Below are positions 1 to 36,328 of a DNA stretch of 36,328 nucleotides, piece by piece. Location of the stretch: contig SLHW01000025.1 in assembly GCA_007135955.1 (NCBI GenBank), positions 1-36,328 on the forward strand. The letters are read 5' to 3'. Position 1 is the first letter of the stretch, and the number at the start of each line of letters is the position of its first letter. Under the pieces are notes generated by a model. It saw nothing but the letters and a program-made list of their open reading frames with translations. It was not told where the DNA came from and did not search any database. Position numbers and translations under genes: made by a program. Source of the DNA: Candidatus Saccharimonadota bacterium (GTDB taxonomy: Bacteria > Patescibacteriota > Saccharimonadia > Saccharimonadales > SLHW01).

Positions 1-311
1 AGGCTTTAGCTTACGGGGAGTTGATGCGCGGCAACTCGCGATTGCATACCTGAAATTCTATGAGTTCAGTAGCATGCAGTCTCTTCACAAAATATTGCAA
101 CGTGAGCTGAAATAAGAAAACAGCTACTCGGGACCATTGTAATTGAATAAGTAAAGCCATACCATATGCCACTTAGAATAGTTTGGTTGGCGTCCTATTT
201 CTCCAGCCAAAAAGCAACCAATAGAAATTGACCGTATTGTTATGCTATTGCCTATTTCCTCCCCAAAGACTATTAATCAACGAAAACGAACGAGCTCAGC
301 TGTAGCCCAGC

Positions 312-653
312 TTACTTGTTGATCATTGCTTCGACAGACTGTACTGTCCTGACTAAAATAGCAGGCGAAGCCTTTTCAATAAATGATGCTTTTCGTGCGC
401 GCACGTCAATACTTCGCACATGAATTGGCAATATTGCACCCGTAGTTTTGGTTTGCTCCAATATGATCTCGAATGGCATTCCTTTTACTTTCGAGGTAAT
501 AGGACAGATGACTGCTAAGCCAGTTCTTTCAGCAAATATTTTAGGTGAAATGACCAAAGCTGGGCGACGACCTGACTGTTCGTGACCGACGCGAGGGTCA
601 AGAATAAGCCAAATAATGTCGCCCCTGTTGGGCACAAAGTCTACTTTACTCAT
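312..653 (-). CDS. mazF: MazF/PemK-family type II toxin (mRNA interferase)
   Basis: Track ORF 312..665. The motif GDIIWLILDPRVGHEQSGRRPALVIS and the PITSKVKGMPFE core are typical of PemK/MazF. The ATG at 653 overlaps the antitoxin stop (ATGAGTAA); the track start at 665 is a GTG alternative. Confidence 0.9.
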   Translation of the reverse strand: MSKVDFVPNRGDIIWLILDPRVGHEQSGRRPALVISPKIFAERTGLAVICPITSKVKGMPFEIILEQTKTTGAILPIHVRSIDVRARKASFIEKASPAILVRTVQSVEAMINK

Positions 654-900
654 ATTGCTCTGCACCTATATCTTCGCCCCAGTCTATTTCGCCGTTAATT
701 TTATCTGGGCTAACGCCCTTCAACAGAGCGTCAATGGATATTGCCGACGAATCGGTTATGGGTGTTAGAATGACAGACTTATCTTTTATGGTTACTTCTA
801 GAGGCTGATTAATTTTTAGCTGGGCTGCCTCTACAACTTTTTTTGGCAGTCTAACACCAGTTCCGTTTCCCCACTTTTGCAACGATTGAGTGATATTCAT
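646..900 (-). CDS. mazE: MazE/AbrB (SpoVT-AbrB fold) type II antitoxin
   Basis: Track ORF 646..945. MNITQSLQKWGNGTGVRLPKKVV is the AbrB/MazE swapped-hairpin motif. The ATG at 900 is preceded by GGAGG (rc of 909-913), so I discount the 15 upstream codons. The stop overlaps the mazF start. Confidence 0.85.
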   Translation of the reverse strand: MNITQSLQKWGNGTGVRLPKKVVEAAQLKINQPLEVTIKDKSVILTPITDSSAISIDALLKGVSPDKINGEIDWGEDIGAEQYE

Positions 901-915
901 ATATAATACCTCCTT

Positions 916-952
916 GTATATACAAGTATATACATATCCTTGCAACTGTCAA
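916..952 (-). promoter_or_regulatory. mazEF promoter with tandem palindromic operator
   Basis: The - strand reads TTGACA (947-952), 16 nt, TATACT (925-930). Two self-complementary octamers GTATATAC (916-923 and 926-933) are separated by 2 nt and overlap the -10, the expected position for MazE autoregulation. Confidence 0.6.
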
Positions 953-970
953 GTCTATTTAGGTTTCGAT

Positions 971-995
971 GGATTCGAATCCCTCCGCCCCAGCA
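971..995 (+). other. tRNA 3'-end remnant A (T-loop, 3' T-stem, 3' acceptor strand); no 5' half
   Basis: GGA TTCGAAT CCCTC CGCCCCA G CA. The T-loop is canonical, followed by 5 nt, 7 nt and a discriminator G. The complementary 5' T-stem (GAGGG) and 5' acceptor strand (TGGGGCG) are absent upstream. Confidence 0.55.
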
Positions 996-1056
996 AGGAA
1001 TAAAATAGCTGAACTATTAACCCTCAGATATAACTCATAACTTGTGTTGAGGCTGA

Positions 1057-1362
1057 CTAGCGTAGTTTTATCTCTTCTTTATTCTCAGCAAAATCATGAA
1101 GCACAGCGCCAACTAGGGTTTGGTAAGGGATATTGCTGCGCTTAGCCTTGGCTTTGATTTTAATCAAGTCAGTTTGCTTGACCCTGATAGTGATGGGCTT
1201 TGAGGTATTGAGTTGAATATATTGCCGGGCAGCATCTTCAATAAGCTGCTTACTCTCTGTAAGATCAGGCGCACTTACGTACTCATCGAACGCGTTTTCA
1301 ATGGTCTGCTCCTCCTCATCTAAAATTAGTCCTTTAAATGGATCTTGTGGTGTATCTGACAT
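1057..1362 (-). CDS. brnA: BrnA-like (CopG/RHH-type) antitoxin
   Basis: 101 aa. The C-terminal RHH-like segment is ITIRVKQTDLIKIKAKAKRSNIPYQTLVGAVLHDF. It has a TAATG overlap with the upstream small toxin gene, and the toxin-first order is typical of BrnTA. Confidence 0.6.
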   Translation of the reverse strand: MSDTPQDPFKGLILDEEEQTIENAFDEYVSAPDLTESKQLIEDAARQYIQLNTSKPITIRVKQTDLIKIKAKAKRSNIPYQTLVGAVLHDFAENKEEIKLR

Positions 1363-1649
1363 TACGATTCTCCTTTCTTAATATATTGCTTAGTATATCT
1401 TCGACTTGGATAAATTGTTTTTAAAAAAATCTCTGCTTTTTTTGTATTAATAATGTACGGTACAACGTATGCATATATATCAATCCGGACAATATAAATT
1501 CGTTGATGCGACTTGCTTGGGTCGGGGTGGTGCTTATCGTCTAGGAGTCCACCTTCAGCAACACAAGTGATAATTTCCTCGAAGCTAATTCCCCGTGTGG
1601 CCTTCAATATTTGATTTTTTTCTTCGCTGTATGTTAGCTTGAAAGCCAT
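1362..1649 (-). CDS. brnT: BrnT-like (DUF497) ribonuclease toxin
   Basis: 95 aa. EEKNQILKATRGISFEEI ... IFLKTIYPSRRYTKQY matches my recollection of the BrnT pattern (KN..N..KHG.SFEEA ... ISAR.A...E..Y). It is the first gene of a two-gene overlapping cassette. Confidence 0.6.
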   Translation of the reverse strand: MAFKLTYSEEKNQILKATRGISFEEIITCVAEGGLLDDKHHPDPSKSHQRIYIVRIDIYAYVVPYIINTKKAEIFLKTIYPSRRYTKQYIKKGES

Positions 1650-1655
1650 AAGGAA

Positions 1656-1690
1656 AATATAGCAAAATGTACACTATTTGTCAATACATT
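1656..1690 (-). promoter_or_regulatory. brnTA promoter (probably leaderless) plus inverted repeat
   Basis: The - strand reads TTGACA (1679-1684), 17 nt, TATATT (1656-1661), with only 6 nt (ttcctt) before the ATG at 1649 and no SD. The inverted repeat AATGTA (1666-1671) / TACATT (1685-1690) spans the -35 and spacer. Confidence 0.6.
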
Positions 1691-1705
1691 TAGTATGTCC
1701 TACTG

Positions 1706-1733
1706 ATGGGTTCGGGTCCCTTAGCCTCAGCCA
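1706..1733 (+). other. tRNA 3'-end remnant B with encoded CCA
   Basis: ATGGG TTCGGGT CCCTT AGCCTCA G CCA. The shape is T-arm plus acceptor 3' strand plus discriminator G plus CCA. The T-loop is degenerate (G at the A58 position), and no 5' acceptor strand (TGAGGCT) occurs upstream. Confidence 0.45.
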
Positions 1734-1742
1734 AGTTCCAGG

Positions 1743-2006
1743 CTATTTTCTGTACACTTCACGCCTGTGTTGGACGTGTAATATGACTATATTACTAGCC
1801 TCAATGTCGAAAAGTATGCGATAGGATCCTACTCGAAACCTGTATTGTGCATCAGCAGGCTTTGTTAAAGATGTGGCAAAATCTAAGGGTTTTTCTTGCT
1901 CGGCAAACGACTCTAACTTTGTCTCCAATCGTTTCTTAACTTGCTGCGGAAGCTTCTGGATGTCTTTAACTGCCTGTTTTTTATACAGCAAGCCATACTT
2001 ATTCAT
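1743..2006 (-). CDS. relE: RelE/ParE-family type II toxin
   Basis: 87 aa. The pattern KKQAVKDIQKLPQQVKKRLETKL ... YRFRVGSYRILFDIEASNIVILHVQHRREVY is the RelE/ParE plasmid-stabilisation signature. It has a TAATG overlap with the upstream antitoxin. Confidence 0.85.
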   Translation of the reverse strand: MNKYGLLYKKQAVKDIQKLPQQVKKRLETKLESFAEQEKPLDFATSLTKPADAQYRFRVGSYRILFDIEASNIVILHVQHRREVYRK

Positions 2007-2248
2007 TAAAGATCTCCGAAAACATCTTCGTGGCTAAAATATTCATCGCTTTCACGAGCTTCTTTGATTCGGGCCAAATATTCCGGGTCACTAACAGCAA
2101 GAAGATCCTCGAGTCTATCTAGGTCAATAATGGCTCGTTCTTTCTTGCCACGTCGGGTAACAATGAGGATATCTTCATTATTTACAGCATCAAGTGCATC
2201 TGCTAATCTTTTTCTTAAGTCTGATGCGGAAATTGTTTTTGAACTCAT
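2006..2248 (-). CDS. Phd/YefM-family antitoxin
   Basis: 80 aa. The N-terminus ISASDLRKRLADALDAVNNEDILIVTRRGKKERAII resembles Phd/YefM. The position immediately upstream of relE supports the call. Confidence 0.85.
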   Translation of the reverse strand: MSSKTISASDLRKRLADALDAVNNEDILIVTRRGKKERAIIDLDRLEDLLAVSDPEYLARIKEARESDEYFSHEDVFGDL

Positions 2249-2272
2249 ATTCAGTACTTCCTTTCAATTTAA

Positions 2273-2314
2273 TTGTACATTATGATTGTACTATCGTGTT
2301 GTACTTTTTGTCAA
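2273..2314 (-). promoter_or_regulatory. phd-relE promoter with three phased TTGTAC operator repeats
   Basis: The - strand reads TTGACA (2309-2314), 18 nt, TACAAT (2285-2290). TTGTAC occurs on the + strand at 2273, 2286 and 2299, exactly 13 bp apart. A GTAC core is the known YefM-type operator motif (TGTACA). Confidence 0.6.
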
Positions 2315-2503
2315 GAATCGCGTACTGCTCATCGATAATTCTTTGTCATCTACGAACAGTTCTTTGATTTCCTCAATACTTAACCCTGGGTCATATTCAG
2401 CGGCATAAAAAGTTCTATTATCGTACTTCCACGCCAGCTGTAATAGGCTTGAAGCAATTCACATCATTAATTCATCTATTTAGTTGAGTGGTATAATAAC
2501 GTC

Positions 2504-2752
2504 ATGGATGATGATCAATTCACAAAACTATTCAGATACATTGAAGAATTTCGCAGTGAGGTAAATACTAAACTTGACGAAAAAGCATCTCAGTCTAGTA
2601 TGGAACAGCTCGTAAGCACCATCGATGGTTTTGTAAAAAGGATTGATGATAATGAAATAGAACAAGCGTCTCGTGATATGCAATTTGAGCGACTTTTAGA
2701 ATGGGCTCGTAAAGTATCTGAAAAGACTGGTATATCAATAAAGGATTTATAG
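2504..2752 (+). CDS. Hypothetical small coiled-coil protein
   Basis: 82-aa charged, helical ORF. An extended -10, TGgTATAAT (2489-2497), lies 6 nt before the ATG, and there is no SD. Confidence 0.55.
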   Translation: MDDDQFTKLFRYIEEFRSEVNTKLDEKASQSSMEQLVSTIDGFVKRIDDNEIEQASRDMQFERLLEWARKVSEKTGISIKDL

Positions 2753-2763
2753 ATCGAAGCCAA

Positions 2764-2786
2764 TTCGAGTCCTTCCTCTCCAGAGC
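2764..2786 (+). other. tRNA 3'-end remnant C
   Basis: TTCGAGT CCTTC CTCTCCA G AGC. A canonical T-loop is followed by the 3' T-stem, the 3' acceptor strand and a discriminator G. The 5' T-stem (GAAGG) is not present upstream. Confidence 0.5.
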
Positions 2787-2819
2787 AAAAAAGGTCAGTG
2801 AAACTATCAGAGACTGACC
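2787..2819 (-). terminator. Rho-independent terminator downstream of rnk
   Basis: The - strand reads GGTCAGT-ctctgatagtttc-ACTGACC followed by TTTTTT (the A-run at 2787-2792 on +). The stem is 7 bp and perfect. Confidence 0.6.
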
Positions 2820-2942
2820 CATAGCTAAACGGTTGCTCGTTTTGCCGTATCGTCCTTTACTCAGATAACTACTAACCAACAGCAAGCTCAAACTACTGTC
2901 AAAATCGATAAACTATTTACTTTCTAGGTGGCGAAACATTTG

Positions 2943-3338
2943 CTATAAATCGAATTTTCCTTCGCGCTCTGGTTGATGGATTACTTCTTTCACTGTTAAA
3001 TCTTTTCTACCCTGTGGAGTATGGAGAGTTATTGCATCACCAATCTTATACCCAAGTAACGCACAGCCGATTGGTGAAAGTACCGATATCTTCCCTTGGC
3101 TTATATCAGCATCTTCAGGAAATACTAACCAGTACTTCAGTTCTTTTTGAGTTTCGTCGGTAAATTTTACCAGAGAATTCATAGTTATTGCGTCCTCTGG
3201 TATATCTTTTGGCTCGACGATTTTGCCTTTTTTCAGTTCAGCAAGTAGGGCTCTGTCAAAATCATCAAGAGTCTTTTTTTTGCCGATTAATTTTGTAAGT
3301 CTGTCATAGTCAAATTTGGTGATGAAAATCTTAGTCAT
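2943..3338 (-). CDS. rnk: Rnk / GreA-GreB C-terminal-domain protein (regulator of nucleoside diphosphate kinase)
   Basis: 131 aa. It has a GreA/B C-terminal FKBP-like motif (KISVLSPIGCALLGYKIGDAITLHTPQG) and a short N-terminal region, which is the Rnk architecture. A GGAG RBS is present. Confidence 0.8.
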   Translation of the reverse strand: MTKIFITKFDYDRLTKLIGKKKTLDDFDRALLAELKKGKIVEPKDIPEDAITMNSLVKFTDETQKELKYWLVFPEDADISQGKISVLSPIGCALLGYKIGDAITLHTPQGRKDLTVKEVIHQPEREGKFDL

Positions 3339-3520
3339 ATCGATACTCCTTTGTCTTTCATTGTTGCCATATAGCTTTTAGCGAATTGCTGACTTGGAAA
3401 ATGAGTAGTGGGCAATGCTCACATACACTTAAAGTCACTAATGTTACTACTGTTTATCTTATCATCAAAAAAGTATTTTTTGAAGAAGTGCTAGTCTTGT
3501 AGATTTTTGACTTGTTTATT

Positions 3521-3541
3521 TAATGTAAATGGTTTACATTA
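3521..3541 (+). promoter_or_regulatory. Perfect 9-3-9 palindrome, candidate Fur-family operator
   Basis: TAATGTAAA tgg TTTACATTA directly upstream of the fur-family start. TACATT (3535-3540), inside the right arm, lies 6 nt before the ATG at 3547. Confidence 0.55.
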
Positions 3542-3546
3542 TTGTT

Positions 3547-3939
3547 ATGGTTCAACGACAGACAAAATATACCAGAGCAGTAAGTGACGCTGTGGCTCGC
3601 CAAGGCCATACTACCAATCAGGCAATCCGTCACGATCTGCACAAGCAAGACATTATCGTGAGCGACACAACCACTCATCGAGTAACGCAACGACTACAGC
3701 AATCAGGCATAATCCGCGAGGCACCAAAAACCAAGGATGGTGTGATGCGATTTGACAGCAACACCGCTCAACACGACCACTTCATATGTAAATCGTGTGA
3801 TGGAATTCGTGATATTTCAATTAGTGAACAGATAAAACCCCTGCTCGCAGAGCAACTTGATGGCTGCAAAGTTAGTGGCAACCTAGTGATTTATGGATCG
3901 TGCAATACGTGTAGTAAAAAAACGAAAGGAACAACATGA
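3547..3939 (+). CDS. Fur-family metalloregulator (Fur/Zur/PerR type)
   Basis: Track ORF 3529..3939. The winged-helix part is TTTHRVTQRLQQSGII. The metal sites are HDHFICKSCDG and GSCNTC. I prefer the ATG at 3547 because the ATG at 3529 lies inside the palindrome. Confidence 0.8.
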   Translation: MVQRQTKYTRAVSDAVARQGHTTNQAIRHDLHKQDIIVSDTTTHRVTQRLQQSGIIREAPKTKDGVMRFDSNTAQHDHFICKSCDGIRDISISEQIKPLLAEQLDGCKVSGNLVIYGSCNTCSKKTKGTT

Positions 3940-4394
3940 AAGCAATACTAATAAGCTTACTAAGCCTCGGCATACTCATTGGAGTATTCGCCACATCCTC
4001 TAGCCCAGAATCGGCCCAGCAAGCCACTAATGCAAACCGTGATGTGACCTATGCGTCAGTCTTGAGTGCCGTTGATGATGGCGCTGCTTTTGTTGATGTT
4101 CGTACGCCAGCAGAATATTATGAAAGTCACTACGTCGGCGCAGAGCTATTCCCTCTCCAGGAGCTCCAGCAAGGCAAATTGCCAGCATACGACACCGATA
4201 CACCACTTTATGTGTACTGTCGCAGTGGCAATCGAACGAAAGAAGCAGCTGCTGTATTACGTCGAGCTGGTTATGAAGTTATCGACCTTGGTGGACTTCA
4301 GGATGTGGGAGCTATTGGTGGGGAGCTTACTCGCGACACGTGCCCACTCGGCGACGCTCAACTGTGTATTAACCAGTTCTCTGTTGACGGCTAA
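3936..4394 (+). CDS. Exported or membrane-anchored rhodanese-domain sulfurtransferase
   Basis: 152 aa with an N-terminal hydrophobic signal or anchor. The rhodanese active-site loop is YVYCRSGNRT. It has an ATGA overlap with the fur-family gene. Confidence 0.85.
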   Translation: MKAILISLLSLGILIGVFATSSSPESAQQATNANRDVTYASVLSAVDDGAAFVDVRTPAEYYESHYVGAELFPLQELQQGKLPAYDTDTPLYVYCRSGNRTKEAAAVLRRAGYEVIDLGGLQDVGAIGGELTRDTCPLGDAQLCINQFSVDG

Positions 4395-4598
4395 GGACAA
4401 ATTGTCATCCTATCATAAGTTACTGCAAGCACCGCTATTTCAATGCTCCATATCAAAAACTAGCGAAATAGGTCATCTAGGCAGATGGCAGGAATAAAAC
4501 CTGAGCAAGCCGTGAGTTTCATCATCAAAACTTCTCGATTTGAGTAGTACAATAGACAAGTACTGCCCAACTAACTCAACAAAGGAGCCACCCCAGCC

Positions 4599-4832
4599 AT
4601 GAAAAAGATTACTATGTACACTACCCCAACCTGTGTATTTTGCCCAGCAATTAAGCAGTTTCTAAGTAAGAACGATATTACTTACACCGAAATAGATGTC
4701 AGCAAAGACGAAGCAGCGCTCGAAGAGATGAAAAATATTTCTGGTCAGATGAGTGTTCCAGTAACGGTTATCGGTGATGAGGTAATCACCGGATACGACA
4801 AAAAGAAGCTACAGAAAGCGCTCGACGCCTAA
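4599..4832 (+). CDS. Glutaredoxin-like protein (NrdH/YruB type, CVFC active site)
   Basis: 77 aa. MYTTPTCVFCPAIKQFL ... VPVTVIGDEVITGYD is the Grx fold. A GGAG RBS is present, and there is a TAATG overlap with trxB. Confidence 0.8.
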   Translation: MKKITMYTTPTCVFCPAIKQFLSKNDITYTEIDVSKDEAALEEMKNISGQMSVPVTVIGDEVITGYDKKKLQKALDA

Positions 4833-5722
4833 TGTACGACGTCATAATTATCGGCGGTGGACCAGCTGGAATAACTGCTGGCATATACGCTGCCCGGAAA
4901 AAACTAAAGACCTTGCTATTAACGCGAGACTTCATCGGTCAAGTTGGACTAACAGGCCCCATCGAAAACTGGCCCGGTGAGCCACGAATTAAGGGCGCCG
5001 ATCTTATCAATCAGTTCGAGGAGCACCTGCGCAAACACACGCTCGATATAATCGAAGAAGAAGTTTCAGTAATCGAAAAAGACGATGTCTTTCGTATCAC
5101 AACCGAATCAGGTGAGAAAATGGCACGAACGGTTTTACTGGCGACTGGTAGAACGCCACGCTTCCTCGAGGTTCCTGGCGAGCAAGAATATATCGGCAAG
5201 GGTGTCGTCTACTGTGCAACCTGCGACGCGCCAGTCTATCAAAACAAGAAGGTGGTTGTCGTTGGTGGTGGCAATAACGGACTGTCTTCAGCAATCGAGC
5301 TAACTGATTACGCTAGCGAGGTAACCCTGCTAGAGATACAAGATAGCTGTCCAGCTGATGAGCTGCTGCAAGAGCGAGCTCGGGACAAAGGCGTGACTAT
5401 ACGAACTAATCAAACCATTACAAAAATATCCGGTGATGACTATGTGAGCGAAGTGGAGCTACGGGACGGATCGTCGATGCAAGTTGATGGTGTGTTTGTT
5501 GAAATTGGCTCGCTACCAAACTCTTCGGTTGCGCCAGCCTCTATCAAGCGCAACAAACTAAACGAAATCGAGATTGATCAGTACTCCTGTGCAACAAACC
5601 TAGACGGTTTTTATGCTGCTGGTGATGTAACCAATATCAAGGATAAACAAATAGTCACCGCTACCGGCGAAGGCGCAAAAGCTGCACTGTCGATATACTC
5701 ATACCTACGTAACTTAGAATAA
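4832..5722 (+). CDS. trxB: Thioredoxin-disulfide reductase, low-Mr type
   Basis: 296 aa. The FAD motif is IIIGGGPAG, the redox centre is CATCDAP, the second dinucleotide motif is VVVGGGNNG, and the C-terminal motif is GDVT. Confidence 0.85.
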   Translation: MYDVIIIGGGPAGITAGIYAARKKLKTLLLTRDFIGQVGLTGPIENWPGEPRIKGADLINQFEEHLRKHTLDIIEEEVSVIEKDDVFRITTESGEKMARTVLLATGRTPRFLEVPGEQEYIGKGVVYCATCDAPVYQNKKVVVVGGGNNGLSSAIELTDYASEVTLLEIQDSCPADELLQERARDKGVTIRTNQTITKISGDDYVSEVELRDGSSMQVDGVFVEIGSLPNSSVAPASIKRNKLNEIEIDQYSCATNLDGFYAAGDVTNIKDKQIVTATGEGAKAALSIYSYLRNLE

Positions 5723-5805
5723 TTAGCCGCCTAAGCTTAACTAAAAAAGCACTACTATCAACGCGAAATAAGGTGTATTATCCAGCTTAAGGCTAATAAC
5801 ATACA

Positions 5806-6792
5806 ATGAACCTACTGATACTTCTATTTCTCTTGGCGGTTGGAATCTTTTTACTGATTCGATCAAGCGGATATCTCATTTCCGCACTGTCTGCAATCTC
5901 TAAGCAGTTGCATTTGTCGAAGTTTGTTATTTCGTTTTTGTTACTGTCGTTAGCAACCAGCTTGCCCGAACTTAGCGTTGGCATAAATGCGGCTATTGCC
6001 AAAGAGTCCGTTCTATCTCTCGGGGATGTACTTGGCACCAATATCGTCAACATCGCACTCATCCTCGGGCTAGTCGCCATTATTGGTGGTGGCATTAAAG
6101 TGCAGGACTATCATAGCTTCAAGCAAATTAGACTCATCACGCTCGTTATCGTAGTTGCACCCTTTTTGCTCTTGCTTGATGGTACGTTGTCGCGACTTGA
6201 TGGAGTATTGCTACTTGGCTTGTTCGTGTTTCGACTATGGCTGTTTGCAAAAGACAATGGCTACATCGAATCGGCATACCATTTGCATCTATCTGACAAA
6301 AACCACTCCCCTTCAGCTACCGCCAAGAAAAAACTTATGCACCAATTTATACGGTTTTTCATCAGCGCAGTGGTCTTGATAGGATCCGCCTACCTGGTGG
6401 TCAGCTCAGTCGTTGGCATGTCTGAACTACTTGGCGTCTCTAGTTTTGTGATTGGTCTGTTTGTCGTTGCTATCGGAACTAGTTTGCCTGAGCTAATGAT
6501 CGGCCTACGCAGTGTTAGCTCGCACAGCGAGTCAATTTCAGTCGGCAATATCTTTGGCGCGATTACCATCAATGCTAGTTTAGTGCTCGGGATTGTGGCC
6601 ATCATCCATCCGATTCAAGTAGAATCTTTTGCTCAATACCTGGTGCCAGCAGTAGTGACACTGCTCTCAATTAGCCTGGTGTATTGGTTCTTAAGGTCTA
6701 AACACACTATCACTCGCCCGCAAGGATTGCTACTTATCGCTGTGTATATAGCCTTCATAATCATTCAGGCCCAATCCGGCGTCGGTTTTTAG
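5806..6792 (+). CDS. CaCA-family cation/Ca2+ exchanger (YrbG-like)
   Basis: 328-aa polytopic protein. It has two alpha-repeat signatures, ATSLPELSVG and GTSLPELMIG. Confidence 0.85.
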   Translation: MNLLILLFLLAVGIFLLIRSSGYLISALSAISKQLHLSKFVISFLLLSLATSLPELSVGINAAIAKESVLSLGDVLGTNIVNIALILGLVAIIGGGIKVQDYHSFKQIRLITLVIVVAPFLLLLDGTLSRLDGVLLLGLFVFRLWLFAKDNGYIESAYHLHLSDKNHSPSATAKKKLMHQFIRFFISAVVLIGSAYLVVSSVVGMSELLGVSSFVIGLFVVAIGTSLPELMIGLRSVSSHSESISVGNIFGAITINASLVLGIVAIIHPIQVESFAQYLVPAVVTLLSISLVYWFLRSKHTITRPQGLLLIAVYIAFIIIQAQSGVGF

Positions 6793-6813
6793 GCCAATAG
6801 TGACGGGCCTTGC

Positions 6814-8235
6814 TTATAGCTGTTCTTCACCTATGCCTTCGGGGTCTTCATCAGGATCTAGTCCTTCTTGTTGGCTGCTAGAAATAAACTCTTCTTGGCT
6901 TTGAGTGTCCGGTATCTCAGTATCGTCTTGTATTGTAGCGACTGGAGGAATTTCTTGTAGCGGTTGTGGTAGTTGCAGTGACTGTGGTGCAGCTAGGGTG
7001 ACGAGTGAACTACCAGGACTCGGAGAATAATTTTTAACCCAGTCATCAGGACTATCTGTATCGAGACCAGCCTCACGACGCTCCAGTGAGGTGCCAGTTG
7101 GCGCAGTCTCTATGCCTTCATCCCAGAGTACGTCAGTATAATTTGGCCAGGTAGGATCTGGAGCGCCCCAGTTCACCGCGTCAACTATCTCTCCGTCTGT
7201 GTTTTTGAGGGTGAGCATATCATTTGTTTTATCTAGCTCATACCACGGCGCACCACCGAGGTTAATGCGAGTGATATTTCGGTCAACCTCCCAGAAACGA
7301 GCCCATACCGCACTATCATGTGACAGCAGTGCATATTCACCCGCGCCGATACTCACATTGGGGTGTATGGTATGACACACCGTACTCCGGCAGAGTTGCC
7401 AGTCTTTGATACTGACTGCTTCCTCGCCTGCGTTGTAGAGCTCAATCCACTGGTAGCGTGCTGGTGGCGGTGCCGGGCCGCGCTTATCGTCAGCCACATT
7501 GTAGTACACCTCGTTTATTACGATATTGGCAGCTTCTGCTTCGTCCCAAGTGCCAGCCACGAATACATTCCCTTGATTGACGGTTTGTGCGGTCCACTGC
7601 GCTGCCGTTGAGGGGATAAATAGGATTGATCCACCGAGCAATAGTACTAGTAATGCATGCGGGGGCGCGCCATGAGCACGTGGTTTTTCTCGCAGGCGAT
7701 ATATGCGTTTTTGTTTGCCAGCGAGCTCGCGGTAGATATTGCGCAGTTCGATTGCAATCACAAAGCTCGCCGGAATCAGGATCAGTAACCAATAGCCAGT
7801 AGTTGATGACACCGTATGCGCTGCGTAGCCAATATATGGCACGCTGCCACTCACTGTGCCTATAAGTTGCTCAAGCGTCACAACGCCACGATCCGCCACG
7901 TTATTGGCGTCGCCCTGCGTGATAAATCCGCCCGGCTCGGTGTCAATCACGCGGTGGGTCACTGTGTTGCTCGTGCCACTCTCTGAAAAGTACGTGATGA
8001 CATCGCCGACCACCACCTCCTCTGGCGAAATAGTCGTATCGATGATGACGACTGACCCAACGGCAATGTCTGGCGTCATTGATCCCGACATCACGGTGCG
8101 TAGCTGATAATTCCCAAGTAGTGAGGTATTAATACCGATAAATAGCAACAAAAACAAACCAGCCACGACAAACAGCAGCGTATAGAAGCTGCTGGCTATC
8201 ACTTGCTTGAGCTGATTTGGCTTGTGTTGCTGCAT
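6814..8235 (-). CDS. sipW: SipW-type (archaeal/ER-type) signal peptidase I fused to an internal signal peptide, a lamin-tail domain and an acidic tail
   Basis: Track ORF 6814..8244 starts at GTG; the ATG at 8235 has a GGTGGAG RBS. Peptidase boxes are SGSMTP, THRV and GDANNVAD, flanked by TM helices. These are followed by KQKRIYRLREKPRAHG, then ALLVLLLGGSILFI, then PSTAAQWTAQTVNQGNVFVAGTW. The lamin-tail domain motif is INEVYYN...YQWIELYNAGEEAVSIKDWQL. Confidence 0.8.
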   Translation of the reverse strand: MQQHKPNQLKQVIASSFYTLLFVVAGLFLLLFIGINTSLLGNYQLRTVMSGSMTPDIAVGSVVIIDTTISPEEVVVGDVITYFSESGTSNTVTHRVIDTEPGGFITQGDANNVADRGVVTLEQLIGTVSGSVPYIGYAAHTVSSTTGYWLLILIPASFVIAIELRNIYRELAGKQKRIYRLREKPRAHGAPPHALLVLLLGGSILFIPSTAAQWTAQTVNQGNVFVAGTWDEAEAANIVINEVYYNVADDKRGPAPPPARYQWIELYNAGEEAVSIKDWQLCRSTVCHTIHPNVSIGAGEYALLSHDSAVWARFWEVDRNITRINLGGAPWYELDKTNDMLTLKNTDGEIVDAVNWGAPDPTWPNYTDVLWDEGIETAPTGTSLERREAGLDTDSPDDWVKNYSPSPGSSLVTLAAPQSLQLPQPLQEIPPVATIQDDTEIPDTQSQEEFISSSQQEGLDPDEDPEGIGEEQL

Positions 8236-8284
8236 CCGCTCCACCTATCTATTCTTCAATTATGGTCTGAATTTTTAGAGCCGA

Positions 8285-8316
8285 CTCGGCGCCGTTTTTG
8301 CAGGTATGGCGCCGAG
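8285..8316 (-). promoter_or_regulatory. GC-rich intercistronic hairpin between the tasA-like gene and sipW
   Basis: CTCGGCGCC (8285-8293) pairs with GGCGCCGAG (8308-8316), a 9-bp perfect stem with a 14-nt loop. No U-tract follows on the - strand. Confidence 0.5.
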
Positions 8317-8346
8317 CTTAATACTTCTGGACCTGACTAACAAAAC

Positions 8347-9024
8347 CTACTCGTCAAATTCAAATACGCTTGTAGCTGTTGCCAGTAGGTCTACAGTAAA
8401 CTCCCTTTCCTGGTAGTGGTTGCTTGCATCTTTGGTAATTCTAACTTTTACGTCATAGATTGCTACTTGCCCAGTTGGTAAAGGTATTGAAGACCCCATT
8501 GGATTCGCTAATGAAGCTGGGTTTATTCGCCACTGCCGTAGCGTGTTGCCATCCTCGAAATCTATCCATTCACCAGTCGCTCCATTGTATGGCACCCACA
8601 AAGTCTTATCCGCTTGAGCGAGCCATGCATTCAAGCCTGTCCCAACTAATTTATTAGTGTCAACGACTTGCTCTACCTGGAACTCAAGTACATTGTCTAG
8701 GAATGGTGCGTCTTTGTCGTCAAATCGTGGATTCACCAACGCGAGATCAAATGTTATATCTGTTGATCCAATATTTGTAACCATGACATATGCTTGTTCT
8801 ACTGATCCAGGAACCATACCCTGTGCTTCAAAAAACTTGTGCTTGATCACGCCACCATCAGCACCCCTTTGCCCATCAAGGTGGAATACTAAGTTACCAG
8901 AATTAAATTGCTGGTCATCACTTGTAGCCGTTTCCGACCACGTGGCTTGTGTTGCGCCAAATAGCAAACCGGTGACACCCGCAATCACCGCCAGACTTAG
9001 CGCTACGTTTTTAAATTTATCCAT
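8347..9024 (-). CDS. TasA/camelysin-like secreted protein with SipW-cognate-type signal peptide
   Basis: Track ORF 8347..9060; the ATG at 9024 follows GAGGAGG. The signal peptide and cleavage region is LAVIAGVTGLLFGATQATWSETATSDDQQFNSGNLVF. Also present is MVPGSVEQAYVMVTNIGSTDITF, as in the TasA/camelysin family. Confidence 0.7.
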   Translation of the reverse strand: MDKFKNVALSLAVIAGVTGLLFGATQATWSETATSDDQQFNSGNLVFHLDGQRGADGGVIKHKFFEAQGMVPGSVEQAYVMVTNIGSTDITFDLALVNPRFDDKDAPFLDNVLEFQVEQVVDTNKLVGTGLNAWLAQADKTLWVPYNGATGEWIDFEDGNTLRQWRINPASLANPMGSSIPLPTGQVAIYDVKVRITKDASNHYQEREFTVDLLATATSVFEFDE

Positions 9025-9093
9025 ACAACACCTCCTCATAAGTGTTATGTTAATGAACACTTTCGACTATGGAGAGCGAAAACGAAAAAGTCA

Positions 9094-9107
9094 TTGACTA
9101 AGGTCAC
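9094..9107. promoter_or_regulatory. Candidate Crp/Fnr-family box in the tasA-like / crp divergent region
   Basis: TTGAC-TAAG-GTCAC, which reads as TTGA-N6-TCAC. Confidence 0.35.
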
Positions 9108-9176
9108 GAATTATGTCAATTAATAGCAAACCAGATTAGAATATGCTAAGATGTTCCCAAATAATACTGGAGTATC

Positions 9177-9833
9177 ATGGCAAAAGACGTATCACAAAAG
9201 GTAGCTGATTTCTTTTCGTCCTACAAGACAAGGCGCCTTGATAAAAAACAAACACTCATTCAGGCCGACTTTGAGCCCGATGGGGTGTATTACCTAATAA
9301 AAGGACAAGTTGGCCAGTGTGACATCGACCAATCTGGTAATGAGCTGATTATCAACGTATTTAAAAAAGGTAGTTTTTTCCCACTGAAATGGGCACTCGA
9401 TCAGCAGGCAAGCCCGTTTTACTTCTTGACGCTGAGCAGTGTTACCTATGTCCGTGCACCCCGCCACGAGGTCATAGAGTTTTTGCGTCGCGAGCCAGAT
9501 GTCGTCCTAGACGTTTTATCAAGAGTCTATTCCGGCGCTGAAGGGCTCTTGAGAAAAAACGCCCAGCTAATGGGTGGGGATGCCAGGTCTCGAGTCTTAC
9601 TAGACTTAATTATCACCTTTGAGCGCTTCGGTACTAAAACCGCTGATGGCGACTACCTGATTCCTATCAATGAAGTTGACCTTGCTAAACATACCGGCCT
9701 GGCCAGAGAGACAATTAGTCGACAAATAGCAACCCTGAAAAAGAAGCATGGCATCACCGTTTCCCGTGAAGGCATGCGTGTCACCTCGATAGACGACATC
9801 AAAGAAGAGCTCGGCATGTCCGATTTACTGTAG
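9177..9833 (+). CDS. Crp/Fnr-family transcriptional regulator
   Basis: 218 aa. It has an N-terminal cNMP-binding-like beta-barrel and a C-terminal HTH (LAKHTGLARETISRQIATLKK). A GGAG RBS is present. There is no N-terminal Cys cluster, so it is not FNR-like. Confidence 0.8.
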   Translation: MAKDVSQKVADFFSSYKTRRLDKKQTLIQADFEPDGVYYLIKGQVGQCDIDQSGNELIINVFKKGSFFPLKWALDQQASPFYFLTLSSVTYVRAPRHEVIEFLRREPDVVLDVLSRVYSGAEGLLRKNAQLMGGDARSRVLLDLIITFERFGTKTADGDYLIPINEVDLAKHTGLARETISRQIATLKKKHGITVSREGMRVTSIDDIKEELGMSDLL

Positions 9834-9911
9834 AATGCTGCCCTACAGATTGCTCATCGCTAGTTTTGGCTAATTATTTCGACAGGCGCACTACAAAATC
9901 AATCGCTCAGC

Positions 9912-9955
9912 CGTGACAGATGTCACACCTGGAAATTTCGTAGCATTGTTATAAT
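9912..9955 (+). promoter_or_regulatory. Near-consensus CRP-type box plus TATAAT -10 upstream of the Trx/CcdA operon
   Basis: cGTGAcagatgTCACa (9912-9927) matches TGTGA-N6-TCACA at 9 of 10 positions. TATAAT is at 9950-9955. The box centre lies about 41-43 nt upstream of the predicted TSS, a class II activator position. Confidence 0.5.
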
Positions 9956-9983
9956 TCTTGTGATAATAGTCTAAAATAGAGAG

Positions 9984-10397
9984 ATGACTCATATGAATAA
10001 GTATATCTTGGTGCTATTTGTGGCTGTGCTCGTTGGGCTAGTAGGTTTTTTTATGATTGCCAATAGCACAGAGTCCCAGCAAGCCGAGGAGAGAAACAAA
10101 ACTGACCCAGAACGCATTGCGATGAACGAATTCGTGCAGTGCTTAGCCGAAGAAGACGTTGTAGTATATGGCTCTGAAACCTGCCCGGCTTGCTTTCGCT
10201 TTGCCCAGCAGTTTGGTGGCTACGACGTCATCGATCCAATCTATGTGGAGTGTAGTGAAGACCGCGAAGCATGTGCAGCCAATATGCAAACCGGTTTCGT
10301 TCCAGAAGTCCAAATTGATGGCAACGTACTTGAAGGAGACAACAGCCTTGAGAGACTAGCCCAAGTCACTGGCTGTAAGTTGGACCTGTCAGAATAA
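9984..10397 (+). CDS. Membrane-anchored thioredoxin-fold protein (CPAC), resembling the Trx-like partner domain of bacterial VKOR
   Basis: 137 aa with an N-terminal TM helix. VVYGSETCPACFRFAQQFGG...YVECSEDREAC...LERLAQVTGC resembles the Trx domain fused to cyanobacterial VKOR. An alternative ATG is at 9993. Confidence 0.65.
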   Translation: MTHMNKYILVLFVAVLVGLVGFFMIANSTESQQAEERNKTDPERIAMNEFVQCLAEEDVVVYGSETCPACFRFAQQFGGYDVIDPIYVECSEDREACAANMQTGFVPEVQIDGNVLEGDNSLERLAQVTGCKLDLSE

Positions 10398-11590
10398 TGA
10401 GACGTACAGCTGCCTTAATCTTTAGTCTATTTCTCCTACTATTTGGTGCTGGTGCAGTCACAACACCCAGCCTCGTTCAAGCTACTGACGAGCCCACCCT
10501 GGAATCTACGGCAACAATAGAGCAGACGACCTCCGAGCAAACAGAAGATGTCGTTGAGCTTCACTATTTCGATGATCCACTCTGTTCAGTTTGTGCTCAG
10601 CAAAAAGAGTACATGGAACAACTTGAACAAGAATACGACAACCTCGTCATTAGCAAATATGACATTTCTGATACTGCTCGGTTTCGTGCTCTAGCCGAAG
10701 AACGTGGCATTACTGATTACCGAATCATGGCGCCTTCAACTTTTATCGGTAATGAACTATTGCAGTTTTCGAGCTTTGGCGAGCGTGAAGAAAAAGCGCT
10801 TATAGCAGCCATTGAAGGTAAAACCACAGAAAGTACCTCGGTTCTACGATTGCCGATAATCAATAGAGAGATCGATATGAGCACTTGGTCACTACCAATC
10901 TTAGCTATCTTGCTAGGAACACTTGATGGTTTTAATGTTTGCTCACTCGGTGCCTTAATACTAATACTATCAATTGTCTTGACCCTCGATTCACGAAAAA
11001 AGATTGTTCTATACGGTGGACTATTTATCCTAACAACTGTCTTAGTGTACGGCGGGCTGGTATTTATATGGGGGCAAGTCATCGATATGTTTATTGGGCA
11101 GCTACAGATCTTGCGCCTGCTGGTCGGGCTAGCAGCACTGGCCGGCTCTGCCTGGTTCTTTAAGGAGTTCTGGCGATTTTATAAATACGGACCATCCTGC
11201 AAGACATCTGATATGAAAATCGCTAAAAAAAGCTCGCAAAAGCTAATCGACACCTTCAACGAACCATCAAAAGGCCCGCTCATGCTCGCTGGTGGCATAA
11301 TCATGTTTGCAATTGTTATCACCATAGTGGAACTACCCTGCTCTATCGGAGTACCGATAGCGTTTACCGGTATACTGGTCGAGAGTGGTGTGTCACTAGG
11401 CATGTATACGCTTTATATACTGTTGTATCTACTGTTTTACATGCTGATCGAACTAATTATCTTTACCGGAGCTGTTATGACAAAAGAAATATGGTTCGCT
11501 GGATCAAAGTTCATCACCTGGACCACCCTCGCTGGCGCGCTTATCCTATTGTCACTTGCTGCATATTACCTTCTCTCGCTGATAAACTAG
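10397..11590 (+). CDS. Fusion of an exported Trx/Grx-like domain (CSVC) with a CcdA/DsbD-like two-Cys membrane domain
   Basis: 397 aa with a signal peptide. The soluble domain contains HYFDDPLCSVCAQQ. The polytopic domain has Cys in LDGFNVCSLGAL and VELPCSIGVP. It has a TAATG overlap with the upstream gene. Confidence 0.6.
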   Translation: MRRTAALIFSLFLLLFGAGAVTTPSLVQATDEPTLESTATIEQTTSEQTEDVVELHYFDDPLCSVCAQQKEYMEQLEQEYDNLVISKYDISDTARFRALAEERGITDYRIMAPSTFIGNELLQFSSFGEREEKALIAAIEGKTTESTSVLRLPIINREIDMSTWSLPILAILLGTLDGFNVCSLGALILILSIVLTLDSRKKIVLYGGLFILTTVLVYGGLVFIWGQVIDMFIGQLQILRLLVGLAALAGSAWFFKEFWRFYKYGPSCKTSDMKIAKKSSQKLIDTFNEPSKGPLMLAGGIIMFAIVITIVELPCSIGVPIAFTGILVESGVSLGMYTLYILLYLLFYMLIELIIFTGAVMTKEIWFAGSKFITWTTLAGALILLSLAAYYLLSLIN

Positions 11591-11784
11591 CGAGTTATCA
11601 TTTTTATGGCATGGGGTCGCTATTTACTAATTGCCTGACACGCCAAGTAATTTTTTATGCTACTAAGAATCCTAGTATTCATCATGCTAAGTAATGAAAA
11701 GAAACGATTTGTTAATAGCCTATGTCAGAAGTCACGAGTAAATACAGAAAAGCCCTGGTTATACAAAGCGTAATCAAACGAAAA

Positions 11785-11813
11785 TTGTAAAGTTGCCGCT
11801 AGCTACCTATACT
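11785..11813 (+). promoter_or_regulatory. Sigma70-type promoter of the DoxX-like gene
   Basis: TTGTAA (11785-11790), 17 nt, TATACT (11808-11813). Confidence 0.5.
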
Positions 11814-11846
11814 GTAAGCATAAACAATTTGAAAGGATGGTCTAAA

Positions 11847-12383
11847 ATGACTCGGAAAAAAGAAAAGATCGACGTCGATAGCGTGTGGGGATTAGCCAGG
11901 ATTGGGATTGGATTTGTGTTATTTTGGGCATTTATTGATAAGTTATTTGGTCTTGGTTTTGCAACTTGCCGCGATCAAACGACAGATGCAATCAACGTCA
12001 TGTGTAATAGTGCTTGGCTAGCTGGTGGCTCGCCAACAACTGGCTTTTTGCAGTTCGGTACTAGTGGGCCTCTAGCTAATGTCTACCAAGGTTTAGCGGG
12101 CAATCCGCTCATTGACTGGCTGTTTATGCTTGGCCTGCTTGGTATTGGCTTGGCACTGATACTGGGTATTGGCATGCGGATAGCTACGGCGACTGGCGTA
12201 GTTTTCTTTTTAATGCTCTATAGCGCTACGATGCCATCAACCAACAATCCGCTACTAAGCGACCACATCATCTATGCAATAGTCCTAGTCGGTCTACTCA
12301 AAGTCAACGATAAGCAAAAACTTGGCTTTGGTAACCAGTGGAAAAAGCTGAAGCTTGTCAAAAAACACCCAATACTTCGCTAA
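11847..12383 (+). CDS. DoxX-like membrane protein
   Basis: Track ORF starts at a TTG at 11793; the ATG at 11847 has an AAAGGA RBS. The protein has four TM helices and a GGSPTTGFL loop of the kind I associate with the DoxX/DoxD family. Confidence 0.5.
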   Translation: MTRKKEKIDVDSVWGLARIGIGFVLFWAFIDKLFGLGFATCRDQTTDAINVMCNSAWLAGGSPTTGFLQFGTSGPLANVYQGLAGNPLIDWLFMLGLLGIGLALILGIGMRIATATGVVFFLMLYSATMPSTNNPLLSDHIIYAIVLVGLLKVNDKQKLGFGNQWKKLKLVKKHPILR

Positions 12384-12516
12384 AAAAACTAGCCCCTCAG
12401 ATAACAATATAAGAAACTGTTGCTTGTGCTATTGGCAAAATCAGCAACAGGTTCGAGCCGAATATTACTGTTGCTGCGTCAAGCATAGGCTGAATGTGTT
12501 TAAATGTAGCTAGTAT

Positions 12517-13806
12517 ATGCAAGCATTTTTCCCATTTTTTATTATTCTGTTAGTAGCAGTTGTATTCTCGCAAATTTTTCTACGCATGCGGATACCTTGG
12601 GTGGTATCACTAATTGTTGGCGGAATGGTGGTCGGACCAAACGGCTTCGGCTGGTTTGCGCCTGATAGCACTATCGATTTTTTAGCGACCATCGGATTAG
12701 TTTTTTTGATGTTTATGGCTGGCCTTGAGTCAAAACTATCTGATGTCAGGGGCATAAAGGGTAAAATTGCATTAGTTGCTAGTTTTGTTGGGCTTTTGCC
12801 TACCGTCATTGGTATTGCTGTCGCATTGAGCCTCGGTTATCCTCTAGCTACTGCAGTGCTTGTTGGTATCATATTTATGTCATCAGCCATTGCACTATTA
12901 GTACCCACTCTTCAAGAACATCGGATTATTGATTCGACTCTTGGTAAGACCGTTGTTGCAAGCGCGATTATCATTGATGCGATTAGCCTACTCTTGCTGT
13001 CAGTATTTTTACAAGTAGCTACTACTGAATCCGGCACTCTTGATTCGCTGCTTATTTATCCATTTGCGTTTCTTGTACTCGGATTGTTCGCATGGGTGCT
13101 GCCTAAAATGCGCTGGGTTGCCCTTTCAGGAATTGAAAAAGACCAAGAAGACTTGTTCGAGCGTGAACTCCGCTTTACGGTGATGATACTGATTGGGTTG
13201 GTAGTATTTTTTGAATTTGTTGGACTCCATGCAATTATTGCTGGCTTCTTTGCCGGCATGATTCTGTCAAAGTCTATGGCTAATAGCTTGTTAAAGGCTA
13301 AGTTGCATGCGATTAGTTATGGATTCTTTGTGCCAGTGTTTTTTGTGATGGTTGGCGCGAGCACTGATGTAGGGGTCTTCTTTGAAGGTATAGACGCACT
13401 GCTAATAATGTTCGCAGTTATCGGAAGTTTAGTGGCGTCAAAATTTGTCGGCGGGTATCTTGGCGGCAGATTAGCTGGATTCACTCATCAACAAAGTGAA
13501 TTTATCGGCTTTGCAGTGATGCCACAACTGTCTACTGCTTTGGCTGTTGCCTTTTTAGGCTATGGCGCGGGTATCCTTGATCAGGCGTTATTGTCAGCAA
13601 TTGTCGGACTGGCAATTGTCACCAGTATTATTAGCCCAATTTTTGTAAATATGCTGGGACGAAAAATCGTAATTCAAAAACCTGAGCCATCAGCAGAAGA
13701 GCTACCCAAGACCATCATTGGTGGAATTAAAAAGTCCCCAACTACTGTTACCGATCGACCAATCAATGAGGCGAGCGGCAACGAAGAAACCGACTCAAGA
13801 GAATAA
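12517..13806 (+). CDS. Cation:proton antiporter (CPA2/Kef-NapA type)
   Basis: 429-aa polytopic protein. The N-terminus IPWVVSLIVGGMVVGPNGFGW and the general Na_H exchanger pattern support the call. Confidence 0.8.
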   Translation: MQAFFPFFIILLVAVVFSQIFLRMRIPWVVSLIVGGMVVGPNGFGWFAPDSTIDFLATIGLVFLMFMAGLESKLSDVRGIKGKIALVASFVGLLPTVIGIAVALSLGYPLATAVLVGIIFMSSAIALLVPTLQEHRIIDSTLGKTVVASAIIIDAISLLLLSVFLQVATTESGTLDSLLIYPFAFLVLGLFAWVLPKMRWVALSGIEKDQEDLFERELRFTVMILIGLVVFFEFVGLHAIIAGFFAGMILSKSMANSLLKAKLHAISYGFFVPVFFVMVGASTDVGVFFEGIDALLIMFAVIGSLVASKFVGGYLGGRLAGFTHQQSEFIGFAVMPQLSTALAVAFLGYGAGILDQALLSAIVGLAIVTSIISPIFVNMLGRKIVIQKPEPSAEELPKTIIGGIKKSPTTVTDRPINEASGNEETDSRE

Positions 13807-13832
13807 AGTTAAAAAAAACTCGGTCTAGGTTT

Positions 13833-14306
13833 CTATTTCTTTGAAGTTTTTACAAAGCGAGTGTAGCCAAGAAACAGCACAACGGCAAGCGCTATCGTTA
13901 GCATCACAAAACTATGCGCTGCGTTCTCTGCTGCAAAACTGCGTCCAACGCTATATATCAAAGTAAATAAACCACCCAAGAGTACACCATCGGCAATTAC
14001 CTTCAAGCGATTATTAAAGACTAGGCTGATGGAAACCAAGCCAACTGCCATAATGAGAGTTATGATTGATACATTTTGATGGTAGTCTTGAAGCTTTGAC
14101 TGATACCGATCATACACTTGTTCGTATTCTTGCACTTCTCGTTGAAACTCATCATCGTCAGCACCATCAGAGAATATCGCTGGCTCAGGAAAAGCTGGAG
14201 TCTCAGGCTTAGGATAAAAAGTTGCAACACCGAAGCCGATAAATACTGATAGAAGAAGTCCTAGGAAAAAAGTGTATATAGTTTTTAAAAACTTAGTCTC
14301 ATTCAT
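13833..14306 (-). CDS. Hypothetical membrane protein
   Basis: 157 aa with one N-terminal and three C-terminal TM helices around an acidic soluble loop. I recognise no family. Confidence 0.5.
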   Translation of the reverse strand: MNETKFLKTIYTFFLGLLLSVFIGFGVATFYPKPETPAFPEPAIFSDGADDDEFQREVQEYEQVYDRYQSKLQDYHQNVSIITLIMAVGLVSISLVFNNRLKVIADGVLLGGLFTLIYSVGRSFAAENAAHSFVMLTIALAVVLFLGYTRFVKTSKK

Positions 14307-14373
14307 CTAAGCTAGAGTATAATCCTGCTATTTTGATTTAACAACATCAATCATCTTAATCATGCAGGATGGA

Positions 14374-14931
14374 TTAAATTAATGGTACGAATGCGTACCC
14401 TGCATACTCGACGACAGTGATAGTGCCTTCTGGGGACTTGTCCACCGCGAGGATGCTGTTTTGTACAGGAATAACCATACGGCCACCTAGTGTAAGCTGA
14501 CGAACGAGTTCATCCGGTAAATCGCTGGCAGCAGCACTGACTAAAATCCGGTCATAGGGAGCGTGGCTTGGTAGACCAAACACATCCCCGGCCTGATGAA
14601 ATGAAGCGTTCTCTATCTGTTGCTTCTCGCAATTTTCCCGGCCAAACTCTACCAATTCAGGTACTTTCTCGACTGCATAAACTTCACCCTGATTACCAAC
14701 CAAATACGACAACAGTGCAGTTGTCCAGCCTGAACCAGAACCAACATCAAGAATTTTTTGACCAGGCTGAACATCAAGCCATATCAACATCCGTGTTACT
14801 GTAGTCGGCTGGCTGTTCGTCTGATTATAGCCAATCGGTATCGGCGCATCATAATTAGCGGCTGATTTTTTGTCTTCTGGTAAAAAGTCTTCCCGAGGAT
14901 ACTCCTCAAAGGCTTGATTTATTCTATCCAT
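14374..14931 (-). CDS. pcm: Protein-L-isoaspartate O-methyltransferase
   Basis: 185 aa. The SAM motif is ILDVGSGSGWTTALLSYLVG. Also present are YDRILVSAAA and GGRMVIPV. Confidence 0.85.
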   Translation of the reverse strand: MDRINQAFEEYPREDFLPEDKKSAANYDAPIPIGYNQTNSQPTTVTRMLIWLDVQPGQKILDVGSGSGWTTALLSYLVGNQGEVYAVEKVPELVEFGRENCEKQQIENASFHQAGDVFGLPSHAPYDRILVSAAASDLPDELVRQLTLGGRMVIPVQNSILAVDKSPEGTITVVEYAGYAFVPLI

Positions 14932-15005
14932 AAAAACAAGTATAAATTACTGTAGGACTGAGACAAGTACAACAGACCAACACCAAAATAGGCTAGCTAG
15001 GTGTT

Positions 15006-15677
15006 ATGCTTACATTAATGAATGCACCACGCTGGCAGCTATCACCAAAAACTATGCCATGGTTGTTATTTGCAGTCGTAGTAACTGTACCAAGCGTAGC
15101 TTGGCTACAGACTTACAACTGGGAGCCAGTGCTCACGATATCAGCAGTCTTTCCGTTACTCGGAGTGCTGGCATGGAGCATTATGTGGACACACTATGCC
15201 TACAGCTGGATGCGCCTACATTACCCTGAGGCCTACTCGGCAAATGCGTTATACGACAAAGTATCCACCTGGCTCGTACTGGGTTTGATATTGTTGCATC
15301 CAGGACTACTGGGCTGGCAACAGTACCGCTTATTTGGTGTCTTGCCACCTGACAGTTTTTATACTGGAATAGCAGAGAATCTGGAGCCTTTTGTAGCCAT
15401 TGGCGCCCTTGCACTGGTTTTATTCCTGATATACGAAGTAGTTCATCGGCTCAGACAAAAGCAAAGCATTCAAAAAATATGGGGTTGGATAAGCCTAAGC
15501 CAGCTGTTAGCAATGGTGCTCATATTCGTACATGGATTACAGGTCGGACAGATAGTGCTGTCTGGCTGGATGATTGGCTGGTGGATAATACTAGGCGTCT
15601 TGCTACTACCTGCGCTCTACAGCACTGCTATAAACGACTGGAAAGTCCAGCAACAAGCAAGTAAAATTCATCCCTAG
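15006..15677 (+). CDS. Hypothetical polytopic membrane protein with intramembrane His residues
   Basis: 223 aa with about 6 TM helices. His residues sit in predicted helices (MWTHYAY, LLHPGLL, IFVHGLQ). A ferric-reductase/MsrQ-like haem b domain is possible but unproven. Confidence 0.5.
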   Translation: MLTLMNAPRWQLSPKTMPWLLFAVVVTVPSVAWLQTYNWEPVLTISAVFPLLGVLAWSIMWTHYAYSWMRLHYPEAYSANALYDKVSTWLVLGLILLHPGLLGWQQYRLFGVLPPDSFYTGIAENLEPFVAIGALALVLFLIYEVVHRLRQKQSIQKIWGWISLSQLLAMVLIFVHGLQVGQIVLSGWMIGWWIILGVLLLPALYSTAINDWKVQQQASKIHP

Positions 15678-15760
15678 GCCTTTTATACTAAGCAGAAATC
15701 GAGAAACAACCACTAAAAAATACATCCTACGATGCTATATCTCTGATACAATATTTGCTA

Positions 15761-16843
15761 ATGAGTAAAAAAGCGAGACAGACAAATCCGTCTAGGCCAC
15801 TTGGCATAGCAGCGCTTATTGCTGTAGGTATCGGTATATTGTTTTTGGCGCCATTCTTTGGCGTAATCGTAACATCCATTATATTAGCGTTCAGCTTTGC
15901 GCCAGTTAATCGCTGGTTTGCCAAGCGAACCAAAAACCCAAATAGCGCACCCGCTCTAACACTGCTCACTGCCTTTCTGCTCCTAATAATTCCCTTGCTG
16001 GCAGTTACTGGAATCACCGTTGCACAAACCCGAATACTCGCTACCGACCTTCAGGAGGTTGTTCAGGGCGTATCAATTGATCGTGATACCCAGCAGTTGG
16101 TTACGAGCTTAAGTGAAAGTATTACAACCTTAAGTGGTGGTGTATTTACGGTGAGCGAAGACGAAGTCATCGAGTACGCGTCTAGCGCCGGTATAGAAAT
16201 TGCCAATACAATACTTACCGGTCTTACCAACCTTATCACTAATACGCCAGCTTTTTTTGCATCTTTCATATTGTTTATATATATCTTTCTCGCAGTACTG
16301 CGATATCAAAAAGATATCCTTCACTTTCTTAAGCGGATTAACCCTCTTGGTGATGATGTGTATGAATTATTCCTGTCAAGGGCAGGTGCTATGACTAACG
16401 GTATGGTTCGCGGTCAACTCTTGATAGCTCTGGCGCAAGGAACTATCGGCATTATTACCTTTGCAATTGCTGGTATGCCCTACTTGGGTTTCTTCTTTTT
16501 GCTGCTCAGCTTCCTATCTATCATTCCGCTGGGAAGCGGTGTTATTAGTTTCCCAGTAGGCTTTATACTGCTCCTAACTGGAAATATCTGGCAAGGCTTA
16601 GTGGTGCTTCTCGGACACCTATTCATTGTGAACAATATCGATAATGTCCTACGGCCAATTCTAATACCGAAGGAGGCTCGGCTTCCAGCAGCCCTGATAC
16701 TTATTGGTGTTTTTGCTGGACTGGCAATCTTTGGATTCCTTGGGTTGTTTATTGGCCCGGTGCTTCTTATTTTGCTGCTAACTACACTTGAGGTATATGC
16801 CGCAAGTAAAGAGACTGAAAAACTAGCTCTTCAAAATAAATGA
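15761..16843 (+). CDS. AI-2E family transporter (PerM/UPF0118)
   Basis: Track ORF starts at a TTG at 15755; I prefer the ATG at 15761. It is polytopic and has the NNIDNVLRPILI motif. TACAAT (15747-15752) lies 8 nt upstream of the ATG. Confidence 0.8.
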   Translation: MSKKARQTNPSRPLGIAALIAVGIGILFLAPFFGVIVTSIILAFSFAPVNRWFAKRTKNPNSAPALTLLTAFLLLIIPLLAVTGITVAQTRILATDLQEVVQGVSIDRDTQQLVTSLSESITTLSGGVFTVSEDEVIEYASSAGIEIANTILTGLTNLITNTPAFFASFILFIYIFLAVLRYQKDILHFLKRINPLGDDVYELFLSRAGAMTNGMVRGQLLIALAQGTIGIITFAIAGMPYLGFFFLLLSFLSIIPLGSGVISFPVGFILLLTGNIWQGLVVLLGHLFIVNNIDNVLRPILIPKEARLPAALILIGVFAGLAIFGFLGLFIGPVLLILLLTTLEVYAASKETEKLALQNK

Positions 16844-17808
16844 TTCCACCCAATCAGTCAAACAGGCCACTCATTAAAGATACTAAAGTTGTTGGTACAT
16901 CATTTGTAGTAAGCATCTCTGATGTCTTGATAAACGCTGTTGTGGCTGCCGTCACCGGAAGTGTTGTTATGTTGTCACAGGCGCTGCAAGGCTTTTCTGA
17001 TCTTGTTACAACCGGCTTACTTTACCGTGGAGTAAAGGTCAGCAAGCGTAAGCGTGACGAAAAGCATCATTTTGGCTATGGCAGAGAATTATTTTTTTGG
17101 GTGATTATTGCTGGAGTGTTCATGTTTTTTGGTACTGGTATGTTGTCAGTATATTTTGGCCTGCAGCAAATACTTAACCCACAACCACTTGATGATATTT
17201 CAATTGCAATAGTGGTGTTAATAATCAGTTTAGTAGCTAATTCGTACGCCTTCTCACTGAGCGTACGACGGCTAAAGCACAGCTCAGCCAAAACATCCCT
17301 CATACAGCACATCCGCTCATCATCGATGATTGAAACCAAATCAACATTTTTAATAGATTTCCTAGGAACCCTTGCGGCCATAATTGGCCTCATTGCAATA
17401 TCTTCATTCATACTAACCGGAAACAGCCAATTCGATGGTCTTGGTGGATTAACAATTGGGCTTTTAATGATGATAGGCTCAATTATGATTATCACAGACG
17501 TAAAAGGTTTAATTGTTGGACGAGCCGTGTCACGAGAGGTAGCTCAAAAGATAAATGTTGCTGCGCTCAGCGTTCAGCATGTTGAGAGGATACTTGATTT
17601 ACGAACAACCTATATTGGTTCTGCAAGGTTACTTATTATTATCGAGGTGCATCTTGACGATCACCTAACTACAAACGAAATCGAGCTCATAAGTGATGAG
17701 ATTAAGTCAGCCATTAAGCTAGATGTCCCTCATGCCCATATCATACAAGTTGAAATTGAGACACCTGACGAAGAGCTAAATCTAGCGGGAAACAGAGAAA
17801 AGCTATGA
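16840..17808 (+). CDS. Cation diffusion facilitator (CDF) family transporter
   Basis: 322 aa. HHFGYGRELFFW follows TM2, there are six TM helices, and a C-terminal cytoplasmic domain is present. It has an ATGA overlap with the upstream gene. Confidence 0.8.
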   Translation: MIPPNQSNRPLIKDTKVVGTSFVVSISDVLINAVVAAVTGSVVMLSQALQGFSDLVTTGLLYRGVKVSKRKRDEKHHFGYGRELFFWVIIAGVFMFFGTGMLSVYFGLQQILNPQPLDDISIAIVVLIISLVANSYAFSLSVRRLKHSSAKTSLIQHIRSSSMIETKSTFLIDFLGTLAAIIGLIAISSFILTGNSQFDGLGGLTIGLLMMIGSIMIITDVKGLIVGRAVSREVAQKINVAALSVQHVERILDLRTTYIGSARLLIIIEVHLDDHLTTNEIELISDEIKSAIKLDVPHAHIIQVEIETPDEELNLAGNREKL

Positions 17809-18482
17809 ACCGAGAAAGGGTACAATTTTTCATATTTGTAGTTATCATAGTTACTGCGTTTGTTTTAGTTGACCGCTTTGATGTATTTGGAAAAGAGAAC
17901 ATCGAGCTTTGGCAACAGTGGATTAATTCTCTTGGATTGCTCGCACCAGTTGGATTTACTGTTATCTATACCATTGGATCGATGCTCTTCTTGCCCGGTA
18001 CAATATTCACCCTTTTGGGCGGAGCAGCATTCGGTGTATTCTGGGGTAGCGTCTTAAGTATAATAGCTTCAACTACCGGTGCTATTGCAGCCTATTGGAT
18101 TGCTCGAAAATTAGGAAAAACTACCGTGGATGCATTCGTTGAAAACAAGTTTAAGCGTATCACCGACTATAACGACCAGGTTGAAAAAAATGGTTTCCTG
18201 ACTGTTTTACTACTAAGAATTACCCCGCTCATTCCTTATAATGGCCTGAACTTTGCGCTCGCTTACTCCCCAGTTCGCTTACGAGACTATGCACTAGCAA
18301 CCCTAATCGGCAATGCACCAAGCATTGTTGCCTATGTGTATCTTGGTGAAGCAATTGCATCGTTATCTGCTACCAATATCACGTATGCCGTTATTGGCAT
18401 TGCTGTCTATATGCTACTAACCTGGCGCTTGGCCAAGCGACTAAACCAACCAGCTAACGATAAAAATCAGCCTCAAGGCTAA
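17805..18482 (+). CDS. TVP38/TMEM64 (DedA-related) membrane protein
   Basis: 225 aa. Motifs are LPGTIFTLLGGAAFG and RITPLIPYNGLNFALAYSPVRLRDY. It has an ATGA overlap with the CDF gene. Confidence 0.8.
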   Translation: MNRERVQFFIFVVIIVTAFVLVDRFDVFGKENIELWQQWINSLGLLAPVGFTVIYTIGSMLFLPGTIFTLLGGAAFGVFWGSVLSIIASTTGAIAAYWIARKLGKTTVDAFVENKFKRITDYNDQVEKNGFLTVLLLRITPLIPYNGLNFALAYSPVRLRDYALATLIGNAPSIVAYVYLGEAIASLSATNITYAVIGIAVYMLLTWRLAKRLNQPANDKNQPQG

Positions 18483-18848
18483 TTTTCTGTTAGACTAGAA
18501 TTCAGTTTAAAGACTAGCGGCCCTGATAATATCTTGCCTACGTGTCACAAGCGATCCTGTTGTAGCCCTTGCACCAATATAAAACTACTCGCCACAGTAA
18601 GTATTAAAACGATTATCCTAAAAAGAGTAGCGGTAAGCGCTATAGAGACTTAGCCAGTAAATGTATGTAAAGGGTAGTAACTAGGTTAGAAAAGTTACCC
18701 GTGAAATATTAAATTGCATTAGTTATTAAGAGCTGACTAGAAAGATAAGCAATCTCATTCTGGTAGCTTACTACAAAAGAAAACCTACCGGCATATTTTA
18801 TCGACAGGTGCTTCATTTGCATAGACTTGCTAAGGTATAATAAAGCAT

Positions 18849-19601
18849 ATGCCTCAAAAATATTGCACCAACTGCGGTAAGACAATTCATAAATCAGCCA
18901 ACTACTGCCAGTTCTGTGGTGCTGCTCAACAATGGTTTGAAGCATTAGCCCAACAGGCGATAGCCAAGCAATCTGTTCTCAATCAGGCTACTGAAATCCA
19001 TGATAACCACCAGAAGGCTACGGACCATGATCATACTCGTAATCACGATTCGGGCGAGCCTAAAAATACTGAGAAGAAACAAAAAACTATCGAAAAACAA
19101 CGGCTTTGCCAACGAGCTGTTTGGTCATTTTATTTAAGTTATATTGCCAAGACAAGCCTGCTGTTCTTTCTATTTGTTGTCGGCGTTGTATTTGAGCCAT
19201 TGTTGTTTGGTTTATTGCTCGGAGCCTATCTCATTATCTTATACCTAATTGCTATCACGGTGCATCAAAATTACTATTACGAAGTGAACACTTCAGCTTT
19301 TCGTAAAGAGTATGGCGTTGTACACAAAACTGACGTTACTATTCCATTCAACCGAATCCAGAATGTCAATATCACTCGCAGTCTGAGCGATAGAGTCTTG
19401 GGTCTTGCGCGGGTGGACATTGAGAGCGCCGGTAGCTCATCGACAACTAGCCGTAGTGTTGGAGGCGGTAGTAGCACTAAGTCTGAAGGCCACTTGCCTG
19501 GCGTGACTATTCCGCAAGCCAAGGCTATACACGATCTGCTAATTGAAAAATTTGGTGACTTTCAGCAATACCCGGGATCTGCTAACTCAGGCAACCCGTA
19601 G
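18849..19601 (+). CDS. Zinc-ribbon plus membrane-flanked bacterial PH (bPH_2/YdbT-like) domain protein
   Basis: 250 aa. The zinc ribbon is CTNCGKTIHKSANYCQFCG. Two TM helices are followed by FRKEYGVVHKTDVTIPFNRIQNVNITRSLSDRVLGLARVDIESAG. TATAAT (18836-18841) lies 7 nt before the ATG. Confidence 0.7.
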   Translation: MPQKYCTNCGKTIHKSANYCQFCGAAQQWFEALAQQAIAKQSVLNQATEIHDNHQKATDHDHTRNHDSGEPKNTEKKQKTIEKQRLCQRAVWSFYLSYIAKTSLLFFLFVVGVVFEPLLFGLLLGAYLIILYLIAITVHQNYYYEVNTSAFRKEYGVVHKTDVTIPFNRIQNVNITRSLSDRVLGLARVDIESAGSSSTTSRSVGGGSSTKSEGHLPGVTIPQAKAIHDLLIEKFGDFQQYPGSANSGNP

Positions 19602-19605
19602 ATAA

Positions 19606-20295
19606 CTAGTCATCTGTATTGCTTGTAGCTGTTGAGGTTACTAAGAAATAATTACTAACAATACCGACTACAGTTCCAATTAAAGCAAGCCCAAATATCA
19701 TCAAGACCATAGCAATCACCCGACCTTCTAGTGTCAGCGGGTATATGTCACCATAGCCGACGCTCGTCGCAGTCACTATCGCCCACCAGGTGGCGTCAAA
19801 GAAACTATCAACATCAGGATTAGTTGCTTGTTCAAATTGATAAAAGCTAGCTGCCCCAGTGAAAACGATGATGGTAGCAAAAAGCGCGATAAAAATATAA
19901 CGCGAACTGTGTCGTGATACTAATTCAGTCCGCTCGCTTAATGCTTTAATTCGAGCATACAGTCGAACAATACGGAGTAATCGCAGTAGTTGAATTGAGC
20001 GGAGTGCCTGAAAGGTAGTTTGTGTTACTGGTATCGAAGCTAGTAATAGGTACCAGTTTTTTTGAAAATACTTTTTCTTGTCGTTTGCCATAGCTAATTC
20101 GTATCCAAAATCAGCGAGGAAAATCATTGCGATAATCAGATCTAGTGCATATACCAATCTAGTTTGTTCGGTAGCTAATTCTAAGCTTAGCTCTAGTATC
20201 AACAGCCCTGCGGAAAGTAGTGCCAATGTAGCAATTACAAGATCCCGCCAAAGCGACTGTCGATGCGGCAAAAGCTGTACCACTAATGATTTCAT
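19606..20295 (-). CDS. Voltage-sensor-containing K+ channel (Kv/KvAP-like)
   Basis: 229 aa. The S4-like helix is LRSIQLLRLLRIVRLYARIK and the selectivity filter is TSVGYGD. Confidence 0.85.
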   Translation of the reverse strand: MKSLVVQLLPHRQSLWRDLVIATLALLSAGLLILELSLELATEQTRLVYALDLIIAMIFLADFGYELAMANDKKKYFQKNWYLLLASIPVTQTTFQALRSIQLLRLLRIVRLYARIKALSERTELVSRHSSRYIFIALFATIIVFTGAASFYQFEQATNPDVDSFFDATWWAIVTATSVGYGDIYPLTLEGRVIAMVLMIFGLALIGTVVGIVSNYFLVTSTATSNTDD

Positions 20296-20348
20296 TACCT
20301 ATAGTGTAGCAAACCTTAAGGATAATTCGGCTACTTTGACAATCCAAT

Positions 20349-20723
20349 TCAATTCGGGAACGATTTAGTCATGCCGCTCAGGGCAATGACACCCATCGAT
20401 TGCGTCTTCGCTGCTTCCGACTCAGGGAAAAAATTAGACATTTCCTCCATTATTGCTCCAGTGTTTGGCCGGAAGTCAGGGTTGGCTTCTTGCACCATAT
20501 AAACAAAGTCTGCCACCATAGCTTGTGCCTGATCTGGACATTCGATACCATATACCCTCAACAAATCTGGCAACATCTGCTCGACTTGCCTGGTATCAGC
20601 ACTGTCGTAGAGTTGACTCTCTTCTTTTACTCTTGCTGGTTCCGCCAACTCAACTACTTCGCTTGAATCGCCCAGAGTAGGCCGAGTAGTCCTTGCTTCG
20701 AAACTTGCTTCATGAAAACCCAT
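20349..20723 (-). CDS. Hypothetical acidic protein
   Basis: 124-aa ORF with a strong AGGAGG RBS. I recognise no family. Confidence 0.6.
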   Translation of the reverse strand: MGFHEASFEARTTRPTLGDSSEVVELAEPARVKEESQLYDSADTRQVEQMLPDLLRVYGIECPDQAQAMVADFVYMVQEANPDFRPNTGAIMEEMSNFFPESEAAKTQSMGVIALSGMTKSFPN

Positions 20724-20744
20724 ACTATTTCCTCCTTATAAATT

Positions 20745-20779
20745 AAAAAACTCCGAGTTTCTTGGTTGAAACTTCGGAG
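20745..20779 (-). terminator. Rho-independent terminator directly upstream of the RBS of the 20349..20723 gene
   Basis: The - strand reads CTCCGAAGTTTC-aaccaa-GAAACTCGGAG (one bulged base) followed by TTTTTT. AGGAGG follows 8 nt after the T-run. Confidence 0.65.
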
Positions 20780-20899
20780 GATGTATTTTGTTTTACTTAC
20801 TTATGTATTTATGAAGCTTCAACCATAGCAATATCACCAATTAGCTCAATAATAATTGCTAGTAACTGGTGAAAGGCTGTTGTAGCATTCATGTCATAA

Positions 20900-20928
20900 G
20901 TTATACGCAATTAAAGGTTCGTGGTCAA
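20900..20928 (-). promoter_or_regulatory. Sigma70-type promoter in the 20724-20985 spacer
   Basis: The - strand reads TTGACC (20923-20928), 17 nt, TATAAC (20900-20905). Confidence 0.5.
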
Positions 20929-20985
20929 GCTTATTATATTTTAGAGTGAATAACCTTAGAAGAATGCATGAAATATATTGAGAGT

Positions 20986-21291
20986 TTAGAAGTGCCCTAT
21001 TTCTTTTTGGATAGTGGCTTCGTACTCAGGAAAATATCTAGAGATAACCGGCAGATCGAATTCAGCAAGGATTGACTCTTTTGGTTCGCGTTCGAGCAAA
21101 AAATGAAATGATTGAATTATTACCGTCTCGACTGACGCTGCTCCATTGGTCAATTCTTCAAAATAACTCCTTGAAATATGAACACTATGCTCAGTCTTGG
21201 ATCCGTCTGGTGAAGCAACGACAACCTTAAAAATCGCCCCTGGAAAATCTTGCTGCTGAGTAACTGTCACCGTATGATCTGAGCTATTCAA
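20986..21291 (-). CDS. Conserved-looking hypothetical protein, probably translationally coupled to purA
   Basis: Track ORF 20986..21333 starts at TTG and overlaps purA by 50 nt. An in-frame TTG at 21291 has GGGA 8 nt upstream and overlaps the purA stop by 8 nt. The C-terminal motif is FHFLLEREPKESILAEFDLPVISRYFPEYE. The start is uncertain. Confidence 0.55.
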   Translation of the reverse strand: MNSSDHTVTVTQQQDFPGAIFKVVVASPDGSKTEHSVHISRSYFEELTNGAASVETVIIQSFHFLLEREPKESILAEFDLPVISRYFPEYEATIQKEIGHF

Positions 21292-22573
21292 CTTTCGTAT
21301 CCCGCTTGATGGTTTGATTACGATCTGGCCCAACCGATACTATTGAAATTGGTAGTTTAAGTTCGTCTTCAATTAATGTAATGTAGTCTTTCATTGTATT
21401 CGGTAAATCATTCCACTCTTTTGCTGATGTGACATCCTCTTGCCAGCCAGTAACCGCTTGATATGCCGGACTGACTGTCGACTGACTTACGTCATAAGGA
21501 AAAGAGTTGGTGACTTCTCCATTTACTCCATTGTAGGCAGTTGCAATCTGTAGCGTATCAAAGCCAGACAGTACATCACCCTTCATCATAAATAATTTTG
21601 TGACTCCATTAATCATGCAGGCGTACCGCAGAGCGACTAGGTCAAGCCAACCACAGCGACGTTCCCGACCGGTAGTTGCGCCAAACTCGTGGCCATTCTT
21701 TTGGATAGTTTCGCCTGTTTCGTCAAAAAGCTCAGATGGGAATGGTCCTCCGCCAACCCGAGTACAATACGCCTTGAAAACTCCGAAGACGTCACCAATA
21801 GCACTCGGTGGCACCCCTAGGCCAGTACAAACACCGCCTGTGATGGTATGCGAAGAAGTGACGTAGGGATATGACCCATAACTTATATCCAGTAAGGTGC
21901 CTTGAGCTCCTTCAGCTAAAACGCGCTTTCCCTTTGAGAGTTGATCATTGAGGAAGTAACTATCGTCGACCTGTGGAATTTCGCGTAGCTGAGTAATCGC
22001 TTCGTGCCACTCGATCATGGCTGACCCTAAATCATATTCGCTATAGTCAAGCCATTCAAGCTGCTGCTGATGGCGATCAATTAGCGCCTGTAGTCGCTCA
22101 TCAAAATCTGGCAAAAGAATGTCACCGACTCGTAGCCCATGTCTAGACACTTTGTCTGTATATGCTGGGCCAATACCACGAAGTGTACTGCCGATTGCCT
22201 GTTTGCCTTTACGCCTCTCATAGGCAGCGTCGAGAAAGCGATGAGTAGGTAAAATCAAGTGAGTTTTTTGCGCAATCTTCAAACGATCTACAATTGAAAA
22301 CCCACCTTCAGCCACCTCGGCAATCTCAGCCGCCAGCACTACTGGATCTAGCACCATGCCATTACCGATTAGGTTGACGGTATTTTCTTGGAAAATCCCT
22401 GAAGGAAGACAGTGAAGTACATACTTCTTGTCATCAAATACAAGTGTGTGACCAGCATTTGGCCCACCCTGAAAACGGACAATTACATCGTATGTAGGAG
22501 CTAAGACATCAACAACCTTGCCCTTGCCTTCATCGCCCCATTGCAACCCCAATAATACGTCTATCTTGCTCAT
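21284..22573 (-). CDS. purA: Adenylosuccinate synthase
   Basis: 429 aa. It has the P-loop GLQWGDEGKGKVVD, plus GGPNAGHT and TTGRERRCGWLD. Confidence 0.97.
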   Translation of the reverse strand: MSKIDVLLGLQWGDEGKGKVVDVLAPTYDVIVRFQGGPNAGHTLVFDDKKYVLHCLPSGIFQENTVNLIGNGMVLDPVVLAAEIAEVAEGGFSIVDRLKIAQKTHLILPTHRFLDAAYERRKGKQAIGSTLRGIGPAYTDKVSRHGLRVGDILLPDFDERLQALIDRHQQQLEWLDYSEYDLGSAMIEWHEAITQLREIPQVDDSYFLNDQLSKGKRVLAEGAQGTLLDISYGSYPYVTSSHTITGGVCTGLGVPPSAIGDVFGVFKAYCTRVGGGPFPSELFDETGETIQKNGHEFGATTGRERRCGWLDLVALRYACMINGVTKLFMMKGDVLSGFDTLQIATAYNGVNGEVTNSFPYDVSQSTVSPAYQAVTGWQEDVTSAKEWNDLPNTMKDYITLIEDELKLPISIVSVGPDRNQTIKRDTKVE

Positions 22574-22597
22574 TAGCTGAAGTATACCAGTTTCGGA

Positions 22598-22840
22598 TTA
22601 AAGTTCGTATTTTTCTGCGTGTTCGTTTAGGCTGCTCAAAAAATCTTTTGCCTGTTTTCGAGTTAAGGCAACTCGAGCTACAACATGCTGCTGATCTGGT
22701 TGTGGCAAAGCCTGAGCAAAAGTAAAGGTCACTACATGCTCATTTGAACCAATCAAGTAAGAATCCGCATACAAAACTGGTGTCTTGCCGGGGTCCATAT
22801 TAAAATTGACGTTGCGTTTTTGAGTTGGCTCATCTGCCAT
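22598..22840 (-). CDS. Small conserved protein, possibly DUF3467-like
   Basis: 80 aa with a GGGAGA RBS. The pattern PVLYADSYLIGSNEHVVTFTFAQ ... ARVALTRKQAKDF resembles what I recall of DUF3467. Confidence 0.5.
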   Translation of the reverse strand: MADEPTQKRNVNFNMDPGKTPVLYADSYLIGSNEHVVTFTFAQALPQPDQQHVVARVALTRKQAKDFLSSLNEHAEKYEL

Positions 22841-22900
22841 AGTACTTTTCTCCCTTAATTATATCCTCTCTTATCCTAGCAGGTTCGCTATACTGATGCT

Positions 22901-23470
22901 ATGGCAAATAAGAAATACATTGATCCAGAGCTCTTGGAAAATGGCGATAGCAGAAACGTTATTGACAAGTATAAAACCTGGAAAGTCTCTGCGATTAAAC
23001 ACGACCTAAGAAAAAAAGCTTTTTCATTGCACGTTGCCATTGAGAATTATCAGCACGACTACAACATCGGCTCAATAGTTAGAACGGCAAATGCCTGTAA
23101 CGTGAGCGGTGTGCACATTATTGGTAAGCGACACTGGAATCGACGTGGCGCTATGGCTACCGAGAAATATCTCGCTGTATATCATCACGCTGCAGTTGCT
23201 GATTTCTTATCCTGGAAAAACACCCATGCAACATCGTTAGCATTGATTGGTATTGACAATATTGATGGCAGCGAACCATTAACAGGTGCACCCCTGCCTG
23301 CTCAGGCAATTTTAGTCTTTGGGCAAGAGGGGCCTGGCCTGTCAGCTGAAATGCAACAAGCCTGTGAGGCATTAGTGGCTATCGAGCAATTTGGTTCAAC
23401 ACGATCAGTCAACGTTGGCGTTGCTGCTGGTATCGTGATGTATGAATGGCTACGCCGAAATGTTCTTTAA
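22901..23470 (+). CDS. SpoU/TrmH-family RNA 2'-O-methyltransferase
   Basis: 189 aa. SPOUT motifs are NIGSIVRTANA, LVFGQEGPGLS and SVNVGVAAGIVMYEW. TATACT (22889-22894) lies 6 nt before the ATG. Confidence 0.85.
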   Translation: MANKKYIDPELLENGDSRNVIDKYKTWKVSAIKHDLRKKAFSLHVAIENYQHDYNIGSIVRTANACNVSGVHIIGKRHWNRRGAMATEKYLAVYHHAAVADFLSWKNTHATSLALIGIDNIDGSEPLTGAPLPAQAILVFGQEGPGLSAEMQQACEALVAIEQFGSTRSVNVGVAAGIVMYEWLRRNVL

Positions 23471-23473
23471 GCG

Positions 23474-23983
23474 CTACTGACCAACATTGTCAGTGTTGAA
23501 GTCAACCAATGGAACATAAGCCTCCCAGGCGGCTTCTTCTGCATCGCTAAGCTCTTGTGCTGCCTTAACCCACTCGCTGACTGTAGCTTCGCTAATAGCA
23601 ACCTCTTCTCCAATATCAAGAAGTGGAGCTCCGGCAGCTTGCGTCAAGTTTGTTTCAACGAATAATATTTGAGCTGATGATAGTGATACGTCAAACTTAA
23701 GACCATACGTCTGTGTTGCTTTGCGCGCCATCAGTGTGTAGGAGTCGCCTGGTTGCGCTACATATTGATACGATACGGAAGCTTCTTCTTCAGTATCTAC
23801 AGCTTCTACATTTTCTTCACTATTGTTCTGTTGCTCTTCTGCTGACTGCTCGTTTTCTTGAACTGATGCATCCAATGGATTTTGAGCATAAAGCTGCTGC
23901 AGTGATGCTGGTGCGAATAACGCAATGAACAGCGATGCAGACAGTACAAACATCCCCGCGTTAATTGCAAGTAGTAATTTCAT
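23474..23983 (-). CDS. Secreted acidic protein with LysM-like domain
   Basis: Track ORF 23474..24007; the ATG at 23983 follows GGGAGA. It has a signal peptide, an E/Q-rich acidic linker, and YVAQPGDSYTLMARKATQTYG...IGEEVAI, which resembles LysM. Confidence 0.6.
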   Translation of the reverse strand: MKLLLAINAGMFVLSASLFIALFAPASLQQLYAQNPLDASVQENEQSAEEQQNNSEENVEAVDTEEEASVSYQYVAQPGDSYTLMARKATQTYGLKFDVSLSSAQILFVETNLTQAAGAPLLDIGEEVAISEATVSEWVKAAQELSDAEEAAWEAYVPLVDFNTDNVGQ

Positions 23984-24135
23984 AATAGATATCTCCCTGC
24001 CCACCACGTTTATTTTTTGCTTGTGCTTTTAGTATAGCAAATTAAAGCACTTAGCCAAACATTAGTCTCTGATAAAAATTGCTGTAATCCTTAATAAAAA
24101 TAACTAACGGAATTAGTGGCCTACAGTTACAATTG

Positions 24136-24786
24136 CTAAAGCAACGTCGACCAATAGAACCAGAATTGCACTACTATCATATAGATGACCGTGATAAACC
24201 AGAGCGCAGCAATAGTGAATGCGTGCTTAGCGATAAATGAAATTGTTATTTGAAGAGCACTGAACTTAAATTTAAGCACATTATGCCGTACGAGATATGC
24301 TGATACCACAAAGAAGAGCGGTGCAACCGCTAACCAGATTACTATACACCACGGACAAAGGGTGTTTAATATAAATAAGCTCTGATACACCAAGTACTGC
24401 ACAGACAAGAAACCGAAAAGCGAACCAATTAGCAACAACCGCCAAAACCACTGTGCAAGCTTAGTGGTAGCGAGCAATACGACGCCAACTGATATCAACA
24501 CACTGAACGTCGCTATTCCCAGAAATGAATGCGGTACACCAAACAGGCTTGCTTGAGCGCTCTCCATAATTGAACCGCAGTTCAAGATAGGGTTAATATC
24601 ACAAAGTGCAACTCTGTCTGGATCTACTAGACTTGCTAAGCGCTCCAGAGATAGAGCAAATGAAGCAATAAACCCAACAGCGCCCGAAATGATAAGATAA
24701 ATGCCTAAGCCACGCTGTCCAGCGTACCACTTTTTCTCTGATGGTTGTTTTCTAGAGTTAGATTTACTTATTTTTGATAGTTGCAT
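24136..24786 (-). CDS. Vitamin K epoxide reductase (VKOR) family protein, a DsbB analogue
   Basis: 216 aa. The loop Cys pair is CDINPILNCGSIMESAQASLFGVPHSFLG and the TM CxxC is LCPWCIV. There are five predicted TM helices and no fused Trx domain. Confidence 0.85.
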   Translation of the reverse strand: MQLSKISKSNSRKQPSEKKWYAGQRGLGIYLIISGAVGFIASFALSLERLASLVDPDRVALCDINPILNCGSIMESAQASLFGVPHSFLGIATFSVLISVGVVLLATTKLAQWFWRLLLIGSLFGFLSVQYLVYQSLFILNTLCPWCIVIWLAVAPLFFVVSAYLVRHNVLKFKFSALQITISFIAKHAFTIAALWFITVIYMIVVQFWFYWSTLL

Positions 24787-24804
24787 GCAAGCAATAGTAT
24801 ACCA

Positions 24805-25680
24805 CTACTTCTTAGAGTAGTCAGAATATACTATCGATGTAGGCGTCAAGCGAAAAACAATATAATGACCGTCTTTTAACGTTGTGATGGGAGGGGACTT
24901 GCGACCCTCTCTGTAGTCTTTCTCTTTGACGACAAACTGAAATACTTTCTCTTGTACGCTGGGGTCGGTTTCGACTTTTGAACGCGCCTCGATTTGCGCC
25001 GTTTTTAGTGAGCCAGTTTCATAAATCGTAAGTGAAACCCTACTGTTTTGCATAATGTTTCGAGATTTCTTGCTAGCAGATTTAGCTAAAAAATAAAGTT
25101 GTCCATCTTCACCTAAATAATAGTGCACAACAGCACCATTTGGCTGGCCTTCGGAATCTGTCGACGACAGAATTGCAACATCATGTTGAGCAATATAGTC
25201 ATAAGCAGCCTGATTTGGGACGTCGCGTAAGTATGCTTCATTTTCAAACTCATGATAAAACCGTCCGCTTCGCTGATCATACTGGCCACCGCTCAGCCGA
25301 CGGGCTTCAATGTAGTCGGCAAATTTTTCGGCTGCCTTATGACCGACATACTTAAGTGAGTATTCTAAACCCCTTGTCTGAAGCGTAACAGATGCAAATG
25401 GGCCGACGGCGTTTAGCTGTACCCCAGAAACTATATCGTATGTAAGGATATCTTTGGTAGTAAAGAATGGCTTCTTATCAAGATAAATTACTCTTTTTTC
25501 GGTAGCAATTATCATACACCAGCCTGAGGAACCAAACCCATAAATCGCACCGCCAATATGTTCGTCCTTGTGAATGATATTTGGCAAATGACGACCCTCG
25601 GATCGAATAATACTGAACCAATTTAGTCCAGCCCTTTGTAGTTCTGCTGCTATACGGTCCCGGTGCTGCTTTGAAGCCAT
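24805..25680 (-). CDS. PH-like domain fused to a pyridoxamine 5'-phosphate oxidase-like FMN-binding split-barrel domain
   Basis: 291 aa. The N-terminal half contains EHIGGAIYGFGSSGWCMIIATEKRVIYLDKK, resembling a YokE-like bacterial PH domain. The C-terminal half contains AILSSTDSEGQPNGAVVHYYLGEDGQLYFLAKSASKKSRNI, resembling the PNPOx family. Confidence 0.65.
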   Translation of the reverse strand: MASKQHRDRIAAELQRAGLNWFSIIRSEGRHLPNIIHKDEHIGGAIYGFGSSGWCMIIATEKRVIYLDKKPFFTTKDILTYDIVSGVQLNAVGPFASVTLQTRGLEYSLKYVGHKAAEKFADYIEARRLSGGQYDQRSGRFYHEFENEAYLRDVPNQAAYDYIAQHDVAILSSTDSEGQPNGAVVHYYLGEDGQLYFLAKSASKKSRNIMQNSRVSLTIYETGSLKTAQIEARSKVETDPSVQEKVFQFVVKEKDYREGRKSPPITTLKDGHYIVFRLTPTSIVYSDYSKK

Positions 25681-25753
25681 ATTCGTCCCTCTTTTTACTA
25701 GTATAGTCGCTCAAGCCCTGAAACGCCAGATTCCTATTCCGGCTGCTATAAAA

Positions 25754-27148
25754 TTAGCTTTTGATTAATAAACGAGTTAACGAGTAAGAGCCAAAAAGTA
25801 CCGATACTCCAATGACTATTGGTAAAATATTCCATGAGCTCAAGCGCAAAGGCACATCTTCAACCACTTGCACCGAGAAATACCGAGTAACATTGCAGCC
25901 AAACCCATCAACAATCGTAGCGACACCGTTATAGATACCTGGGCTACTGTAACGATACCGAAATACTTGATTTGTCATCTGAGATGTCTCTAGAGTAAAC
26001 TGCTCAGACTCACCATCACCCCAGTTAATATGAACTGTCAGAGGAGGGCTCCCAGTTGCCTCACGAAGCCTTAATGCAACGTCATCATCGACAGCTACAC
26101 CCCAAAAGCGATAGGCCTCAAATGATGCATCGATAGAACATACCCCACGAATAGTACTAAATGTCAGGATTATTATGTTTGAGGGCTCACTGCAGACCTC
26201 TGCGATGCAAGCAACCACATACAGCTCATGACTATCACGTGTTGGACTAAGCAGCAATCGCCACGACCCATCAGCATCAGTAAAAATTGAACTAACAACC
26301 AAGCCATCTTGATAGAGCAGCAATTGACTATTGGGGGTTGCTATTCCAGTCAGTTCAACAGTTGAAGTCGTGATAGTCGCTCCGTCAGCTGGAGCTGTTA
26401 TTTGCGGTGGTGCTACAAAGTTAACGGTTGCCTGAGCTGCTTGATCAATATCCGGTACAGCAACAGGGGGTGCGATAAATTGTGTTATTGCAAACGAACC
26501 CTGATCAGATAGCTCACTAGTTTGATTGTTCTTGCTTGAAGATACGTCAAACTTAAACACGCCAACCCCAAAATCAGTAGCCGCTGCCCGAATAGTATAT
26601 TCCCCTATGTTATTTGCCGTAGCCTGTAATTGCCTGCCACCAACAACTTGAACAGTAACAATAGCACCGGGAACAGTAGAACCACTAAAAACAAAACTCT
26701 GATTAGAGACAATCGCTCTTTGAGGCGCTACTCTGACTGTTGGCGACAAAAATACCTCCAGTGCTGTTTGTTGCTGTGGTTGAAATGCTAGATTTATCGT
26801 TTTTCGCGAAGAGCTACGATTAGCTTTATCAGTATACAAAATACTAATATTGCTCGTGCCAGTGGGGATAGGCTGAATTGTTTTTGAAAATTCTCCATTT
26901 TTATTAGCCGTTGTCGAACCAATCTCTACATTATTTCGAAAAATAGTCACATGGGCGTCTGGTGCTGCTTTGCCAGATGCCAACAATGATGTTTGTGGCA
27001 CGGTTAATTGAATGGGTTGTGATGATTGAGCAGCTGCATTATTCATAGCAAAGACGGGAAATAAAAGAGCACTAACCCCTGTGACTACACTGCCAAAAAA
27101 TAGTTTGGTAATTTTGTGGTCAAAGAATGATTGTCGGCGCCACCACAC
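25754..27148 (-). CDS. Surface protein with a signal peptide, three Ig-like repeats, a PKD-like domain and a C-terminal TM anchor
   Basis: 464 aa with a GTG start 6 nt after the upstream stop. Repeated G.A.P.A.V.I....G..TA...G.F-type Ig-like units are present. The PKD-like part is VHINWGDGESEQF...YRYSSPGIYNGVATIVDGFGC. The terminal hydrophobic helix is followed by RLLIKS. Confidence 0.7.
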   Translation of the reverse strand: MWWRRQSFFDHKITKLFFGSVVTGVSALLFPVFAMNNAAAQSSQPIQLTVPQTSLLASGKAAPDAHVTIFRNNVEIGSTTANKNGEFSKTIQPIPTGTSNISILYTDKANRSSSRKTINLAFQPQQQTALEVFLSPTVRVAPQRAIVSNQSFVFSGSTVPGAIVTVQVVGGRQLQATANNIGEYTIRAAATDFGVGVFKFDVSSSKNNQTSELSDQGSFAITQFIAPPVAVPDIDQAAQATVNFVAPPQITAPADGATITTSTVELTGIATPNSQLLLYQDGLVVSSIFTDADGSWRLLLSPTRDSHELYVVACIAEVCSEPSNIIILTFSTIRGVCSIDASFEAYRFWGVAVDDDVALRLREATGSPPLTVHINWGDGESEQFTLETSQMTNQVFRYRYSSPGIYNGVATIVDGFGCNVTRYFSVQVVEDVPLRLSSWNILPIVIGVSVLFGSYSLTRLLIKS

Positions 27149-27154
27149 CAGCGT

Positions 27155-28144
27155 CTACTCGCCAGTCGACTTACCACTGAGCACTCGAAGTGCCAGCGTG
27201 ATTCGCTCTCGAAATCGCCACCCCATGAAGCCGATGAATACTACAGCTGCAGCAATCGGTGCGATGGTCTGATACGGGAACACAGTGAACGAAGTTTCGC
27301 TGGTAAGAATCTGATTGTCTTCACCATAAATTACCGTTAAGCTTGCGCTGTAACGGCCAAATCGAAAGCCTGGCTCATTCCAGTCGGTTATAACTCTTCG
27401 TACTGCATCAGGGATTACATTTCGCTGATCGATTTCTATTCGCTCAACTGTATTTCCGAATATATTCTTTATTTCGATTTGACCAGAAGGTCGAAAATGT
27501 ACGTTGCCAGTGTTTAAAACTCTCGTTTCAAATTGGATAGGATCTTGATTACTCCATATATTTTTGAGTGAACGAAAGGATGCTATTTCTGCTGACTCAT
27601 CAACATCACCTGCAATCTTTACTAAAATGACCGGAGCTATTTCTTGAGAAACCAGCGCCACGTCGCCTGCCTGCTCTGGTGGAATCGTCCGAAAAACCAA
27701 TGAACCAAAATGACCACCCGGCTCGGCATTATCCGGAACAGTTATATTCATTTTAAAATCAGCTGTTTGACGGGAGGCAATTGTGGTCTGCTCAGGATCA
27801 ACTGTAATCCATTGCGATAATGAAAAAGCTGTCGTTTCTTCTGTTAGCTCAACTGCCCCATCCTCACCTTGTGGGAGGAAATTTCTTGCGACAACTTCTA
27901 TTTCAATACTATCTGCACTCCCATTAGTTAGACGAAACGTGCTATCAATACTATCGCCAGGGTTTGCTGAGAGTTCTAGTAGTTGTGGTGAGATAGCGAG
28001 ACTAATCGCGTCTTCATCAATCTGTTGCGCTCCGGCAGTAAAAGATCTATACACAGATAGCCCTAATGCAAACACAAGGCAAAGTAGTGCAACAATTACT
28101 GCAGCGTTAAACTTATCTGTAAGTAATAAATAATTTCGTTCCAT
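27155..28144 (-). CDS. DUF916/DUF3324-like (WxL-interacting-protein-like) two-beta-sandwich protein with C-terminal TM anchor, paralogue 2
   Basis: Track ORF 27155..28150 starts at GTG; an ATG is at 28144. Motifs are ISPQLLELSANPGDSIDSTFRLTNGS, SQWITVDP and NITVPDNAEPGGHFGSLVF. A second sandwich contains VLNTGNVHF. The TM helix is followed by basic residues. Confidence 0.65.
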   Translation of the reverse strand: MERNYLLLTDKFNAAVIVALLCLVFALGLSVYRSFTAGAQQIDEDAISLAISPQLLELSANPGDSIDSTFRLTNGSADSIEIEVVARNFLPQGEDGAVELTEETTAFSLSQWITVDPEQTTIASRQTADFKMNITVPDNAEPGGHFGSLVFRTIPPEQAGDVALVSQEIAPVILVKIAGDVDESAEIASFRSLKNIWSNQDPIQFETRVLNTGNVHFRPSGQIEIKNIFGNTVERIEIDQRNVIPDAVRRVITDWNEPGFRFGRYSASLTVIYGEDNQILTSETSFTVFPYQTIAPIAAAVVFIGFMGWRFRERITLALRVLSGKSTGE

Positions 28145-28287
28145 GCGCACGTGTTTTAAATAGTCTCAGGGCTTTCTCTATAAGTATCTACTAAACATTG
28201 TACGGTATCATTCACCAGATTGCCACAACATGACAACTCAAACTCTTTTATTCCTGGGAAAACCCCGAGCTGACTATTAATCAGTAT

Positions 28288-29325
28288 TTAGTATGTAGAA
28301 ACTACAGTGTAAACAACAGTTGTCTGATAGGTACCAGCTGGAGTTTCAGCATCAATGCCGACTTGATGGCCAACGAAAAAATTATCGGTGCCGACAGTAG
28401 CACTAGTATTTTCAGAAACTAACTCATTCAAGGTTGTGAAGCCAGCCCATAAATTAGGGGTGAACCGCCCTAAATCATCAGTAGTATACCCCCAAGCCTC
28501 TGTGCCAAAACCAGGAAAGGCTACTGGGTCTGCATTAGTGCCTACATGGTTAGCGATACTGTCGCTACCATTAGATAAGGGCCCGGTGTGACGAATATAA
28601 ATAACATAGCCCCCAGTAGCATTAGTGGATACCTCGAGCTCATGAGCAGCAACACCATTTTGAGTAGCCGTTACGCTGTTGCCAAAATCAATACCAGAAC
28701 ACGTAGAGGCAACACTAGTAGTCGCTCCATTTACAGACTCACTTGCTCCAACTGGCAAACAATTAAATGTCAGTGTCGGTTCAATCGATAGCTCTACTAA
28801 TGTACCGTCTGTGTATGCAAAGGCAACGGTTACTGAGTCAATTTGTGTTGTGCAACCAGCATCACTATAGGTTGTGACTATTGCATAGTAGGTATCTGTA
28901 GTGTTGCCATTTTGAATTCCGCTAAATACCAATTCACCACTTGTAGCTGGTGCTTCTCCTCCTGAGTTTTCTATACGCAATAATCCACTCGTGCTCGAAT
29001 CTTCACTCCAGTTAGCAACTGTTATGACGCTAGAGCTGTCCAGTGTGAACGAAGATGTATTTATGCCAGCCGGTGCACTCCCGCTACCATCTGCCTGACT
29101 ATTAAGACGAACGTCAATGCATCGAAGTGTTGTAGCAGTCGTAAAGTTACTTGCACTAAATGTATAGTCAGCTGTTTGACTTGGCCGCGGATCAGATAAT
29201 TCTAACGATGCATCCGATAGTGTTGCAGCTGAAGCAAATGGCACTATAGCTAGTGACATGATTAATAATAAGCTAGCGAACGCAATAACACTAAAACGTG
29301 TCATGCTGTATAGTTTTTTACTCAT
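28288..29325 (-). CDS. Small secreted subunit with a C-terminal WxL-like (W-less) domain shared with the giant protein
   Basis: 345 aa with an AAGGAAA RBS and the signal peptide ...VPFASA/ATLSD. The C-terminal 170 aa (LSIEPTLTF...STNATGGYVIYIR...EAWGYTTDD...PAGTYQTTVVYTVVSTY) aligns with the C-terminus of the 1269-aa protein. Confidence 0.65.
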   Translation of the reverse strand: MSKKLYSMTRFSVIAFASLLLIMSLAIVPFASAATLSDASLELSDPRPSQTADYTFSASNFTTATTLRCIDVRLNSQADGSGSAPAGINTSSFTLDSSSVITVANWSEDSSTSGLLRIENSGGEAPATSGELVFSGIQNGNTTDTYYAIVTTYSDAGCTTQIDSVTVAFAYTDGTLVELSIEPTLTFNCLPVGASESVNGATTSVASTCSGIDFGNSVTATQNGVAAHELEVSTNATGGYVIYIRHTGPLSNGSDSIANHVGTNADPVAFPGFGTEAWGYTTDDLGRFTPNLWAGFTTLNELVSENTSATVGTDNFFVGHQVGIDAETPAGTYQTTVVYTVVSTY

Positions 29326-29373
29326 AAGTGTTTCCTTTTTCTTTTTTATACATTACATGCTATTCAAGCTTAT

Positions 29374-29400
29374 GTTATAACACAGCGGATACTGATGCAA
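29374..29400 (-). promoter_or_regulatory. Internal promoter in front of the 345-aa subunit gene
   Basis: The - strand reads TTGCAT (29395-29400), 15 nt, TATAAC (29374-29379). A TG lies one base upstream of the -10, giving an extended -10 (TGtTATAAC). Confidence 0.45.
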
Positions 29401-29407
29401 GTCAGTT

Positions 29408-30343
29408 TTAATAGGTCTGCCTTCCGGTGATCAAGGCTTTTAGCGATGGGACAATATTTTTGCGGTACACATAGAGCCTCCAACTAATGACCGACGCAAT
29501 AAAACCTAGCAAAATCAAAGATGGCTGTGGCATCGCCCAAACCGCATACGTAAGTGCAGCAACACGATCACCTCCAATATACAAATCAGTACGAACACTA
29601 TGGCGACCACTGCGCTCCACTACATCAAATAGCTCACTGACTTCTATTATTTCTCCGGGCAGAAGCAAGACTGAAGATATCGAACGATTTTCAAGCTCCT
29701 CATCACCTCGAAAAACAGCTATTTCTGGACGAACTAATACGTGCCGATTACCAGTGTTTTCTATAGTAAAGTCACTTCGAACTGGCGTTTTTTTCGACTG
29801 AATAACTCGTTGGGTGTGTTTACCGCGATCAACTCGAAGTTCGGTTAGTATTTCGCCAGCAACTGTTGTCAATATTGGAATACTTATTTCTGGAAGAGCT
29901 TTTACAACTGAAGGCTGAGTCGTTGGCAGAACTGGCTGAGCATATAATTGTGCGTAATGCCCCCCAGGCTCAGCACTTTCTGGTGGCGTAATTGTCAAAG
30001 ATATCGAACGTGTTTCGTCAGGAGCTAGGACTATATAACTATCAGAAATAGTAATCCAATTACTGATATTAAACCGTGCATCGGCTCGCTGCCGCAGTGT
30101 CGCGTTTCTTAGGGCAATGCTTTCTGCGCGTAATATATATGGCGCGGGACTGTTGCCTTCATTGGTAAATAAAATAGTTTTTTCTTGAGTTTTACCAGGC
30201 TTAAAAGCAAACTCAACTACTGCCGGAGAAACCCGTATCGCGGTATCGTCACTAGCCTGCTCGGCACCTACTAAACCACCGGAGAACAATTGCAATATGG
30301 CAACTGCAGATCCTGTAAAAAAAACTCCTAAGAAAAAGCGCAT
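29408..30343 (-). CDS. DUF916/DUF3324-like two-beta-sandwich protein with C-terminal TM anchor, paralogue 1
   Basis: 311 aa with a signal peptide. Motifs are VSPAVVEFAFKPGKTQEKTILFTNEGNS, SNWITISD and LTITPPESAEPGGHYAQLY. A second sandwich contains IENTGNRHV. The TM helix is followed by YVYRKN. Confidence 0.65.
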   Translation of the reverse strand: MRFFLGVFFTGSAVAILQLFSGGLVGAEQASDDTAIRVSPAVVEFAFKPGKTQEKTILFTNEGNSPAPYILRAESIALRNATLRQRADARFNISNWITISDSYIVLAPDETRSISLTITPPESAEPGGHYAQLYAQPVLPTTQPSVVKALPEISIPILTTVAGEILTELRVDRGKHTQRVIQSKKTPVRSDFTIENTGNRHVLVRPEIAVFRGDEELENRSISSVLLLPGEIIEVSELFDVVERSGRHSVRTDLYIGGDRVAALTYAVWAMPQPSLILLGFIASVISWRLYVYRKNIVPSLKALITGRQTY

Positions 30344-30352
30344 ACCTATCTA

Positions 30353-33300
30353 TCAGTATAGCGCGGTCGCACTAAAAATAATGGTTGTTTGATAATCCCC
30401 AGCAGATTGGCCTTCAGGTGCAGTTACGCGGCCAGTGATGATAAACGATTCACCAACAACCGGAGTACCAATTATCGGCCCCTGATTATCGGCTACAATG
30501 TCTCCTGGAAAATCTAGAGTGAACGGTGCGAAGCATGGTGGCTCACCACCACCAGGGCACGGGTCGCCGGAAAATCTATTTTCTCCCTGAACATTTGTAT
30601 CATTAGAAGTATAGCCAAAGCCAACATACGCTGCTATCCAGGCTGCAGGTTCAAGGTATGATCCCCCGTTAAACATCGGTATCGCATCAACTGGACTAGT
30701 AAGTAGGCTGGTCGTCCGAGCTCGCACTACATAACCACTACGGGCGTTAGTAGAAGTCGTGACGGTGATATCCTGTGTGTCAGTGAAGTCATTGCTCGGT
30801 GACAAGCTATCGAAGGATACTTCTGATTGACTGACACTGAAACTAATACTTGGAGCAACTAGCTGACCCGAGCTACTTATAACCGACTGATTGCCAGCAT
30901 TGTCAGTTGTGCGAATATTAAAATAATATACTTCAGAAGTTTGTAAATTTAACCCACTTGCTGTAACTGATGTGTCAGTCCCGACGGTCACCCAATCAGC
31001 TATTGTTGTACCCCCTGGGCTTAGCCCAATGGAATAGTCATAGCTAGCCAGCCCGGACAAACCACTGTCAATATCCCAATTAGCTGACAGGCTATCGAGT
31101 GCATCATCACTATAAGTAATATCAATTCCGATTTGGTCACCGTCATACACCGTTCCACTCGGCTCAACGGTATCAACGATGAAATCATTATCGCTCGGAT
31201 CACCACTACCAAATACTACCCACTCAGAATACTCGCCAGCACTGTCCCTGATTCTAGCTTGCCAACGGTATTCCGCCGTATTTGCTAAACCGGATATTAC
31301 AACGTCGACCGTTATAGGTAAACCGGCGTAGCTGCCTGCATCACCGCAAGATAACTCTTGATTTGTGAATGGTTCCCCATTAGTTTGCACCTCAACACAA
31401 AGCTCAAGCTCATCTTCATCATCAGGGTCAGAGGCTTCCGCTCGAAAATGTACTTGCGTTTCATTAGTAAAGCCACCTGGCGATATCTCACTACCAAGCG
31501 CAACTCGAAATTGCCCTAAACCAGTCGGTTGGCTAGGCGGCGTGTTGGGAACTGGTTGCTTTGCAAAAATCACATTTCTATACGGGGGCAGATGCGACTC
31601 CTCAGAGACATTCGTAATATCTACTGGATGAGTATGAGTTGCCGAAGCGGCACCGCCATTATTTTGACGCGTGCCAGTCGTGGTGGTCGGTCCAGACGTC
31701 GTAACTTGATGATTAGCATGCGAATGAGAAGTTGACCCGCCCGTCAATCCATAAGTATCACTAGCTTTAATAAATCTTTCATGAAAGGGCTCACCAGATT
31801 CAGAAACTACATCCCAGCTCCCAGGTGGTGGACCATCCCACATCGTAATAATACCTGCCGGTGGACCACTAGCAATATCAAGCTCACCAAGCAATACCTC
31901 AATATACGGTGGCTCATGATTCTCTGCTGGAGAAGTCCCGCTCAAAGTATGCTGGTGATCATTTCCAGCACCAGCAGATGCAGGACCGCCACCGCCATCA
32001 GCTACGGTACTCCCAGTAGCTGTAGTGGTGGTGCCGATTACAGAATGACTGTGCGTGAGGCTACCACCAGTTGCACCAACATTATTTTGGCCACGAACAT
32101 ACTGGTTATCTTGTACAGAGTATCTTGTCCAGTCATCTGGGACTTCATTATCAAATATCGCGATTGCACCAGCGGGGAGCGAAGATGGTGTTCCGGAAGC
32201 TTCTGAGCGGATAAACCGTAGCTGTCTATAAGGCGGTAGATTACTCGCCTCATCTAATATTGGGACAATACCATGACCGTGGTCAGTGCTTGATAAGTCA
32301 CCGACCCCAGGATCACTGCCGACTTCTGCGATAGTTGGCAGCACCGTACCGGTCGCGGTATGGGAATGAGCTTCAGATCCACCAGTAGTACCGTAGCTAG
32401 CTGATCCACGGGCAAACCGTTCATAAAATGGCTCACCAGGGTTGCACGAAATACACGTCCAGCCTGCCGGTACAGTCGCGCCAGCAAACAGTACTACCAT
32501 ATTCCCAGCGCTATCAGATGTGGTGATTTCTGGAATTTCATTATAAGACTCAAACAACGAGCCATCGGCATACACAGCTCGGAAACAATACGACGTATCC
32601 GCTGGTGCATTAGCATCGCTCAATGCAAAATCCCACAACCCATAATCACCAATGTCTATTGCGGCCTGATTATTACTGTAATTATTGGCTTCAACGTATG
32701 ACTGATTTATTTTACTGCCACTTGCAAGCGTAGGATCATTTAGATTAGGGGTAAGCGGATCACCGTTTACCGGAGCAGAATTGTTATAGTAGCGGATTTC
32801 GCCACTGTTAGTCAGCACATCAACATACGATTCATTGCTAAAAGTTGGGTCACAGGTTTCGCCGACCCGCTGTGCGTATTGCAACTTTAGTGACTCTCCA
32901 GACTGCCCAAGGTTAACCACAGTAACGACAATAGCTAGCCGCAAGCGAAATGGTAAGCCAATTGATGTAGCTGGAGTATCCTGACTCGCAAGCGCCAAGC
33001 CAACATCTGTACTGTTGCGATTTCTAAACCAACGATAGCTTGCTTGTGATAAGTCACTAGGTTCTTGTTTTTTAGCGATAATAACGTCAACGTATGGCGG
33101 TACATGATTTTGTTCAGAAAAATTTGTCACATCAATAGTGTGCGTATGGATACCGCTTGCACCAGCGCTACCAGCTCGAGCGCCGGTAGTCGTTGTCGGC
33201 GTCGAAGTGATAATCGATACGTTGCTGTGCTGATGAGTCGCTGAACCACCATTTGCGCCAAAGCTACTGCTTGGCTTAATAAATCGTTCGTAATATGGTC

Positions 33301-34162
33301 CAGTTTCATTAGATCGCAGTTGCCAATCGACTGGCGCCTCATCATCCCACATAGCAAGCATATCGATCGGCACAACAGTATCTGTAACCGCCTGGGCAAG
33401 TATTGCTTCTACATGTGGTGGCTGAATATCGATAGTCTGTGTCTGTCCACTAAAGGTATGAATATGATCTGCTGCCGCTGCGGTAACTTGCGTGCCTCCA
33501 CCGCGAGAGCCAAGCGTTGCACCGTTCGGGCCGCCGATAGTGCCCGTAATGGCATGCTGACTGACATTACTGCCACCCGTTGCGCCGACTGTATCACTGG
33601 CGTATACATATCGCGAACCCTGATCACTATACTGTTCCCATCCACTTGGCAAAGCACTAGATTCAAAGATTGCTATTGCTCCCTCTGGAATGATAGCTGG
33701 CTCACCATTATCATTGTGACGAATCACGCGAAGCTGACGATACTCTGGCAAATTAGTCTCTTCCGACACATTAACAGTGAGGCTATGTGAGTGTCCGGCC
33801 GCAGCAACGGAGCCAGTATTCCAGTTCTCTGACACTGCTGGCTCGTTGGAGCTTGATATACTGGCACTAAATGTCGGCTGATGCGTCGCCGATCCGCCGC
33901 TGCCACCATATTGATCGCTGCCCCTAACGAACCTTTCATAAAACGGATCGGCTGGATTACACGAAACACAAGTCCAGCCAGCCGGTATAGTCGCGCCATC
34001 ATAAAAAAGCAACATGTGCCCGTCGCCAGGAGCAGCACCAAGGTTTGACCGAATCTGAAATATCGTAACGGCGAGAATGACGACCGAAAAGACAATAAAA
34101 AAAACTAGCCAAATATTTGACAAATACATATTGCGTATAGTTTTGTCTTTTAGTAAATTCAT
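30353..34162 (-). CDS. Giant surface protein with an N-terminal TM or signal anchor, 2 x (three phage-tail-collar-like modules plus a beta-sandwich), FN3/Ig-like domains and a C-terminal WxL-like domain
   Basis: 1269-aa uninterrupted ORF. Six modules have the pattern P(A/S)GW...ERF.(R/K)(G/A)S..YG..GGS..H.H...(D/T)H.H...(L/E/V)PPY, at aa 50-146, 155-255, 265-363, 555-650, 660-757 and 768-866. The C-terminus ends in AGDYQTTIIFSATALY. Confidence 0.8.
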   Translation of the reverse strand: MNLLKDKTIRNMYLSNIWLVFFIVFSVVILAVTIFQIRSNLGAAPGDGHMLLFYDGATIPAGWTCVSCNPADPFYERFVRGSDQYGGSGGSATHQPTFSASISSSNEPAVSENWNTGSVAAAGHSHSLTVNVSEETNLPEYRQLRVIRHNDNGEPAIIPEGAIAIFESSALPSGWEQYSDQGSRYVYASDTVGATGGSNVSQHAITGTIGGPNGATLGSRGGGTQVTAAAADHIHTFSGQTQTIDIQPPHVEAILAQAVTDTVVPIDMLAMWDDEAPVDWQLRSNETGPYYERFIKPSSSFGANGGSATHQHSNVSIITSTPTTTTGARAGSAGASGIHTHTIDVTNFSEQNHVPPYVDVIIAKKQEPSDLSQASYRWFRNRNSTDVGLALASQDTPATSIGLPFRLRLAIVVTVVNLGQSGESLKLQYAQRVGETCDPTFSNESYVDVLTNSGEIRYYNNSAPVNGDPLTPNLNDPTLASGSKINQSYVEANNYSNNQAAIDIGDYGLWDFALSDANAPADTSYCFRAVYADGSLFESYNEIPEITTSDSAGNMVVLFAGATVPAGWTCISCNPGEPFYERFARGSASYGTTGGSEAHSHTATGTVLPTIAEVGSDPGVGDLSSTDHGHGIVPILDEASNLPPYRQLRFIRSEASGTPSSLPAGAIAIFDNEVPDDWTRYSVQDNQYVRGQNNVGATGGSLTHSHSVIGTTTTATGSTVADGGGGPASAGAGNDHQHTLSGTSPAENHEPPYIEVLLGELDIASGPPAGIITMWDGPPPGSWDVVSESGEPFHERFIKASDTYGLTGGSTSHSHANHQVTTSGPTTTTGTRQNNGGAASATHTHPVDITNVSEESHLPPYRNVIFAKQPVPNTPPSQPTGLGQFRVALGSEISPGGFTNETQVHFRAEASDPDDEDELELCVEVQTNGEPFTNQELSCGDAGSYAGLPITVDVVISGLANTAEYRWQARIRDSAGEYSEWVVFGSGDPSDNDFIVDTVEPSGTVYDGDQIGIDITYSDDALDSLSANWDIDSGLSGLASYDYSIGLSPGGTTIADWVTVGTDTSVTASGLNLQTSEVYYFNIRTTDNAGNQSVISSSGQLVAPSISFSVSQSEVSFDSLSPSNDFTDTQDITVTTSTNARSGYVVRARTTSLLTSPVDAIPMFNGGSYLEPAAWIAAYVGFGYTSNDTNVQGENRFSGDPCPGGGEPPCFAPFTLDFPGDIVADNQGPIIGTPVVGESFIITGRVTAPEGQSAGDYQTTIIFSATALY
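31556..32503 (-). repeat. Intragenic super-repeat copy 2 (three collar-like modules, aa 554-869)
   Basis: Same evidence as copy 1. The module order and motif spacing are conserved between the two copies. Confidence 0.75.
33065..34018 (-). repeat. Intragenic super-repeat copy 1 (three collar-like modules, aa 49-366)
   Basis: It aligns with aa 554-869 at a constant offset of 505 codons. In the DNA, 33933-33998 matches 32418-32483 at 54 of 66 positions by hand alignment. Confidence 0.75.
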
Positions 34163-34480
34163 TTACTTATAGTTGTTTATTATCTCGCCTCGCACTCTTG
34201 CATAGTGCATATTTCGCCTGTGAATATGGTATCACAACATAAGCACTGCTAGTAGTGTTGTTTACGTTATTACTATTCACTAGTTATCAACGTAAGCGAC
34301 AGATGGATTGTTCAAAATAGCTTACAATGGAAATAGGTTCTACGAACTATCAGAAGACTAATAAAGTAAGTGGTCATACAAGTGCTGGGCAGCCCTACAG
34401 CACAGTAAATTGTCTCCCTGAAGCGCACCCGATCACGTAACTTGCGAGGCGAAAACCTTATTGAAATAATAATATTAGGG

Positions 34481-35116
34481 CTATAGTGAAATATTATCAG
34501 CTTGAGTCCAGTGACTTTTCACCTTTTTATCACTGGAATAAAATGACATGTATGTTCGCCAAATAGAAAAGCCGTCCAGTTTTGCTTCAGTTACTTCTAC
34601 CGAGCACACAGGGCCACTAAATGATTTTGAGATAGTGATATGATCTTTAGAATCACCACCTGCTTCAGGCTTAAGCAACCCTTGACATGTTCCACTGTAG
34701 TTTTGAGGAAGTGTCGCTGTCAAAATATAGTTAGCTCCATTTTTCTTGATGGTAACATTACTAATCTTGACTATTTCCGGACCAACGTATTGCTTGTCTT
34801 TGGGCTTTTCATTTGGGTCGACTAATTTCTGCTGTGGCTTTTGAGCAGGAGGCTTTTCGACTGGCTTTTCTTGTTCTTCTTTCTTTTCCTCTTCACCTTG
34901 CTTGCGCTCTTCTGGTAATACTGCGATTATTTCTTCGATATCTACTTCTGTTATCTCGCGTAGTTCAGATTCGTCAGCTGATGCAATCTCAATATTCGAT
35001 CGATTAGTCTGCACCCGATAGGCAACACCGGCGGTAAACGCCACAACGCCGACCAATATAATTACTGCAATAACTGGGAGGTGAATTATTCCGTTTTGAT
35101 CAGATTGTAATTTCAT
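34481..35116 (-). CDS. Hypothetical membrane-anchored protein with a K/E/P-rich linker and a Cys-containing C-terminal domain
   Basis: 211 aa with an N-terminal TM helix. The low-complexity linker is EERKQGEEEKKEEQEKPVEKPPAQKPQQK. The C-terminal domain has three Cys residues. Confidence 0.55.
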   Translation of the reverse strand: MKLQSDQNGIIHLPVIAVIILVGVVAFTAGVAYRVQTNRSNIEIASADESELREITEVDIEEIIAVLPEERKQGEEEKKEEQEKPVEKPPAQKPQQKLVDPNEKPKDKQYVGPEIVKISNVTIKKNGANYILTATLPQNYSGTCQGLLKPEAGGDSKDHITISKSFSGPVCSVEVTEAKLDGFSIWRTYMSFYSSDKKVKSHWTQADNISL

Positions 35117-35172
35117 AATGCTTTGTTTAATGTAATGTTAATGTTTTACATCGTACCACATTTTTAATTATT

Positions 35173-35895
35173 TTAGCCTTTGTAGTCTTTAATTAGCTGC
35201 ACAATCGCTTGATGGTCGTCTGTTATGGTGTATAAACTAAGATCTTCTGAGCTAATAGTCTGGTATGTTTTAGCTAATTCATTTTTTATGTAGTGATCGA
35301 GTGGCCTCCAGAAATCAGAGCCAACTAGGATAATTGGTATCGGCTTAATTCGCTTTGTCTGCTTTAGGGTCAAAATTTCGAAAAATTCATCGAGCGTCCC
35401 ATATCCACCAGGAAAATAAATATATGCCCGAGCAGCGAAAGACAAAGCTACTTTGCGACTAAAGAAATAATAGAAGTCAACCGAACGGTTGACGTATTCA
35501 TTTGTAACCTGTTCCTGCGGTAGTCGAATAGTCATACCTATTGAGGTGCCGTTTTCATCGGCAGCGCCACGATTAGCTGCTTCCATAATGCCTGGCCCAC
35601 CCCCTGTGATTATCGATGCACCAGTTTCACGAACTATCTTGTCTGCTAGATCACGAGCTTGCTTATAATATAAATCCTCTGGCTCGAGACGAGCTGAGCC
35701 AAAAAAGGTCACGGTATTGCTGTGATCCTTTAACAGCTTAAACGCCTGCTTAAACTCTTTGTTGATACGACGCATACGCTTACGAGTTGCACCATTGGAA
35801 ATATCGGCGACATGTATTTTCTCCTCTTTGCGGAGCTGATGAAAAGTAGAATTGTGTCGAAATAGTTTTTTTAGTGTTTGTTTTATTTGACTCAT
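35173..35895 (-). CDS. LOG-family (TIGR00730-type) Rossmann-fold nucleotide-binding protein
   Basis: Track ORF 35173..35934; I prefer the ATG at 35895 (MSQIKQ). Motifs are GGGPGIMEAANRGA and PGGYGTLDEFFE. Confidence 0.85.
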   Translation of the reverse strand: MSQIKQTLKKLFRHNSTFHQLRKEEKIHVADISNGATRKRMRRINKEFKQAFKLLKDHSNTVTFFGSARLEPEDLYYKQARDLADKIVRETGASIITGGGPGIMEAANRGAADENGTSIGMTIRLPQEQVTNEYVNRSVDFYYFFSRKVALSFAARAYIYFPGGYGTLDEFFEILTLKQTKRIKPIPIILVGSDFWRPLDHYIKNELAKTYQTISSEDLSLYTITDDHQAIVQLIKDYKG

Positions 35896-35984
35896 TATCA
35901 ACTTTAGCCTACCGCAGCAGCAGCAAAAATGCAACGCTAGCTAGTAGTAGCCGATTAGCGATAATTCCGATATAGTAAACGGGT

Positions 35985-36328
35985 ATGTCGCAACCCAATA
36001 ATGAAACAAACAATGATGCACCAACGAAGCCGTGGCCTAAACTCAAGTCATTCTTAAAAACCAAGCCATTGCTTAGTCTTCTGGCGGTTTTAGAGTGGCC
36101 ACGAACAACTGTTCGGAAGCTCTACGCTTGGGTTGTTGGGTGGTCGGAGAGCAAGCACGCTGAGCGTGCTCTTGGCAGTATTGCTGTAGCAGAAAGCTCT
36201 TTTTTCCCTATTCCGCCAGACCCGTTACTAATCGCCATGACGACTGTCCAGCCAAAAAAATACCTGCGTTTTGCTACCATCTGTACAGCTGGTAGCGTCA
36301 TTGGTGGACTCATCGGTTATGCTATTGG
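35985..36328 (+). CDS. YqaA/DedA-family membrane protein, 5' partial (runs off the window)
   Basis: Not in the ORF track because it has no stop. My own translation from the ATG at 35985 is MSQPNNETNN...ALGSIAVAESSFFPIPPDPLLIAMT...ATICTAGSVIGGLIGYAIG. The E-S-x-F-F-P-I-P-P-D motif is typical of YqaA. Confidence 0.7.
   Translation, partial: MSQPNNETNNDAPTKPWPKLKSFLKTKPLLSLLAVLEWPRTTVRKLYAWVVGWSESKHAERALGSIAVAESSFFPIPPDPLLIAMTTVQPKKYLRFATICTAGSVIGGLIGYAI

What the first reader, a model, noticed from the sequence alone, without database searches (positions are those of the whole stretch)
7030..7734. Signal peptidase SipW fused in-frame to what looks like its own substrate (internal SipW-type signal peptide plus lamin-tail domain)
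Residues 1-170 of the 6814..8244 ORF form a complete archaeal/ER-type signal peptidase I. It has the SGSMTP Ser box, the THRV His box and GDANNVAD, plus N- and C-terminal TM helices as in B. subtilis SipW. The ORF then continues (nt 7540-7734) with a basic stretch (KQKRIYRLREKPRAHG), a hydrophobic helix (ALLVLLLGGSILFI) and PSTAAQWTAQTVNQGNVFVAGTWD. That segment mirrors the signal-peptide and cleavage region of the adjacent TasA-like protein (GATQATWSETATSDDQQFNSGNLVF) and of TasA/camelysin-type SipW substrates. A lamin-tail domain follows (nt 7030-7533; INEVYYN...YQWIELYNAGEEAVSIKDWQL), then an acidic P/Q/E-rich tail. The topology is self-consistent: TM2 runs out-to-in, the basic loop is inside, and TM3 runs in-to-out. 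The enzyme could therefore release its own C-terminal passenger in cis or in trans. In B. subtilis the equivalents (tapA, sipW, tasA) are separate genes. The LTD part could be a TapA-like anchor or nucleator for the TasA-like fibre.
Basis: partly seen in the sequence, partly recalled or inferred. Interest (0 to 1): 0.65.

Follow-up and report, generated by a model that had tools for sequence, protein, structure and literature searches.

The report
Signal peptidase fused to its substrate
One gene in an uncultured soda-lake bacterium joins a SipW-type signal peptidase to the secreted lamin-tail-domain protein that related bacteria encode as a separate gene just downstream, so the enzyme probably cuts its own tail free next to a TasA-like fibre gene.

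Summary
ORF 6814..8244 (-) encodes, in order:
- a complete archaeal/ER-type signal peptidase I (TIGR02228, 99 bits; Ser55/His97/Asp112/Asp118 invariant);
- a basic cytoplasmic loop;
- a signal-peptide-like h-region with a T-A-A|Q-W site;
- a lamin-tail domain (Pfam, 58 bits; lamin Ig fold by Foldseek);
- a disordered acidic tail.

It is not an assembly artefact. Independent metagenome assemblies show no indels. At least 58 protein clusters at 50% identity share the full architecture.

The decisive evidence is comparative. In 41 of 83 related peptidases the LTD protein is a separate gene immediately downstream of sipW (median overlap 8 nt). Where the motif was detected, that gene starts with an N-terminal SipW-type signal peptide that aligns with the window's internal segment. 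The fusion seems to have arisen at least four times.

The upstream gene is TasA-like (top fold hit: TasA fibre 8aur).

Cleavage itself, cis or trans, and a TapA-like fibre-initiator role for the LTD part are inferred, not shown. I found no published description. I rate it a new variant of the tapA-sipW-tasA kind of system.

The parts
6814..8244 (-). Fused gene sipW::LTD. It is 476 aa from GTG 8244; the likely real start is ATG 8235, giving 473 aa.
   Evidence: P0001 is identical apart from two substitutions (473 aa).
8131..8187 (-). TM1 (residues 20-38), N-in.
   Evidence: Hydropathy 2.65 and a positive N-terminus. AF2 helix 9-39.
7741..8190 (-). Archaeal/ER-type signal peptidase I domain (residues 19-168). 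Catalytic residues: Ser55 (nt 8080-8082), His97 (7954-7956), Asp112 (7909-7911), Asp118 (7891-7893).
   Evidence: TIGR02228 99 bits. Invariant columns. Foldseek SEC11 7p2q_A/7p2p_A, prob 1.0.
7750..7806 (-). TM2 (residues 147-165), running out to in, as at the C-terminus of stand-alone SipW.
   Evidence: Stand-alone relatives end shortly after this helix.
7672..7749 (-). Basic cytoplasmic loop (residues 166-191; 9 K/R, 3 D/E). It corresponds to the SipW C-terminal tail plus the n-region of the former signal peptide.
   Evidence: Disordered in the AF2 model at 180-194. No in-frame ATG or GTG here; the only alternative start codon is a TTG inside the h-region.
7615..7656 (-). h-region of the internal signal peptide (residues 197-210, ALLVLLLGGSILFI), flanked by prolines.
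   Evidence: Aligns with the h-regions of free LTD pre-proteins.
7600..7614 (-). c-region P-S-T-A-A (residues 211-215). The predicted scissile bond is Ala215|Gln216 (nt 7600|7599). P3 is Thr, P1 is Ala and P2' is Trp217.
   Evidence: Position-specific counts. An aromatic P2' is the SipW-versus-LepB hallmark (PMC10269814).
7546..7599 (-). Post-cleavage motif QWTAQTVNQGNVFVAGTW (residues 216-233). It is a predicted donor-strand-like N-terminus of the released passenger. Asn226 is nearly invariant.
   Evidence: Low pLDDT and flexible in the AF2 model.
7030..7527 (-). Lamin-tail domain (residues 240-405), with a Cys285-x4-Cys290 pair.
   Evidence: Pfam LTD 58 bits. AF2 beta-sandwich, pLDDT ~80. 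Foldseek lamin A/C 3gef, TMt 0.74. Cys pair.
6817..7029 (-). Disordered acidic P/Q/E-rich tail (residues 406-476), variable between strains.
   Evidence: pLDDT <50 over 415-476. An alternative contig diverges at 7037. The tails of P0002 and P0003 differ.
8285..8316 (-). Intergenic hairpin CTCGGCGCC-14 nt-GGCGCCGAG between the TasA-like gene and the fused gene, with no U-run. It may be an attenuator or an mRNA-stabilising element.
   Evidence: MFE -23.9 kcal/mol, z = -2.7.
8347..9024 (-). TasA-like fibre-subunit gene (225 aa from ATG 9024). Its signal peptide MDKFKNVALSLAVIAGVTGLLFGATQA|TWSE... is encoded at nt 8944-9024.
   Evidence: TIGR04088 17-18 bits, just under the cut-off of 19. Own HMM 21.9 bits. 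2 of 5 family members hit PF12389. Foldseek top hit is the TasA fibre 8aur_A, E 7.8e-5, then AbpA 7ueg_A.
9177..9833 (+). Divergently transcribed Crp/Fnr-type regulator, a possible regulator of the cassette. This is context only and was not tested.
   Evidence: Pfam cNMP_binding plus HTH_Crp_2. A Crp-like gene also lies ~3 kb upstream in L082.

Best explanation
The gene is a natural read-through fusion of two neighbouring, translationally coupled genes of a TasA-type fibre cassette that recurs mainly in genome records labelled Patescibacteria/CPR. The two genes are sipW (archaeal/ER-type signal peptidase I) and the lamin-tail-domain (LTD) pre-protein encoded just downstream.

The product inserts with three membrane passes. 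TM1 runs N-in, the catalytic domain lies outside, TM2 returns to the cytoplasm, and a basic loop follows. The former signal peptide of the LTD protein (h-region 197-210) then acts as an internal start-transfer signal that puts the LTD outside.

The peptidase domain, of the same molecule or of a neighbouring one, then cuts at T-A-A215|Q216-W. This releases an LTD protein whose new N-terminus (QWTAQTVNQGNVF...) resembles the donor strand of the TasA-like protein encoded immediately upstream. The signal peptide stays attached to the enzyme as a third helix.

The released LTD protein most likely acts as the minor partner of the TasA-like fibre, as TapA does in B. subtilis: an initiator, cap or anchor that donates a strand but has no TasA-type acceptor domain.

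Shown here: the domain content, the reality and conservation of the fusion, homology of the C-terminal half to free SipW-type pre-proteins, conservation of the cleavage-site signature, positive-inside topology, and the TasA-like fold of the neighbour.

Inferred: the cleavage itself, cis versus trans, and the fibre-initiator role.
For: Domains and fold. Catalytic Ser/His/Asp/Asp are invariant.

Fusion is real: no indels or joints in 4 assemblies, and one contig from another lake spans 7455-8127. The fused ORF is kept at 27-80% identity. 58 of the best 150 representatives at 50% identity match the whole profile in one stretch.

Split equivalents: 41 of 83 related peptidases have an LTD gene directly downstream. 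39 of these overlap the sipW stop or lie within 30 nt (median -8 nt). The small split LTD proteins align through h-region, cleavage site, motif and LTD.

Cleavage signature in the 13 fused proteins: P3 = T in 11/13, P1 = A/S in 13/13, P2' aromatic in 12/13, P11' = N in 12/13. The signature is the same in 129 free N-terminal signal peptides. Within the window clade P3 and P1 are kept while P2 and P1' vary (TAA|Q, TSA|Q, TMA|L).

Profiles: TIGR04088 is above cut-off on the internal segment of P0015, P0010 and P0008. An independent HMM from free signal peptides gives 19.1 bits on window residues 198-233, against a shuffle maximum of 5.7.

The fused ORF has no in-frame ATG or GTG between TM2 and the motif, so the LTD is made only as a fusion.

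Topology.

Neighbour is TasA-like.

The post-cleavage strands of the LTD protein and of the TasA-like neighbour are more alike within a genome (0.50) than between genomes (0.37, 0 of 5000 shuffles).

Literature: TapA's N-terminus mimics the TasA donor strand and nucleates the fibre (PMC9674648, PMC10151520). An aromatic P2' makes TasA a SipW-specific substrate (PMC10269814).
Against: There is no experimental evidence of processing.

The window's own internal segment fails the curated TIGR04088 model, with AAQWTAQ in place of NAYFSD.

The co-variation test has only 15 genomes, some of them related. In it the window's own pair scored just 0.15, because the neighbour's motif carries an insertion.

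My motif HMMs derive from this family, so the counts are partly by construction.

The LTD has no homology to TapA.

The function of bacterial LTDs is unknown.

The AF2 models have only moderate confidence (pLDDT 66).

The inference of independent fusions rests on an unbootstrapped NJ tree.
Confidence: 0.65

Rival explanations
1. Uncleaved tether. The third hydrophobic segment is a permanent membrane anchor. The LTD stays covalently attached to the peptidase as a surface-exposed accessory domain, for example a membrane-anchored base for the TasA-like fibre, or a substrate- or wall-binding module. The motif then serves only as a strand or spacer.
For: No processing data exist. The window motif has diverged from the canonical one and fails TIGR04088. 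B. subtilis TapA is reported to co-localise with the membrane (PMC10151520), so a permanently anchored initiator would make sense. SipW-sortase fusions (P0026, P0041) and haloarchaeal peptidases with long C-terminal extensions have extra TM segments but no visible motif, so C-terminal additions to this enzyme need not be substrates.
Against: P3 Thr and P1 Ala/Ser lie before the mature N-terminus and would have no role in an uncleaved protein. They are nevertheless kept in 11-13 of 13 fusions of several apparent origins, and within the window clade while adjacent positions vary. The h-region is only 14 residues and is flanked by prolines, like a signal peptide rather than a stable TM helix. The free-standing orthologues are ordinary pre-proteins.
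Confidence: 0.2
2. The fusion is cleaved as proposed, but the LTD passenger has nothing to do with the TasA-like fibre. It is an independent exoprotein, such as an adhesin or a DNA- or glycan-binding protein, that merely shares the SipW export route. The shared motif then reflects peptidase recognition only.
For: The function of LTDs in bacteria is unknown. LTDs occur in many giant multi-LTD surface proteins and in ExeM-like nucleases (weak hit). The motif similarity could be explained by one peptidase recognising both proteins.
Against: The gene order (TasA-like gene(s), then sipW, then LTD gene) recurs across many lineages. Conservation extends 13-18 residues into the mature part (G-N-x-F...G-T-W). 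That is well beyond what a signal peptidase contacts, and it covers the region that is the donor strand in TasA (PMC9674648). Some downstream LTD proteins themselves carry a TasA-like N-domain: L047 has a weak PF12389 hit, and P0013 and P0016 begin with a TasA-like N-terminal sequence by eye.
Confidence: 0.3
3. Artefact. A sequencing or assembly error, such as a lost stop codon, a frameshift or a chimeric join, merged two separate genes.
For: In most relatives the two genes are separate and overlap by a few bases, so a single error could fuse them. Logan unitigs of three runs break at 7549-7569.
Against: Four independent runs show no indels or joints, and a contig from a different lake (sampled 2012) spans 7455-8127. 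The fused ORF is kept in diverged homologues from other samples (P0002-P0005 at 50-80%; many more at 27-37%). The linker is a proper basic loop with no stop in any of them.
Confidence: 0.02

Closest known systems
Bacillus subtilis tapA-sipW-tasA operon (SipW, an ER/archaeal-type signal peptidase, with its two substrates TasA and TapA)
   Same: Both have a dedicated Ser/His-type signal peptidase encoded beside a TasA-fold fibre subunit and a second, minor Ig-like secreted protein. Both substrates carry the special signal peptide with small P3/P1 residues and an aromatic P2'. In both, the minor protein's mature N-terminus resembles the fibre's donor strand. In B. subtilis the tapA stop overlaps the sipW start (PMC10151520). 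Here the sipW stop overlaps the LTD-gene start in relatives.
   Different: The gene order differs (tasA-like, then sipW, then LTD). The minor protein is an LTD with no sequence homology to TapA. In the window lineage the enzyme and the minor substrate are one polypeptide, with the signal peptide internal. The peptidase scores 92.8 bits against the Bacillus SipW equivalog model, whose cut-off is 190, so it is a relative and not an orthologue.
Split sipW / LTD-pre-protein gene pairs in genomes mostly labelled Patescibacteria (e.g. L012, L017, L026, L008, L079)
   Same: The split pairs contain the same peptidase family, motif and LTD. The C-terminal half of the window protein aligns end to end with these 211-246-aa pre-proteins.
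   Different: They are two genes rather than one, and the signal peptide is N-terminal.
LexA/UmuD (peptidase family S24, same clan SF as S26 signal peptidases)
   Same: These Ser-protease domains of the same clan cleave their own polypeptide. This is a precedent for intramolecular cleavage. Foldseek also lists the LexA C-domain and UmuD among weaker matches.
   Different: They are soluble cytoplasmic regulators with a Ser/Lys dyad. No membrane or signal peptide is involved.
Internal signal peptides of viral and eukaryotic polyproteins cleaved by the ER signal peptidase complex (SEC11)
   Same: In both cases a signal-peptide-like segment in the middle of a multi-spanning precursor is cut on the trans side by an ER-type Ser/His signal peptidase.
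   Different: There the peptidase is a separate host enzyme. Here the enzyme and the substrate are the same chain.

Membership tests
Archaeal/ER-type signal peptidase I (TIGR02228; MEROPS S26B) | Profile match above the curated cut-off | tested here: met
   99 bits against 51.85, residues 19-168.
Archaeal/ER-type signal peptidase I (TIGR02228; MEROPS S26B) | Catalytic Ser and His (not Lys), plus the two conserved Asp | tested here: met
   Ser55, His97, Asp112 and Asp118 are invariant in 15 sequences. Structural match to human SEC11A/C in 7p2p/7p2q.
Archaeal/ER-type signal peptidase I (TIGR02228; MEROPS S26B) | Peptidase activity on signal peptides | not testable with these tools
   Needs an enzyme assay or in-vivo processing.
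Bacillus SipW equivalog (NF046067) | Profile match above the equivalog cut-off | tested here: not met
   92.8 bits against 190. It is a relative, not an orthologue.
SipW-dependent-type signal peptide (TIGR04088) | Profile match above cut-off (19 bits) on the segment in question | tested here: not met
   Window residues 176-245: no hit at E<=10. The feature is met in fused relatives P0015 (25.4), P0010 (20.6) and P0008 (20.4). The window neighbour scores 17.1-18.1, just below cut-off.
SipW-dependent-type signal peptide (TIGR04088) | Small residues at P3 and P1, aromatic at P2', G-N-x-F about 10-13 residues into the mature part, and a gene next to a SipW-type peptidase | tested here: met
   Window: T213, A215, W217, G225-N226-V-F228. 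An HMM from 112 free signal peptides gives 19.1 bits against a shuffle maximum of 5.7.
SipW-dependent-type signal peptide (TIGR04088) | Located at the N-terminus of the pre-protein | tested here: not met
   Here the segment is internal (residues ~192-215), after the peptidase domain. That is the novelty.
Lamin tail domain (Pfam PF00932) | Profile match above the gathering score, and an Ig-like beta-sandwich fold | tested here: met
   58 bits against 34.3. Foldseek lamin A/C 3gef_A, E 2.6e-7, TMt 0.74.
TasA/camelysin family (Pfam PF12389), for the upstream neighbour 8347..9024 | Profile match above the gathering score | tested here: not met
   The window protein has no Pfam hit. 2 of 5 close homologues hit PF12389, best E 1.8e-6.
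TasA/camelysin family (Pfam PF12389), for the upstream neighbour 8347..9024 | TasA-type jelly-roll fold with an N-terminal donor strand | tested here: inconclusive
   The AF2 model (pLDDT 65.8) has as top Foldseek hits the TasA fibre 8aur_A (E 7.8e-5, prob 1.0, TM 0.44) and AbpA 7ueg_A. The model confidence and the TM-score are both modest.
TapA/YqxM (TIGR04087), for the LTD passenger | Sequence homology to TapA | tested here: not met
   No hit for the window protein. The only hit among relatives is 13.7 bits against a cut-off of 80, in P0008. The relation is by analogy only.

The most novel reading that the evidence does not exclude
The protein is a self-processing signal peptidase. It cuts its own internal signal peptide in cis, once per molecule, and releases a fibre-initiating LTD protein exactly where TasA-like subunits emerge. 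It also keeps the cleaved signal peptide covalently attached as a third transmembrane helix. That helix could occupy or gate the substrate groove, so that peptidase activity toward the major fibre subunit is coupled one-to-one to delivery of the initiator. This would be the first enzyme-substrate fusion described for a type I signal peptidase. It would also point to a surface-fibre system, recurring mainly in genomes labelled Patescibacteria/CPR, that may be relevant to attachment to host cells.
Probability: 0.3. Interest if true: 0.75.

Novelty: new variant of a known kind. Interest (0 to 1): 0.62.

Why it matters
Type I signal peptidases are normally studied as enzymes that act on other proteins. 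A recurrent natural fusion of one to its cognate substrate offers three things:
- a built-in reporter for SipW/SEC11-type specificity, where an aromatic P2' is tolerated;
- a direct test of cis against trans cleavage in the membrane;
- genetic evidence of the Rosetta-stone type that the LTD protein and the peptidase work together.

It also defines a three-part cassette (TasA-like subunit, SipW, LTD protein) that I could not find described. The cassette occurs mainly in Patescibacteria/CPR genome records. Surface structures of these organisms are poorly known and may mediate their episymbiotic attachment.

Finally, it suggests a function for bacterial lamin-tail domains: acting as the minor partner of donor-strand-exchange fibres.

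Tried and rejected
- TIGR04088 on the window's own internal segment: no hit, even at E<=10. I therefore relied on relatives and on an independent HMM.
- Pfam on the TasA-like neighbour: no hit.
- Profile search of the neighbour family against PDB sequences: only chance hits, E>1.
- Assembly-join hypothesis: rejected.
- Separate translation of the LTD half from an internal start: rejected. There is no in-frame ATG or GTG between residues 171 and 228, and the only TTG lies inside the h-region.
- Taxonomic placement through PurA: unresolved. The closest relatives are unnamed, and named hits are ~60% identical and come from unrelated phyla.
- Cluster look-up: no names or accessions.
- tRNA and Rfam scans of the window: nothing found.
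- Metatranscriptome: only two short contigs, one exact over 6781-6955 (the 3' end of the fused gene). This is too little to call expression.
- Literature searches for SipW with lamin tail domain, SipW with Patescibacteria, signal peptidase with LTD, LTD with CPR, and TIGR04088: no description of the fusion or of the cassette.
- Promoter and terminator scan of 6600-9400: nothing convincing.
Full report
WHAT IS THERE

The minus-strand ORF 6814..8244 (476 aa) is real. Its likely start is ATG 8235 (Met4), which follows a GGTGGAG Shine-Dalgarno sequence. That start matches the 473-aa database twin P0001. Residue numbers below count from the GTG at 8244.

Profile searches give two domains above their curated cut-offs. 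NCBIfam TIGR02228 (archaeal-type signal peptidase I) covers residues 19-168 at 99 bits against a cut-off of 51.85. Pfam LTD covers residues 236-360 at 58 bits against 34.3. The Bacillus SipW equivalog model scores 92.8 bits, below its cut-off of 190. The enzyme is therefore a SipW relative, not an orthologue.

In an alignment of 15 fused homologues Ser55, His97, Asp112 and Asp118 are invariant. This is the Ser/His/Asp/Asp set of ER/archaeal-type enzymes.

An AlphaFold2 model (pLDDT 66) shows the following elements:
- helix 9-39 (TM1);
- a beta-rich domain, 46-135;
- helix 148-180 (TM2);
- a disordered stretch, 180-194;
- helix 195-217;
- a low-confidence flexible stretch, 211-238;
- a beta-sandwich, 241-405, with pLDDT about 80;
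- a disordered tail, 415-476.

Foldseek matches the sandwich to the lamin A/C Ig fold (3gef, TMt 0.74). It matches the N-terminal domain to SEC11 of the human signal peptidase complex (7p2q/7p2p, prob 1.0).

THE FUSION IS NOT AN ARTEFACT

The sequence occurs in several soda-lake and alkaline-sediment metagenomes. Contigs from four runs laid on 6700-9200 show no insertions, deletions or joints. A contig from a different lake, sampled in 2012, runs uninterrupted over 7455-8127, across the junction.

Homologues at 77-80% (P0002, P0003), ~50% (P0004, P0005) and 27-37% identity keep the single ORF. In an exhaustive profile search of 1.84 billion representatives, 58 of the best 150 proteins match the whole profile (peptidase through LTD) in a single stretch. 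The architecture is therefore a sizeable, conserved family.

Public sources call these proteins 'signal peptidase I' or give them no name.

THE C-TERMINAL HALF IS A FORMER SEPARATE PRE-PROTEIN

I fetched 80 genome loci, mostly from records titled Patescibacteria/CPR (Saccharibacteria, Kerfeld-, Woese-, Shapiro-, Kaiser-, Taylorbacteria, Paceibacterota and others), plus two metagenome contigs. I scanned all their ORFs with profiles cut from the alignment.

A recurrent gene order appears: one or two genes whose products start with the SipW-type motif, then sipW (about 170-200 aa), then a gene for an LTD protein. Of 83 peptidases:
- 41 have the LTD gene directly downstream;
- 8 are fused to an LTD;
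- 5 are fused to another passenger behind the same motif.

In 39 of the 41 split cases the sipW stop and the LTD-gene start overlap or lie within 30 nt. The median is -8 nt, and the 4-nt ATGA overlap is common. A small mutation would therefore suffice to fuse them.

The smallest split LTD proteins (L008, L012, L017, L026, L079; 211-246 aa) consist of four parts. These are Met-Lys, a hydrophobic h-region, the motif 'T-N-A|Y-F-S-D...G-N-x-F..G-T-W', and 'V-I-N-E-V-Y-Y' with the rest of the LTD. They align column for column with window residues ~190-405. The stand-alone SipW proteins end in a short basic tail just after TM2.

A neighbour-joining tree of the peptidase domains places the LTD fusions in at least four clades, each next to split relatives. 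The tree is crude and has no support values, so the number of fusion events is provisional. The different linker sequences in each clade agree with independent origins.

THE INTERNAL SEGMENT LOOKS LIKE A CLEAVABLE SipW-TYPE SIGNAL PEPTIDE

The curated TIGR04088 model does not detect the window's own segment. It does hit the equivalent internal segment of fused relatives at or above its 19-bit cut-off: P0015 25.4, P0010 20.6 and P0008 20.4 bits. P0007 (17.6) and P0005 (16.1) fall just below.

To avoid circularity I built an HMM from 112 free N-terminal signal peptides of other genomes, leaving out the window clade. It scores window residues 198-233 at 19.1 bits and the neighbour's N-terminus at 21.9 bits. 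No other window ORF exceeds 5.3 bits, and 2000 shuffles of the segment reach at most 5.7.

Position by position, the 13 fused proteins carry the following:
- Thr at P3 in 11 of 13;
- Ala or Ser at P1 in 13 of 13;
- an aromatic residue at P2' in 12 of 13;
- Asn at P11' in 12 of 13.

The signature is the same in 129 free signal peptides.

In the window the site reads P-S-T-A-A215|Q216-W-T-A-Q. In the neighbour it reads G-A-T-Q-A|T-W-S-E. Both have Trp at P2'. An aromatic P2' is the feature reported to make the TasA site a poor LepB substrate and a SipW substrate (PMC10269814).

Within the window clade P3 and P1 are conserved while P2 and P1' vary (TAA|Q, TSA|Q, TMA|L). This pattern is expected if cleavage is still under selection.

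The h-region is 14 residues long and is bracketed by prolines. The fused ORF has no in-frame ATG or GTG from which the LTD half could be made separately.

TOPOLOGY

The positive-inside rule gives N-in for TM1 and a net-acidic catalytic domain outside. The TM2-TM3 loop is strongly basic: 9 K/R against 3 D/E in the window, and 5-15 K/R in the relatives where my simple hydropathy predictor resolved the three helices (it failed for L007, L064 and L030). The stretch after the third segment is uncharged. The LTD is therefore predicted to lie outside, on the same side as the active site.

A Cys-x4-Cys pair in the LTD (C285/C290) is conserved in the window clade and in L008. The window also carries several thiol-redox genes, including VKOR. 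This fits an extracytoplasmic domain but does not prove it.

THE NEIGHBOUR AND THE LIKELY FUNCTION

The gene upstream on the same strand (8347..9024) has no Pfam hit of its own. Two of its five homologues hit PF12389 (the TasA/camelysin family) at E down to 1.8e-6. Its AF2 model (pLDDT 65.8) has as best PDB matches the TasA fibre (8aur_A, E 7.8e-5) and the archaeal bundling pilus AbpA (7ueg_A). TasA homologues have been noted in Patescibacteria before (PMC9245690).

In B. subtilis, TasA polymerises by N-terminal donor-strand exchange. TapA is a minor Ig-fold protein that is also cut by SipW. Its mature N-terminus resembles the TasA donor strand, and it supplies the first strand (PMC9674648, PMC10151520).

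The LTD passenger here has the same layout: a donor-strand-like N-terminus followed by an unrelated Ig-like domain with no TasA-type acceptor. Conservation extends about 18 residues into the mature part, further than a peptidase should need.

In 15 genomes the post-cleavage strands of the LTD protein and the adjacent TasA-like protein are more alike within a genome (0.50) than across genomes (0.37, sd 0.025; 0 of 5000 shuffles). Some of these lineages are related, and the window's own pair aligned poorly in this test, at 0.15.

Some downstream LTD proteins carry a TasA-like domain themselves. L047 has a weak PF12389 hit. P0013 and P0016 begin with a TasA-like N-terminal sequence by eye.

I therefore favour a TapA-like initiator, cap or anchor role. 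This step is inferred.

MECHANISM PROPOSED

1. The fusion inserts in the membrane with three spans.
2. The peptidase domain cuts after Ala215, in cis or in trans.
3. The LTD protein is released with the N-terminus QWTAQ...
4. The signal peptide remains attached to the enzyme as a third helix.

Fusion would fix a 1:1 stoichiometry and co-localise the enzyme with the initiator. This echoes the low and similar abundance of TapA and SipW, and their overlapping stop and start codons, in B. subtilis (PMC10151520).

Self-cleavage has a precedent in the same protease clan, in LexA and UmuD (established knowledge; weak structural matches).

RIVALS

- An uncleaved tether is the main alternative (about 0.2). 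Conservation of P3 and P1 argues against it.
- A cleaved passenger unrelated to the fibre is possible (about 0.3 for that functional step).
- An artefact is essentially excluded.

NOVELTY

I found no paper that mentions SipW together with an LTD, the fusion, or the cassette. The parts are all known: SipW-type peptidase, its special signal peptide, TasA-like fibres, and the LTD. What is new is the covalent enzyme-substrate arrangement with an internal signal peptide, together with the LTD protein as a regular third member of the cassette in genomes mostly labelled Patescibacteria/CPR. I rate it a new variant of a known kind.

LIMITS

- The source organism is not placed. PurA was uninformative, and in the peptidase tree the window clade sits among sequences with mixed labels.
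- No coordinates of the AF2 model were available, so I could not measure the distance between Ser55 and the predicted site.
- RNA evidence is negligible.

Noticed in passing
window 8347-9024 (-); loose ends at 8945 and 9073: The TasA-like gene looks like a swappable allele. Its homologues P0067-P0071 share a signal peptide that is identical except for one L/V position (MDKFKNVALSLAVIAGVTGL[L/V]FGATQA), but their mature domains are only 36-61% identical. P0071 (38% identical) appears to lie on the same-length (19.8-kb) contig as P0001, the near-identical twin of the fused protein. Alternative contigs in the same samples share only the part that encodes the signal peptide.
   Followed up: partly
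window 6817-7037 (-): The acidic C-terminal tail of the fused protein varies between strains. An alternative contig with 8 mismatches over 7037-7122 diverges at 7037, where the LTD ends. P0002 and P0003 have longer, different tails.
   Followed up: partly
window 8285-8316 (-): A perfect 9-bp GC-rich hairpin with a 14-nt loop lies between the TasA-like gene and the fused gene, without a U-run (MFE -23.9 kcal/mol, z -2.7). It may set the ratio of major subunit to peptidase/LTD transcript.
   Followed up: partly
window 7549-7569: Logan unitigs of three runs all break here, just after the motif, while a fourth run reads through. There is probably a branch in the assembly graph caused by strain variants or a short repeat shared with a paralogue. 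This is unexplained.
   Followed up: no
window 3529-5722, 9984-12383, 24136-24786: The window is dense in thiol-redox and disulfide genes. By Pfam: VKOR at 24136-24786. By reading the translations only, without a profile search: a Fur-like regulator, a rhodanese-like protein, a glutaredoxin-like protein, thioredoxin reductase, a secreted thioredoxin-like protein, a DsbD/CcdA-like membrane protein and DoxX.
   Followed up: no
window 25754-34162 (-): A cluster of large predicted surface proteins. It includes a 464-aa protein with Big_6 Ig domains, a 331-aa protein with a weak WxL-interacting peptidoglycan-binding domain, two proteins of 311-345 aa with no hits, and a 1269-aa protein. None carries the SipW-type motif.
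   Followed up: no
window 9177-9833 (+); L082 4138-4806: A Crp/Fnr-type regulator is transcribed divergently from the TasA-like gene. A Crp-like gene also lies ~3 kb upstream of the cassette in L082. It may be a conserved regulator.
   Followed up: no
P0026, P0041; P0027, P0029, P0030, P0036, P0038: Other C-terminal fusions of this peptidase family exist. In P0026 and P0041 the peptidase is fused to a sortase domain (PF04203). In five further proteins, of which only P0036 carries a taxon label (Halovivax, a haloarchaeon), it has a long acidic extension with extra hydrophobic segments. None of these shows the SipW-type motif by eye.
   Followed up: no
L047 7941-11045; L020, L028, L030, L065, L074; P0022, P0032: The peptidase-plus-internal-motif layout also carries non-LTD or composite passengers. 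L047 carries a weak TasA-like PF12389 segment plus fn3 plus LTD in 1034 aa, although my motif profile did not detect the internal motif there. The others carry passengers with no Pfam domain.
   Followed up: partly
L081 3997-6432 (-) and 12508-13317 (-): The closest long relative contig carries three further genes of 234-257 aa with no Pfam hits, next to the cassette on the other strand. A sortase gene lies 3 kb downstream. Whether these three are additional TasA-like subunits was not checked; they did not match my motif profile.
   Followed up: no

Follow-up and report, generated by a model that had tools for sequence, protein, structure and literature searches.

The five genes G1 to G5, consecutive on the minus strand of the 36,328-nucleotide stretch of DNA analysed here (the window), probably represent a divergent 'type I' version of the Pam pilus operon of CPR, coding for a thin adhesive donor-strand fibre that an ultrasmall, Saccharimonadia-type bacterium would assemble on its surface without an usher and combine with a giant sugar-binding adhesin. 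The Pam system was first described in 2026 in CPR including Ca. Mycosynbacter amalyticus (10.64898/2026.03.03.709456). In that preprint, whose assembly model is itself largely AlphaFold-based, PamA and PamB are donor-strand filaments by cryo-EM with the linker and C-terminal domain (CTD) reported as their most conserved parts, PamC/D are proposed to be anchored chaperones and PamR a terminator, and ATP synthase genes are stressed as a feature of the neighbourhood (10.64898/2026.03.03.709456). The initial annotation regarded the cluster as a surface or adhesion operon, which is upheld: the genes are conserved and co-localised. The locus is real, but it is no longer an undescribed system, as had been proposed, since G3 and G5 match NCBIfam Pam models and G3 and G4 have homologues in L051, a locus with pilins above the curated cut-off. 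What is new with respect to the preprint (10.64898/2026.03.03.709456) is the giant adhesin that replaces the single-domain tip pilin PamT, the conserved pairing of G1 with G2 and of G3 with G4, and the link to WxLIP proteins.

An ORF check recovered all five genes where the initial annotation had placed them, with intergenic gaps, from G1 to G5, of 9, 82, 137 and 6 nt. Only the start of G4 needed revision: a product of 331 aa requires the GTG start at 28150, and the formerly assigned position, 28144, is an internal ATG that gives 329 aa, in agreement with database protein P0121. That the genes are real follows from the more than 130 homologues found for each of G3 and G4 and from the recurrence of the five-gene order at 26 further loci; these come almost entirely from Saccharibacteria and other CPR genomes, and their flanking genes are not conserved. 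An N-terminal hydrophobic segment is present in all five proteins, to which G2, G4 and G5 add a TM segment at the C-terminus. Promoter and terminator scans of the locus gave chance-level results only, and the five genes, which are the whole conserved unit, include no usher-like gene. The VKOR gene reported next to the cluster was confirmed (125 bits). The SipW/TasA-type pair and thioredoxin machinery named with it are plausible by sequence reading as a signal-peptidase/TasA-like region (6814-9060) and a Trx/DsbD-like region (9984-11590), for which Pfam returned only a Lamin-tail domain.

Table 1. Genes of the cluster and their principal features, in positions of the window.
Feature	Position	Strand	Basis
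G1, 1269-aa secreted giant, proposed fibre adhesin subunit	30353..34162	-	ORF; N-terminal hydrophobic segment aa 17-35
G1 repeat module A, aa 48-375	33038..34021	-	three 'P.GW...ERF...GGS..H.H' sub-repeats
G1 repeat module B, aa 553-885	31508..32506	-	internal duplication of module A
G1 C-terminal pilin-type module, aa 1026-1269	30356..31087	-	Ig-like domain, linker-like strand, C-terminal domain
G2, 311-aa WxLIP-like/chaperone-like protein, C-terminal TM, proposed G1 chaperone	29408..30343	-	TM aa 268-293; paralogue of G4
G3, 345-aa Pam-type pilin, mature form ~32 kDa	28288..29325	-	NF058581 match, AF2 model, homology to L051 pilin
G3 linker, aa 172-192, 'DGTLVELSIEPTLTF', proposed donor strand	28750..28812	-	conservation, predicted strand
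G3 C-terminal domain, aa 193-345, proposed strand acceptor	28291..28749	-	NF058581 match at aa 211-345
G4, 331-aa WxLIP-like/chaperone-like protein, C-terminal TM, proposed G3 chaperone	27155..28150	-	AF2 model, Foldseek, PF06030
G5, 464-aa PamR-like protein, C-terminal TM, proposed terminator and membrane tether	25754..27148	-	NF058578, Big_6, TM aa 434-462

G3 matches NF058581 (CPR_Pam_pilin_C) with E = 1.2e-7 and 31.9 bits, short of the curated cut-off of 55 bits. The same model is matched by 41 of 46 members of the G3 family (best E = 3.3e-8), a divergent subfamily lying beyond the limits set by curation. The connection to recognized Pam pilins is made through L051, whose pilins score 157-159 bits against the curated model and one of which is 29% identical to G3 (tblastn E = 1e-22). 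The AF2 model of G3 (pLDDT 91) consists of a beta-sandwich, a linker and a C-terminal domain, with a strand predicted at aa 185-192, and its PDB matches include the two-domain chaperone-usher adhesins PapG and CfaE. Across the family the mean top-residue frequency is 0.74 in the linker, 0.72 in the CTD and 0.61 in the N-terminal domain (NTD); G174, L185 and F187 of the linker are invariant, as are C69 and C158 among the four cysteines. By analogy with the cryo-EM structures of PamA and PamB (10.64898/2026.03.03.709456), the linker is proposed to act as a donor strand.

The last gene of the cluster is consistent with a Pam assignment. G5 matches NF058578 (CPR_pilus_PamR) over aa 246-409 (E = 3.7e-14, 52.3 bits; the curated cut-off of 300 bits is not reached), the HMM of its family also matches the PamR-like gene of L051, and it is the final gene in 26 of 26 type I loci. 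A PamR-type donor strand is not identifiable in G5 because the conserved N-terminal motif overlaps the first Big_6 domain. Its description as an Ig/PKD-repeat protein with a C-terminal anchor can be kept for the anchor and for the repeats, which are three Big_6 stretches (E = 3.7e-20); the PKD match is faint (E = 0.13). A further Pam model, NF058579, is matched by no window protein.

The two anchored proteins are paralogues, as previously noted (BLASTP E = 4e-19, 24% identity over the full length), and both of the motifs quoted for them were found (SNWITI in one and SQWITV in the other; ITPPESAEPGGHY and ITVPDNAEPGGHF). Their proposed likeness to DUF916/WxLIP proteins was borne out. PF06030 (DUF916) scores 22.7 bits in G4 and 14.9 bits in G2, below the gathering score of 27.3 bits, and is matched by 39 of 43 G4-family members (best E = 4.6e-9). 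In HHalign comparisons with validated Firmicute WxLIPs, in which the alignments of 217-251 columns span both domains, the G4 family reaches 96.7% and the G2 family 97.6% (E = 3.9e-12, 251 columns). The AF2 model of G4 (pLDDT 89) has two beta-sandwich domains followed by a C-terminal helix, and its top Foldseek matches are the WxLIP structures 9i1y (E = 1.6e-12) and 9i25_C (4.5e-12), and WxLIP matches include one bound to a WxL client; these are followed by the chaperones CfaA, CsuC, FimC and Caf1M (E = 1e-10 to 1e-8). PF11797, the DUF3324 model, is never matched, the NQIDKxxxYFDLK motif is absent, and a PapD-family sequence match occurs in only one of 43 G4-family members. By sequence comparison, G2 and G4 are clearly remote homologues of WxLIPs over both domains.

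This homology raises the possibility, favoured by the initial annotation, that the locus encodes a WxL-like complex in which G2 and G4 anchor G1 and G3 by strand insertion and no polymer is formed. Besides the remote homology across both domains and the WxLIP structures as best folds, the locus resembles WxL clusters (PMC10599100) in pairing one large and one small client with an anchored protein of two domains, and the single pilin gene is in keeping with such a complex. The client domain, however, is not WxL. G1 and G3 do share a C-terminal domain, as had been described, although it is longer than the ~170 aa given, at ~240 aa including the linker strand: the pairwise similarity of the two proteins is weak (E = 2e-4), but the profile alignment of 25 G1 C-termini with the G3 family is firm, with an HHalign value of 99.1% (E = 7e-19, 208 columns, aligned to G3 residues 103-345). 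The suggestion that this domain is a WxL domain with replaced motifs was rejected, as it has no PF13731 match and its HHalign probability against 22-28 true WxL domains is at most 1.7%, the level of the cross-controls. Only an 11-column strand at the C-terminus could be aligned (P = 0.26), and the last 200 aa of G1 and of G3 contain no W-x-L motif. A WxL cluster is defined as at least one WxLIP and at least two WxL proteins within four genes (PMC10599100), and the locus falls outside this definition because the shared domain is not WxL. Moreover, G3 is homologous to Pam pilins above the curated cut-off, whose relatives form filaments by cryo-EM (10.64898/2026.03.03.709456), its linker is as conserved as its CTD, as is expected for a strand donated in trans, and a PamR-like terminator gene is always present. 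A non-filamentous complex of this kind is therefore unlikely.

G1 is the proposed adhesin of the putative pilus. Its orthologues range from 740 to 2741 aa; they are conserved at the C-terminus (median identity 51%) and vary in their heads, which bear H_lectin, PA14, DUF5122 propeller and ConA-like domains. Repeat modules A and B of G1 itself are 43% identical (E = 2e-79). The proposal that G1 carries phage receptor-binding modules fared less well: G1 has no PHROG match and no phage tblastn match, and what remains in its favour is a precomputed PF07484 tail-collar match in P0258, a distant homologue of the N-terminal repeat with the same layout. The C-terminal module includes a weak Ig_Rha78A_N match (aa 1028-1097) and the linker-like strand 'GQLVAPSISF', in whose region G1099, P1104 and F1108 are invariant among 19 orthologues, and its C-terminal domain finishes in AGDYQTTIIFSATALY. 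This conserved strand counts against the Pam reading, as a pure tip subunit would seem to have no need of it; also against that reading, there is only one pilin gene and the PamT gene is absent, the sole protein besides G3 to bear the CTD being the giant G1.

GTDB species representatives yielded 53 loci in which the distribution of the system was assessed, and almost every one is labelled Saccharibacteria/Saccharimonadia, WWE3, Dojkabacteria, Woesebacteria or Microgenomates; two contigs with odd bin labels outside CPR (L027 and L055) are probably mis-binned. Two architectures are found, of which type I, the layout of the present locus, accounts for about half of the related loci recovered. The G1-G2 and G3-G4 adjacencies are kept in both architectures as differently arranged pairs, and G2 adjoins a protein with a G1-type C-terminal domain in either case. 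L051 has the order chaperone-pilin(s)-chaperone-PamR-like, the same as this cluster, and one of its proteins is homologous to G4 (139 bits).

This modularity bears on another explanation, namely that the locus combines two semi-independent modules, a fibre of G3, G4 and G5 and a giant that G2 displays on the cell body, outside the pilus. The separate conservation of the two pairs, whose arrangement is not the same in type I as in type II, is compatible with it, as are the much faster evolution of G2 than of G4 (median identity of 27% vs 47%) and the existence of two loci (L010 and L020) with G3-, G4- and G5-type genes and no detected giant. Nevertheless, a linker-like strand and a pilin CTD have both survived in G1 with their invariant residues, for which joining the same polymer would be the simplest explanation, and no type I locus has a separate PamT-like tip gene; the two-module arrangement is accordingly considered improbable. 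It is very improbable that, in place of a host-attachment organelle, the locus makes a coat like an S-layer or a scaffold for matrix or biofilm from RbmA-like Ig-fold proteins. Although RbmA is among the fold matches of both G3 and G4 and G5 is related to the 'RbmA-like' PamR, the RbmA matches have low TM-scores and rank below WxLIP and the chaperones, no other feature of the locus hints at an exopolysaccharide or S-layer function, and the lectin-type heads of G1 orthologues point to ligand recognition.

By homology with the system of M. amalyticus, which has been characterised by cryo-EM, a mechanism can be proposed for the Pam-type fibre. All five products would be exported via Sec. G2 and G4, held in the membrane by their C-terminal helix, would act as chaperones of the PapD/FimC/WxLIP type by giving a beta-strand to the incomplete C-terminal domain of a client, and conserved gene adjacency suggests that G2 serves G1 and that G4 serves G3. 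Polymerisation of G3 would follow when the conserved linker strand of one subunit takes over the site of the chaperone strand within its neighbour's C-terminal domain. At the cell-proximal end, the anchored G5 is predicted to cap the fibre and tether it. G1 would join through its G3-like linker and C-terminal module, most likely standing in for PamT at the distal tip, and there display large, lineage-variable carbohydrate-binding heads that may recognise the host cell surface. Disulfides of G3, G1 and G5 could be made by the VKOR/thioredoxin machinery nearby. In this scheme the donation of strands, the polarity, the placing of G1 at the tip and the matching of chaperones to clients are all inferred.

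A central question about ultrasmall CPR epibionts is by what means they recognise specific host cells and stay attached to them. The locus couples Pam machinery to a giant whose conserved pilin-type tail and variable lectin, PA14, propeller or ConA-like heads make testable candidates for host specificity. It also shows that a large and divergent branch of the system escapes the Pam models curated by NCBI. The link between Pam chaperones and the WxLIPs of enterococci, listeriae and lactobacilli, which is absent from the Pam preprint (10.64898/2026.03.03.709456), could inform the workings of WxL virulence and adhesion clusters. As a tentative and somewhat doubtful joint claim, type I giants may be interchangeable lectin-bearing tip adhesins, each loaded by a fast-evolving G2-type chaperone, and Pam chaperones and Firmicute WxLIPs may have branched from a single ancient family of membrane-anchored chaperones that donate strands. 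If so, G1-type giants would be host-range determinants of many Saccharibacteria, usher-less strand complementation would be a widespread mode of surface assembly where bacteria have no outer membrane, and WxL clusters might be related to pili in mechanism.

Among known systems, the cluster most closely resembles the Pam pilus. The two have in common a secreted pilin with a beta-sandwich NTD, a conserved linker and a C-terminal domain (G3), two paralogous two-domain proteins with a C-terminal TM helix whose genes flank the pilin gene (G2 and G4), a final PamR-like anchored protein (G5), paired cysteines, a CPR-restricted distribution, the absence of usher, sortase and ATPase, and homology to a locus, L051, that passes the curated cut-off. 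They differ in that every window protein falls below the NCBI curated cut-offs, one ~32 kDa pilin stands in for PamA, PamB and PamE, a modular giant with pilin-type linker and CTD is found instead of the single-domain PamT, the PamR-like protein has three extra Big_6 domains, and no ATP synthase gene occurs among the ~30 window ORFs scanned.

In Firmicute WxL clusters, small and large WxL proteins, defined by PF13731 and a dual W-x-L motif, accompany a WxLIP made up of DUF916 (PGBD), DUF3324 (HBD) and a TM helix (PMC10599100). These clusters share with the locus the remotely homologous two-domain proteins with their C-terminal TM helix, and large and small secreted clients with a common C-terminal domain. 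In addition, AF2 predicts that a strand of the DUF916 hairpin inserts into WxL (PMC10599100), which resembles the chaperone mechanism. In contrast, the client here is not WxL, there are two WxLIP-like genes and a PamR-like gene besides, and the hosts are CPR; WxL complexes are described as peptidoglycan-bound and not filamentous (PMC10599100).

Sortase pili and TasA fibres are, like the proposed pilus, surface fibres of Ig-like subunits in bacteria that lack an outer membrane, and TasA fibres also rely on strand complementation. The [LIV]Px[TSA]G (LPxTG-type) sorting motif of sortase pili is absent from all five proteins, there is no sortase gene within the cluster, and the five proteins have no similarity to TasA. 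Chaperone-usher pili differ in having an outer-membrane usher, soluble periplasmic chaperones that are not membrane-anchored, subunits that do not each comprise two domains, and a donor strand supplied by an N-terminal extension, whereas here it would be an internal linker. The likeness lies in the fold of G4 (CfaA, CsuC, FimC and Caf1M) and of G3 (PapG and CfaE), in the donor-strand principle, and in a tip adhesin that carries a pilin-type domain.

The five-gene cluster on the minus strand of the window was taken by the initial annotation for a candidate undescribed surface system; it is instead of the Pam pilus kind, a donor-strand fibre system of CPR bacteria (Patescibacteria) that was reported in a 2026 preprint and is already represented in NCBIfam, and it is a distinct, widespread variant of that kind. 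The five open reading frames, G1 to G5 in gene order, lie where they had been placed, and the corrections are cosmetic (position 28144, previously given as the start of G4, is an internal ATG that yields the 329-aa database protein P0121). Gaps between successive genes from G1 to G5 are 9, 82, 137 and 6 nt. All five proteins possess an N-terminal hydrophobic export segment, and G2, G4 and G5 also possess a C-terminal transmembrane (TM) segment. A promoter and terminator scan gave counts no better than those of shuffled sequence.

Coordinates of the cluster and of other window genes, with median identity of type I loci to the window
Feature	Coordinates	Strand	Description	Median identity
G1	30353-34162	minus	1269-aa ORF	51% (C-terminus)
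G2	29408-30343	minus	311-aa ORF	27%
G3	28288-29325	minus	345-aa ORF	50%
G4	27155-28150	minus	331-aa ORF from GTG start	47%
G5	25754-27148	minus	464-aa ORF	30%
Gene upstream of G1	34481-35116	minus	211-aa protein
VKOR	24136-24786		125 bits
Thioredoxin-like and DsbD-like genes	9984-11590		CxxC thioredoxin-like gene adjacent to DsbD-like membrane protein gene
Signal-peptidase/TasA-like pair	6814-9060	minus	476-aa and 237-aa proteins

Cryo-EM of the Pam filament of the CPR parasite Ca. Mycosynbacter amalyticus identified PamA and PamB as pilins; both combine an N-terminal domain (NTD) that is a sandwich of nine strands with a linker strand and an Ig-like, truncated C-terminal domain (CTD), and the subunits polymerise by giving the linker strand to the CTD of a neighbour (10.64898/2026.03.03.709456). 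No usher is encoded in the operon. Its further products are PamE, another pilin; PamT, a tip pilin of one domain; the PapD/FimC-like chaperones PamC (WP_260763277.1) and PamD (WP_260763284.1), whose C-terminal TM helix is unusual; and PamR, an anchored RbmA-like protein for which the authors propose a role in ending and tethering the fibre (10.64898/2026.03.03.709456). In the window, the C-terminal 135 aa of G3 match the NCBIfam model NF058581 ('CPR Pam pilus system pilin subunit', E = 1.2e-7) and residues 246-409 of G5 match NF058578 ('pilus system RbmA-like protein PamR', E = 3.7e-14), both with scores under the NCBI curated cut-offs. The AlphaFold2 model of G3, built on a 46-sequence alignment (pLDDT 91), has the layout of the Pam pilins. 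A beta-sandwich (aa 37-171) follows the signal helix, and the linker (aa 172-192), in which aa 185-192 are modelled as a strand, leads to another beta domain. Among 46 homologues, conservation is higher in the linker (0.74) and CTD (0.72) than in the NTD (0.61), a pattern like that described for the Pam pilins (10.64898/2026.03.03.709456). Foldseek searches with the whole G3 model returned only generic two-domain Ig adhesins at low TM-scores, with the WxL chain of 9i25 outside the top 50, and PDB sequence searches with G1, G3, G4 and profiles A1 and A2 gave no useful match, the PamA and PamB structures being apparently absent from the PDB copy searched. G5 has three Big_6 stretches (E = 3.7e-20) in place of the PKD repeats first assigned to it, for which the signal is negligible. 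A PamR-type N-terminal donor strand was sought in G5 and none was pinned down; the conserved motif there, 'VxLTVPxTxL', runs into the first of the Big_6 domains.

The bridge to the curated system is provided by L051, a Ca. Microsaccharimonas locus that, like locus L056, has the order chaperone-pilin-pilin-chaperone-PamR-like. Against NF058581, whose cut-off is 55 bits, the two L051 pilins reach 159 and 157 bits, and the PamR model gives 197 bits for the last gene of the locus; one L051 pilin is 29% identical to G3 (tblastn E = 1e-22) and the chaperone is 31% identical to G4. These pilin scores, together with the homology of G3 and G4 to L051, place the window cluster on a divergent branch of the Pam system.

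The anchored proteins G2 and G4 are full-length paralogues (24% identity, E = 4e-19) that contain both motifs quoted for them in the initial annotation, and their proposed likeness to WxLIP, the DUF916 plus DUF3324 protein of Firmicute WxL clusters, is borne out as remote homology. The model of G4 (pLDDT 89) has two beta-sandwiches followed by a TM helix, and its best PDB matches are 9i1y ('WxLIP from Enterococcus faecium', E = 1.6e-12) and 9i25_C ('WxLIP ... bound to long WxL'), followed by chaperones of the CFA/I, Csu, type 1 and Caf1 pili. In G2 and G4 themselves the score on PF06030 (DUF916/WxLIP_PGBD) stays below threshold, but 39/43 family members match the model (best E = 4.6e-9). For a reference set, metagenomes were scanned for the back-translated DUF916 motif NQIDKxxxYFDLK (PMC10599100), which yielded 29 loci of classic layout with large WxL, small WxL and WxLIP proteins; by Pfam, the true WxLIP proteins (PGBD and HBD) scored 134-182 bits and the true WxL proteins 140-234 bits. 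HHalign relates WxLIP to the G4 family across both domains (96.7%, E = 4.6e-10, 217 columns) and to the G2 family (97.6%, E = 3.9e-12, 251 columns). G2 and G4 belong to the WxLIP/chaperone fold class, crystal structures of which appeared in January 2026. AlphaFold2 predicts that the WxLIP partner inserts a beta-hairpin strand into its client (PMC10599100), and this predicted insertion follows the same logic as a pilus chaperone. In G4, the stretch 'NFLPQGEDGAVELTEETTAFS' (aa 90-110, nt ~27821-27883) has G95, G98, L102 and T107 invariant in 43 homologues and falls in a dip in AlphaFold2 confidence (block means 74-83); it is put forward as the segment, strand or hairpin, that G4 may donate to its client, comparable to the DUF916 hairpin predicted to enter WxL.

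The C-terminal domain that G1 and G3 had been said to share is only weakly apparent pairwise (E = 2e-4) and emerges clearly from profiles, where 25 G1-type C-termini align to the G3 family (HHalign 99.1%, E = 7e-19; last ~240 aa of G1 with aa 103-345 of G3). It is not a WxL domain: HHalign probabilities of the G3 family or G1 C-termini against WxL domains are at most 1.7% (cross-controls at most 9.6%), there is no W-x-L motif in the last 200 residues of G1 or G3, and neither protein matches PF13731. The sole aligned piece is a non-significant (P = 0.26) 11-residue C-terminal strand, 'AGxYQTT(I/V)(I/V)Y', which resembles the strand 'YxTTLTWxL' at the C-terminus of WxL. The WxL-locus idea thus stands for the anchored proteins and falls for the shared domain, and the cluster lies outside the published definition of a WxL cluster. 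A non-polymerising complex of the WxL type, which the WxLIP-like partners would suit and the non-WxL domain would not, is an unlikely account of the cluster.

From N- to C-terminus, G1 consists of an export segment, a duplicated module, Ig/FN3-like domains, and a pilin-type linker and CTD at aa 1026-1269. The tandem copies of the ~330-aa module are 43% identical (E = 2e-79), each with three 'P.GW...ERF...GGS..H.H' sub-repeats, and the linker-like strand 'GQLVAPxLSF' is conserved with G, P and F invariant. The N-terminal parts of G1 orthologues, which range from ~740 to 2741 aa, are variable: an H-type lectin is found in 5/19, and other head domains include PA14, a DUF5122 beta-propeller, ConA-like domains (GH43_C2, DUF1349), MG2 and BclA_C. 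The impression of phage tail-fibre modules recorded by the initial annotation survives only indirectly. A phage origin is rejected, with no PHROG match and no tblastn match in 50,697 phage records; a hint remains in one distant homologue of the repeats, with the same three-sub-repeat layout, that has a precomputed tail-collar domain match, and the Pam preprint mentions a conserved 'tail fibre-like' neighbour (10.64898/2026.03.03.709456).

Homologues of G3 (137) and G4 (291) are, where named, all from Saccharibacteria/Saccharimonadales. A scan of GTDB species-representative genomes found 53 loci, nearly all Saccharibacteria/Saccharimonadia by label, with single WWE3, Dojkabacteria, Woesebacteria and Microgenomates exceptions. 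A complete type I locus (L027, DATKVU010000179.1) lies on a contig binned 'Clostridia bacterium' and a pilin fragment (L055, JADGPA010000171.1) in a 'Propionibacteriaceae' bin; both are probably mis-binned CPR contigs, although a real non-CPR occurrence, if true, would bear on the Pam-WxL question. Architectures drawn from BLAST and HMM maps fall into two main layouts. Type I (26 loci, two metagenomic) has the window order of giant, G2-type, pilin (occasionally two), G4-type and G5-type genes, and type II begins with R, a protein of ~650 aa, before two to three pilins and then a G4-type gene; at least four type II loci go on to a G2-type gene preceded by one for a ~450-aa protein that has a G1-type CTD. 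In L030-L034, L038, L041, L042, L045, L049 and L050 a protein of ~610-760 aa best matches the G5 (PamR-like/Big_6) HMM, so that the G5-like gene stands at the upstream end of these multi-pilin loci, its order relative to the pilins inverted with respect to type I and L051. Across the two layouts, two adjacencies are kept, G1-type CTD with G2-type and pilin with G4-type, suggesting that G1 has G2, and G3 has G4, as its chaperone. In locus L016 (3-9040), two G1-type giants in tandem (1259 and 1686 aa), both with a pilin-type C-terminus, precede a single G2-G3-G4-G5 set, an arrangement compatible with alternative or stacked adhesins. In L001 (8951-11062 of a 1.0-Mb contig, ENA ERZ26696514), a G3-type pilin (50% identity) occurs without G1, G4 or G5 and is preceded by a 305-aa ORF that BLAST and the chaperone HMMs do not match; this may be an orphan pilin or a case of a very divergent partner.

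Modelled on the Pam system and chaperone-usher biology, and set against the gene content, topology, homologies, folds, conservation and synteny established here, all five proteins would be exported by Sec; G2 and G4 would remain membrane-anchored and complement the client CTD with a strand, G3 would polymerise through linker-strand exchange, and G5 would terminate and tether the fibre. G1 would join via its pilin-type module and present variable carbohydrate-binding heads, most likely at the tip in place of the missing PamT. FimH, PapG and CfaE occupy the tip in chaperone-usher pili. Since G1 keeps the conserved linker-like strand, a place inside the fibre, or a link to another giant, is also conceivable for it. 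We consider this pilus reading probable, because the linker is conserved, G3 is homologous to pilins that form filaments and a PamR-like gene is constantly present. That G1 and G2, which stay adjacent, form a separate cell-body adhesin is as improbable as the WxL-type complex, and a matrix scaffold is very improbable.

No flanking genes are conserved across related loci, and no ATP synthase neighbourhood was found around the cluster; because its flanks differ between loci, the five genes make up the functional unit. The 211-aa protein directly upstream of G1 (318-nt gap) has an N-terminal TM segment and a Lys/Glu/Pro-rich stretch, with no family match and no counterpart in related loci. Of the VKOR/thioredoxin machinery noted earlier, VKOR is confirmed and the thioredoxin part is plausible from its sequence. 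VKOR lies two genes downstream of G5 (recurring near the cluster only in L005 and L010, downstream), and with the thioredoxin-like and DsbD-like genes it suggests a disulfide-forming apparatus outside the cytoplasm, which could act on those pilus proteins that contain Cys. Pam pilins have been described as stabilised by disulfides, and G3, with four cysteines of which two are invariant, and the VKOR nearby are consistent with this. The SipW/TasA-type export pair proposed elsewhere in the window is plausible from the sequences. In the 476-aa protein, a Lamin-tail domain (PF00932, E = 1.5e-15) is fused to an N-terminal signal-peptidase core of type I (SGSMTPDI...THRV...GDANNVADR); the gene lies directly downstream of the 237-aa secreted protein, which has a TasA/camelysin-like N-terminus and no Pfam match; the pair may be a second strand-complementation fibre system in this genome.

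The value of the locus lies in its candidates and in the link between Pam and WxLIP rather than in a new kind of system. The G1-type heads are concrete host-specificity candidates for Saccharibacteria. No pointer to such a system was found, under the terms sought, in a Saccharibacteria Tn-seq paper (PMC10633639). The link is unreported, WxL, DUF916 and DUF3324 receiving no mention in the Pam preprint (10.64898/2026.03.03.709456). Among known systems, a sortase pilus is rejected for want of an LPxTG motif in the cluster proteins and a chaperone-usher pilus for want of an usher. With WxL clusters, the locus has in common a homologous membrane-anchored two-domain partner protein. As a variant of the Pam system it lies outside the curated model boundaries, has one pilin and conserved chaperone-client gene pairs, replaces PamT with a giant modular adhesin bearing a pilin-type tail, and adds Big_6 domains to its PamR-like protein.
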